Of a stretch of DNA of 64,000 nucleotides, positions 1-64,000 are shown piece after piece. This stretch comes from Malacoraja senta. Its lineage: Eukaryota. Below the pieces are notes generated by a model, which was not told the DNA's origin, ran no database searches, and was given only the letters and a program-made list of their open reading frames with translations. The stretch covers positions 5,518,001-5,582,000 of the forward strand of contig CM075988.1 in the NCBI GenBank assembly GCA_038087875.1. The letters are read 5' to 3'. Position 1 is the first letter of the stretch. Every line of letters starts with the position of its first letter. The translations under genes were made by a program, and so were the position numbers.

Positions 1-337
1 CAGACAGCACCCATAGTCAGCATTGAACCCAGGTCTCTGGCGCTATAAGGCAGTAGTTCTACCGCTACGCCACCGTACCACCCGGTTAACACCTAATTTA
101 GATGTTCTCCATGCACATCCTGACCAACAGCTGGCACGTGTCAACAGTCACCCAATCTTCAGTTGATAAGGCCACTAATGTCTTAACGTAGAAACAAGGA
201 ACTGCAGATGCTGGTTTACAAAATTACCTGAGAAAGGGTCAGTCTGAAGAAGGGTCCCGACTCAAAATGTCACCTATCCATGTTCTCCATAGATGCTGCC
301 TCACCCGCTGAGTTTCTCCAGCGTTTTAGTCTACCTT

Positions 338-700
338 CATCCTCGGTCTCCTCCATGGCCAGAGTGAGTCCCACCGCAAATTGGAGGAGCAGCACCTCAT
401 ATTTTGCTTGGGTAGTTTACACCCCAGCCGTGTGACTTCTCCAATTTCAGGAAGTTCTTGCTTTCTCCCTCCTTCCCCTCCCCTTCCCAGCTCTCCCACA
501 GCCTACGGTCTCCGCCTCTTCCTTTATTTTTCCCGCCCCCCTCCACATCAGTCTGAAAAATAGTCTCGACCCGAAACCCGAATGGTTTTTCCAGCATTTT
601 TGTCTACCTTCAATTTTTCCAGCATAGAAAATAGAAAATAGGTGCAGGAGGAGGCCATTCGGCCCTTCGAGCCAGCCAGCCATCTGCAGTCCTTTCTTAA
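338..700 (+). mobile_element. Penelope-like element 3' fragment (end of the GIY-YIG ORF plus pLTR)
   Basis: ILGLLHGQSESHRKLEEQHLIFCLGSLHPS resembles the PLE ORF C-terminus. It is followed by a pyrimidine-rich UTR and the hammerhead-bearing pLTR. Confidence 0.75.
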
Positions 701-1939
701 AAAGAATCCAGCACTTTGGTCTTTTTTTTCCACCAATGTCATGTTGGTTACACCTTCTTCAAATTTACAACACATTCCACCCATGTAGCGGTAATTAAAA
801 TATCAGGCCACATTAAATAGGAATTTCTATTCCGCTGACTGGCATAGCAATTCCCCCACACCCCACCCTCTTCTCCAACTAATTCAGATGAAACACCAAG
901 GCATTGATGGCTATAAATATATTAGTTTAGCTTAGATTAGTTTAGTCTAGTTTATTATTGTCACTTGTACAGAGGTACAGTGAAAAGCTTTTTGTTGCTT
1001 GCTATCCAGTCAGCTTAAAGACTGTGCATGATTACAATCAAGCTGTCCACAGTGTATGGATACAAGATAAAGGGTATATCATTTAGTGCAAGATAAAATC
1101 TAATAACAGTTAAAGATAATTAAAGATAGTTTGAAGGTCTCCAACGAGGTAGATGGGAGGTTAGGACCGTTCTCGAGCTGGTGAGAGGATGGTTGAATTG
1201 CCTGATAACAGCTGAGTAGAAACTGTGCCTAAATCTGGAGGAATGCATTTTCAAACATCAGTACCTCTTGTCAGATTGGAGTGGGGAGAAGAGGGAGTGA
1301 CCGGGGTTAGATTCATCCTTGATTATGTTGGCGGCCTTGCCGAGGCAGCGAGAAATGTGGATGGAGTCAATGGAAGGGAGGTTGGTTTGCGTGATGGTCT
1401 GGGTTATGTCAGCAACCCTCTGCAATGTCTTGCAGTCTTGGATGGAGCTATTCGCAAACAGTTGCTGCCTTACAGGGGCAGAGACCAGGGTTCAATCCTG
1501 ACTACAGGTGCTATCTGTATGGAGTTTCTACATTCTCCCTGTGACCGTGTGGGTTTTCTCCGGATGCTCTGGTTTCTTCCAACACTCCAAAGACGTAAAT
1601 TGTTCCTAGTCTGTAGGATAGCGCCAGTCTATGGCTTGGTCACAGGTCAGCACGGACTCGGTGGGCCGAAGGGCCTGTTTCCGCATTGTATCTCTAAAGT
1701 CTAAACTAAAGTCTAAAAGAAGGGAGTTCACCATATCCTTCTGAAGGGATACAGATGAGCATTACATGGTGGCTTAGTCTGCAACGCACAAAACCAATGA
1801 ACAAATATATAAAAACAGATAAATCGACCCAAGGAACATTATCACAGCGACGTTATCAATTAAAACCTGTCAACAAGCCTTATAGACGGCGATAATACAT
1901 TAATTGGTTAAATTGGTCTGAGATTAAGGGAGAGGTTGA

Positions 1940-2330
1940 GTAGGCTGGGTCCCTAATCCTTGGAGCACAGGAGGATGAGGGGTGATCTTATAGAGGTGTA
2001 TAAAATCGTGAGAGTAATAGATCGGGTAGATGCACAGATTCCTTTGTCCAGAGTAGGGTAATGGAGGATCAGAGAACATGGGTTTAAGGTGAAGGGGAAA
2101 AGATTTAATAGGAATCTGAGGGGTATCTTTTCCACACAAAGGGTTGTGGGTGTATGGAACGAGCTGCTAGAGGAGGTAGTCGAGGTAGGGACTATCCCAA
2201 CATTTAAGAAGCAATTAGACAGGTGCATGGATAGGTCACGTTTGGAGGAATGTGGGCCACATGCAGGCAGGTGGGACTAGTGTAGTTGGGAAGTTGGGCT
2301 GAAGGACCTGTTTAAGCATTGTATGACTCC
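1940..2330 (+). mobile_element. CR1 3' fragment. Others near 7330-7610+, 11470-11860-, 13345-13520+, 13550-13992+, 32350-32665+, 33585-33890-, 35645-36090+, 50750-50980-, 53875-54040+, 57625-57795+, 58120-58570-, 59510-59845-
   Basis: RMRGDLIEVYK and FTQRVV..WN.LP..VVE remnants with shared 3' UTRs. Confidence 0.8.
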
Positions 2331-3058
2331 AAGACTAAGTACAATTTATAGACCCCATTTAACCTACAAACCTGCATGTCTTTGGAATGTGGGAGAAAAC
2401 CAGAGCACCTGGAGGAAACTCACGCGGTTACAGGGAGAACGTGCAAACTCTGTACAGACAGCACCTGTAATCAGGATTGAACTCGGGTCTCTGACACTGA
2501 AGGCAGGCATTCGGCTGCTGCACCACTGTGCCCACCTTCACTGGTGGTGATGGAGGGAATAAGGTTTAGGATGGTGGGATGGTGCCGATAAAGCAAGCCA
2601 TCTTGTCCGGATGGTGTTGGTCTGCTTAAAGAGATGTTAGTGCTGCACGCTTCCATGTAAAGTGGCCAAAATCTAGCATAGGATATGTCTATTTTAGGAT
2701 TCCACCATAATCCTTAATACATGTCCTTCATACGGTAAATCTCTATGAATACAGCAAGATCGGGATGTCGGTGCAGCCAAACTAGCCGATGTACAAGACC
2801 ATTGCATATTATTCTATTAATGATCCAACACACATATAATTTGCGTTTGCTAAAAATGATACACGATATAATAATGCATTTACCAGTACAGGGAGGAGAG
2901 ACAACAAGACCCTGGTAAATGTAAAGAGAGCGAGAGAAACAGAACCAGATGAGTTTAAAGAGAGCGCTGGAATTGGGGCACCTTGTGAGAGGAGGGGAGC
3001 GCTGCAATCATTACCTGGGGCGCCAGATTCTAAACCGGTGAGGGTGCTCGGTGTGTAA

Positions 3059-3493
3059 AGGGCCTGTCCCACGAGCATGCGATTGCATGCGGCAAGCGCG
3101 ACCAAGCCGGAAGCTGGGGCCGCGCGGAGGTCGAGTGATCCCCGTACAGGGCCTGTCCCACGAGCATGCGGCTGCATGCGGCAAGCACCACCAAACCGGA
3201 AGCGGGGGCCGTGTGACGTCAAGACGGTGCGTACGCCCTCGATGCGGCTGCGTACGGCGTCGAGGCGGTGCGCACGGCCGTCGATGCGGCTGCGGGTCGG
3301 CAGGCCGTTGCCGCGTGGAATTTTTGAACAGTCTCAATTTTTCGGAGCCCCACGCGATGTCGGGACCAGCTCCGCACAACTCCATACGGCTCCGGCGATC
3401 GAAGTGGGACCGGCCCCGCAACCTCCGCGCGGCCCCCGCTTCCGGTTTGGTCGCGCTTGCCGCATGCGGTCGCCTGCTCGTGGGACAGGCCCT
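3059..3493. mobile_element. PIF/Harbinger-type MITE with ~73-bp TIRs
   Basis: AGGGCCTGTCCCACGAGC... at 3059 and its reverse complement ending at 3493, about 5 mismatches. Flanked by TAA and TTA. CpG-rich and noncoding. Confidence 0.85.
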
Positions 3494-5810
3494 TTAGGTG
3501 GTAATACGTACAGGTCTATCTAGCCTCCGAAGTTCCACACCGCATGCAATCTTAAAATATCAGATTGAACAAAAGATAGATTATATAGAAAACACAAATC
3601 TATAACACCTTATTGCAAACTAACAGATTTGAGCTAATTGATAATTAGTAAATACATTTTGTATTGATAGCACTGGAAGCTGATTCTCCGACCTCCTCTT
3701 GAAGCTACAGTATTTAAGGAGAACCATAAAAAGGAAAGATAATGAGAGAGAGAGAGAGAGAGCGTTACAGCTCTGGCAGCTAAACATGACACTTTGATTG
3801 ATTATTAAAGGTTACAGCATGGAAACAGGCCCTTCGGCCCACTGAGTCCATGCCGACCCATTCACACTAGTTCTACATTATCCCACTTTCACATCCATTC
3901 CCTACACTCTCAGGGCAAGTTACAGAGGACCAATTAACATAAAAACCAGTATCTTTGGGATGTGGGAGGAAACCAGAGCACCAGCAGGAAACCTATGCGG
4001 TCACAGGGAGATCGTGCAAACTCCACACAGACAGTAAGCAAAGATTAGGACCGTTCCTGGGTTTCGGGCATTGTGAGGCAACAGCTCTAACAGCTGCGCC
4101 ACTGTGCTGCCCGAAGTTAAAAGGAAAAAGATCAAAATGCTGTAAATCTGAAAATACTGGAAACATTCAGCGGGGCAGCATATTCGGCAGCATCTGCGGA
4201 GGGAGAAATAATTAATTTTTCAGGCTAATGAAAGTTGTGTAACATGCTTCTTTCTCCACAGATGCTGCTTGATATGCAGGCAATGGGCATAGACATCAGA
4301 CTAAACCTACACAGAGTTAATTTAATCTTGGATAAATAATTGGAATCATTTCTAACATATAATCCTTCATTCCACAAAGCACAAATTAACCTGGCGCAAC
4401 CAACATGGATTTGCTGAAGGGCGGTTATGTTGACTAACTTTACCAGATTCTTGGGGGTGGTAATGAGGAGCATGGATGAAGACAGTGCATTTGATGTCGT
4501 CTACATGGATTTCAGCAGATATTGGACAAGGTCCCGTCAAATCAGCTGTTGAGAAAACTGAAAACTGGTGGGAGTTAATGGAGCTGGAAATTTTAATCCA
4601 AAATAGGCTCAGTGCCAGGAAGCAAAAGCTAATGCCATGGGTATTGTTGAGACTGGAAGGCTGTTACCAGGTCCACACAGCTCAGTACTTAATCAACAGA
4701 GACATAAGGAACTGCAGATGTTGGAAGCTTGACCAATAAACAAATACTAGAGGAACTCAATGGGTTAGGCAGCATCTGTGGAGGGAAATGGACAAATGTA
4801 ATTTCAGGTCAGTACAACTCATCAGATGTAGAAACAAGGAACTGCAGATGCTGCTTTACACAAAAGGACACAAAGTGCTGGAGTAATTCAATGGGTCAGC
4901 AGCATCTCTTGAGAAGATGGACGGATGACGTTTCGGGTCTGAAGAAGGGTCCTGACCCAAAGCATCACCTATCCTTGTTCTCCAGAGATGCTGCCTGACC
5001 TGCTGAGTTACTCCAGAACTTTGTGACCCTTCCTCAGACTGATGGAGTGGGGCGGAGATAGACGAAAGAAAGTGAGGAGGAGAAGGGATGGGGCAAAAGG
5101 TGGCAAGTGATAGTTGGGTGGATTGGCAAATGATAAGGTGGGGGAAGAAAAGGATGGAGATGGTAGCCATGGCTGGAGATGATAAGTGGAGAAGTCAAAA
5201 GAGTGCAAATAGTGAGATCAAATAAGAAAGAAAGGTGGGAAAATAAATGTCGAGCCATGGTGGACAGGGACATCTGTCCATCTGCTGGAGATAATGGTGC
5301 AGCTTTGATGTTGCCCTGTTTGGAGTGGGGAATGCATCATCTATGGTTGCATAACTGGGAGAATGGGGTAAGGAGAAATGGGAGATCTGGGGAAGGAAGA
5401 GGTAGGTGATAAGCAGATGGAGGAAGTGGAAGGGACTGAGTGAGTGGGAGGCTTGGTCTGATGCCTTTTATTGTGCATATTAAATTAAAGGAACGGGGAA
5501 AAAAAGAAGCTTGCAAATGATTTGAAAATTCGCTCTGCGATTGAGAATGAGGAGGAAAGATTCAAACTCCAGAAAATGCAGGTGATTTGATCAACGGCAA
5601 GAAAAGTGACACATTTAATTTAATTCAGACAAGTGTGAGGTGCAACAAGATTCGGTAATAATCAATTGGCAGGAGGATGCTGAGGGAAATGGACAAGAGA
5701 GATCTTGGACAAATTCTTGATTAGAACGGTGTCATGGGTTATGGGGAGAAGGCAGGAAAATGGGATTAAGAGGCAGAGATCAGCCATGATTGAATGGCGG
5801 AGTAGACTAG

Positions 5811-6386
5811 ATGGGCCGAATGGCCTAATTCTACCCCTATCACTTATGACCTTATCACCTTATGTGATGGTAAGGATGTCAGGAGGAAATCAAATCACCT
5901 ATTTGGAACTTCTGGCTGTACACATTGTAAATACTTCACCTGTTCTTTAAGATCCACATGCCTGACTAAGTCTGAAGAAGGGTTTCGGCCCGAAACGTTG
6001 CCTATTTCCTTCGCTCCATAGATGCTGCTGCACCCGCTGAGTTTCTCCAGCATTTTTGTGTACCTCCAGTATTATTGAGAATGGGGATATTCCGAGAGCC
6101 TCCCTTTTAATCGCTGTTTAATTGTGCACCATTAATTTGTTTTAGTTTAAGTTTTGGTTTTAGAGATATAGCGGGGAAACAGGCCCTTCAGCCCACCAGG
6201 TCCGCACCGACCAGAGATCCCTGCACATTAGCACTATCCTACATACACTAGGGACAATTTACATTTATACCAATCCAATTAACCTACAAATCTGTACGTC
6301 TCTGGAGTATGGGAGGAAACCAAAACCTCAGAGGAAACCCACGCGGTCACGGGGAGAACGTACAAACTCTATACAGATAGCACCCG
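5811..6386 (+). repeat. Near-identical direct duplication of 36059-36634
   Basis: Offset 30248 bp with about 4 substitutions in ~575 bp. Includes non-repeat spacer sequence. Confidence 0.92.
5969..6003 (+). ncRNA. Minimal hammerhead-like motif (duplicated at 36217-36251)
   Basis: CTGAAGA-A-GGGT(TTCG)GCCC-GAAA-CG-TT, with palindromic AACGTT in helix III. Confidence 0.6.
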
Positions 6387-7609
6387 GAGCCCCGCGGCTG
6401 ACGAAGCCTGGGTCGGCAGAGCCCGCGGCTGGGGCTTGGGTCGGCACCTTGGAGGTGTCCGGAGAGGACTTGGCAGCGCTAGTGGAGAGGTCGGTGGGGC
6501 GGTCGATGAGGGCACCGATCGACGGATGAGGCCGGACCACGTGGAAGTGAGGGGACAGCTGCTGGGGGGAGGAACAAAGGAGGACCCGGCATGGGGGGGC
6601 CGCCGTGAGGAAGGGGGGAGGGAGACGATGGACAACCTTGGACCGGTGGGAGGAGGGGGAGGGGAGAAGACCAAAGGGGGTCCTGGCGCAGATACGTTAT
6701 GTGCAAGCAAAGAATTTCACTGTGACTTGTTACATGTGACAAATTCATTCATTCATTCATTACCTATTCACTTTTCACCAGAGATGCTGCCTGACCCGTT
6801 GAGTTACTCCAGCATTTTGTGTCTTTCTTTGGTATGAACCATCATCTGCAGTTCCTGTGTACAGATCTTGGAGTATACATCCTCTAGATGCTTAAAGGTC
6901 ACAGGACAAGTCAGTGAGTAGATTGCAAAAGTATTGAGGATCCTTTTATTAACTGATTCACAGAAAATAAGAGTCGGGAGGTGATACTGAAACTGTACAC
7001 AACACTAAGTAGACCACAATTTGAGTACTGAGTAAGAAAAGACACAGAGTGTTGAGTAACCCAAGGGTCAAGTAGCATCTCTGGAAAACATGGATAGGTG
7101 ATGTATTGGGTCAGGACCTTATCAGCTTCCTCCCCCTCCACCACAACTAGCCCGTAGAAAGTTTCCGACCCAAAAGGTCACCTGTCCATGTTCTCCAGAG
7201 ATGCTGCCTGACCCGTAGGTTTGTCTCCAAAAATAAACTTTATTCAGAATAAAAATATGTACAAAACAAATACTGTGCAAAGATCCTCAGACATTCTCAG
7301 CGTATATACATTCATAATATATGTTCATTAAGAATAAGGGGGAGGCCATTTGGGACTGAGATGAGGAAATACTTTTTCACCCAGAGAGTTGTGAATCTGT
7401 GGAATTCTCTGCCACAGAAGGCAGTGGAGGCAAATTCACTGGATGCTTTCAACAGAGAGTTAGAGCTCTTAGGGCTAATGGAATCAAGAGATATGGGGAG
7501 AAAGCGGAAACAGGGTACTGATTCTGGATGATCAGCCATGATCATATTGAATGGCAGTGCTGTCTTGAAGGGCAGAATGGCCTACTTCTGTACCTATTTT
7601 CTATGTTTC

Positions 7610-8900
7610 TATAAGTGTTCACACCCATACTTAAACAAAACACCCTTGCCATGTGGCCCCCTGGACTGATATCCCTTTCTTTTTTGGGGGTGTGTTCCAA
7701 CTGGATTCTGTCTACAATGACCCAAGACCGTGGTCCTCCCCCACAGACCTTGGCATTGGCTGCACCCAGCTTCAGATAAATAGCTGAAGGATCCAGTTCC
7801 TGATACCCTCCCCAAAGTACGATTTGGAGAGCTTGCCATCATGTTCTAAGCTGACTAGGCGGGTGTCCACCTCTCTGTCCTGCACATAAGCGATGGTATC
7901 CCTGAGCAGCACTAGACTGCCCAAGATGTTCCTGCCAAGTGCAGGACAGGTTTGTTCTGGGTGGATCACCTGTCCTAGAACATACCTGAGCCAGTTGGTG
8001 ATGGCCTTGTGTAAATACGGTCCTAAAGCTTACCCCCCCCCCCCCCCCCCCTTAGTCTAGTTCAGTAAAACACTGAGTTAAACATGGATCAATTAAACAT
8101 TATTTTAGAACGAACAACGAATACCTAATACCTAAACGATATCTAAACCACCGTGGGTTCGATCCTTGTCTCTGCCTGGCCAAGCCCTTCAGCCTCGTGC
8201 AAGCAGACACTACCAAAAGGTCACGCAATCCCAAGCGCCCTTCCAGAAGATCGACTACGATCCAAGTGGGGGCTACCTTTTATAGGTCAACGAACCATGA
8301 GGAGCCGAACTACATAGGGGTGGCTCCCCTTACAAGCCAATCACGCATATTGATTACATTAAAGTATTATTGACAGTCCCCCAACCCAATTACAAAGAGT
8401 CCCAATACTATGTTTCTCTAGAAGCTTCTGGAAGGAAGTCAGCTAACTGAATAATGCAACATTTACCCTGGCAGTACAAACAATTCAGCCAGGGCTTCAC
8501 ACTTCAGCCAATCATCAAACAGCAGGATAACTGTCCTGCAACATTATTAACATTATTTACAATCCCTTTGCAGTAATCCAATCAAACCAATGCACCTGCA
8601 ACACCTTAGAGTTTCTCTACCTCACCTTATCTGATGTATTGATCTGGGACCTAGACTTCCTGGCACCAGCTTGAGGCTTCTTACAGAAAAAGTCTAACAG
8701 GCCTTGTAGATGCATAAATCCTTTGCTTTATTTTCGCTCTGTTTTGGCCAGGATTTACACTTGGACAGGATCTTAGAGCCCGCATTTAGCAACAAATTGG
8801 GTCTCCAATTCCTGGTGTCATCCTTCTCCCCCTTCTACTTGTAGATTAGGGTGATGTTGCCCTTCCTCATAGATCCTGACATGCTATCGGCTAGAAGAAT
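7610..8900 (-). mobile_element. Internally deleted Tx1/L1-like LINE fragment, interrupted by the solo LTR
   Basis: Minus strand reads RKGNITLIYK*KGEKDDTRNWRP..KILSK, then AITNWLRYVLGQVIHPEQTC...LLRDTIAYVQDR, with a LKLGAANAK-like C-terminus. The AATAAA-bearing 3' end continues at about 7230-7320. Confidence 0.8.
8010..8759 (-). mobile_element. Solo LTR (ERV- or Gypsy-type), 750 bp
   Basis: Termini TGTAAAT...ATTTACA with TSD CTTG at 8006-8009 and 8760-8763. It splits a Tx1 RT frame (KILSK|AITNWL). Minus-strand TATAAAA near 8284-8278 and several CCAAT boxes. Confidence 0.85.
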
Positions 8901-9344
8901 AGCATTGATCAATGGTATTTTATCATTAATGTTTTATTATTATTAATGTTTAGTGTTTTCTGAGTCATTCGTAACTGTTACTGTATGTCATGTTGTTACT
9001 TGTGGGCGGAGCACCAAGGCAAATTCCTTGTATGTGAATACTTGGCCAATAAACTTACTTACTTACTTGTACATTTCCAGCAGGTCCGGGCACACCCAGT
9101 CCCACAGAGCCAAGTACAACGCAGCCAGTAAGCCATCGCCCCCAGGAGTTTTATTCAAGTCAAAGGAATTATGGTACCTGCTTGGTTTCCTCAAAGAGCT
9201 CCATGATGGTGGACAGTAAGTTCTAAGAGGCTGTGCTTTCTGTTGCCCTTCCATCACACAGACTGATATAGAAGGTTCTACAGCTGAGTTACTACAGTAC
9301 ATTGTGTCGTGTCTTTTTTTGTAAACCACTTTTGTAAAGAAAGC

Positions 9345-9960
9345 ATACCAATGCCTCTACTTCCTGAGAAGGCTTAAGAAGTTCGGCATGTCTCCTGCAA
9401 CTCTCACCAACTTCTATAGAGGCGCAGTAGGAAGCATTTTATTGGGGTGCATCACACCTTGGTTTGGGAACAGCTCCATCCAAGACTGCAAGGAATTGCA
9501 GAGAATGGTGGACATGTCCCAGACCATCACACATACCAATGTCCCTTCCATTGACTCCATCTACACCTCACGCTGCCTCGGCAAGGCCACCCATAATCAA
9601 GGACCAGAGGCTACTTCTGCTTCCTCCTTTTCCCATCCGACGCAGAAGTGTGAAAACGCACACACTCCAGATTCAGGGACAGTTTTTTCCCCAGCTGTTA
9701 TCACACAATTGAACCTTCCAATCAACTAGTAGAGAGCAGTTGTGAGCAACCATCTACACTACCTCGATGAAGATCCTCGGACTATCTGTAATCGCACTTC
9801 ACCTTGCACTAAACATTATTCCATTTATCACTGTGGATGTCTCGATTATAATCATGTATTGTCTTTCCTGTGTCTGTTTAGCACGCAACAAAAGCTTTTC
9901 ACTGCACTTTGATACATGAAAATAAACTAAACTAAACTAAAGTTAACTAAACTAAACTGC
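9345..9960 (+). mobile_element. Rex1/Babar-like LINE 3' fragment. Others near 925-1450-, 37560-37950-, 38860-39160-, 45750-46000+, 49600-50050+, 56905-57090-
   Basis: LYFLRRLKKFGMSPATLTNFYRGAVGSILLGCIT.WFGN..ELQRMV, with 3' AAAAGCTTTTCACTG..AATAAA(CTAAA)n. Confidence 0.75.
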
Positions 9961-9986
9961 ACTAAACCAAACCAGCATCTCCAGTT

Positions 9987-10168
9987 AGACAAAAATGCTG
10001 GAGAAACTCAGCGGGTGAGGCAGCATCTATTGTGCGATGGAAATAGGCAACGTTTCGGCCCAAAACGTTGCCTATTTCCTTCTCTCCATAGATGCTGCCG
10101 CACCCGCTAGGTTTCTCCAGCATTTTTGTCTACCTTCGATTTTCCAGCATCTACAGTTCCTTCTTAAA
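9987..10168. mobile_element. Fold-back (inverted pLTR) Penelope-derived unit with 14-bp TSD
   Basis: Inverted arms span 9986-10132. TSD CAGCATCTCCAGTT at 9973-9986 and 10169-10182. Confidence 0.8.
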
Positions 10169-10776
10169 CAGCATCTCCAGTTCCTTGTTTCTCCTTGCAG
10201 TGTGTAGTTCTGATCATCACATTGTGGGAAGGATGAGTTTGAGCTGGAAAGATGCCACGGATATATGTGAGCCAGGACTGGGAAATTGTATCTCTAAGGA
10301 AAGATTGGATGAACTAAGTTTGTTTTCTTTGGAACTAAATGAGCACAAGGGATATTAAAGTGAAGTGTATAAAATTATCAATGGTGCAGCTAAATAGGAA
10401 GGACAGTAATGGGGATGGTGAGTGGTGCAGCAGTTATTGTGGGTGCCTGACAGCTCCAGGGACCCAGATTCAATTCTGAACTTGGAAGTTGACTATATGG
10501 AATTTTCATGTTCTACCTGCAATATTGTGGCTTTCCCTGGTTGCTCCTGTTTCCTCCCACTTCCCAAGTTTTTTTGAATGGTTGGTTATCTGGTCGCTGT
10601 AACTTGTCCCTAGTCAACAGGTCATAAGTGATAAGAGCAGAATTAGGCCATTCGGCCCATCAAGTCTACTCTGCCATTTAATCATGGCTGATCTATCTCT
10701 CCCTCCATACCCCATTCTTCTGCCGTCTGCCCGTAAACCCCGACATCCGTATTAATCAGTGTAGGGTGGCCTCCTA

Positions 10777-11000
10777 TGATAGACACTAAAAGCTGGAGTA
10801 ACTCAGTGGGACCAAGCAGCATCTCAGGGGAGAAGGAGTCGGTGACATTTTGGGTCGAGACCCTTCTTCATACTCAGTTTCATGACCCGAAACGTCACCC
10901 ATTCTTTCTCTCCAGAGATGCTGCCTGTCCCGCTGAGTTACTCCAGCTTTTTGTGTCTATCTTCGGTTTCAACCAGCATCTGCAGTTCCTCCCTACACAT
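10777..11000. repeat. Fold-back Penelope pLTR palindrome (similar units near 187-335, 4830-5020, 7040-7215, 42421-42575, 47670-47850)
   Basis: ~80-bp inverted arms GATAGACAC..GCTGGAGTAACTCAG and CTGAGTTACTCCAGC..GTGTCTATC. Confidence 0.75.
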
Positions 11001-13992
11001 TTTCCCCCTCCCATGTCTTAAATATAGTTATGCGTAATATAACCAATTCCTTTAGCAGAGGTGTCAAAAGCCAAGGCAGCTTAGATATTATGTGACTGCA
11101 GGAAGGATGAAGGTTTAGATGACTTTAGACTTTAGAGACACAGCATGGAAACAGGTTGTTCGGTCGATCACCCTGTGCACTGACATTATCCAACACACAC
11201 TTAGGACAATTTACAACTTACCGAAGCCAATTAACCTACATACCTGTGTGTCTTAGGAGTGTGGGAGGAAACCGGAGCACCCAGAGAAATCCCATGTGGT
11301 CACAGGGAGAACGTACAAACTCTGTACAGATGGCACCCGTAGTTAGGATCGAACGTGGGTCTCTGGCGCTGTAAGGCATAAGGGAACGTTTTTTTTAACC
11401 TTTAGGGTCTGGAACTCATGGTCCAAAAAAGTGGGAGAGGCAGAGACCCTCTCCCATTTAAAACATAGAAGAGTACAGCCCAGGAACAGGCCCTTTGGCC
11501 CACAATTTCCATGCCCAACACGATGCCAAGTTACAATAATCTCCTCTGCCTGCACGTAATCCATGCCCTAATTTCCCAAATATCCACCTGCCTATCTAAA
11601 AGCCTCTTAAATGCCACTAACATATGTGATTCCATCACCACTCATGGCAGCAAATTCCAGGCACTCACCACACTTTATGTAAAAAACTCTGCCAACAGAT
11701 TTCCTTTCATCTCTGCCCTTCCCATCTTAATGCTGTGCCCTCTAGACTTTGACATTGCCACCCTGGGAAAATGGTCCATACTGTCACCCTTCATTTCATA
11801 CTCTTCCATCAGGTCTCCCTTCAGCTTCTGGCGTTTAGAGAAAATAATTCAAGTTTGTCTAACCTCTTTTAACACTACTCTGAGCTAGAGGACTATGTAC
11901 TGGAAGTTAAATTGGGTTGGGGAACTCCTTTTGAACGAGCAGAGTTTATTGATGTGTATTTTCTCTGTTTCTCTCATTTTATCAGTGACTGTGCACTATC
12001 TGATCAGATACATCCAGCAGAGGTGCAACTAAAGAAATGCTGTGACCTTAAGGCAGGATTGCCAAGTCACAGATGTACTTTAAATTTTAGACTTTAGACA
12101 TACAGTGTGGAAACAGGCTCATTGGCCCATTGAGTCTGTGCCGACCAGCGATCCCCATGTACTAGTACTATTCTATACACGGGGGACAATATACAATTAT
12201 TTACCCGAAGCCAATTAAGCTACAAGCCAGCACTTCTTTGGAGTGTGGGAGGAAACCGGAGCACCCAGAGAAAACTCACGTGGTCACGGAGAGAATGTAT
12301 AAACTCTGTACAGACAGCACCAATAGTCAGGATCGAACCCAGGTCTCTGGCCCTGTGAGGAAGCAACTCTACCCCTGCGCCACTGTGCCACCCCTGATTC
12401 TCTTCAACTTGTTTCCCAGACAATTAGTTCAAGATCAGGAAGAGTCAAGAGTGTTTAATCATCATATGTACCCAGGAACAATACAATTAATTATACAAGT
12501 GTCTTATATTAATTGTACAAGCTTTTCCCCTGACTCTCAACCTAGAGAAAGGTCTCGACCCGATACGTCACCCATTCCTTTTCTCCAGAGATGCTGTCTG
12601 ACCCGCTGAGTTACTCCAGCTTTTTGTGTCTATCTTCGGTTTAAACCAGCATCTGCAGTTCCTACTTACACAATTGAATTCTTGCATGTTGCAATTCAAC
12701 AGGCCTGTAAACGCAATAAACTATAATAATCCAAAATGCTATAAAATAATCGCCGTGATACAAGGCAAACACATCTTTTATGACAGAAAGCCTCCAGAGC
12801 TGTTTGGCTCAGCATGGGGTCACAGTCCTGGTCACTGAGGCTCTTGGCCATTGCTGCCTTGCAGGATTATTCCCATTAACAACCCACATCTGTTTCCCAT
12901 TATCTAATCATTTCTCCATCCAATTTATAGCTTCCTCCTGAATCCCTTGAGCGCTGGGGATAGCTGTAAGTATTTTGCAATGACCTTGCAAAAAGCTACA
13001 TGGAAATCAAGCTCTACAATATTAACCAAATTGCAGTTCATCCACTAAATTGATTACATCCTCGAAAGTCTTGCAATCAGTTTGTTAGAGTTAATTTGAT
13101 CCAAGTGTTATGGCCTTTTGGAACAACATGCCTGATGCTGATGATGTGGCTCATGTTACATCCAAGGTGCAGTTGAACGAATATTAAAAGTATAAATCTG
13201 CACCCATATTCTGTTATTAATCTGTTTGAAGCAACACTTCCCACTCAGGTGATCCATCTTTATTACAAAGTCCTTGTAAATTACTACAAGCTGTGCGATG
13301 TATTAAAAAGGGGAGAGAAATTTATCTTTCGTTGCTGGAACGAAGATGTATTCAAGAGAGAGTTAGATATAGCCCTTTGGGCTAATAGAATCAATGGGTA
13401 TGGGGAGAAAGCAAGAGCAGGTTACTGATTTTGGATGATCAGCCATGATCGTATTGAATGGTGATGCTGGCTCGAAGGGGCGTTTGCCCTACTCCTGCAT
13501 CTATTTTCTATCTTTCTATGGAACAAAATAGTTCATAGATAATCAAGAATCCATTTACAAGGATGTTACCAGGACTTGGGGGCTTGAACTACAGGGAGAG
13601 GTTGGGCAGGCTGGGACTTTATTCCTTGGAGTGCAGAATGAAGAGGGTGATCTTATGGAGAGTTGTACAAGATCATTTGGGGAATAGATAGGGGAGCCGC
13701 ACAGAGTCTTTTACCCAGAGATATGGGAATCAAGAATGTGCAAACATAGGTTTCAGGTGAAAAGGGAAAAATGTGATAGAAACCTGAGTGACACCTTTTT
13801 CATACAGAGGGTGGTGGGTACATGGAAAGAGCTGCCAAAGGAGGTAGTTGAGGCAGGAACTATAATAGCATTTAAAAGACATTTGGACAGGTACATGGAT
13901 AGGAAAGATTTAGAGGGATATGGACCAAATATGGGGAGGTGAGACTCGTGTAGATGGGGCATTGTGGTCATCATGGACAAGTTGGGCTGAAG

Positions 13993-14767
13993 TGTCAAAC
14001 AGGAAATTAGAAATGCGTGCAACAAAGGCAAAACAGTTATAATGGGTGACTTCAATCTACATATAGACTGGGTGAATCAAATTGGCTGGGGTGCTGAGGA
14101 AGAGGATTTCTTGGAATGTATGCGGGATAGTTATCTAGACCAACATGTAGAGGAACCAACAAGAGAGCAGGCTATTCTAGACTGGGTATTGAGTGATGAG
14201 GAAGGGTTAGTTAGCAGTCTTGTTGTGCGTGCCCCCTTGGGCAAGAGTGAGCATAATATGGTTGAGTTCTTCATTAGGATGGAGAGTGACATTGTTAATT
14301 CAGAAACAACGGTTCTGAACTCAAAGAAAGGTAACTTTGAGGGTATGAGACGTGAATTGGCCAAGATTGACTGGCAATTAGTTCTAAAAGGGTTGACGGT
14401 GGATATGCAATGGAAGGCATTTAAAGACTGCATGGATGAACTACAAAAATTGTTCATCCCAGTTTGGCAAAAGAATAAATCAGGGAAGGTAGTGCATCCG
14501 TGGATAACAAGGGAAATCAGGGATAGTATCAAAGCAAAAGATGATGCGTACAAATTAGCCAGAAAAAGCAGCATACCAGAGGACTGGGAGAAATTCAGAG
14601 ACCAGCAGAGGAGGACAAAGGGCTTAATTAGGAAAGGGAAAATAGATTATGAAAGGAAACTGGCAGGGAACATAAAAACTGACTGCAAAAGTTTTTATAG
14701 ATATGTGAAGAGAAAGAGATTAGTTAAAACAAATGTAGGTCCCTTGCAGTCAGAAACAGGTGAATTG
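13993..14767 (+). mobile_element. CR1-clade LINE, 5' part (endonuclease C-terminus), split by the L1
   Basis: MGDFN...PTREQAILDWVL...LGKSEHN. The frame ...GPLQSETGEL rejoins IMGNKDMADQLNNYF after the L1 TSD. Confidence 0.9.
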
Positions 14768-14926
14768 GGACTTCCGGTGGCGCTATGGAGTAGGAGAGAC
14801 TCGCGCCGACTAGCTCCGGGAAAAAAACATTGAAAACGGGGGAAAAAGACGGGACCTACCTCTAGAAAACGGCACCGAGTGTTTGCAACAGGTCCGTGAC
14901 GTCATCAGGCGCGCGACACCGGCAGC

Positions 14927-15948
14927 ATGTCGATTCAACATACCCCCCCCAAGACGAGAAAAACCGGTAAGGGAAAAGAGGCAGGCCCAACTGAAGCCTC
15001 AGGCTTAGTTTTAACAGCATCCCAAGAAGATATCTCAAGGAAGAAAAAAACAGATGTGGAAGAATTAAGAACCTTCCTGACACAGGAAATCTCCAATATA
15101 ATGACAGAATTTAAAAATCTTAAACAGGAGCTGAAATCTTTAAAAGATGAAATTAAAGAACAAATTAAAGATGAGGTTACAGCTTCTGTGCATGAAGTTC
15201 TGGAAGACTGGAAATTAACCATGGAAGAAAATATGCATCAAAATACTGAAGAAGTATATGATAAACTGAATTCGATGGAATCCAGATTTGATGCTAAGTT
15301 GGAGCCGATCCTCCAGACTTTAAATCAACACCACGAGGCTGTAAAGGAATTGGAGGAAATTGCTGAGACAAGCATCGAAACAACAAAAAAACTTATTGCC
15401 GAGAACAAACGCCTATCGAAGTTATTACATCAAATAACTGAAAAATGTATTGACTTGGAGGGACGACAGAGACGTCAGAATTTAAGAATCGTAGGCGTCC
15501 AGGAAGGCAGAGAGGGGAATCGTGACCCTCGCGAATTTGCTGCAGATCTGCTGAAAAAAGTCTTGAATCTGGATCAAGCACCATTAATTGCCCGAGCGCA
15601 CAGAGTATCAAGACGTCGCCCAGGGGTGGGCGCCCAAGGCAACTGATAGTGAAGGTGCAATATGACCATGTTTTGGATGATATGATGAAGATAATTGTTC
15701 AAAGCAGAAACCTCGCATTTGAAGGAGACAAGATCAGTATATTTAGAGATTATCCTGTGGAAGTCGCCAAGAAGAGAGCGCTGTTTACAGAAACAAGAAG
15801 AATACTTAAGAATATAAACAATCTGAGATATGGACTGTTATATCCCGCAACATTAAGAGTGACCTATGAGAAGAAGGAACATTTCTTCGTCAAGCATACA
15901 GAGGCACTTGAATTTGCCCAGAGCATCGTGAATAAGACCGAAGATTGA
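14927..15948 (+). pseudogene. L1 ORF1p (coiled coil, RRM, CTD) with one frameshift near 15630
   Basis: Heptad-rich N-terminal half, then DLEGRQRRQNLRIVGVQEG, ARAHR, PRQLIVK after the frameshift, IFRDYP and LLYPATLRV. These are typical L1 ORF1 motifs. Confidence 0.9.
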
Positions 15949-16892
15949 ATAATATTCTCCACCCAACATTCACCTGAAGACAGTGGAAACTGTTATCCTG
16001 CAGAGAAGAGATGGAACTTTAAACTATAATTTTTAAGAACTGTCCCCTTTCTTCTTGCAGATTTTGTCCAAGATCTGCGGGAAGAATTGGGCAATTATCT
16101 CGCTACTGATACATAAAATTTATATTTTAGTACTAATTTCTAACAATTAATTCTAATCACGAATACTAATCAATACTAATTATTGTTAACTGGACCAACT
16201 TAGAATTGATTAAAAGTATGAAATATAAGTAAAGTGTGATCCAAATAATTAATTAATAAAATATAGGAATTTTTTTCCTTGCTATTTTGGATATTTGGAT
16301 ATTTTGGACTTTGATTACTCTTTAACAATGTTTTTTGATTACTCCTTAATAATGTTTTTTGATTACTCTTTAACAGTGTCTTCCCCTTTTTTTTTTAAAT
16401 TAAGAAAAAAAAAGAGGAAAAATATTTTTAGCTTGCTATATGATATTAACATTTTAATTGGAGACTAACAAATACTTCAATTATGGAATAAAACTATTGT
16501 TTCCCTCCCCCCCATAAATTGTTTTCATTGTAATTGAAACTTTTCTTTTAAGGAAAGTACGGTGCTAGTAATATTTTTTTTTTTAACAAAAGCTACGGAA
16601 GTCTTTAGATGTTTAGCCACACTAGGGTGGCTATCACTAACTGCACTAATCATAGTTGTAGTTTTCTTCTTTTTCTATTTTTTACACGTTACTAATACAA
16701 CATTTTATTACCTTTTCTATCTTATGTTATATTATATTTTGTATTTGGAATGGAATTATATGTTTTATTTAGGGAGATATGTCCGGATGAAAAACCGACA
16801 AGACTTAGAATTCATCTACCTGAGGTTCAAGTATAAGGTAGGGTTTAGTGCGCTGATCCAGCTGCTCCAACATAGACCACTTTAATCACAAG

Positions 16893-19800
16893 ATGCAAGA
16901 CGTTAATATGAAAATTGGGGGTGAAGGAATTAAATTTTGTAGCTGGAATGTTAAGGGAATTAATGAACCAATCAAGAGAGGTAAAGTATTAGCCTATTTA
17001 AAATCACTTAAAGCAGATGTAATATTTCTCCAGGAAACACATCTTAAAAAGGAAGCACAACATAGATCGAAAGCCAAATGGTTTGCTAAAACGTATCATT
17101 CTTCATTTTCACATAAATCTAGAGGGGTTGCAATATTAATTCGTAAAGGTATACCCTTTAAACATATATCAACGACAGAAGATATTGAAGGCAGATATAT
17201 TGTATTAGTAGGGGAGTTATACTCAAAAAAAGTGACTCTCCTTAATGTATATGGACCAAATTTTGATAGCCTCCTGTTCTTTAAGAGAATACTTAACATT
17301 ATCCCGGAATGTACACAACATAATTTAATTATCGGTGGAGACTTAAATTGTACACTGGATGCTTACTTGGATAGATCATCAAGTCAAAGAAAATTAAAAT
17401 CTCAGTCAAGTGAATTCCTAAATTCATATATTAATACTACCAACATTAAGGATGTTTGGAGAATTGAAAACCCATCTGGTCGAGAATACTCATTCTACTC
17501 ATCCGTGCATAAAACTTACTCAAGGATAGACTATTTCTTAGTAGACTCTAAACTTATCCCATTTACCTATAATTCGCAATATCATAATATTATAATATCG
17601 GACCATGCTCCACTAACATTTATGATTAAACTAAATGGAATGACCGAGACAAAGACACAATGGAGACTTAACCCCCAAATCTTGAAAGAAAAGCTATGTA
17701 ATGAATACCTCGTAAAACAGATTAATATGTTTTTCGAGGCTAATGACAGCCCTGGAATCTCCGCCTCCCTTCTTTGGGAAACATTTAAAGCATTTGTGCG
17801 AGGAGCATTAATCTCCTCCCAATCATTTATTAATAAAGAGAATAGGGCCAAACAACAGTCTTTGGAAATGGAAATAAGGCAATTAGACATAGAAAATGCA
17901 ATAGCACCATCTATGGTAAAACACAATAAAATTGCAGTACTGAAATATAAGTTAAACAAGATATACTCAGACCAAGTAATAAAACTATATCAACGTACAA
18001 AACAATTACATTTTGAATTTGAAGATAAACCACAAAAACTATTGGCACGTCAACTTCGTAAACAGGACGGGGAAAAAACAATTTACAAAATTAGATCAGA
18101 TAAGGGAGAAACATTAACACTACCTAAAGATATTAATGATAGATTTTTACAATATTATCAAAAATTGTATTCATCTAAAACAACAGAACAACCAGTAGGA
18201 ATGGAAACATTTCTACAGAAATGTAATCTTACAGGTCTAGATCAGAAAGAGAGAGAATCACTAGATGTAGAAATTACGGTAAAAGACATCGAGGAGTCAA
18301 TTAGATCTTTAAAAAATGGAAAGGCCGCAGGTCCTGATGGTCTAAGCTCTGAATTTTATTAAAAATGTTACGATCTGATTTCTCCACGTCTACAGAGACT
18401 TTACAAACAAGCTTATACTCAACAGAAACTTCCAGAAACTCTAAATGAATCTACAATCATACGTATACCAAAACCGGATAAGGACCCTGAAGACCCAGGT
18501 GCATATAGAGCAATAGCTCTCTTAAATACTGATCAGAAAATATTAACCAAAATCCTATCTCATAGATTGAGCTTAGTGATTAACAAATTAATACACCCGG
18601 ACCAAACAGGTTTTATTCCAAAACGTTACTCATTTTATAATTTGAGAAGACTATTCAATATTATATATACAAATAGAATTCCAAATGCAGATCTAGCAAT
18701 TATTTCGTTAGATGCTGAAAAGGCATTTGACCAGGTAGAATGGACATATTTATTTTCGGTAATGAAAAAATTTCAATTGGGAGAGAAGTACTGTACATGG
18801 GTTAAATTGTTATACTCTAATCCAACAGCTAGAATATTAACAAATCAAATGTTAGCAGCCAAATTTAATCTTTCTAGAGGTTGTAGACAAGGATGTTCAC
18901 TATCCCCACTATTATTTGCTCTTGCAATTGAACCATTAGCAGAAAGCGTTAGAAACCATCCAGGAATACATGGATACAACACTAGAGATACAAGGAATAA
19001 AATGTCCTTATATGCAGATGATGTATTAATATATATTACAAAGTTAGAAACTAGTATTCCAAATCTATTAAATCTAATAACACAATTTGGTCAGTTCTCA
19101 GGATATAGGATTAATTGGAATAAAAGTGAAATTATGCCAATAACAAAATTCAACTTAAATACAATACAACAATCCCCTTTTAAAATAGTTAAAGATAAAC
19201 TTAAATATTTAGGAATCTATGTAACTAAGACAAATACCTCTTTATTTAAACAAAATTTTCCATCCTTACTTAATAAATTACACAAACATATTCAGTACTG
19301 GAAAACACTTCCTATTTCAATGCTTGGTAGAATGAATGCTATAAAAATGATTTTCTTACTGCAACTACTATATTTATTTCAATTAATTCCGATATATATT
19401 CCAAAAAACGTTTTCAAAAAAGTCGACTCCATTGTTACAAGCTTTATTTGGGATTATAAGAATCATAGAATAAGTAAAAAACATTTATGTAAGTCAAAGA
19501 GCAACGGAGGTTTGGCCTTGCCAAATTTCTTATTTTATTTTTGGGCAGTCCATATTAAAAACATGAATTTCTGGCTGGAAGAAATGGACCAACAACCAGC
19601 TTGGTTAAGGATGGAAAAGGTTTACCATTTGAAATAGGTTCGATTATATTTGCTACCACAAAATTGCATAAAAAAACCTATAAGGAAAACCCTATAATAC
19701 ATAGTGGAATACGAATTTGGAAACAATTAAAAAAGGTTTTAAAACTGAATAATATACCACTATGTCTTCCCATTGTAAATAATCCTCTATTCAAGCCATC

Positions 19801-20673
19801 CATATTGGATAGAGGTTTTATACAATGGAAAAATCATGGAATTAAAAGGATTGGACATCTTTATAGGGAAGGCATCTTTCTGTCATTTCAAGAGTTACAA
19901 CAGAATCATGGACTACACTCAAATAACTTTTTCAGATATTTACAAATTAGAGATTATGTTAAATCCAATACACAAGTTTATAGGACTAGGGAACCAGAAA
20001 TTCTTGATGAATGTTTGAATAAGCATCCTAACACTGAAAAATTAATAGCATATTTATAACATTCTCCTAAATAATGAGGAACCACCGATGGAACTATATA
20101 GACATAAATGGGTAAATGAGTTAGGTTATCCTATTATGAAAGATATTTGGGACGAAAGTTTACAACATATACATCAATGTTCGTTAAATGCCAGACATGC
20201 TTTAATACAATTTAAAGTCTTACACAGATTACATTATTCCAAAATAAAACTAAATACAATTTTCCCACATATTTCTCCTATATGTGATAAATGCCTGCAC
20301 CTAGAGGCCAATTTAACACATACCTTTGCAAATTGTATAAAAATTAAAAATTACTGGACTGATATTTTTTCAAATAATCTCTGAAGTTGTTAATACCGAA
20401 TTGGCTCCAGACTCAAAATTAATAATACTTGGGATATCAGAACAAAGTTTAACACTCACAACAAGCCAAAGAAACTTCCTTGACTACAGTATAATAACAG
20501 GGAAAAAATTAATATTAAAATTCTGGAAAGGCCCTACAACCCCCACAATTAAAATGTGGATTGTGGAAATGTCGGAGACCCTACATCTAGAAAGAATTAG
20601 ACTTGTCTTAATGGACAAGCAAGAACTTTTTGTTAAAATATGGGCTCCATTCATTGCCTATTTGAAGGGATAG
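16893..20673 (+). pseudogene. L1 ORF2p (APE endonuclease, RT, CCHC) with a premature stop at 18360-18362 and about three frameshifts
   Basis: Endonuclease motifs SWNVKG, LQETH, GGDLN, SRIDY and SDH. RT motifs LDAEKAFD, QGCSLSP, YADD (19011-19022) and KYLGI. C-terminal CDKC..H..C. Confidence 0.93.
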
Positions 20674-21016
20674 AGTGGCCCAGCGCGAAAGCCCGACTGA
20701 AGCTTGAACTCAGAATTAGATGTAATTATATTTCATAACCTACGAACTTATCTCCTATGACGTATTATAAGTTATTCATTCCACCTCTTTTTCTTTTTTG
20801 ATATTGTAATTCTTCTTTCTCTCTCTTCTTTCTTCTTTCTCTCTATTTTTCTTTTTCTATCTATATTAAAAAAAAACACTAGAAGCAGAATTAACTGACA
20901 ATTGACAAATTTAATAATGTATGAGTGATTGATGTATATGAAAAGTTTTTTCTTCTATTATAATATGTTACTCTACATTGTAATATGTTTGCTTCTAATA
21001 AAAATTTATATCACAA

Positions 21017-22806
21017 AGAAACAGGTGAATTGATCATGGGGAACAAGGATATGGCGGACCAATTGAATAACTACTTTGGTTCCGTCTTCACATAGGAAGA
21101 CATAAATAATCTGCCGGAAATAGCAGGGGACCGCGGGTCAAAGGAGATGGAGGAACTGAGTGAAATCCAGGTTAGTCGGGAAATGGTGTTGGGTAAATTG
21201 AATAGATTAAAGGCCGATAAATCACCAGGGCCAGATAGGCTGCATCCCAGAATACTTAAGGAAGTAGCTCCAGAAATAGTGGATGCATTAGTGATAATTT
21301 TTCAAAACTCTTTAGATTCTGGAGTAGTTCCTGAGGATTGGAGGGTAGTAAACGTAACCCCACTTTTTAAGAAGGGAGGGAGAGAGAAAACCGGGAATTA
21401 CAGACCAGTTAGTCTAACATCGGTAGTGGGGAAACTGCTAGAGTCAGTTATTAAAGATGGGATAGCAGCACATTTGGAAATTGGTGAAATCATTGGACAA
21501 AGTCAGCATGGATTTACGAAAGGTAAATCATGTCTGACGAATCTTATTGAATTTTTCGAGGATGTAACTAGTAGAGTGGATAGGGGAGAACCAGTGGATG
21601 TGTTGTATCTGGACTTTCAGAAGGCTTTCGACAAGGTCCCACATAAGAGATTAGTATACAAACTTAAAGCACACGGTATTGGGGGTTCAGTATTGATGTG
21701 GATAGAGAACTGGCTGGCAAACAGGAAGCAAAGAGTAGGAGTAAACGGGTCCTTTTCACAATGGCAGGCAGTGACTAGTGGGGTACCGCAAGGCTCAGTG
21801 CTGGGACCCCAGCTATTTACAATTTATATTAATGAACTGGATGAGTGAATTGAAGGCAACATCTCCAAGTTTGCGGATGACACTAAGCTGGGGGGCAGTG
21901 TTAGCTGTGAGGAGGATGCTAGGAGACTGCAAGGTGACTTGGATAGGCTGGGTGAGTGGGCAAATGTTTGGCAGATGCAGTATAATGTGGATAAATGTGA
22001 GGTTATCCACTTTGGTGGCAAAAACAGGAAAGCAGACTATTATCCAAATGGTGGCCGATTAGGAAAAGGGGAAATGCAGCGAGACCTGGGTGTCATGGTA
22101 CACCAGTCATTGAAAGTAGGCATGCAGGTGCAGCAGGCAGTGAAGAAAGCGAATGGTATGTTAGCTTTCATAGCAAAAGGATTTGAGTATAGGAGCAGGG
22201 AGGTTCTACTGCAGTTGTACAGGGTCTTGGTGAGACCACACCTGGAGTATTGCATACAGTTTTGGTCTCCAAATCTGAGGAAGGACATTATAGCCATAGA
22301 GGGAGTACAGAGAAGGTTCACCAGACTGATTCCTGGGATGTCAGAACTTTCATATGAAGAAAGACTGGATAGACTTGGCTTATACTCGCTAGAATTTAGG
22401 AGATTGAGAGGATATCTTATAGAAACGTACAAAATTCTTATGGGGTTGGACAGGCTAGATGCAGGAAGATTGTTCCCGATGTTGGGGAAGTCCAGGACAA
22501 GGGGTCACAGCTTAAGGATAAGGGGGAAATCCTTTAAGACCGAGATGAGAAAAAACTTTTTCACACATAGTGGTGAATCTGTGGAACTCTCTGCCACAGA
22601 TGGTAGTTGAGGCCAGTTCATTGGCTATATTTAAGAGGTAGTTAGATGTGGCCCTTGTGGCTAAAGGGATCAGGGGGTATGGAGAGAAGGCAGGTACGGG
22701 ATACTGAGTTGGATGATCAGCCATGATCATATTGAATGGCGGTGCAGGCTCGAAGGGCCGAATGGCCTACTCCTGCACCTATTTTCTATGTATCTATGTA
22801 TCTATG
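21017..22806 (+). mobile_element. CR1-clade LINE, 3' part (RT and 3' UTR with a CTATG-type tail)
   Basis: [40 protein letters not shown] and LVRPHLEYC, with in-frame stops. Tail TTTTCTATGTATCTATG. Confidence 0.92.
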
Positions 22807-24870
22807 ACTCTATGACTGTATGACTCTATAATGGATGGCACAGTGGCACAGTGGTAGAGTTGCTGCCTTACAGAGCCAGAGACCCAGGTTCCATCCTGAT
22901 TGCCGCGCTTGTCCATACATAGTTTGTACGTTCTCCCCGTGACCTACGTGGGTTTCCCCCAGGAGCTAGGTTCCCCCCCCACACCACAAAGACGTACAGG
23001 TTTGCCGGTTAATTGGCTCGGTATAAGTGTAAATGGTCCCTAGTGTGTGTAGGATCATGTTAATGTGCGGGGATCGCTGGTCGGCGCGGACTCGGTGGGC
23101 CAACGGGCCTGCTTCTGCGCTGTTTAAAGAGACCAATTAAACTACAAACCCGCACGTCTTTTGGATGTTGGGAGGTAACAGAAGCACACAGCAGTCACAG
23201 GGAGAATGATAAAGTCTCCTCAGACAGCACCTGAGGTAGGATTGAACCCGGGTCTCTGGCTCTGTGAGGCAGCAGCTCAACCACTGTGCCACTGTGGAGT
23301 TCAAACTTTGACAAAATTGCTCCCGGTTTGTTCCTGTATATTTGTTGTTCGGTGAAGATCAGGTGTAGTGTGCCTCAAGATAGGCAGAATTCCTTCTGCA
23401 AATACACTGTGTGTCCTGGGAACTACTGGCCCATGAGTGCTCGAAATGTAGTGGATGTCACTGAGACCCTGGTGTCCCTTCATCAGGTCTATCTAGAAAC
23501 CCAGCATATATGGACCCACTGCCCATCCGGCTATCCCAGTAACAACCCGTGGAAAAGTTCACACTGGCTCATCAGTTGCCCTCATTACCTTGAATTTTCA
23601 TATCCACCTTTAATAGAAATAATTATTAGTCCTCCACCCACCTCATGGGTGATAATGACGAAAATGATGATAATTATGATGATACTTTATTGCCACATGT
23701 ACCTTAGCTGCAGTGGAATTCTTTGTTTTGCATACAATGCAACAGGTAGGCAAAGAGTCGCCCCATTTAATTTAGTTTAGATACAGCGCAGAAACAGGCC
23801 CTTCGGCCCACCGAGTCCATGCCAACCGTCGATCCCCGCACACTAACACTGTCCTAAGCACACTAGGGACAATTTTACACTTATACCAAGCCAATTAACC
23901 TATAAACCTGTACGTGTTTGGAGTGTGGGAGGAAACCGAAGATCTCGGAGAAAACCCACGCAGGTCACAGGGAGAACGTACAAACTCCGTACAGGCAGCA
24001 CCCGTATTCAGGATCGAGCCCAGTTCTAGGGGGCTGAAAGCCAGTAGCTCTACCGCTATCCCACTATAGCTTACAAAGTATTTGGTATCTTTGGTGATCC
24101 CTCTTTTCATCTTCGATTCTCCCACGGTTTCCTCGGCGCCCCCGCCACACTGGGTCTCTCTTCGTTCTCGGCGGCCCTCCCCATGCCAGGTCTCTCTTTG
24201 TTCTCTCGGTGGGGTGTCCTCGGACGACCTCTGGCACTCACTCACTGGGCAGAGAATTCCAAAGATTCACCTCTCCCTGAGAGAATAAATCTCCACACAC
24301 TTTAGTTTTCATCGAACGACCCTTTACTTTATCGTTACGTCCCCTTGTGCGTGACCTACCCATCAGTAAAACATCTCAACATCAACCCTCTCTAAGGATC
24401 TCATGTGGATCTATGGGGCCACCACCATTCATTCATTCATCGTAGTTCTAAGGAATGCAGATTCAAGCTGACTAACCTCTCTTCATAGAACAACCTCTCG
24501 CCCCAGACATTGGCGAGTGGGACTAGTTCGCTTTAAGTCAACTTGGTCAACATGGTCGAGTTGGGCCGAATGGCCTCTTCTACACTGTATAACACTGTAA
24601 CTCTGTGACATTAATGAATATGGGATTATAACAGGAGTGAATCTATGCTCACAATCACAGCAGGGTATTTCTTATAACTGTATTGAAGAAAACTAATACA
24701 GGTTAAAAAAGATATACTTTGTCCAACAATCTGTCTCTGTATGCTTCGTTGTCACCTTCTCCTTGGTAACAATGATCTATTTTACATTTTCTTGAACCTC
24801 ATCTCCTTTGATATCTCGTTTTCACACCTTACCCTTCCTTATCTCTGTGTCTCCCTCTCCCTTGACTCTC

Positions 24871-24904
24871 AGTCTGAAGAAGGGTATCGACTCGAAACGT
24901 CACC
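24871..24904 (+). ncRNA. Minimal hammerhead-like motif
   Basis: CTGAAGA-A-GGGT(ATCG)ACTC-GAAA-CG-TC, with a G-U pair in stem II. Confidence 0.55.
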
Positions 24905-24908
24905 ATTC

Positions 24909-25338
24909 GCGGGCGGCGCTGAACTTCAAACACCGTGGAGCCTGGGATCTCACGACGAGGTCGCCAGAGTCGGAGCATCGACCAGCGCGGCTCGTGGACT
25001 TCGGGAGCCGCGGTATACTGGGAGGAGGCGGACGCTCCAGACACTCCGGGCCGCTGAGAGTGTTCACCCGACATCAGAATTCCATCATCCGGCGAGAGGG
25101 CCTGAAGCATCGGGCTGCCGTAGCGGCGACTGCAGAGGCCTCAATAGGCCTCGACTATGGGTGAACTGGGGATGGGACTGGACTTTGCTGCCTTCCCGCA
25201 CAGTGGGAACCATTGTGGGGGGATGTTTTTATGTTGTTAAGTTCTTGGATGTAATCTTTATTTGTGTGCTGCATGGCAAGTCAAATTTCACTGCACCAAT
25301 TGGTGTATGTGACAATAAATGTTTATCTATCTATCTAT
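24909..25338 (+). mobile_element. GC-rich non-autonomous retroposon with a (TATC)n tail, inserted in a Penelope pLTR
   Basis: TSD CATTC at 24904-24908 and 25339-25343. AATAAA precedes the tail. Confidence 0.65.
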
Positions 25339-25754
25339 CATTCCTTCTATCCAGAGTTGCTGCCTGTCCCGCTGAGTTACTCCAGCATTTTGTGCCTACC
25401 ATGAAACCCCCTCGCCATGCACTGTCCTGCCCCTTTCTCTTTTCCACCTTTCTATTCCGCCCCACCACTATGAGTCTGAAGAAGGATTCCACCTGAAAAG
25501 TCACCTATACATTTTCCCCAGAGATGCTGCATGACCCGCATCTGCAGTTCTTGGTTACCACAATACAGGTCCTCTCCAGATCATGATAGGTCCTGAGAAC
25601 TGTCCACGACCCGAACAGTTTGCAAGTCGGAAATCCAGCTGCCTGGCAATATATTTAAATAAAACAGAGGCCAACATAGGCCTATAACTCAACCATTCAG
25701 GTTTATCAGCAATATGCACTGATATTGGCGTTAACCCTATTCCCATACTGCAGA

Positions 25755-25920
25755 ATATAGACACAAAATACTGGAGTAACTCAGCGGGACAGGCAGCATC
25801 TCTGGAGAGAAGGAATGGGTGACTTTTCGGGTCGAGACCCTTCTTCAGTGTCTGAAGAATACTTCAGCTTTTTGTGTCTATCTTCGGTTTACACCAGCAT
25901 CTGCAGTTCCTTCCTACACA
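25755..25920. mobile_element. Fold-back Penelope-derived unit with 14-bp TSD (one mismatch)
   Basis: TCCCATACTGCAGA at 25741-25754 and TCCCATACAGCAGA at 25921-25934. Confidence 0.75.
25817..25850 (-). ncRNA. Minimal hammerhead-like motif on the minus strand
   Basis: Reverse complement reads CTGAAGA-A-GGGT(CTCG)ACCC-GAAA-AG-TC-ACCC. Confidence 0.55.
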
Positions 25921-27089
25921 TCCCATACAGCAGAGGATGTGTGCAGTCCTACAACAGGCAATCCATCCCATTGTTCCGTTAAATGCTCGGTCGTATGTAC
26001 GAGCTGTCTATGTTAGGTGTTCCTAACCTAGAGAGGATCTGTAATGTAGTTCGGTTTAGAGATACAGCACAGAAACTGGCCCTTCGGCCCACCGTCCACG
26101 ATGACCAGCGATCCCAGCACCCTAATACTATCCTACACACACGAGGGACAATTTACAATTATACCAAGCCAATTAACCTGCAAACCTGTACGTCTTTGGA
26201 GTGTAGGAGAAAACTGGAGTTCCCGGAGAAAACCCATGTAGGTCACGGGGAGAACGTATAAACGTCGTACAGACAAGCACCCGTAGTCAGAATCGAACCT
26301 GGGTCTCTAGCGCTGTGAGGCAGCAACTCTACCGCCACGCCACTGTTCCTCCCTTGTATTGAAAGAAAGGCCATGATCGACTGTGGCCAAGCAGCCACAT
26401 TGTGGTAAAAATCCAATCTATTTGTTTGATGTTGTCCAATGAAATCTAGCTTGTTTGGTCCTGATGGCACAGTATACCTGTTAGACTACAAATGCTAATG
26501 TGTCAGGTTTGTTTGCATCTGATTACAGCATGAAAAATCTGCAGACCTTCACAAGGATAATTCATGAAATAAAACAAAAAACACATTCTAGAGAAAATTC
26601 ATTACTGTATAGCTCTAAACTTCGTGAATCCCAGGATCAATATTTACTACCAACATTAATATCGGTTTAGCAATATCAGTGCCAACTCTCTGAATAATAG
26701 CAATCTGTTCCATACAATCAATCACTTTTTCTTTTGCTTTATCCAAGGTTTTAATGTCTAACTTTAGCTTCACTGTATTGATTAGTCACAAAGGTGTCCT
26801 GGCCTCTTCCTTCCACACAGTTTCCCAATTGCAGAGAAATCGAGATCAATACCTGGTAAAAAAATTACTCATGCTCATTTGTCAGCTGACTTGCTAGAAT
26901 GACTAAAATGATTATACTTCAAAAGCTGGAAGTACTTGGTGATATCCTGAAGGATAGGAAGGTGTTCTATCAAAGCGTGAGAACAGGGACAGTGTGATTA
27001 ATTGGGTTGTTCCTTCAAAGGCTTCGTACAAGCAACTTTTACACCCTATGCCTACTTTCTACTCTGAAAGACTTTATCAATGAAGAACA

Positions 27090-27316
27090 TGTAGCGGAGC
27101 CTGCTGGCACACGCAGGTATCGAACCCGGCGTTCGGAAGCCGCGGTCACGTGACTTGGGAGGGGCCATGTTTTTTCACACGGTTTCGCTTTCGCGCGGCA
27201 GTTGAGCGACTGACCACCGTGGTGGCCAGTCGCATGTGTGTAGAGCTGTTGACCATAAGACGATTTCGTAATAAAATCTGTTTAAATCAACTGGTCGTCG
27301 TCTCTGCACCGGTAAA
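27090..27316 (+). repeat. Gypsy 5' LTR
   Basis: TGTAGCGG...GGTAAA. About 15 substitutions and 2 indels against the 3' LTR by eye. AATAAA near 27270. Confidence 0.92.
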
Positions 27317-27317
27317 T

Positions 27318-27330
27318 TGGTGACCCCGAC
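27318..27330 (+). promoter_or_regulatory. Primer-binding site complementary to the tRNA-Trp 3' end
   Basis: TGGTGACCCCGAC immediately after the 5' LTR. It matches the first 13 nt of the known tRNA-Trp PBS TGGTGACCCCGACGTGAT. Confidence 0.85.
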
Positions 27331-27357
27331 TTGTCTAGCCGTCGTTAGACAGGAATT

Positions 27358-30300
27358 ATGCAGGAAGACTACGTTCCCGCAGAATCGGCTGGCACGAGGC
27401 AGAGCTCACCGGGTTTCGAACTACCGATGTTCTGGCTGGATCAACCGCAAGTTTGGCTCGACCACATAGAGGCACAGTTTCATCTGCATGGCATTGCAGC
27501 AGACGAGACAATGTATTTCCATGTGGTGGGGGCTCTGCCACAGGACTGTGCCACGAGGCTGCTGCCTTACATAAGAGACCCGCTGGCGACAGCCAAATAC
27601 GAGGGATTGAGGGCAGTCCTGTTACACACCTTCGGGCTCAGCCGCCGAGACAGGGCGGTGAAGATCCTTCACATGGATAGAATCAGCGATCCCCAGCACC
27701 TCGCGGAAAGAGCCGATGAACTATGGAACACCAGACGACAAGACGTTTGCTCCTTCACCCGCCCCGCTGCCACGGCCAGGGTGCAGCCTAGGAGAAATCG
27801 AGAAGGAGGACCGAACTCGCCCAGCCTGAAGATGTCGGGTTCCCTGTCCGTTTCAGGGAAATGCCTCGGCCGATCGCCCACAAAGGCTAACGCGATCGGC
27901 CTGAACGAACGCCTCTACGTCCGTGATCGCCACTCTGGCTACCGTTTCCTGGTCGACTCCGGTGCCATAACCAGCTTCCTGCCCCCGACCGCTTGAGATA
28001 CCCGCATCGGTAAGGTAGGACCTGTCCTCTCGGCCGTTAACGGGAGCGACATTCGCACTTACGGGACGCGGATCCTGGACATAAATTTTGACTCCCACCC
28101 ATATAGGTGGAAGTTTGCCGTTGCTGACGTCGCCCAGCCGATATTGGGGGTCGACTTCTTGCGCGCATTCTCCCTGTTAGTAGATGTGCAAGGCGGGCGG
28201 ATGGTCCCGTGGTTGGACTTGTGCCCTACCAAGCCGCGTAATCCGTTAACGCCCAACAGCAGCCCGACGAGGTCGCTGAGATCCAGCAACCTTTCGCAGC
28301 CCTTCTCACCAAATTTCCAGGGTTGTTCCGGTCCCGGTTCAACAGGGCCGCGTCTCATCATGGCGTGGTCCACCACATCCCCACCGAGGGCCCACCAGTA
28401 CACGCCCGCGTGCGGCGCCTTCCGCCTGATAAACAGCGCATCGCACGAGACGAGTTCCAGCTTATGGAAGACATGGGAATTGTCTGGCAGTCGGATAGCC
28501 CTTGGGCTTCCCCTCTGCATATGGTGCCCAAAGCGTCTGGGGGTTGGAGACCTTGCGGTGATTACAGGCGTTTAAACGCGGTAACCACAGCACATCGATA
28601 CCCAGTCCCGAACATCCAAGATTTCTCAGCTCATTTGGAGGGCGCTACCTTCTTTTCGAAGGTCGACCTGGTCCGGGGGTATAATCAAATCCCGGTCCAC
28701 CCCGACGACGTCCCTAAGACGACCACCATCACCCCTTTCGGCCTTTTCGAAAGGCTAAGAATGCCTTTTGGCCTGAAGAACGGCGCTCAAGCGTTGCAAA
28801 GGTTAATGGATCAGTTCGGGCGGGGTTTGCCGTTCATATTCATCTTCCTCGATGATACTCTGGTGGCCAGCAGCTCGCAGGCTGAACACGTTAGGCTGCG
28901 CAAGCAGGGGTTGGTGATCAACCCCGCGAAGTGCCAGTTTGGGTTGCGCCTCATCTCCTTTTTAGGTCACAGGGTAACCAACCAAGGCGCCCAACCGCTG
29001 CCCGAGAAGGTCGATGCAACCCGTCGTTTCCCGAGGCCACTATCCGTCAAGGGCCTGCAGAAATTCATCGGTATGGTTCATTTCTACCACCGATTCGTCC
29101 CGTCAGCGGCCGCCATCATGCGACCGCTGTTTCAATGTCTGGCATGCAAGCCCAAGGATCTGGTTTGGTCCGATGCAGCTACATGGCTTTCGAGGGGGCT
29201 AAGACCGCACTGGCCAACACCACCATGCTGGTACACCCGAAGGCATCTGCCCCCATGGCCCTCACTGAGGACGCTTCGGACATCGCGGCTGGCGTTTTTC
29301 AGCAGTCAGCTACGGGCCCTGGAGATTAAGTACAGCACTCTCGATCGGGAACTCCTCGCACTTTACTTAGCGATCGGGCATTTCCGCTACTTCCTCGAGG
29401 ACCACACGTTCACTGCATTCACGGACCACAAGCCGCTCACGTTCGCATTGAATAAAGTAACCGACCCCTGGTCCGCCAGGCAACAGCGGCACCTCGCCTA
29501 CATATCCGAATTCATGTCTGACATTCAGCATGTGGCGGGGAAGCTGAACGTTGTGGCCGACGCACTCTCCCGTCCGCCGGTCCCTGAGGTTTCCCTTTTA
29601 AACCTAGGTGTGGATTATACGGAGCTGGCAGCGGCTCAAAGGGCCGACGCCGGCATGGAGGATTACCGCAATGCTGAATCGGGACTCAAGCTGACTGAAG
29701 TGCCTTGCGGCGCCGCAGGCGTGCGAGTCATTTGCGATGTCTCAACGGGTAAATCCCGCCCGATCGTCCCGATTGCCTGGAGACGTCGGATTTTCGACAC
29801 CATCCACAGCCTAGCTCACCCATCCATCCACGCCACCTCTGCCCTGGTTGCTTCCAAGTTCGTCTGGCACAGGTTACGAAAGGAGGTCACAGCATGGGCC
29901 CGCGCTTGTATCCCGTCAGACTTCCAAGGTGCAGAGGCATGTGCGCCCGCCCGTGCAGGATTTCGCTGTTCCAGACGGCAGGTTCCTGCACATCCATGTT
30001 GACCTGGTGGGTCCCTTGCCGTGTTTGTGTGGGGACACTCACTTACTAACAATCGTGGATAGGTTCACCAGGTGGGCGAAGGCAATACCGTTAACCGATA
30101 CCTCCGCTGAGGCTTGTGCCCGCGCTATTGTCTCCAATTGGATCGCTCGTTTTGGGGTCCCTTCAGATATCACTACGATCGTGGGGCCCAGTTCACGTCC
30201 TCCCTGTGGTGTGGTATGGCGCAGCTGTACGGCGCAAAGTTGCACCAGACCACCCCGTATCATCCAGAGTCGAACGGTTTAGTCGAGCGGTTTCACAGAC

Positions 30301-30800
30301 ACCTCAAATCGGCGTTGAAGGCCCGGCACACCGGCCCCGATTGGGTTGACCAGTTGCCCTGGGTTCTCCTAAGCATCAGAACCTCGCCTAAGGAAGACCT
30401 CAACGCCTCCTCGGCCGAGCTGGTTTATGGCTCGGTTTTGCGGGTACCTGGGGATTTTTACCCGCCATCAGGTGGTCCCGGCTTCGGCGGTGCTAGCTGA
30501 CCTTCGTGAGCGAGCATGCGCGTTGGTCCCGGTCCCCACCTCCCGACACGGGTCGTCCGCGGTGCATGTGCCTACTATGTTGCGGGATTGTGCTTATGTT
30601 TTCCTTCATAGGGATGCTCACCGCTCGCCGTTACAGCGGGGCGTACGAAGGTCCGTACAAGGTGTTAGAGACTGGTACCTCGACGTTCACGTTGGACATG
30701 GGTGGCAGGGAGGAGTTAGTCTCCGTCAGCCGCCTTAAGCCAGCCCACATCGACAAGGATAGCCCAGTGGCGGTGGCAACTCCGCGGCATAGAGCGTGTC
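27358..30800 (+). pseudogene. Gypsy gag-pol, with multiple frameshifts and stops
   Basis: Gag-like ELPMFWLDQPQVWLDHIEAQF and protease FLVDSGA. RT motifs SPWASPLHMVPK, GDYRRLN, RMPFGLKN and FLDD (28845-28856). RNase H DRELLA and FTDHKPL. Integrase HVDLVGP, DRGAQF, SNGLVERFHR and YEGPYKV. Confidence 0.92.
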
Positions 30801-31020
30801 CGCCGGCTGTTTTGCCGCCCTCTGCACCTGTTACCCCTGGTTATGTTTCACCGGTCCCCTCTGTTACGCCCATCCCTCGTTCGCGTTTGTCGCGCCCCTC
30901 CGGTTCTGTTTTGCCGGCCCCGAATGTTACGCTCGCCCTGTGACCTTGGACTATGCGTTCCGATCGAACCGTCCGGTTACCCGTGCGTGTCCATACCGCG
31001 GATTCTGGGGGGGGGGACCA

Positions 31021-31240
31021 TGTAGCGGCGCCTGCTGGCGCACGCAGGTATCGAACCCAGCGTTCGGAAGCCGCAGTCACATGACTTGGGAGGGGCCATG
31101 TTTTTTCGCAGGGTTTCGCTTTCGCGCGCAGTTGAGCGACTGACAACCATGGTGGCCAGTCGCACGTGTGTGGAGCTGTTGACCATAAAATGATTTCGTA
31201 ATAAGATCTGTTTAAATCAACTGGTCTCTGCACTGGTAAA
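31021..31240 (+). repeat. Gypsy 3' LTR
   Basis: Direct repeat of 27090-27316, preceded by a G-run PPT at 31007-31016. Confidence 0.92.
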
Positions 31241-31879
31241 AACATATCATTTTCATCTTTTCGAACTTTGTTAACAATATCAGACATTTCTTTCATCTGG
31301 ATTGTGCTCCAAATCTTCAAACACATCTAGTATTCTCATTCCTGTCAAAATCAAAATCAGATTTTCCCCAGTCCATTGGCTGCCTCACTTGCAGAGCGAT
31401 CACACATTCCATCACACAAGGCCCAGATTACGCCCACTTCAAATTCCATCCTTAACCTCAGCCCCAATTTGACAAGTATCGAACACGTCTCACTGTCAGT
31501 GTCTTGGCCAGCCCTGTCTTGGCTGCCCTCATCGCAGACAGAGGCAGCAGGGCTCCGAGGCTTTGGGCTAGGAATAGGACGAAAATTGCCAAAGCCAAGA
31601 CTTGCATCTCACGAGCGTATTTCAGAGCCTTGTGATGAACTACAGCTAAAGAAGGATTTTTGACCAATTGTCACTGTTCTAATGTAGGAAACAGAACAGA
31701 ACTAAGGTGTAATATGTACCCACAAAGTAAGATGATATTAATGATGAGATTTTCTGCCTTAGGCGGTGGTTAATATACTTATGAAACCATAGAGGCCCTA
31801 ATACCTGATCAGTGTCCTCAGCTTCCCATTCTTACTGATCTCCATAACTCTTGACTACACTTCCAGAATGTCACTCACT

Positions 31880-32074
31880 CCCCCTCTCTCTCACTGTCTC
31901 TCACTTCTCACACTTCCTCTCTCTGTTTCTCTGCTCTCTCTCTATCTCATCTCTCTCTCTCTCTCTCACTCTCACTCTCACACTCCATTCCCTCTCTCAC
32001 TCCCTCTATCTCTCTATCTCACAATCACTCACTCTCTCTCTCTCTCACTTTGTCTGTCAGTCTGTCTGTCTGTC

Positions 32075-32162
<88 letters not shown>

Positions 32163-32163
32163 A

Positions 32164-32245
<82 letters not shown>
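31880..32245. repeat. Compound (CT)n/(TCTG)n microsatellite
   Basis: Read directly from the sequence. Confidence 0.97.
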
Positions 32246-32249
<4 letters not shown>

Positions 32250-33073
32250 CTATCCATCTATCCTGCTTCACTTGCAATCATGTGTTTTAAGAGGATGACC
32301 TCTTTCTTCCAAACTCCTGTGGACATAGACTGAATCTACAAAGTTTCCTAAGAAGTCCAGAACAAGGGGTCACAGTTAAATGGGAAATCTTTTAGGACCG
32401 AGATGAGAAAAACATTTTTTACACAGAGAGTGGTGAATCTCTGGAATTCTCTGCCACAGAATGTAGTTGAGGCCAGTTCATTGGCTATATTTAAGAGGGA
32501 GTTAGATGTGGCCCTTGTGGCTAAAGGGATCAGGGGGTATGGAGAGATAGCAGGTACAGGATACTGAGTTGGATGATCAGCCATGATCATATTGAATGGC
32601 GGTGCAGGCTCGAAGGGCCGAATGGCCTACTCCTGCACCTATTTTCTATGTTTTCTATGTTTTCTAAGACACCCCCTTCTTTTCAGGAATTATTTGGATG
32701 AACTTTCTAAGTGCTGCCTCCCATCGAGTATATCCTCTTAAATCTGGAAACTAAAACTCCATGTGATATTTCATCAAATCCATGGACAATTGTAAACAGA
32801 CCTCTCTACTTTTCCAGTTCAGCTCTCTTCTAACAGAGGCCAACATTCCGCCTGACTGACTTCCTATCCATTGACCCTGCCTGCACGCTCCTCGTGCTTC
32901 TTGTTCTACAGCAGCCTGATCTCCCCGAACACTCATCCATCTCACAACATTTACACATTACTTTGTTTTTATATCCTTCTGGTCAAAGTGGATAAACTCA
33001 AATTTCTCCACACTTTGATCCCTCATTTCACCCACTCTTATCAGTCAGCACCTCTTCACAGAGATGTGGTATT

Positions 33074-33273
33074 NNNNNNNNNNNNNNNNNNNNNNNNNNN
33101 NNNNNNNNNNNNNNNNNNNNNNNNNNNNNNNNNNNNNNNNNNNNNNNNNNNNNNNNNNNNNNNNNNNNNNNNNNNNNNNNNNNNNNNNNNNNNNNNNNNN
33201 NNNNNNNNNNNNNNNNNNNNNNNNNNNNNNNNNNNNNNNNNNNNNNNNNNNNNNNNNNNNNNNNNNNNNNNNN
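33074..33273. other. Assembly gap (200 N)
   Basis: N run of round length. Confidence 0.99.
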
Positions 33274-33929
33274 CTCTCCTTATGCATATCTTTCATTATT
33301 TTATTTTCCAATGTGGCTTTTCCTATCTCTCAGTGCCCTCTCCCCTGACTCCCAGTGTGAAGAAGGGTCTCGACCAGAAACGTCACCTAATCCTCAGCCT
33401 GACCCGTTGAGTTACTCCAGCTCTTTGTGCCTATCTTGTGTGTTTATATATGTCTGTGTGTTTGTGGTGCATAAGCACATGTATGTGCATGTGTGTAAAT
33501 GCAAGTGTGAGTGCATATGTCCAGTTGTGTCACTATATGGATGTGTGAACTTGCACTCACCATTGTAAACACCTACATATATAGAACATAGAACACATAA
33601 CAGAACTACACAGGAACAGGCCCTTCAGCCCACAATATCTGTGCCAAATATGATGCTAAGATACATTAATCTCTACCATACATGATCCATCTCCCTCTGC
33701 TCCCTGCATATCCATAATCCTACCTACAAAACCTCTTAAACACCGCTATTGTATCTGCCTCCTCCACCATCCTGGTAACGTTTTGCAGGTACCCACCACC
33801 CTCTGTGTAAAAAACATGTCCACACATCACCTTTAAAATTTGCCCCTCTCACGTTAAAGCAATGCCCTCTAGTCTTTGATAGACCACTGACCTTTTGAAC
33901 CACTGAGGACGTCCTGCTGTAGATGCTCG

Positions 33930-35570
33930 CATACTTCATCTTTTCTCCCCATATTGCATTTTTGGTTACCTTTTGTTGTTAATTAAAAGTTTCCCAATTG
34001 TCTAGCTTCCCACTAATCTTTGCAATGTTATATCCCTGCCATTTTAGTTTTAAGTTGTCTTTAACTTCCCTTGTCAGCCACGGTTGCCTCATTCTCCCCT
34101 TAGAATCCTTCTTCCTCTTTGAAATGAAAAGATCTTGCGCTTCCGAATTATTCCCAGAAATTTCTGCCATGGCTGTTCCACCGTCATTCCTGCTAGGGTC
34201 TCTTTCCAGTCAATTTTGGTCAGCTCATGCCTCTGTAGTCTCAATAGACAATGACAATGGATGCAGGAGTAGGCCACACGGCCCTTCAAGCCAGCACTGC
34301 CATTCAATATGATCATGGCTGATCATCCCCGTTCCTGCCTTCTCCCCATATCCCCTGACACCGCTATCTTTAAGAGCCCTATCTAGCTCTCTCTCGAAAG
34401 TATCCAGAGAATCAGCCTCCACCGCCCTCTGAGGCAGAGAATTCCACAGACTCACAACTCTCTGTGAGAAAAAATGTTTCCTCATCACCATTCTAAATGG
34501 CTTACCCATTATTCTTAAACTGTGGCTCCTGGTTCTGGACTCCCCCAACATCGGGAACATATTTCCTGCCTCTAGCATGTCCAAACCGTTAATAATCTTA
34601 TATGTTTCAATAAGATACCCTCTCATCCTTCTAAACTCCAGAGTGTACAAGCCCAGCCACTCAATTCTCTCAGCATAAGACAGTCCCGTCATCCCAGGAA
34701 TTAACCTTGTAAACTTACGCTGCACTCCCTCAATAGCAAGAATGTCCTTCCTCAAATTAGGGGACCAAAACTGCACACAATACTCCAGGTGTGGTCTCAC
34801 TAGGGCCCTGTACAACTGCAGAAGGACCTCTTTGCTCCCTTACTCAACTCCTCTTGTTATGAAGTCCAACATGCCATTTGCTTTCTTCACTGCCTGCTGT
34901 ACCTGCATGCTTATCCTTTGCTCAGCTGTAAAAGCAACACATCCGCTTTCAACTTCACCCTCTCAAATTGCAGGTTGAATTTTATCATATAATGGTCACT
35001 ATCTCCGATCAAATCCGGTTCATTACACATCACTAAATCCAGAATTACCTTTTCCTTGGTAGGCTCAACTACAAGCTGCTCTAAGAAACCATCTCATAGG
35101 CACTCTACAAATTCTCTCTCTTGGGGTACCAGCCTGATTTTCCCAGTCTACCTGCATATTGAAAACCCCTATAATCACCGTTACATTTTCTTTCATACAT
35201 GCCAATTGTCTCCTGATATAACTTGTACCCTATATCCTGGCTACTGTTCAGGTGCCTGTAAATAACTCCCATCAGGGTCTTTTTACCTTTTCAATTTCTG
35301 AGCTCTGCCCATAACGATTCTACATCTAATCCTATGTCACCCCTTGCTAAGGACCGAATTGCATTCCTTACCAGCAGAGCTACCCCACCCACTCTGCCCA
35401 CCTGCCTGTCTTTTCGATAGGACGTGTAGCCTTGAATATTTAGCTCCCCGCTCTGATCCTCTTTCAGCCACGTCTTTGCACTGCCCACAATGTCGTGCCT
35501 GCCAATTTTGAACTGTGCTACAAGCTCATTCACTTTGTTCCTTATACCACGTGTATTCAAACATAACACC
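33930..35570 (-). mobile_element. CR1 endonuclease-region fragment with a second CR1 3' fragment (~34240-34912) nested inside
   Basis: CLNTRGIRNK..YRKDRQVGRVGGVALLV and PWLTREVK flank a block reading LYRALVRPHLEYC plus 3' UTR. Confidence 0.8.
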
Positions 35571-38409
35571 TCATGTGGAGAGAATTAAATTGTTGGGAGA
35601 TTGGGCTTTGGGTTAACATAGGAATGGAATGAGTAGGCATGAGTAGGTTAACATATGATGAGTGTTTGATGGCACTGGGCCTGTACTCGCTGGAGTTTAG
35701 AAGGATGAGGGGGACCTTATTGAATCTTACCGAATAGTGAATGGCTTGGATAGAATGGATGTGGCAAGAATGTTTCCACTAGTGGGAAAGTCTAGGATTG
35801 GAGGTCATAGCCTCTGAATCAAAAGACATTCCTTTAGGAAGGAGATGAGGAGGAATTTCTTTTCTCAGAGGATGGTGAATCTGTGGAATTCTTTGCCACA
35901 GAAGGCTGTGGAGGCCGTGTCAATTGATATTTTTAAGGCAGAGATAGATCCTGTAGATTCTTGATTAGTACGGGTGTCAGGGGTTGTGGGGAGAAGGCAG
36001 GAGAATGGGGTTAGAAGGAGAGATATATCAGCCATGATTGAATGGTGGAGTAGACTAAATGGGCCGAATGGCCTAATTCTACCCCTATCACTTATGACCT
36101 TATCACCTTATGTGATGGTAAGGATGTCAGGAGGAAATCAAATCGCCTATTTGGAACTTCTGGCTGTACACATTGTAAATACTTCACCTGTTCTTTAAGA
36201 TCCACATGCCTGACTCAGTCTGAAGAAGGGTTTCGGCCCGAAACGTTGCCTATTTCCTTCGCTCCATAGATGCTGCTGCACCCGCTGAGTTTCTCCAGCA
36301 TTTTTGTGTACCTCCAGTATTATTGAGAATGGGGATATTCCGAGAGCCTCCCTTTTAATCGCTGTTTAATTGTGCACCATTAATTTGTTTTAGTTTAAGT
36401 TTTGGTTTTAGAGATATAGCGGGGAAACAGGCCCTTCGGCCCACCAGGTCCGCACCGACCAGAGATCCCTGCACATTAGCACTATCCTACATACACCAGG
36501 GACAATTTACATTTATACCAATCCAATTAACCTACAAATCTGTACGTCTCTGGAGTATGGGAGGAAACCAAAACCTCAGAGGAAACCCACGCGGTCACGG
36601 GGAGAACGTACAAACTCTATACAGATAGCACCCGTAGTCGGGATCGAACCCGAGACTCAGACTCTGCAAGCACTGTAAGGCAGTAGCTCTAACGCTGTGC
36701 CACCATGCCCATTCACAAGTTTATTCACAACAGGATGTGGTAGAATTGCAGACAATTTATGTTTGTGACGTTTCTTGGCTATCTATCGCACACTGAGCAT
36801 TTCCAGCATTTTCTCCTTTTGCCACAGGGTGGCAATGTGGTTCTTCACTAAGCTCCTTCAGGAAGTTTTAGATCGAGAAAATGCAACCACAAGTAATATT
36901 ATTTAGTGAATAATATACATGATGCAGCTTGTCCCGCTGAGTTACTCCAGCATTTTGTGTCTATCTTCGGTGTAAGCCAGCAGCTGCAGTTCCTTCCTAC
37001 ACAATATTATTTAGTTCCATTATGAAGATTCTTTAATGAAACCCAACTAGTCCAAATAATGTCGTGCTATTTTCATTTCCATTACTTATATCTAAATAAT
37101 GGAAATAATTCTTTGAATTCTTAGTGATTACGATTCCAAGTGATATTATACTACTAAAGCCGTCCTTGACCTGGTATGGTGCTGTTGGTTTATTATTGGT
37201 ACATATGCCAAGATACAGAGAAAATCTTTGTTTAGCATGCTATCCAGGCAAATCATACCATAAAGTATAATCAAACCATACATAAGTTCATCAGGGAATG
37301 TAAAAGGGAAAATAAGCTTAAATGCAGAATATAATGTTACAGCTGCAGAGAAAATGCAGTATAAATAAAAGTGTACAGCCACAATGAGGTAGATTGGAAG
37401 ATCAGGAATTCATCTTTAGCATATGAGAGCTCATGATATCTTAAGGAAATAGGTGATATGAGCAGAATTAGGCCATTCGGCCCATCGTTTACTTTGGCAT
37501 TCAATCGTGGCTGATCTATCTCTCCGTCCTAACTCCATTCTCCTGCCTTCTCCCCATAACAAGAGTGTTTGATTGTCGTATGTCCCAGATAGAACAATTA
37601 CATTCTTACTTGCAGCAGCACAACAGAATATGTAAACATCGTACACTGTAAACAAGATAATATACGAGAGAAAAAAAATGAGTGCGTGTATATATACACA
37701 TACTCACAAATACACACACACGTATATATGTGCACACACACACACACGCACACACAAAAAACTAACAATAATAGTGCAATAATAACAATAATAGTCCATG
37801 TAGCTCAGAGCTTATTTGAGGTTGTGGTGTTTAATAGCTGAATGGCTGTAGGGAAGTGGCTGTTCCTGAACCTGGTCATTACAGTTTTCAGGCTCCTGTA
37901 GCTTCTTCCCGATGGCAGGGATGAAGTGAGGGTGTGGCCAGGGTGGTATAGAAGTAAAAGCAGCAAGCTGTGTTGTGATGAAGTGTTATTGGCCTGAAAA
38001 ATAATTCTGTTTCTCTCCTCACAGATGCTGCCTGATCTGCTGAGTGTTTTAATTTTGATTTAATTTCAGATTTCCAGCAAATGTACTTATTTTAAATTTT
38101 ACCGATCTCTGTAATTGTTTTGTTTCGTCTCCCTCCCCTCCATTGATAACCTTTTGCATAATCTCCCAATTCCTTTCACGCCTCTTTCTTCCAAGGTCAA
38201 GGTGACTTGACAGCCTTTTGTTCTGCTCATTTCCTTTTCCTTAGTAATCACGATTTCTCTGTGTTCCTCTCTCCCTTTGCCTGGATTTCCTGGAATTACG
38301 AGTATGTTCCCATGGTTTTCTATTGTAAAGGCAGATGAAACATAATTGTCCAAAGTTTCTGCCATTTCCTTTTCAGGCTCAGGTTTAGGTTTAGGTTTAT
38401 TATTGCTAT

Positions 38410-38700
38410 GTTTAGTTTAGTTTAGTTTAGAGATATAGCGCGGAAACAGGACCTTCGGCCCACCGAGTCCGCGCCGACCAGCAATCCCCGCAAATTGATA
38501 CTATACTAGACGTTAGGGACAATTAAAACATACACAAAGCCAATTAAACTATAAACCTGTACGTCTTTGGAGTGTGGGAGGAAACTGAAGATCTTGGAGA
38601 AAACCCATGCGGTCACGGGGAGAACGTACAAACTCCGCACAGACAGCACCCGTAGTCAGGATCAAACCCGGGTCTCTGGCGCTGTAAGGCAGTAGTAGCT
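38410..38700 (-). mobile_element. V-SINE. Other minus-strand copies near 1-80, 2340-2535, 3810-4110, 6140-6386, 11125-11378, 12085-12393, 23130-23295, 23770-24065, 26050-26348, 36390-36710, 41268-41562, 41808-42195, 42575-42790, 54277-54575, 60655-60955, 62095-62400, 63010-63270
   Basis: Reverse complement of the same consensus: (TTTAG)n AGATACAGCGCGGAAACAGGCCC...GGAGTGTGGGAGGAAACC...GGATCGAACCC. Confidence 0.85.
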
Positions 38701-41700
38701 CATTTAACCAGCTTTAGAGAACCTGGGTCTCAGGTGCTGCAAGTGCTGTAAGGCAGCAACTCTACTGCTGTGCTACTGTGCCACTGTGCCACTGTGCCAC
38801 TGTGCCACTGTGCCACTGTGCCGCCCAAGGTATGAATACAACTAAAACCAAACAGAAATCCAGTCCAGTTCCAGTTTAGTTTATTGTCACACGTACCGAG
38901 GTACAGTGAAAAGCTTTTGTTGCATGCTAAGCAGTCAGCAGAAGGACAATACATGATTACAATCGAGCCATTTACAATGTATAGATACATGATAAGGGAA
39001 TAACGTTTCATGCAATGTAAAGCCAGCAATGTCCGATCAAGGATAGTCCGATGGTCAGCAAAGAGATAGATAGTAGTTCAGCACGGCTCTCTGGTTGAGG
39101 TAGAATGATTCAGTTGACTGATAACAGCTGGGAAGAAACTGTCCCTGAATCTGATGGTGTGTGAGTACAATAGGTAGAGTGAAGAGAAACATCCAGAGTG
39201 CAGGATATAATTTCTCAATATTGTCGCATTACAGTTCCAGGGAAAAAGTCCAATGCCCACAATGAGGTAGGTTGGAGGATCAGGAGTATCAATAAAACGA
39301 TTCAATTATTGAATCATTGAATCGTTGAATCATTCAGAAGTTTGGTGACAGAGGGGACGAAACTGTTCCTGAGCCTGGTGGAGCATGATTGCAGTAACCT
39401 CATAATTCTACAAGCTGATCCATGCTTTTAACTCATCAGACCTGCACTTTAGGCTCCTTGTATTGAAGTAAATGCTGTAATGCCTGCCAGCCCGCCCATG
39501 CTTTCTACTTTGCCATTGAATGCTCTACCCATTCGACTCGCTCAATTATTCCTCTACTTTTTTTCTGCCCACCCTCTGCACTAATACTATGTTTTTCACC
39601 CCCACCTCCAACCCCCACCCCCATCCTGCCTCATTAGTTTAATTCTTCCCAAGTATCATGAGAAAATGTCCCTGCAAGGATATTGTCCCATTCCACACTG
39701 TGTGATCAGTCATTTGCTGTACAGGTCCCATCTACCCCAGAAGCCATCCCAGTGATCCATTCCTACACCAACATAAAGTCAGAAAGTCATGTGTTTGGAG
39801 CAGAATTAGGCCATTCGGCCCATCAAGTCTACTCCGCCATTCAATCGTGGCTAATCCATCTCTCCCTCCTAACCCCATTTTCCTACCTTGATCGCTGGTG
39901 ATCGCGGGTGGGTGCGGACTCATTGGGCCGAAGGGCCTGTTTCCGCGCTGTATCTCTAAACTAAACTAAACTAAACTGGGAACAGAAGAGAAGCCTTGTG
40001 AGTATATTTGAGCATTTTGGTTTTAAGAAAGGCAAAGTCTGTTCAATAGATAGGGGAGTAGGCAATAGGTTTCTGTGATTGCGCTTGTGATTCCAGGATG
40101 GCACATAGTCTCCCTGTTGCCAGGATTAAGGATATCACTGGGCAGGTGGGGAATAGTGGGAAATAGTGAAGAGAGTTCAGGCCTCATATCATTATAAATG
40201 TTGTGGTAGAAAAAGGAATGAGGTCGTGCAGGCTAAGTAATGGAATCAGGAAAGGAGGATATTAGAGTCGTGGAATGTGTAGGAAGGAACTGCAGATGCT
40301 GATTTAAACCGTAGATAGATGCAAAGAGCTGGAGTAACTCAGCAGGTCAGGCAGCATCTCTGGAAAGAAGGAATGGGTGACGTTTCAGGTCGAGACCCTT
40401 CTTTGTGGAGTTGTACAGCATGGTGAAAGTCCTGGAAAAGGTGGAAATGTTGAGAACGTACAGTTTCGTGAGAGTAGAAGGAGGAGGATGTTAAATGTGT
40501 GACTGAAGTAGTATTGGCAGAAGGAGAGACGTAGATTATTGCGGCATTACAGAGCATCATAATCAGTGCAGACAATGTGGGCCGAAGGGACATGCTGGAC
40601 TGTTGTATGTTTTGTATTAGGCAGCTATGAGGGAGGTGTTACCAGGTACAGAGCCAGGAGCTGGTCCAAACGGAATGGTTTACTCATGCTATCCGATTGA
40701 GTTTTCAGCAGATTTGGCTGGGGAAATTAGTGTAAAATGACAGCACTGAAAAGCAGAAAAAAAGGTAAAAAGGTGGGAATATATAGTACCAGGACAATAT
40801 GCACAGCTCTTTTAGGCAGGCTTGAACTAGGGTGGACGGGTGATCGGTGTGGACTCCGTGGGCCGAAGAGGCTATTTCCGTGCTCTGTCTCTAAACTAAA
40901 CTAAACTAAACCATCTCTGGATAGTGCTCAGTGCCTTCATGTCCTCCTTTTCTAATTCCATGTAGACCTCTATTAGAAAGGGCATACCATGGATTAACTC
41001 TGACTGTGTTAACACCCACACCTGTACAGTTATAACTGAGCATAATGTTTCAGAATGTAGGGGAAAGGAACTGACTATCTTACTTCTGGATTGCTTATGC
41101 TAGAATGCATGGATCGGGGGTGGGGGTGGGGGGTGGGGGGGGGGTGGTAAGGTCATGTTTATTATCAGCTGTTATTCCAGGGATAATGATTCATAGACAT
41201 ACATGGATTAAGAAGCAGCTGCTGCCAATGATGAAAGTAGCTTAAATCTAATAATGGTACCGTTTTTCAGTTTAGTTTAGTTTAGATATACAACGTGGAA
41301 ACAGGCCTTTCGGCCTACCGAGTCCGAGCCGACCAGCCATCCCTGCACTAACACTATCCTGCACACACTAGGGCCACTTTACAGGAGCTAATTAACCTAT
41401 AAACCTGTACATCGTTGGAGTGTGGAAGGAAACCGGAGCACCCGGAGAAACCATGCGGTCACAGGGAGAACGTACAAACTGCGTACAGATGCCCATAGTC
41501 AGGATCGAACCCAGGTCTCTGGCGCTGTATGGCAGCAACTCTACCGCTGAGCCACCGTGCCATGAAATGTTGCTGATTTCATTTTTTTTTTACAGATTGC
41601 ATCAGAAACTTTCTAACTGTTGAATATTCACCAGAATCCAGAACTGTGAGCTACTGAATCACTGTTGGCAGTGAGATGTCGTCTGAAAAACACATCAGCA

Positions 41701-42790
41701 CAAATATTGGGAGGAGAATGGTTTTGTATTTCCCAACATTTTCAAAGCCCAGAAGTTACCTTCGATATTTTATCTCTCGGGAATAAATCGTTAATGCAAG
41801 GCAAGCAGTTTAGTTTAGTGTAGTGTAGAGAAACAGCGCGGAAATAGGCCCTCCGGCCCACCTAGTACGTGCCGACCACCGATCCCCGCGTCAACTACGT
41901 CAACCGGCGACAGGTACTGGCGACTGAATTGTCTTCAGTAGTCTTCAGTTTGTCGACGTAGGTTGACTTTGTTTGTCAACCTACGTCCTATCCTACAAAC
42001 ACTTGGGACAATTTACAATCTTACCAAGCCAATTAACCTACAAACCTGTACGCCTTAGGAGTGTGGGAGGAAACCGGAGCTGCCAGGGAAAACCCTCGCA
42101 GGTCACATGGAGACAACTGTACAAACAGCACCCGTGGTCAGGATTGAACCCGGGTCTCTGGCGCTCTAAGGAAGCAACACTACCACTGCCACATGTGCAG
42201 CAGGCTGCAAATTGGACCGTTCAGTGAACTTCTGTAACATTGTTGGCACCAAAACATTGCAACACCTGTGTATTGTGTACTGCCCAGGTGAGGTCTGCTG
42301 TCTGATTTTACCAGGTGAGTTAACTGCCAATTCAAGCAGGCTGTTTCTTCCTGGATGGTGTTGATTAGTGCTAGTCTGTACCATTGCCTCAACAATTGAA
42401 TCAAAGGGCTCACTAACAACTTGTGTAGGAAGGAACTGGAGATGCTGGTTTATACTGAAGATAGACACAAAATACTGGAGTAACTCAGTGAGTCAGGCAG
42501 CATCTTTGGAGAAAAGTACTCCAGAGATTTAGCGATGTGACGCTGCCCGACCCATTGAGTTACTCCAGCATTTTAGTTTAGTTTAGTTTAGTTTAGAGAT
42601 GCAGCGCAGAAACAGGCCCTTCGGCCCCCGAGTCCGCATCAACCAACATTAACACTATCCTACACACACCAGGGTCAATTAATCTACATACCTGTACGTT
42701 TTTGGAGTGTGGGAGGAAACCGAAGATCTCGGAGAAAACCCACATGGTCACGGGGAGAACGTGGTCATGGGGAGTCCGGCACTGCAAGCG

Positions 42791-43362
42791 CCTGTCCTAC
42801 TTAGGCAATTTTTTCGGCGACTGGACCCCCCCCCCCCTATGACAATGTCTACGGCAACCTACCACCTAGTTGACGTCAAGCTGCGGCAAGCTGCCGACAA
42901 CCGGCGACCCAATTGTCACGACTTAGGACGTCCACCTACGACAACCTACCACCACACAGGCGACAACCTACGACAAACAAAGTCAAACTACGTCCACCCA
43001 CGACAAGCAACAACCCTGTCGGCGACAACTGAAGACTACTGAAGATAATTCAGTCGTCAGTACCTGTCGCCGGTTGACGTAGGTAGCCGCCATTGGAATT
43101 CACCGAAGTCAGCACCCGGTGACAACCAACCGGCGTCATCCTGGCGACAACCTATGACAACCTATGACAGGAGAAGACAGGCAACGTCAAGCCCACTGTC
43201 GCCGAAAGGTTCTGAACATTTCAAACTCCAGCGGCGACAAGAAAAAAGTTACGACAATGGAGGAGACAACTCACGACAATACAGGCGACACCCCCGCGAC
43301 CATGTGGCGACAGCCTATTTTCCGGCTGTCGCCAAAAAAATCACCAAAGTGGGACAGGCCCT
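42791..43362. mobile_element. Second Harbinger-type MITE (same terminal motif, different interior) inserted in a V-SINE
   Basis: Right end GTGGGACAGGCCCT followed by TAA. Eroded left end CCTGTCCTAC. Interior rich in CGACAACCTA-like repeats. The SINE resumes at 43363. Confidence 0.8.
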
Positions 43363-44227
43363 TAAGGCAGCAGCTCTACCGCTGCGCCACCGTGGTCGGT
43401 CACTAATACCGTCTATCACTAATTAGTCTATCACTAACACCGTGTTCTGATTTCCGCCTCAATCTACCATGCGATTCACAGCTCTGCTTCAAAAGGATGT
43501 GGGAATTATGCCTGTGAAATAAACGATATTGAGATTGGATTACAGCTAGTTTATGCTGTGTAGTAAGTTCTGGAGGATATCGCCGGCACACACTTGAATG
43601 GAAGGCACTTAGACCACTTGTGAGTTGTGACCAAGAGAAAACTTAAGGTAAACCAACATTGTGACCTCCATGATGGTCATAACAGTCATGTACTTCCTCA
43701 CACTCGATCTAAACCCTTTGCCTGAAGAGTACACTGGGTGCCATCCAAGTTGTTGGCTTCAAAGAGAAGAGAGAAAAAATACAGAATTTTTAAAAGTGTA
43801 AGTTGTAAGTATAAATTGTGTAGTTTGACATATAAATATGATTCTGGGCTCTCTTGGAAAATATACCACTTCTCTCAATCGCTGTCCTATGTTCAGTAAT
43901 AAAGTAATATGATGCCATTTGTTGCTATGGGAAACCAGCAATGAGAAATATTTTATTAACAAACAGAACTTGTAAAGACAGTGATGGTCTTGTTTTTCCC
44001 AGTGCCAAACCACTCGACCCTTTCCTCTTTACATATTTATTCAGACACCATTATAGCTGCGTGCCTTGGCTGTGATTTTATCAAAAAAGTTATTGTTTAC
44101 AAAGTTACAATTGACATTTTACCCACGCTATAGTTTGCCCAAATCCAGCTCCATACCCAGCATTTGCTCCAATGCTCCATTGCCTGCAAAAAATGGGGGG
44201 GAAATGGGAAAGAATGGGAATAAATGG

Positions 44228-44875
44228 GACCACCAGGTGGCGCCATACAATGGCAGCCTCGCCAACAGTCTGTCTCGTCCTTTTTCTTCTTTTGTTGTTT
44301 TTAGTCTGTTGTTAAATGTATGTTTTAGTGTGTCTTTAGTTTTGTATTTTGTGGGTGGTGGTAGTGGGGTGGGGGGGGAACTTTTTAAAAATATTTTTCC
44401 TCGACGGAGATGACTTTTTTCCGTATCATATCTCCGTCCGTGCTGCAGCCTAACATCGTGGAGCTGGCGGCCTCTTGATGGGGATTGACTACGGGAGCTC
44501 CAACCATGGGAGCCTCCGGATTTAACATCGTGGAGCTCGTGGTCCCTTGGTTAGGGACCGACTTCAGGAGCTCCCGCCACAGGAGTTCGATCGCCCCTGA
44601 GGCAGGAGCTTCAATCGCTGGCTATGGGAGCTTCAATCACCCCGACTGCGGATGGTTCGACTGCCCCGACCACGGAGATTAAGGAGGAAAGAAGATGACT
44701 TTATTGCCTTCCATCACAGTGAGGAATGAGGGGAGCCACTGTTTACAGTATGTTAAATTTTATGTAGATGTGTGTCTTGTTGCTTTTTTGCTATAACTGT
44801 ATGGCAAATCGAATTCCATGCATGTTTTTACTTTGCTAATAAATGAATTACAATACAATACAATACCATACAATA
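44228..44875 (+). mobile_element. Non-autonomous retroposon with internal GGAGCTTCRATCGC-like repeats and a (CAATA)n tail
   Basis: Head GGTGGCGCC..ATGGCAGCC, internal degenerate repeats at 44450-44670, AATAAA plus pentamer tail. Confidence 0.55.
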
Positions 44876-44882
44876 AAGACCT

Positions 44883-45097
44883 GTACGAAAGAACTGCAGA
44901 TGCTGGTTTAAATCGAAGGTAGATGCAAAATGCTGGAGTAACTCAGCAGGACAGGCAGCATCTCTGGAGAGATGGTGATGTTTCTGGTCGAGACACTTCT
45001 TCGGACTGGCCTCGACCCGAAAAGTCATCCATTCCTTCTCTCCAGAGATGCTGCTTGTCCTGCTGAGTTACTCCAGCATTTTGTGTCTACCTAAGGG
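44883..45097. mobile_element. Fold-back Penelope-derived unit with 11-bp TSD
   Basis: Inverted pLTR arms. TSD AATAAAGACCT at 44872-44882 and 45098-45108. Confidence 0.8.
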
Positions 45098-46006
45098 AAT
45101 AAAGACCTTCAGAGAATTGTATTTACACGGGGCCGGTACAGTGGTGCAGCCGGTAGAGCTGCTGCCTCACCACACCAGAGACCTGGGTTCAATCCTGACC
45201 TCGGATGCTGCTTATGTGAAGTTTGCACGTTTTACCTGCTACCACGTGGAAGTCTCGGTTTCCTCCCACATCCTAAAGACATGCAGGTTTGTAGGTTAAT
45301 TAGCATCTGTAAATTGCCCTTGGTGTGTAGGGAGTGGATGCGAAAGTGGGAAAACATGGTACTAATGTGAACGGATGATCAATGGTCAGTGTGGGCTCGG
45401 TCGGCTGAAGGGCCCATTCCCATTCTGTACAGTTAAAGTAAACTGATGGAGAGTAGTAAGACATTAAGGCTTGATAGGGGGATCAGGTGAGATAGAGGTC
45501 ACTGCATACTTTACGATGTAAGTGTACTATGGTTAGAATCACGAAGATCTGGATTTTGGTGAAAATTGGGGCATTTGGATTTTGTATTACAGTTTCGATG
45601 GGCTAGGTAGTTCTGTTCTGTAAACTTTAGTCAAACTTTGTGTATGAGCTAAGACGGTGAATGTAGGCAAGTTTGTGATCTCTTTGGGGAGAGCGAGGAC
45701 AACATAGCTATCCTCTCTAATTCCCATCCAAACTAGGAATGAAGGAGACTATAAAAAGTGGTGAACACTGCCCAGTCCATCACAGGTACTGACCTCCCCA
45801 CTATTAAAGGGATCTATGTCTCAAAAAGGCAGCCAACATCATCAAGGCCCCACACCAACCTGGCCACGCTCCATTTTTACTCCAGCCATCAGGAAAAAGA
45901 TAAGATCCCGAAAACTGTAAGGTTCAGGTTCAGGAGCACCTTCTTCCCAACATTCATCGGGCTATTGAACACTACGGACTCCAACTAAACTCTGAACTAC
46001 GAACTG

Positions 46007-46330
46007 GGCGGCACGATGGCACAGCGGTAGAGTTGTGGCCTTACCATGCTTCCAGCACCGGAGACCCCGGTTCGATCCCGACTACAGGTGCTGTCTGTAC
46101 GGAGTTTGTACGTTCTTCCCGTGACCGCGTGGGTTTTCTTTGAGATCTTCAGTTTCCTCCCACTCTCCAAAGACGTATAGGTTTGTTGGTTAAATGACTT
46201 GGTAAAAGTGTAAAAGTGTCCCTCATGTGTGTAGAATAGTGTTACTGTGCGGGGTTCGCTGGTCGGCGTGGACTCGGTGGGCCCAAGGGCCTGTGTTCGC
46301 TCTGTATCTCCAAACCACACTAAACTAAAC
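46007..46330 (+). mobile_element. tRNA-derived V-SINE (HE1-like), near full length
   Basis: A-box TGGCACAGCGG, B-box GGTTCGATCC, V-domain GGAGTTTGTACGTTCT..TTTCCTCCCACACTCCAAAGAC, a CR1-like 3' end and a (CTAAA)n tail. Confidence 0.88.
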
Positions 46331-47470
46331 CAAATTATAACGATTATTAGTCAGAGGTCAGTCGTGAGGGAACATTGCAAAGACGCTCACACCCAGGCCA
46401 GGATCTCCACCCAAAGTTAAAATGTCTCACTGGGTGTCGGAGCTCCTGATATTTTTCTTTCCATGATCTGGAGTAGGAAGGCAAATAGCAACACCCAACT
46501 GTTGATTCAGTTGAAGTCAATCAGCTCGGCTCAAAACTAGGGAGCGTTCAATGGACTGGTTTTAAATTCATGCCTTGAAATGCATCCGCTTCATGTGTAC
46601 TTGCAAGAATGTCTGAATCTTCTCGGGGGACAGGCCGACTGCAGGCCGGTGCTTGAAGTTGTTTGTTATTTCCACTGCGAGATGCCTGCTGGGGATCGGG
46701 GCTGGCTGCTGCTCTGAGGGTAGGCTGCCTTTAATCCGCAGTTCACACTGAGCATCACTGTTACCTCCCTGATTTAAAAACTGGCAGCAAGAGCCACGGC
46801 CAAAATGGCTGCCCTGAATCAGCGCCGCTGCCACTTTGAACGTAATTGCAGAAACATTAAAGGCTCTGTTTCTAAAAGGGTCCAGTCATTCACAGGCTGT
46901 CTCTTAAACCGTTCCCAACCTCACTCTGTCTTTTTTCTGAATGTGCTTACCATATTTTCACAACCTGGATTTGTGCTTTGTTCAAACTTAAAGCCATTTA
47001 TCTCACCAGATGAATAGGTTTCCCTTCCATTAACCTACTAGTGATGGAAGGTTCCAGTCATTTGTCTGAAAGACATCAAAAGCTGCCATCTGTTAGAAAG
47101 GGTCTCCAAGCCATTTGCAATCACCAAGAATGCAAAGTCATTCCTTACTCTGGCCTCAAAGGAAGGTGAAAATTGTCAATAACCAAGACTTGTGGCGGTT
47201 CCTGCTGAAACCATGAAGATTGCCAGCACAAGGCTTTGATTAGCTTCAAATCATTTGTTCAGCTTGGCTTACGCTGGTTAATGGGTACAGTGGTAAAGTG
47301 GTCAAGTTCCAGGACTATTTATCCAGAGCCATGAGTTCAAATCCCATCAAGGGAGCTGTGGAATTTGGATTATAAAAACCATCTGTCTGACTATGTACAG
47401 TGTCGGGTGGAGATCCGTTATCTTTACCTGGTTTGTGCCGGGTCTTATGTATTTCCGAACTGCTCTCTGG

Positions 47471-47504
47471 AGTCTGAAGAAGGGTCCAGACCCGAAATGT
47501 CACC
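47471..47504 (+). ncRNA. Minimal hammerhead-like motif (intact core)
   Basis: CTGAAGA-A-GGGT(CCAG)ACCC-GAAA-TG-TC. Confidence 0.6.
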
Positions 47505-48194
47505 TATCCATGTTCTCCAGAGATACTGCCTGACCCGCTGAGCGAATGAGTTGATTGCAAAAGCAACGAGGATCGTTTTATTAACTGAGACACAGAAAAT
47601 AAAGGAATGGAGGTAGCATTGAAACTCTACACAACGCCAATAGAACATCACTTGAGTATTGTGTAAATAAAACACAAAGTGCTAGAGTAACCCCCAGGGT
47701 CAAGCAGCATCTCTGGAGTACATGGATAGGTGATGTTTTGAGTCAGGGTTCTCCCCCTCCACCACAACCACTGTAGAAGGGTCCCAACCTGAAACATCAC
47801 CTACCATGTTCTCCAGAGATGCTGCCTGACCCGCCGAGTTACTCCAACTCTCTGGGGTGACTTGGTTGCAATAAACTTGATCTCACTAACAGTCCATGTT
47901 CTATGAATAGAGAAAGAAAAGATTAAAGGCACCAATGTCAGTCAAGTTGGGCTCTTAAGTGTCAGAAGCTTAAGTGCAGATACTTGCATGAGATGGGAGA
48001 TGGCAATGGAATGGTTTAACTTTCTTATAGATTGAGACAAGCATCTGAACCTATATATTAATGGTAACACATGTGTGTAATACATATGTACAAGATAATG
48101 GCTTATAACAAATGTTCTACAACCAATACAGTGGGCTGAAGTATTTTTGGTAACATTTAATCAGCCAGATTTATTTAACAATGGACCAACACAT

Positions 48195-49060
48195 GGTCTG
48201 AGCTGCAGGGAGAGGTTGAATAGGCTGGAACTCTATTCCTTGGAGCGCAGGAGGATGAGGGATGATGTTGTAGAGGTGTATGAAATCATGAGAGGAATAG
48301 ATCTCTTTCACAATCTCTTGCCCAGAGTTGGTGAATCAAGAACTAGAGGACATAGGTTTAAGGTGCAGGGGAAAAGATAGGAATCTGAGGGGTAACTCTT
48401 TCATATAAAGGGTGGTGGGTGCATGGAACGAGCTGCCAGAAGTGGTAGTTAAGGCTGGGACTATCCCAATGTTTAAGAAGCAATTAGACAGGTACATGGA
48501 TAGGACAGGTTTGGAGGGATATGCACCAAACGCAGGCAGGTGGGACATATTTCGGCTTGTACTCGCTAGAATTTAGAAGATTGAGGGGGGATCTTATAGA
48601 AACGTACAAAATTCTTAAGGTTTTGGACAGGCTAGATGCAGGAAGATTGTTCCCGCTGTTGGGGAAGTCCAGAACAAGGGGTCACAGTTTAAGGATAAGG
48701 GGGAAATCTTTTAGGACCGAGATGAGAAAAACATTTTTCCCACAGAGAGTGGTGAATCTCTGGAATTCTCTGCCACAGAAGGTAGTTGAGGCCAGTTCAT
48801 TGGCTATAGTTAAGAGGGAGTTAGATGTGGCCCTTGTGGCTAAAGGGATCAGGGGGGTATGGAGAGAAGGCACGTACAGGATACTGAGTTGGATGATCAG
48901 CCATGATCATATTGAATGGCGGTGCAGGCTCGAAGGGCCGAATGGCCTACTCCTACACCTATTTTATATGATTGTATGTATGTATGTATATTTTAGCCGG
49001 GACATGTTGACCGGTGTGGGCAAGTTGGGGTGAGGGGTCTGTTTCCATGCTGTTTCACTC
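48195..49060 (+). mobile_element. Older CR1 3' end with a younger CR1 3' fragment (~48553-48987) nested inside
   Basis: Two LYSLE.RR.RGDL units. Possible TSD ATATTT at 48547-48552 and 48988-48993. Confidence 0.75.
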
Positions 49061-51137
49061 TGTGGCTCCGTGAATCTCTAACACGTGAACAGTTATTCAA
49101 TGATGACCATAAAATGATTAAAAAGTTCACTATGGTATGTTGAAAAGAGAAATGTAAACGGGTGGTTCACTGGCGCAGCTGGTAGACCTACTGTCCCACT
49201 GTACCAGAGGCTGCTGTCTCCATGGAGTTTGCACGTTCTCCCTGTGGCCACATGGGTTTTCTCCGGGTGCTCCGGTTTCCTCCTCCTATACATCCTAAAG
49301 ACATGCAGGTTTGTCAATTCATTAGCCCCTGTAAAAAACTCCTGTACTGTGTAGAGAGTGGGTGAGAAAGTGTTTCCAGTTTGTATTTCTAAGCAAATCA
49401 AAAATACTGACTGACTTCAAGATCTGAGTAAGATTGATTTTCATGAGAGATTATTCACAGTAAACTGAATAACTCTGCTTTTGAGTAAAAAAGAACACTG
49501 ACGGGGGGGGCAAAACCTCTTCCTGTCATATATAACAACTTTGGATGGCTGAAATGGTTGGGGACAAAATAAGGCTAAAACAAACATTGACACGAAAATC
49601 ACTGAAAAAGCTGAGACGGTTTGGCATGTCCCCACCAACCCTCACGAACTTCTACAGAAACCATTTTCTCAGGATGCACCACAGCGTGGTCTGCGAACAG
49701 CTCCAGCCAAAACCGCAAGAGATTGCAGAGAATTGTGGACGCAGCCTAGGCCATCACACAAACCAACCTCCATTCCATTGACTCCATCTACACTTCGGGC
49801 TGCCTGGGCAAGGCCCGCAGCATAATCAAGGATCAATCCCATCCGGGAAACTCCCTATTCTCCCCTCTCCCATCAGGCAAGAGATGCAGAAGTGTGAAAA
49901 CACACATCTCCAGATTCAGGCAGTTTCTTCACAGCTGTTATCAGGCAACTGAACTGTCCCATTGCCAACCAGAGAGCGATCCTGATCTCCCATCTACCTG
50001 ATTGGAAACTCTTTGGACTACCTTTAATCAGACTTCACTGGACTTTAAGTTACACTTCCTGGAAATGGGCAATGATAACACAGCTGGGATTATAATGCTG
50101 AGATTGCCAGTGAATGCAAGCAATGATCGCCAGGTGTCAGTGTGGCACCAGTGTGGTACATTTCCATATCATTCCAAGTGCAGATGGTGGCAATAGCTGG
50201 TTGTATTCTCCTGGTTGGGGGTCCATGTGGATCTCAGGCAGATCAAGCAAGACTCTAAAACCAAGCAGCAGGCAAGGACGAGACCCTGGTTGGAAAGCAC
50301 CGGCGAAACAGTGGGAACTCTTGATCAGGGTCCAAGTACACTTGTGGTCAAGGGTAAAATTGTGCATTTCAGCATAACCAAGAGATGATGCTAAACGAGA
50401 TAGAAAAACACCATGATAGATGCAGCATCTTGGTCGGCATGGACAATTTAGTCTGAAGGTCCCATTTCAATGCTTGGATGACTCGATGACTATCTCTGAA
50501 CTATCTGTCTGTGTAATATGGTGCACTGTGTACTGATGATATTGCATAGGTTTTCTGAACATATGATTCAGGACAGGATTGTGTTGGAAGGAACTGCAGA
50601 TGCTGGTTTAAATCGATGAATGACACAAAAAGCTGGAGTAACTCACTGGGTCAGACAGCATCTCTGGAGAAAAGGAATAGGTGATGTTTTGGTTTGGGAC
50701 CATTCTTCAGACTTCAGGACAGGGAGCTGGGGTCATGTAATGGTTAAATAAACATAGAAACATAGAAACATAGAAATTAGGTGCAGGAGTAGGCCATTCG
50801 GCCCTTCGAGCCTGCACCGCCATTCAATATGATCATGGCTGATCATCCAACTCAGTATCCCGTACCTGCCTTCTCTCCATACCCTCTTAAATATAGCCAA
50901 TGAACTGGCCTCGACTACCTTCTGTGGCAGAGAGTTCCAGAGATTCACCACTCTCTGTGTGAAAAAAGTTCTTCTCATCTCGACAGGATGACAGGATGCA
51001 TGATCCAGACACCAAAATTGACATTCCAGAGTACTCAAAATGTTTAAGAAGGAACTGCAGATACTGGAAAATTGAAGGTAGACAAAAATGCTGGAGAAAC
51101 TCAGCGGGTGAGGCAGCATCTATGGAGTCTGAAGAAG

Positions 51138-52248
51138 ACGTGGATAGAAAATTGGTTGGCAGACCAGAAGCAAAGAGTAAGAGTGAATGGGTCCTTTTCA
51201 GAATGGCAGGCAGTGGCGAGTGGAGTGCCGCAAAGCTCGGTGTTGGGGCCGCAACTGTTTACCATATATATTAATGATTTGGAAGAGGGAATTAGGAGCA
51301 ACACTAGCAAGTTTGCGGATGACACAAAGCTGGGTGGCAGTGTGAACTGTGAAGAGGATGTTAGGAGGTTGCAGGGTGGCATGGACAGGTTGAGTGAGTG
51401 GGCAGATGCGTGGCAGATGCAATATAATATAGATAAATGTGAGGTTATCCGCTTTGGTGGCAAAAACAAGGGGGCAGATTATTATCTCAATGGGGTTAGG
51501 TTAGGTAAGGGGGAGGTACAGCGATACCTGGGTGTCCTTCTACACCGGTCACTGAAAGTTGGCGTGCAGGTACAGCAGGCAGTGAAGAAAGCTAATGGAA
51601 TGTTGGCCTTCATAACAAGAGGATTTCAGTATAGGAGTAATGATGTTCGTCTGCAGTTATATAGGGCTCTGGTGAGACCACATCTGGAGTATTGTGTACA
51701 GTTTTGGTCTCCTAATTTGAGGAAGGACATCCTTGTGATTGAGGCAGTGCAGCGTAGGTTCACAAGATTGATCCCTGGGATGGCAGGACTGTCATATGAG
51801 GAAAGATTGAAAAGACTAGGCTTGTATTCACTGGAGTTTAGAAGGATGAGGGGGAATCTTATAGAAACATATAAAATTATAAAAGGACTGAACAAGCTAG
51901 ATGCAGGAAAATGTTCCCAGTGTTGGGCGAGTCCAGAACCAGGGGCCACAGTCTTAGAATAAAGGGGAGGCCATTTAAGACTGAGGTGAGAAAAAACGTT
52001 TTCACCCAGAGTTGTGAATTTGTGGAATTCCCTGCCACAGAGGACAGTGGAGGCCAAATCACTGGATGGATTTAAGAGAGAGTTAGATAGAGCTCTAGGG
52101 GCTAGTGGAATCAAGGGATATGGGGAGAAGGCAGGCACGGGTTATTGATTGGGGACGATCAGCCATGATCACAATGAATGGCGGTGCTGGCTTGAAGGGC
52201 CGAATAGCCTCCTCCTGCACCTATTTTCCATGTTTCGATGTTTCTATT
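51138..52248 (+). mobile_element. 5'-truncated CR1 LINE
   Basis: WIENWL..GVPQSSVLGP..FADDTKL..LVRPHLEYC followed by the CR1 3' UTR. Confidence 0.9.
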
Positions 52249-54859
52249 AAGGGTCTAGACCCAAAATGTCGCCTATTTCCTTTGCTCCATAGATGCTGCC
52301 TCACCCGCTAAGTTTCTCCAACATTTTTGTCTACTTCTGGAGTACTCAGTTCAATTCCCACTGCTGCGGCTTTGGAAGTCAAAATTCTGTCTAAACTGGA
52401 ATTTAGAAAGAAAAATCGATTGATCTCAGTAACATTGACCACAGCAGCCCACCAAACTATCGTAAAGTCACATCTGATTCATGACTGGTCTTCAATGGAG
52501 GAAATCTACTGTGCTTCCCCAGCCTGGCCTATGTGTGGCTCCTCATGTCCTTGCCTAAACTGTCCTAACAAGTCAATCAGTTGTAATTTCGATACAGTTT
52601 AGTTTAGAGCTACTGGAGAGCACGCAACAAAAGCTTTTCACTGTACTTCGGGACAATAAACTAAACTGAACTGCATGAAATAACACTGAACTGAACGGGG
52701 TCCTACACTGTGAGCATAGAGTCATATAGTATGGAAACAGGCCGCTCAGCCCAACTTGCCCACGTTGACTATCATATGAGCATATCTCATTATGAATGGT
52801 GGTGGACACTTGTATCCCTAACAGGAGGAGGAGGCTTCTAGAACATCTCCCATGTTCAATGATGTTGGAGCTAAGCAGGTGAATGTGAAAGAAAAATCTG
52901 AAGCCAACCATGTTCCCCCAAATGTGCCAAACAGATAATCCATTTTGTGTTTGCCCTGAGATCCCCACCTCACAGAGATCAATCATCAGCTGATCCAACC
53001 CTCTCTATGAGACCCCAAGAGATGTTTGCAAGCACTGACTGCAGGATGGAAACTGTTGCCCATGGTGCGCTTACTACTGAGACCCTTTATGGCAGCACAG
53101 TGGCGCAGCGGTAGAGTTGGTGCCTTACAGCGCTTGTAGTGCCAGAGAACCGAGTTCGATCCCGACTACGGGTGCTGCCTGTACGGAGTTTGTACGTTCT
53201 GCCCATGACTGTGTGGGTTTTCTCCGGGATCTTCGGTTTCCCCCCACACACCAAAGTCGTACAGGTTTGTCAGTTAGTTGGCTTGGTATAAGTGTAAATT
53301 GTCCCTAGTGTGTGTAGGATAGTATTAATGTGCGGGGATTCACCAATGCAATAGTTTACATGGTATCCATAATGTATGTACAGTATGTAATTTTGTGAGG
53401 ATGCATGCAGTTTACAACATGTTTTTACTTACTAGCTTTTAGTTGATGGCTGTTGTATGAAATACAACTCTACCATGTTGGACAACCTGAATTAGCCTAC
53501 TTGCGGCAAACAGCATCTTGAAATAACATTTCAGTGCAAGGTGCTACAATCAATCCTCCACGTGTGCTGGATATCCCTCTCGCGTTTCACCATTGATTTT
53601 ATATATAGTATGAGCTAAGCAATTGAAATTCTGGAGCATTATATAAAATGTGAGGTTGATTTAATGCAAGCAATGAATGATAGCACCTGCGGATCTGTTT
53701 ACGGAAATAGCGACCGACGCTATCTAACCAGTAATTAATCTATTTATAAAGAATTTAAATCCTCTGCTTGTTCCTTTTAGTGCAAATAATTCACACGGAT
53801 CAGACGTTTTTTGTGGCAAGGGAACACCTTGAGTACATTATTTAAGTATTATCTTACTTGGCGTCCCATTGACCAAAGGACATAGGTTTAAGGTGAGGGG
53901 GGAAAGATTTAATAGCAATCTGAGGGGTCTTTTTTTTTTTTACACAAAGCGTGGTGGATGTATGGAACGAGCTGCTGGAGGAGGTTGTTGAGGCTGGGAC
54001 TATCGCAGCATTTAAGAAACATTTAGACAGGTACACTGATTGAATAGTGTCATGGTAACGGACGTTGTATTTAAATGTATCACGTCCTACCAAAAGTCAG
54101 AACGGTCAGAGGACACATGTGACCGGGATGTAAAGGAATAGAGACAAATAAAACAAAACGCTGTGTGTTCAGTGTCCTTGGAGTGTGTTTATTTTTCTTC
54201 AGATCAAGACGAGGATCTGACAAATAGGTTTAGAGGGATATGGGGTAAATGCAAGCAGGTGGGACGAGTGTACAGCAGTTTAGCTTAGTTTAGAGATACA
54301 GCATGGAAACAGGCCCTTCAGCCCACCGAGTCCGCACCCACCAGCGATCCCCACACATTAACGCTACACATACTAGGGACAATTTACAACTGTAACCACA
54401 CCAATTAACCATGAAAACCTGTACATCTTGGGGGTGTGGGAGGAAACCGGAGATCCCGGGGAAAACCCACGGGAAGAATGTACAAACTCCATACAGATAG
54501 CACCCGCAGTCAGGATCGAAACCAGGTCTCTGACGCTGTAGGCAGTAACTCTACCGCTGCGCCACCATGCCGCCCCAATATTTAGTGGAGATGGGACATG
54601 TCGGTCAGCGTGGACAAGTTGGGCCGAAGGGCCTGTTTCCACGCTGTATGACTCTCGCTCTCTCTCCCTCTCTGTGACATTCACCATTTCATTTATCATT
54701 AGCAAGTTACTTATCCAAGGTAACCTCAGCTTAGGTTATGGGACGAGTGCCTAAAAATGTAGAGAAGAGAAGAAAAACCAACAGAAGGAAAAAGACCTTT
54801 GCTGGATCCCCATTCATCCTCACTGGTGGGGATAATCCTCACATTGAACTTTTGGCAAC

Positions 54860-56343
54860 AGGTTTATTTTTCTCAGAAGTTACATCAGTGACACTTGTAC
54901 ATGACAAGGCTTTGTAAGGCACTTCCTGATGCCATTGTTTATTGAACATGTTTGCATAGTGTTAGAAACCTTCATACATGCTGTTGCATCAACAATACAC
55001 AGTTCTCTTCACATAAAGATACATGTGTGTCGTAACAACCATCTGTCTAAGCCTTGGCAATAGTTCATGGCAGTTGGTTTTAAATCAGAAGTGGCCCTTG
55101 TATACGTGTTTTGGTTTAATACAATATGCTGCAAGGGATTATTTGCAAAGGTACATAATTATTATTAAAAACTAATTGCATATAATAGTAGGTGGTGCCC
55201 CATTTTAATGGGAAAATAGTGTCAGTGATTATTTAAAATGCTACATAAAGAGTTCAAAAGCACTAAGGATTAAGGAATACATTGCTTCCAGCTATTTACA
55301 AGTTATAGAAAATAGCTATATCAGTGCTTCTGTCATCAGCAACACTTTGTAAGAATAAAGTCTTCTCAACAATTTCTCTCCTATGTGTCCCTTTACTCAG
55401 TAAAAAGGCAGAGCCCATATGTACAGATAACATCTACAGGCTACACAATGACTATATTTCGTCAAAATGAACTTGATAGCAAAACTGCATCCGTGACCCG
55501 AGGTCAACTCGTGTAATACTGTAAAATAAAGGAATCATCATCATCTGCATAACTTATACAGTAACTTGCTTTATACGAGGATGCATGGTTGATCCAACAC
55601 TGAACTCTTACAAACGCACAGCGTTCGTGTATCCTGCGTAATCTAATTAGCTCTTGGATTCCCAAGGACAAGACACAGCTCATTGTAGCAATCGTCCTCA
55701 CGTCTCAGCATTGTCCTGCGTGTCTGAGGCGCCCACACATGCAACACTTACAGTTCATTCCACTGAGGGTGTGTCTCCTTTCAAAAGAGGTCCTCACTAG
55801 AACAAATCTTCATCGGCGATATAGAGCGCTGTGGAATATCCAGGTCCGACAGCCCTGTATCTGGCAACTATGTGCATCTGAACATCCAACTAGGAATACG
55901 TTGGCAGATCCATAGTTATTGAAGACTGCAGTTACATTGTAGGTCTGGTTAATAATCCAGATTTACTAGTTGATTGAAGAAACAACATCTTTGATCGCCA
56001 AGGTCAACAGTTCTTTCAAAGCCCTTAATTGGTGCAAATGTAGAAAGCATCTTGGAGGGTGATATATTTTTGGCCAGGGTGGTTTTTATACTCACAAATG
56101 TGTAAAGGTTTAAAAATGTTATCGATGTTAACATCCAGGCAGCAAATTAACAACTGGTGATATTTTTTTGAGATGGCAAAAAGCCATTGCTGGCTGGTGA
56201 TGGAATAGACAGAAATCCAGTTTAGTAGCAGGCCTAGCATTCATTCATGTTCCACAGCCAAGGAAAAGTTCCTGAGTGCCCAGGGTTCAAACATTGGGCA
56301 TGGATCTACATAGGTTGGCAAGCAGAAAGAACAAGAGTCGTCG
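54860..56343 (-). other. FLI1: Probable FLI1 3' UTR
   Basis: About 1.5 kb free of recognisable repeats directly after the stop codon. Minus-strand AATAAA at 54943-54938 and 54868-54863. The 3' end is inferred. Confidence 0.65.
54938..54943 (-). terminator. Candidate polyadenylation signal AATAAA for FLI1 (second candidate 54863-54868)
   Basis: Plus-strand TTTATT near the distal end of the unique UTR block. Confidence 0.5.
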
Positions 56344-56901
<558 letters not shown>

Positions 56902-57124
56902 TTAAATTCATCAATGTCACGTGTATCGAACGAGGTACAGTGAAAAGCTTCGCTTTGCATGCTATCCAAACAGATCAGATGTACCATACATAGACACAGT
57001 CATGTCAAACTCAAGTACAATAAATAGAGCAAAGGGGAAGATAGAGACTGCAGGATACAGTTCTCAGCATTGTAGCGCACCAGTTCCATAGACATTAATG
57101 ACGTGACTGCAATCACACACAATA

Positions 57125-57625
57125 TTATTTGTCTGCGGCGAGGAAGAGACCGTGTTTCACGTGTATATGGAGTGTGAGAGGTTGTAGCCCCTGTACGAGT
57201 ATCTGAAGGGGCTGTTCCTCTAGTTTTAGTTGCATTTTAGTCTCACGATTTTTGTATTTGGGCACAAGGCAGGGAGTGGGGAGGGTCGATCGGGAGGGTG
57301 GGATCTCTCTGTCGGTTTGCTCCTGGGCCTGGCCAAGATAGCCATCCATGGGTCCAGGCAGCGGGTAGTCCATGGTCATACCAGAGTCGGCTGCCTGCCT
57401 CTCTTCCGGGCCTATGTCCATGCTTGGGTGTCCCTAGAGAGGGAACATGCGGTGTCCACGGGGACTCTAGAGGCCTTCCATGAACGCTGGTCGCCGGGGG
57501 GGAGGGGTCGAGTGTATTGGAGATGAAGATGGCACTGTTGTATTATAACAACTGCCTGATGTAATGTGACTATTGAAAGTCTTTGTACCTTTTGGTTCAC
57601 TGTAAAATTCAAATACTGAATAAAG
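57125..57625 (+). mobile_element. Tx1-like LINE 3' fragment in the FLI1 intron, antisense to the gene
   Basis: CGEEETVFHVYMEC zinc knuckle and LLLGLAKIAIH..SLEREHAVSTGTLEAF C-terminus. AATAAA near 57619. Confidence 0.75.
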
Positions 57626-58864
57626 TTTTCAAGAGAGGGCTAGATTTAGCTCTTAGGGCTAAAGGAATCAGGGGATATGGGGAAAAAGCAGGAACAGGGT
57701 ACTGATTTTGGATGATCAGCCATGATCATATTGAATGGCAGTGCTTGCTCAAAGGGCCAAATTGTCTACTCCTGCACCTATTTTCTATGTTTCTAAGTCC
57801 TTGTTAAGAAGGGGGGGGGGGGAAATGGATTTACACCCAATTCTTTAACAAGTAAAAAATTCTCTATTTCTATAATGCACAAAGGAATTTGAAGATAAGA
57901 TAATAGGGTTGAAAGTATGGCAATGCAAGGGAATTTGTTGTTAATGCCATTCCTGTGTGACTTTAGGTCCTGTACTTCCTGGTGGCACTCCTCAGGCATT
58001 CAGGATTATTTGAGGTATATGTTGTAGTGATGCACTTTGGAGCCATAGTGCACAGTGTATGCAGGGAATGTATATTTAGGAAAGATCAGGTGCTTGTCAA
58101 CCAGGCTGCTGGGTGATCATAAGATGAAAGAGCAAAATTAGGCCATTCAGCCCATCAAGTTGTCTCTGCCATTTGATCAAGTATTTTCTCTCCCAACCCC
58201 ATTCTCCTGCTTTCTACCTGTAACCTTTGACGTTCTTACTAACCAAGAACCTATTAATCTCCGCTTTAAAAATACCCAATGACGATCTCCACCACCATTT
58301 GTTGCAATGAATTCCATAAATTCACCATTCTCCAGCAAAAAGATATTCCTTCATTCTGAAGGTACGTCCTTTTATTCTGAGCTGTGCCCTCTGGTCCCAG
58401 ACTCTCCCACTACCAGCAAGACCCTCTCCACATGCACGCTATCCGAGTCTTTAATGATGCAGCAGTTTTCAATGAGATTCCCCCTCATCCTTCGAAACTA
58501 CAGCGAGTACAGACCCAGAGCCATCAAACAGCCCTCATTCATTAACCCAATCATTCCTGGGATCATTCTCTGGATCTTTTCGCAGATATGTGGCCTCTGA
58601 TAGATAGAGACACATAAGGAAAGTGAATAAAGGAGAGAGAAAAGGCCAGTTGGGGAGGAGGAGGGGATTCACTATAAACCAAATAAAATGTTGACTATTC
58701 CTTTGTCTCCACAGCCATTGGTCAACCTGTTGGGTTCGTCTAGGAGTTTGTTTTTTGCTACAGCTTCCACCTTCTACATTCTTTTGTTTCTCTATTAAAT
58801 CTTACTTTTATTAACAGACTCTGCAGTGTTATAATCAGCAGTTTTAACAATCTCCTCAATATCT

Positions 58865-59175
58865 TGGCGACACGGTGGCGCAGCGGTAGTGTTGCCGCCT
58901 TACAGTGCGAGGGACCTGGGTTCGATTCTGCCTGCGGGTGCTGTCTTTACAGAGTTTGTACGTTCTCCCCTTGACCTGCGTGGGTTTTCTCCGGGTGCTC
59001 CGGTTTCCTCCCACACTCCAAAGACGTACAGGTTTGCAGGTTAATTTGCTTTGGTAAAAATTGTAAATTGTCCCTAGTGCGTGTAGGATAGTGTCAGTGT
59101 GAGGCGATCGCTGTTCGGCACGGACTCAGAGGGTTGAAGAGTGCTGTATCTCAATCTAAACTAATCTAAACTAAA
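58865..59175 (+). mobile_element. V-SINE. Other plus-strand copies near 1455-1715, 10420-10615, 22835-23125, 45128-45440, 49160-49400, 53090-53340, 61720-62035, 63355-63700
   Basis: Same A/B boxes, V-domain and tail. Confidence 0.85.
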
Positions 59176-61059
59176 CTCGGATATCTAATGGTAAAGGAAA
59201 CCGAAACACCCAATAACCTTTCACAATTCGATAGAAAGAGCACTGACCGACTGTGATAAATGGTAGCAACTTTAAATGTAAAACCATATCGCACCTTACT
59301 AAAATGTTTGACCAAAAGATAACTACTCCAGAGTGGAATACTTGGCCAGAGAAAATTAAATGAAATTAAATTAAATTCCCACAAAGTGCATGATTGTATC
59401 ATACCAAAGAGTGTAGCACAATATTTTAAATAGAACTGCAACAAAACAAAAGTGCTACACTGCATCTTTGTGAAATACTGCACCACCTTTTAATAGACTG
59501 AGATTTAGATCATAAGACCATGTGATAGGTGTAGAATTAGGCCATTCAGCCAATTAAGTCTACACCGCCATTCAATCCATCTCTCCCTCCTAACCCCATT
59601 CTCCTGCCTTCTTCCCATAACCTCTGACACTGACATATGTACTAATCAAGAATCTAACTATCTCTGCCTTAAAAATATCCACTGATGGCCTCCACAGCGA
59701 TTCACCACCCTCTGACTAAAGACATTCCTCCTCATCTCCTTCCTAAAAGAACATCCTTTAATTCTACAACCTCTAGTCCCTAGACTCTCACACTAGTGGA
59801 AACATCCTCTCCACATCCACTCTATCCAAGCCTTTCACTATTCTGTTCTATTGTAATTGAAATCAGTCTGAAGAAGTGTCTCGACCCGAAACGTCACCTA
59901 TTCCTTTTCTCCAGAGATGCTGCCTGACCAGTTGAGTTGCTCCAGCATTTTGTGTCTATCTTGAGAATTAAAATGTTGTACCAGCTCTGATAAATTCTCA
60001 CTAAAGTAGTTTCAATAAGCTGACAATGTTATTTCACCATGTGTTTGATTGAACTGAGATAACATATATATAACATATATATTTAAAAAATATTCCACAC
60101 CAAAAGATGGTAGCAAATCATGATGAACAGCTCTGCAGTAAAATATTGAAATAATGCAGAAAATGCTAAAGGTATTCAGGAAGGCTGGGCAAATTTGTTT
60201 TCGACTGCATGTCAAAAAATATTAACCCTGGGAGCATCTATAAAAGCACACATTTGAGCTAACATTCTGCTGCAGCAGACTCTTGCCTCTTGTAAACCCA
60301 TAAAACCATCAACTGGATCGGGATAAAACAATCTGCATCTACAAACATGTTGGAAGAAAGCTTTGACAACTGGTCCACCACTGATTCGCTCAGCTGGCTG
60401 TCGAAAAATCTTCAACATTTCTGATGTCAGAAGCATTAAAAAATGCTCCAATTATTTTCACAATGAATTAAATTAAAAAAATCAACAATGCCTTGAAAAG
60501 CCTTAACAATGCCTTGAAACATTTAAAAACAGAATCAAAACAGATTTTCTGAAAAGTTTTGACAATAATTAAACAATTTAAAATATCTGCAATAATTAAA
60601 TTATATAAAAGTAAAAGTACAAATACTTACCCTAATCTCCACAGATATTAGACATTGCTTTAGAGATACAGCATGGAAACAGGCCCTTTGTCCCATCGAG
60701 TCCGCGCCAACCAGCGATCACCCCATATATTAACATTATCCTACACACTAGGGACAATTTACAATTTACAGAAGCCAATTAACCTACAAACCTGTACGTC
60801 TTTGGAGTGTGGCAGGAAACCGGAGCACCTGGAGAAAACCCACGCACTTCACAGGGAGAACATACAAACAAAGTACAGACAGCACCTGTAGTAAGGATCG
60901 AACCCGAGTCTCTAGCATTGCACGGCAGCAACTCTACTGCTGTGCCACTATGCTGCACTATTGTCTTCCTTTGATTGTCTTCCTCATTAGTGAGGAGGAC
61001 TCCCTGTACCAGGTTATTTCCATATCTATATATATATATATATATATAGGACGAGGAAG

Positions 61060-61094
61060 GATCTGAAGAAGGGTCTCAACCCGAAACGTCACCC
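61060..61094 (+). ncRNA. Minimal hammerhead ribozyme-like motif in a Penelope pLTR (intact core)
   Basis: CTGAAGA-A-GGGT(CTCA)ACCC-GAAA-CG-TC, with predicted cleavage after GUC at 61090. Activity is not shown. Confidence 0.65.
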
Positions 61095-61198
61095 ATTCCT
61101 TCTCCCCAGAGATGCCGCCTGTCCCGCTGAGTTACTACAGCATTTTGTGTCTACCAAAATATATATATATAGATATTATATATTGTATAATATCAATC

Positions 61199-61201
<3 letters not shown>

Positions 61202-61243
<42 letters not shown>

Positions 61244-61250
61244 ATATATA

Positions 61251-61326
<76 letters not shown>
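61202..61326. repeat. (TA)n microsatellite, with shorter runs at 61028-61048 and 61160-61171
   Basis: Read directly from the sequence. Confidence 0.97.
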
Positions 61327-61329
<3 letters not shown>

Positions 61330-63702
61330 AGGAAATTGCTATAACTTGAAACTTTGGCTGAATATCAAGAATAATCTTGGAATCACCAACAAATATTAAA
61401 CAGTAACTTAATTCCATGGAAAAACAGAACAAGGTTCCTGAACGGGTTGGCATTTATGTCATTTACACGGGGAAAGATTTCCAGTTTCATACAAGCATCC
61501 TCTTTAAGCTAAATATTTATCCCACACAGGAAATATTATTGAATTGAAATGCTTATTGATGGAATGGTGCAGCCTGTAAGCAGGCCATTCGGCCCACCAA
61601 GCACATGCCGACCCATTCACACTAGTTCCACATTGCGAGGGTTGGATGAAAAAGAGGAGAGGAGGGTGGATGGGGAGTGAGTAGAATGAGGAGAGGGGGA
61701 GAGTTTGACAAGAGACTATGGGCGGCACGGTTGCGCAGTGATAGAGGTGCTGCCTCACAGCGCTAGAGACCCGGGTTCGATCCTGACTACGGGTGCTGTC
61801 TGTACGGAGTTTGTACATTCTCCCCGTGACAGGCCCTTCTTCAAGAGCTTTGGTTTCCTCCCACACTCCAAAGACAAACAGGTTTGTAGGTCAATTGGCT
61901 TGATATTAATGTAAAATTGTTCCTAGTGTGTGTAGGGTATTGTTCATGTGCGGGGATCGCTGGTCGGTGCGGACTCGGTGGGCCAAAGGCCCCGTTTCCG
62001 CTCTGTTCTTCGCTCAAAACTATTCTAAACTAAACCAATGTCTCACACAAAAATAGAGAATTTATGGCACTGAAGGAAGGTTTTTGGCTGATTTTAGATT
62101 AGTTTTTAGTTTAGTTTAGAGATACAGCGTGGAAACAGGCCCTGCGGCCCACCGAGTCCGTGCCGACCAGCGATACCCGCACATTAACACTATCCTACAC
62201 CCACTCGGGATAATTTTTACATTTACCAAGCCAATTAACCTACAAATCTGTACGTCTTTGGAGTGTGGGAGGAAACCGAAGATCTCGGCGAAAACCCACG
62301 CAGGTCAAGGGGAGAACGTACAAACTCCGTAGTCGGGATCGAACCGGGGTCTCCGGCGCTGCATTCACTGTAAGGCAGCAACTCTACTGCTGCGCCACTC
62401 CTGATAAAGAAGGAACACCCCACCTGCCAGCTGCAGATCCACAACTCTGAAGCCCACGCCTCTTCAAATACACACACACATAAAGCACTAGAGGTACAGC
62501 AGTACATCATTCTATAGTATTGCAGCAAACCGTAATTAGTTATGGTACACTATGGCAACTCTATACATTACAGTATTGAATGGGGAAAGCCGAACTACTA
62601 TGGCAACATCCCACACATCACTAAAATATTGCAACAGTCTGAGTTTAATTGTATGCTAAAATACTGCATCAAACAGTGATAATCTACAAAGCAAAATACT
62701 GTATTATTGTGGGATATGAAGTAACACACTGATATGTGTCCGACCTAATGATGCTAACCTCACTAAAATATCAAGTTACATATAGCCTTAAAACATCAGG
62801 GTAATGATGAATTACATAAAAATTAGCTGCTGTGTAATATTATAATACACCACTATGCACACTGAACAATCAAAGTGTACTATACCACCGTGCCACAGTG
62901 CAATAAATGAAGCTTACCAAAACACTACGTCAGAGAGCATTTCATTAATACTGCACCATACTACAATAAAATGAATCGTACCAAAATATTGCAGGACGGG
63001 CAGTAAACTGTGGCCCACCGTGTCCGCGCCGACCAGCAATCACCCTGTACACTAACCCTATCCTGCACACTGGGGACAATTTTATCGAAGCCAATTAATT
63101 TACTGACCGGCATGTCTTTGGAGTGTGGGAGGAAACCAGAGCACCCGGAAAAAACCCGCGACAGGTCACAGGGAGAAGGTACAAACACCATACAGACAGG
63201 AGCCATAGTCAGGATTGAACCCGGGTCTCTGGCGCTGCAAGGGAGCGACTCTACTGATGCGCTGTTGTGCACTAAAACTTTCTAACTGCAGTGATGAACT
63301 ATTCTGCTCTGTGATGCTGTGATACACTGTAATAAAGTGAATGCAAACAACAGAATGGCTACACAGTGACGCGGCTGGTGGAACCGCTGCCTCACAGCGC
63401 CAGAGTGCCGGGTTGAATCCTGACCTCAGGTACTGTCTGTGTGGAGTTTGCACGTTCTCCTTTTGACCGCCTGGGTTTCGCCGGGCGCTCTGGTTTTTTC
63501 CCACATCCCAAAGACATGTCGGCTTCTAGAATAATTAATTTGATTCCTAGTGTGTGGGTGAGTGGTAGAATCTGGTGGGAATTGATCACAATATGGAGAG
63601 AATAAAGGTGGATTAGATTAATGTAGGGTCAGTGCAAATGGGTGGATGATGGTCAGTGTGGACTCGGAGGCCCCACGGGCCTGTTTTCGTGCTCTATCAG
63701 TC

Positions 63703-64000
63703 CGAGGCCTCCTTCATTGTCAGAGGGGGCCAAATACAAATTGGAGGAACAGCATCTCATATTTCGCTTGAGCAGCTTACAACACAGTGCTATGAATATT
63801 GATTTCAATAACCCTTGCATCCCCTCTCTCTCTATCCCTCCCCCGCCCAAGTCGTACCAGCTTGGTAAGTCTCGTTGTCTTGTTAAGTCTCATTGTAACT
63901 CGTTTTCACATAACACACAGCTAACAATGCCTTGTTTCCTTTATCATTGTTTTTTGCATATCTTTGTTCTATATCTCTCTACATCGCCGATTTAAACCAG
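63703..64000 (+). mobile_element. Penelope-like element 3' fragment
   Basis: KYKLEEQHLIFRLSSLQHSAMNIDF, the same motif as at 338-440. Confidence 0.72.

Follow-up and report, generated by a model that had tools for sequence, protein, structure and literature searches.

The question raised by this locus is how short units made of two inverted pLTR pieces came to be bracketed by their own direct repeats, and what set the points at which their arms stop. In the 64-kb stretch of DNA analysed here (the window), a reading made from the letters alone (the sequence-only reading) singled out three such units and offered two explanations, i.e., insertion products whose template end is set by the ribozyme region, or a self-propagating, non-autonomous family of hairpin RNAs. 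A check against the sequence showed that the three units and their flanking direct repeats are real, with all six repeat coordinates correct, and the units are best described, as the first explanation had it, as single ORF-less insertion products of a Penelope-like element (PLE) with real TSDs. We consider it highly probable that each of the units arose by a single target-primed insertion, in which a Neptune-type PLE copied only 100–135 nt around the pLTR hammerhead, and that the inversion was made during insertion, not from a hairpin RNA.

The window is vertebrate DNA rich in repeats; broken retrotransposon ORFs of the L1-like, CR1-like and Gypsy-like kinds lie at 14900–20059, 21096–22610 and 27349–30282. 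On the minus strand, 56344–56901 is the final coding exon of a gene with an ETS domain (Pfam Ets), which we take to be FLI1/ERG-like, and the three units lie 11–46 kb beyond the stop codon of this gene. A GC-rich repeat at 2809–3523, with internal inverted arms of 72–76 nt and a 21-nt tandem, is unrelated to the pLTR. At 61837–62292, 63164–63468 and 40834–41342, SINE-like 3′ ends form long inverted pairs with short tandem tails at the meeting point, a possible second source of duplex RNA. Using a profile built from pLTR copies in the window and applied to the same window, 43 fragments of one short repeat group were mapped in the 64 kb.

The identity of this repeat group is indicated by the 3′ end of a longer copy at 342–625 (plus strand), in which what remains of a GIY-YIG endonuclease C-terminus (342 to about 430) lies directly upstream of a pyrimidine-rich pLTR with a hammerhead at 552. 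A second GIY-YIG remnant is present at 63705–63812. The best protein match of the remnant upstream of the pLTR copy is a skate protein, so that the source is likely to be a ray or skate. A search with the last 99 residues of this protein recovers shark proteins that have RVT_1 and GIY-YIG matches and a Cys-rich linker. The GIY-YIG Pfam match is above the curated cut-off for P0123 and below it for four other proteins; the 43-aa endonuclease remnant itself gave no Pfam match. P0124 appears to read on through the pyrimidine-rich stretch into the hammerhead motif, and the skate protein P0002 resembles a chimeric gene model in which the RT fragment of another retroelement is fused to a Penelope GIY-YIG domain. 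According to the accessible text of PMC8557442, a Cys-rich, Zn-finger-like motif between RT and endonuclease is a mark of Neptune and Nematis. Such a linker motif is present in the shark proteins nearest the remnant's skate match; the corresponding region is absent from the window, in which no PLE RT ORF or full-length element was found. The repeat probably represents the short ends of a Neptune-type PLE, a clade assignment taken from the linker motif of relatives rather than from a tree.

Positions within the repeat are given in a model numbering, in which +1 is the T of TCTGAAGA, the predicted hammerhead cut falls after +29, and the tail ends at +132. The motif at +2 to +29 comprises CTGAnGA, a bulged A, a G–C closing pair, GAAA and a palindromic ACGT, which as a sequence pattern suggest a minimal type I PLE hammerhead. 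The same features are given for minimal PLE hammerheads in the available portion of PMC4209133, as is a helix I of the length predicted here for the genomic form, i.e., only 2 bp. The predicted core is kept in 7 of the 14 segments tested. Rfam gave no match over the window at the gathering threshold, and a search of 59800–61250 with E up to 10 returned nine weak unrelated matches and no hammerhead. A pattern scan found no match in viral contigs; its one match in metagenome contigs showed no further similarity and was set aside as chance.

Unit 1 is bracketed by plus-strand repeats at 9973–9986 and 10169–10182, which are exact over 14 nt (17 nt with one mismatch) and enclose 182 nt. An inverted, tail-less arm at 9987–10058 (minus strand, model about +93 to +20) meets a direct arm with tail at 10052–10170 (plus strand, +12 to +132), and the two arms have 7 nt in common at a natural palindrome. 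The left TSD lies within an older pLTR tail remnant (about 9968–9986, resuming at 10169–10194), which was the target, since both repeat copies have C where most copies have G, and the tail of unit 1 itself has A. The hairpin apex had been placed at 10051–10068 and equated with stem II itself; this proved incorrect, as the loop is at 10056–10062, centred on +19, in a natural palindrome formed by the stem II loop pairing with the GAAAC core. Unit 1 is entirely without the 5′ half of the hammerhead core.

Unit 2 is bracketed by plus-strand repeats at 25741–25754 and 25921–25934 (14 nt, one mismatch in the right copy), which enclose 166 nt. Its inverted, tail-less arm at 25755–25848 (minus strand, about +95 to +2) has the hammerhead core on the minus strand, and its direct side at 25849–25921 (plus strand) is a 10-nt snap-back piece (−1 to +9) joined to +72 to +133 with the tail. 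In unit 3 the plus-strand repeats at 44872–44882, at the tail end, and 45098–45108 are exact over 11 nt, with five extra bases inside the right copy, and enclose 215 nt. The direct arm with tail (44882–45008, minus strand, −3 to +130) has a mutated hammerhead core, and the inverted, tail-less arm (45008–45092, plus strand, +11 to +95) is followed by five filler bases. The units had been expected to form dsRNA hairpins of about 70–80 bp when transcribed, which in structural terms is borne out for two of the three: units 1 and 3 are predicted to fold as long hairpins (z = −16.2), whereas for unit 2 (z = −1.9) a 70–80 bp hairpin would be prevented by the absence of +10 to +71 from its direct side, which passes straight from +9 to +72. 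Some units would form duplexes of 70–85 bp if read through.

The flanking repeats were evaluated in two ways, counting scores of at least 11. In a boundary-anchored search, 3 of 9 fold-backs reached this score, compared with 5 of 2,500 random intervals (binomial p about 7e-7). A wider search over 11 fold-backs, 11 single-arm copies and 1,000 random intervals gave three, three and four, respectively, with clear TSDs absent at 8 of the 11 fold-backs, which speaks against the insertion reading. Among the three single-arm cases, one is an AT microsatellite and was discounted. The other two are a copy at 36895–37015 (plus strand, +50 to +132), which has an exact 13-nt TSD (36895/37003) and 13 filler bases, and a copy at 50567–50723 (minus strand, −2 to the tail end), which has an exact 11-nt TSD (50567/50713). 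Repeats far above chance, and of equal length on single-arm copies, suggest that the TSDs are real and are not special to fold-backs.

Besides the three units, the sequence-only reading had counted about six more palindromes without a clear TSD, and eight further fold-backs were mapped, one of them tentative. The fold-back at 187–338 (minus strand, no TSD) has an inverted arm at −4 to +97 and a direct arm consisting only of tail (about +98 on), so that its arms do not overlap, and that at 51041–51137 (minus strand) likewise has non-overlapping arms, inverted −2 to +10 and direct +43 to +132. At 4826–5027 (minus strand, no TSD), an inverted arm of −1 to +88 joins a direct arm of +17 to +133 through 3-nt microhomology; its tail directly abuts +1 of an older, different copy at 4706–4826, and in three related genomes joints of this type rank with those that have the best support. 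At 10779–11000 (plus strand, no clear TSD), the inverted arm extends to about −2 and the direct arm spans +17 to +134. The junction at 42422–42575 (minus strand) lies downstream of the hammerhead (+38/+42), and the tentative case at 47455–47542 (minus strand) has an inverted arm of −2 to +70 and a direct-arm remnant from +43. The two remaining fold-backs, at 7036–7229 in a CR1-like flank and at 47670–47850 (both plus strand), have flank and junction in common.

Several observations were made beside these copies. The CR1-like fragment and fold-back common to 6935–7229 and 47550–47850 are 76% identical, and another pLTR copy lies just upstream of each; an old composite repeat and a 5′ transduction are both conceivable origins of the pair. 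A 679-bp stretch that includes a single-arm pLTR copy and a SINE-like repeat occurs at 5713–6386 and at 35957–36634, 30 kb apart with 97% identity, and is either a recent duplication or an assembly echo. One copy at 24745–24908 (plus strand) keeps about 130 nt of natural pLTR upstream of the hammerhead; it is interrupted by another repeat at 24908–25330, which may be a transcribed element, as RNA reads of a relative over 25105–25239 are nearly one-stranded (85 vs. 1,320).

The usual layout of a fold-back, in element sense, is an inverted arm whose outer end lies at +88 to +97, a junction, and a direct arm running to +130 to +134. The outer ends thus fall at two points about 37 nt apart (about +95 and +132), with a 30–40 bp tail on one arm only, and the junctions differ from one another, with 1–7 nt of microhomology or a short filler. 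For the 5′ or inner ends, 35 were counted in the one 64-kb window, with several positions adjusted by eye; the count excludes the copy at 47670, a duplicate at 36210, the part of unit 2 that begins at +72 and, at 47455, the direct remnant, which is uncertain. Of these ends, 13 lie at −4 to +5, 7 at +8 to +20 and 2 at +26 to +34, where an even spread over −30 to +60 would give 2.9, 4.2 and 2.9, respectively. The first group is 13 of the 29 ends within −30 to +60 (scan-corrected p 6e-5), and most of its members, being directly adjoined by a TSD or by the other arm, are true ends. Position −2, the A of TCAGT, is the most frequent end. The claim that the inversion point falls in or next to the hammerhead therefore stands in 9 of 10 independent fold-backs, which have an arm ending at −4 to +20. 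The ribozyme region is involved, as that reading held, but the ribozyme cut itself is not the end: no arm in these 10 fold-backs ends at +26 to +34, and only 2 of all 35 ends do so, with 2.1–2.9 expected. The fixed point instead coincides with the hammerhead's 5′ edge, and the predicted scissile bond lies about 30 nt further downstream.

A mechanism that could yield this layout is suggested by a PLE studied in vitro. In the text available from PMC11167929, the PLE protein cuts and extends both target strands, two internal RNA start sites bound the tail, 5′-shortened templates give shorter products, and ribozyme cleavage is not needed. In the proposed mechanism, the PLE protein would nick and extend both target strands, reverse transcription would start at the two internal sites bounding the tail (about +95 and +132), and both cDNAs would run to the fixed template end and be joined head to head through 1–7 nt of microhomology or filler; a single priming event alone would leave a single-arm copy. 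Two cDNAs, one per nick, would then explain all fold-backs.

The most serious alternative, which we judge possible but unlikely, is self-copying of a cDNA, or of an antisense transcript, after it has folded back on a local palindrome. Self-priming has been proposed in PMC3846280, with the antisense-transcript version put forward for rotifer Penelopes, as far as the excerpted text goes, and palindromes are indeed present at the junctions of unit 1 (7 nt shared), unit 2 (an 8-bp hairpin) and the fold-back at 42422. Units 1, 3 and 42422 fit a simple snap-back equally well, and unit 2 includes a 10-nt snap-back. However, the tail-bearing arm stops short of the 5′ extent of the inverted arm in four fold-backs (187, 4826, 10779 and 51041), two of which (187 and 51041) have arms that do not overlap. 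Dual priming is favoured here because a cDNA cannot add sequence absent from itself, unless later deletions occurred, and such deletions could mimic non-overlapping arms. Nor does self-priming predict that most inverted arms have their outer end at the tail-less point that is also used by single-arm copies.

Returning to dual priming, the fixed 5′ end calls for an account of its own. TCAGT resembles the Pol II initiator consensus. An internal promoter in the pLTR of D. virilis Penelope is described in the accessible part of PMC2377424. The fixed end may be the 5′ end of the element's own transcript, a tentative assignment that we consider plausible rather than probable, or it may reflect a stop at a folded or protein-bound ribozyme. 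A broader scheme is put forward just as tentatively: the transcript would start at the hammerhead 5′ edge, reverse transcription would start at the nearby tail sites, and run-off products of 100–135 nt, comparable to LTR strong-stop DNA, would be integrated in huge numbers, with single arms left by one priming event, the inverted pLTR by priming at both nicks, and head-to-tail tandems by a switch to a second template. In the literature searched, no report of a fixed 5′ end or of a dual-priming reading for PLEs was found, though older reviews may contain one.

It is improbable, in our judgement, that the template 5′ end was instead produced through self-cleavage of the hammerhead, or through splicing at the AG that immediately precedes it. 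One single-arm copy does start at +30, the base after the predicted cut, and another at +34 (these copies, at 6762 and 25340, both follow tetranucleotide microsatellites). However, 2 of 29–30 ends near the predicted cut is the chance level, and the motif upstream of the cut is complete in most copies. For splicing, an AG is present at −2/−1 after a pyrimidine-rich stretch, helix I has just 2 bp in the genomic form, and in D. virilis Penelope an intron ends at helix I according to the portion of PMC4209133 at hand. A spliced template would replace the upstream letters, whereas copies ending at the edge mostly keep the genomic AG, CAG or TCAG and have no common exon-like leader.

The ends were also compared with reads and contigs from other samples, i.e., three related DNA runs (X1, X5 and X14, as contigs) and one poly(A) RNA run, four of 23 listed runs in all, over positions 24700–26040. 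X1 contains the left junction of unit 2 with no differences and may be the window's own source, hence it is not independent. This 1.3-kb stretch, which also contains another repeat, is matched by 285,445–308,403 contigs per related DNA run. In the three related genomes, the loose letters beyond +2 are the complement of TCAGT, after which agreement falls (0.35) into AT-rich sequence; the pile of loose ends at +2 coincides with the end of the reference arm and is therefore not clean support. In the RNA run, of which about 6% of the reads were used, depth over the pLTR is 8,368 at +25, 403 at −11 and 55 at −109, against a reference without the upstream sequence of other subfamilies, and this fall is consistent with few copies extending upstream. 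No pile-up of starts or ends was seen over the pLTR, nor a transcript starting at −2, in these poly(A) reads, a selection which would miss a discrete transcript. The pLTR reads are strand-balanced (6,067 vs. 5,870), and 97% of them continue into other sequence; they are taken as read-through out of many host loci, and nothing points to a discrete transcript. With regard to A-to-I editing, places with A>G and T>C changes are about twice as many in the RNA run as in the DNA run of the same organism, and several transversions are likewise about twofold.

That two independent single-arm insertions came to lie head to head, aided by a preference of the element for its own copies, is less probable still. 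Some observations point this way: unit 1 sits in an older tail, the fold-back at 4826 abuts an older copy, the arms of 10779 differ in divergence (11 vs. 2 private changes), and joints from the tail to an inverted arm occur in 36–51 contigs per related genome. On the other hand, a single TSD brackets both arms in units 1–3, and the arms of a fold-back mostly have common subfamily marks. In 6 of 7 units, the two arms rank 1–5 of 20–29 to one another, with an own-arm identity of only 80–89%, and the partner arm at 4826 ranks 14 of 24. The rank at 4826 and the private changes at 10779 suggest that one or two fold-backs could be double insertions, yet such insertions would leave the regular asymmetry between tail and tail-less arm unexplained.

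The contig comparison, in which joints were counted in part, contigs break at repeats, depth is not a copy number and the reference arm ends at +2, also bears on whether fold-backs multiply as whole units. Beyond natural continuity, the tail-to-inverted joints mentioned above share the lead with head-to-tail joints from the tail or tail-less end to the hammerhead edge (27–64 contigs per row and run; 54–64 per genome for those from the tail end), and both are in line with known partial tandems and self-targeting. The best 15 of 3,232 joints from the three related genomes include no head-to-head joint. The apex of unit 2 (25849) has depths of 42,464, 51,651 and 23,272 in the three DNA runs compared with 38.4, 32.0 and 13.1 million at model +25, i.e., only about 0.1–0.2%, and 70–81% of this apex depth carries another base. 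The flanks of unit 2 are covered in X1, X5 and X14, with no joint skipping the unit, as an empty site would show, among the joints listed.

Least probable of all is a self-propagating, non-autonomous hairpin or retrozyme-like RNA family moving as a whole unit: the 11 fold-backs represent 10 differing junctions of separate origin from several subfamilies, the direct arms of units 1–3 contain no intact hammerhead, one within a long hairpin would in any case be paired away, no tandem array of fold-back units is present in the window, and no fold-back joint dominates among those counted in the three related genomes. A few observations speak for such a family. The head-to-tail joints are one, and the fold-backs at 7036 and 47670, with the same junction and, at 76% identity, the same CR1-like flank over about 130 nt, are another, although they indicate one fold-back copied once together with its flank. 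A few head-to-head joints have a depth of 534–1,061 compared with 22–40 for single-copy contigs of X1, suggesting that some fold-backs were multiplied. The fold-backs at 47455 and 51041 have the same 2-nt microhomology and belong to different subfamilies.

Target-primed insertion with dual priming remains the preferred reading, and TSD-bounded inverted pLTRs as such were already known. What is of interest here is the residue, i.e., the fixed 5′ end and the dual-priming reading. The origin of the inverted pLTRs and tails of PLEs is named as an open question in the passages available from PMC8557442 and PMC11167929. If the scheme is correct, the missing steps of PLE replication are recorded in the genome by these short copies, and ray and shark genomes hold enough copies for models of second-strand synthesis and inversion to be tested by counting. 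Since the family is very abundant, a single assembly could supply counts of ends and junctions that discriminate snap-back from dual priming and show where the template 5′ end lies. In addition, annotation software could mistake these units for miniature inverted-repeat elements.

In twin priming of L1, second priming occurs at the opposite nick, and a 5′ piece is left in inverted orientation within a single TSD. This non-overlapping layout is seen in the fold-backs at 187 and 51041, whereas fold-backs in the window usually have an inverted arm that repeats the direct arm and begins at a fixed site of the element. The non-LTR (animal) retrozymes, as far as 10.64898/2026.07.22.740005 and PMC4209133 could be accessed, are likewise pLTR-derived and non-coding and have a minimal type I hammerhead motif. 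However, consecutive units of a retrozyme each have a complete hammerhead and are arranged as head-to-tail tandems, whereas the units in the window are head-to-head and single, with broken or missing cores. One junction from tail to edge joins two different copies, at 4826. Under the definition in the accessible text of 10.64898/2026.07.22.740005, an assignment as non-LTR retrozymes was rejected, as the units do not form tandems, their hammerhead cores are incomplete and the ends are not clustered at the cut.

The features of PAc (Poseidon of Anolis) in vitro that appear in the excerpted PMC11167929 are closer, i.e., two internal starts bounding the tail downstream of the hammerhead, priming of both strands, AT-rich or self targets, and no requirement for ribozyme cleavage. 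PAc belongs to a different clade, and inverted products and second-strand steps are not addressed in that excerpt. Like Neptune PLEs of cartilaginous fishes, the repeat has an endonuclease remnant matching shark and skate RT and GIY-YIG proteins, and several of its copies in the window lie in microsatellites.

The closest likeness is to the complex insertions of EN+ PLEs. The accessible text of PMC3846280 describes an inverted pLTR shorter by 37 bp, a 31-bp tail, TSDs of 8–10 bp and palindromes at the junction, and that of PMC8557442 gives an inverted 5′-truncated copy with a 30–40 bp tail as typical. The fold-backs in the window agree in the head-to-head inverted arm that is about 37 nt shorter, the tail on the other arm, the similar TSD size, the palindromes or microhomology at the junctions and the strong 5′ truncation. 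They differ in that both arms are shorter than 135 nt, no ORF is present and the TSDs are 11–14 rather than 8–10 nt long, and a cluster of ends at the hammerhead 5′ edge is not reported in those portions of the two papers. On the features tested, the units are 5′-truncated EN+ PLE insertions with an inverted pLTR.
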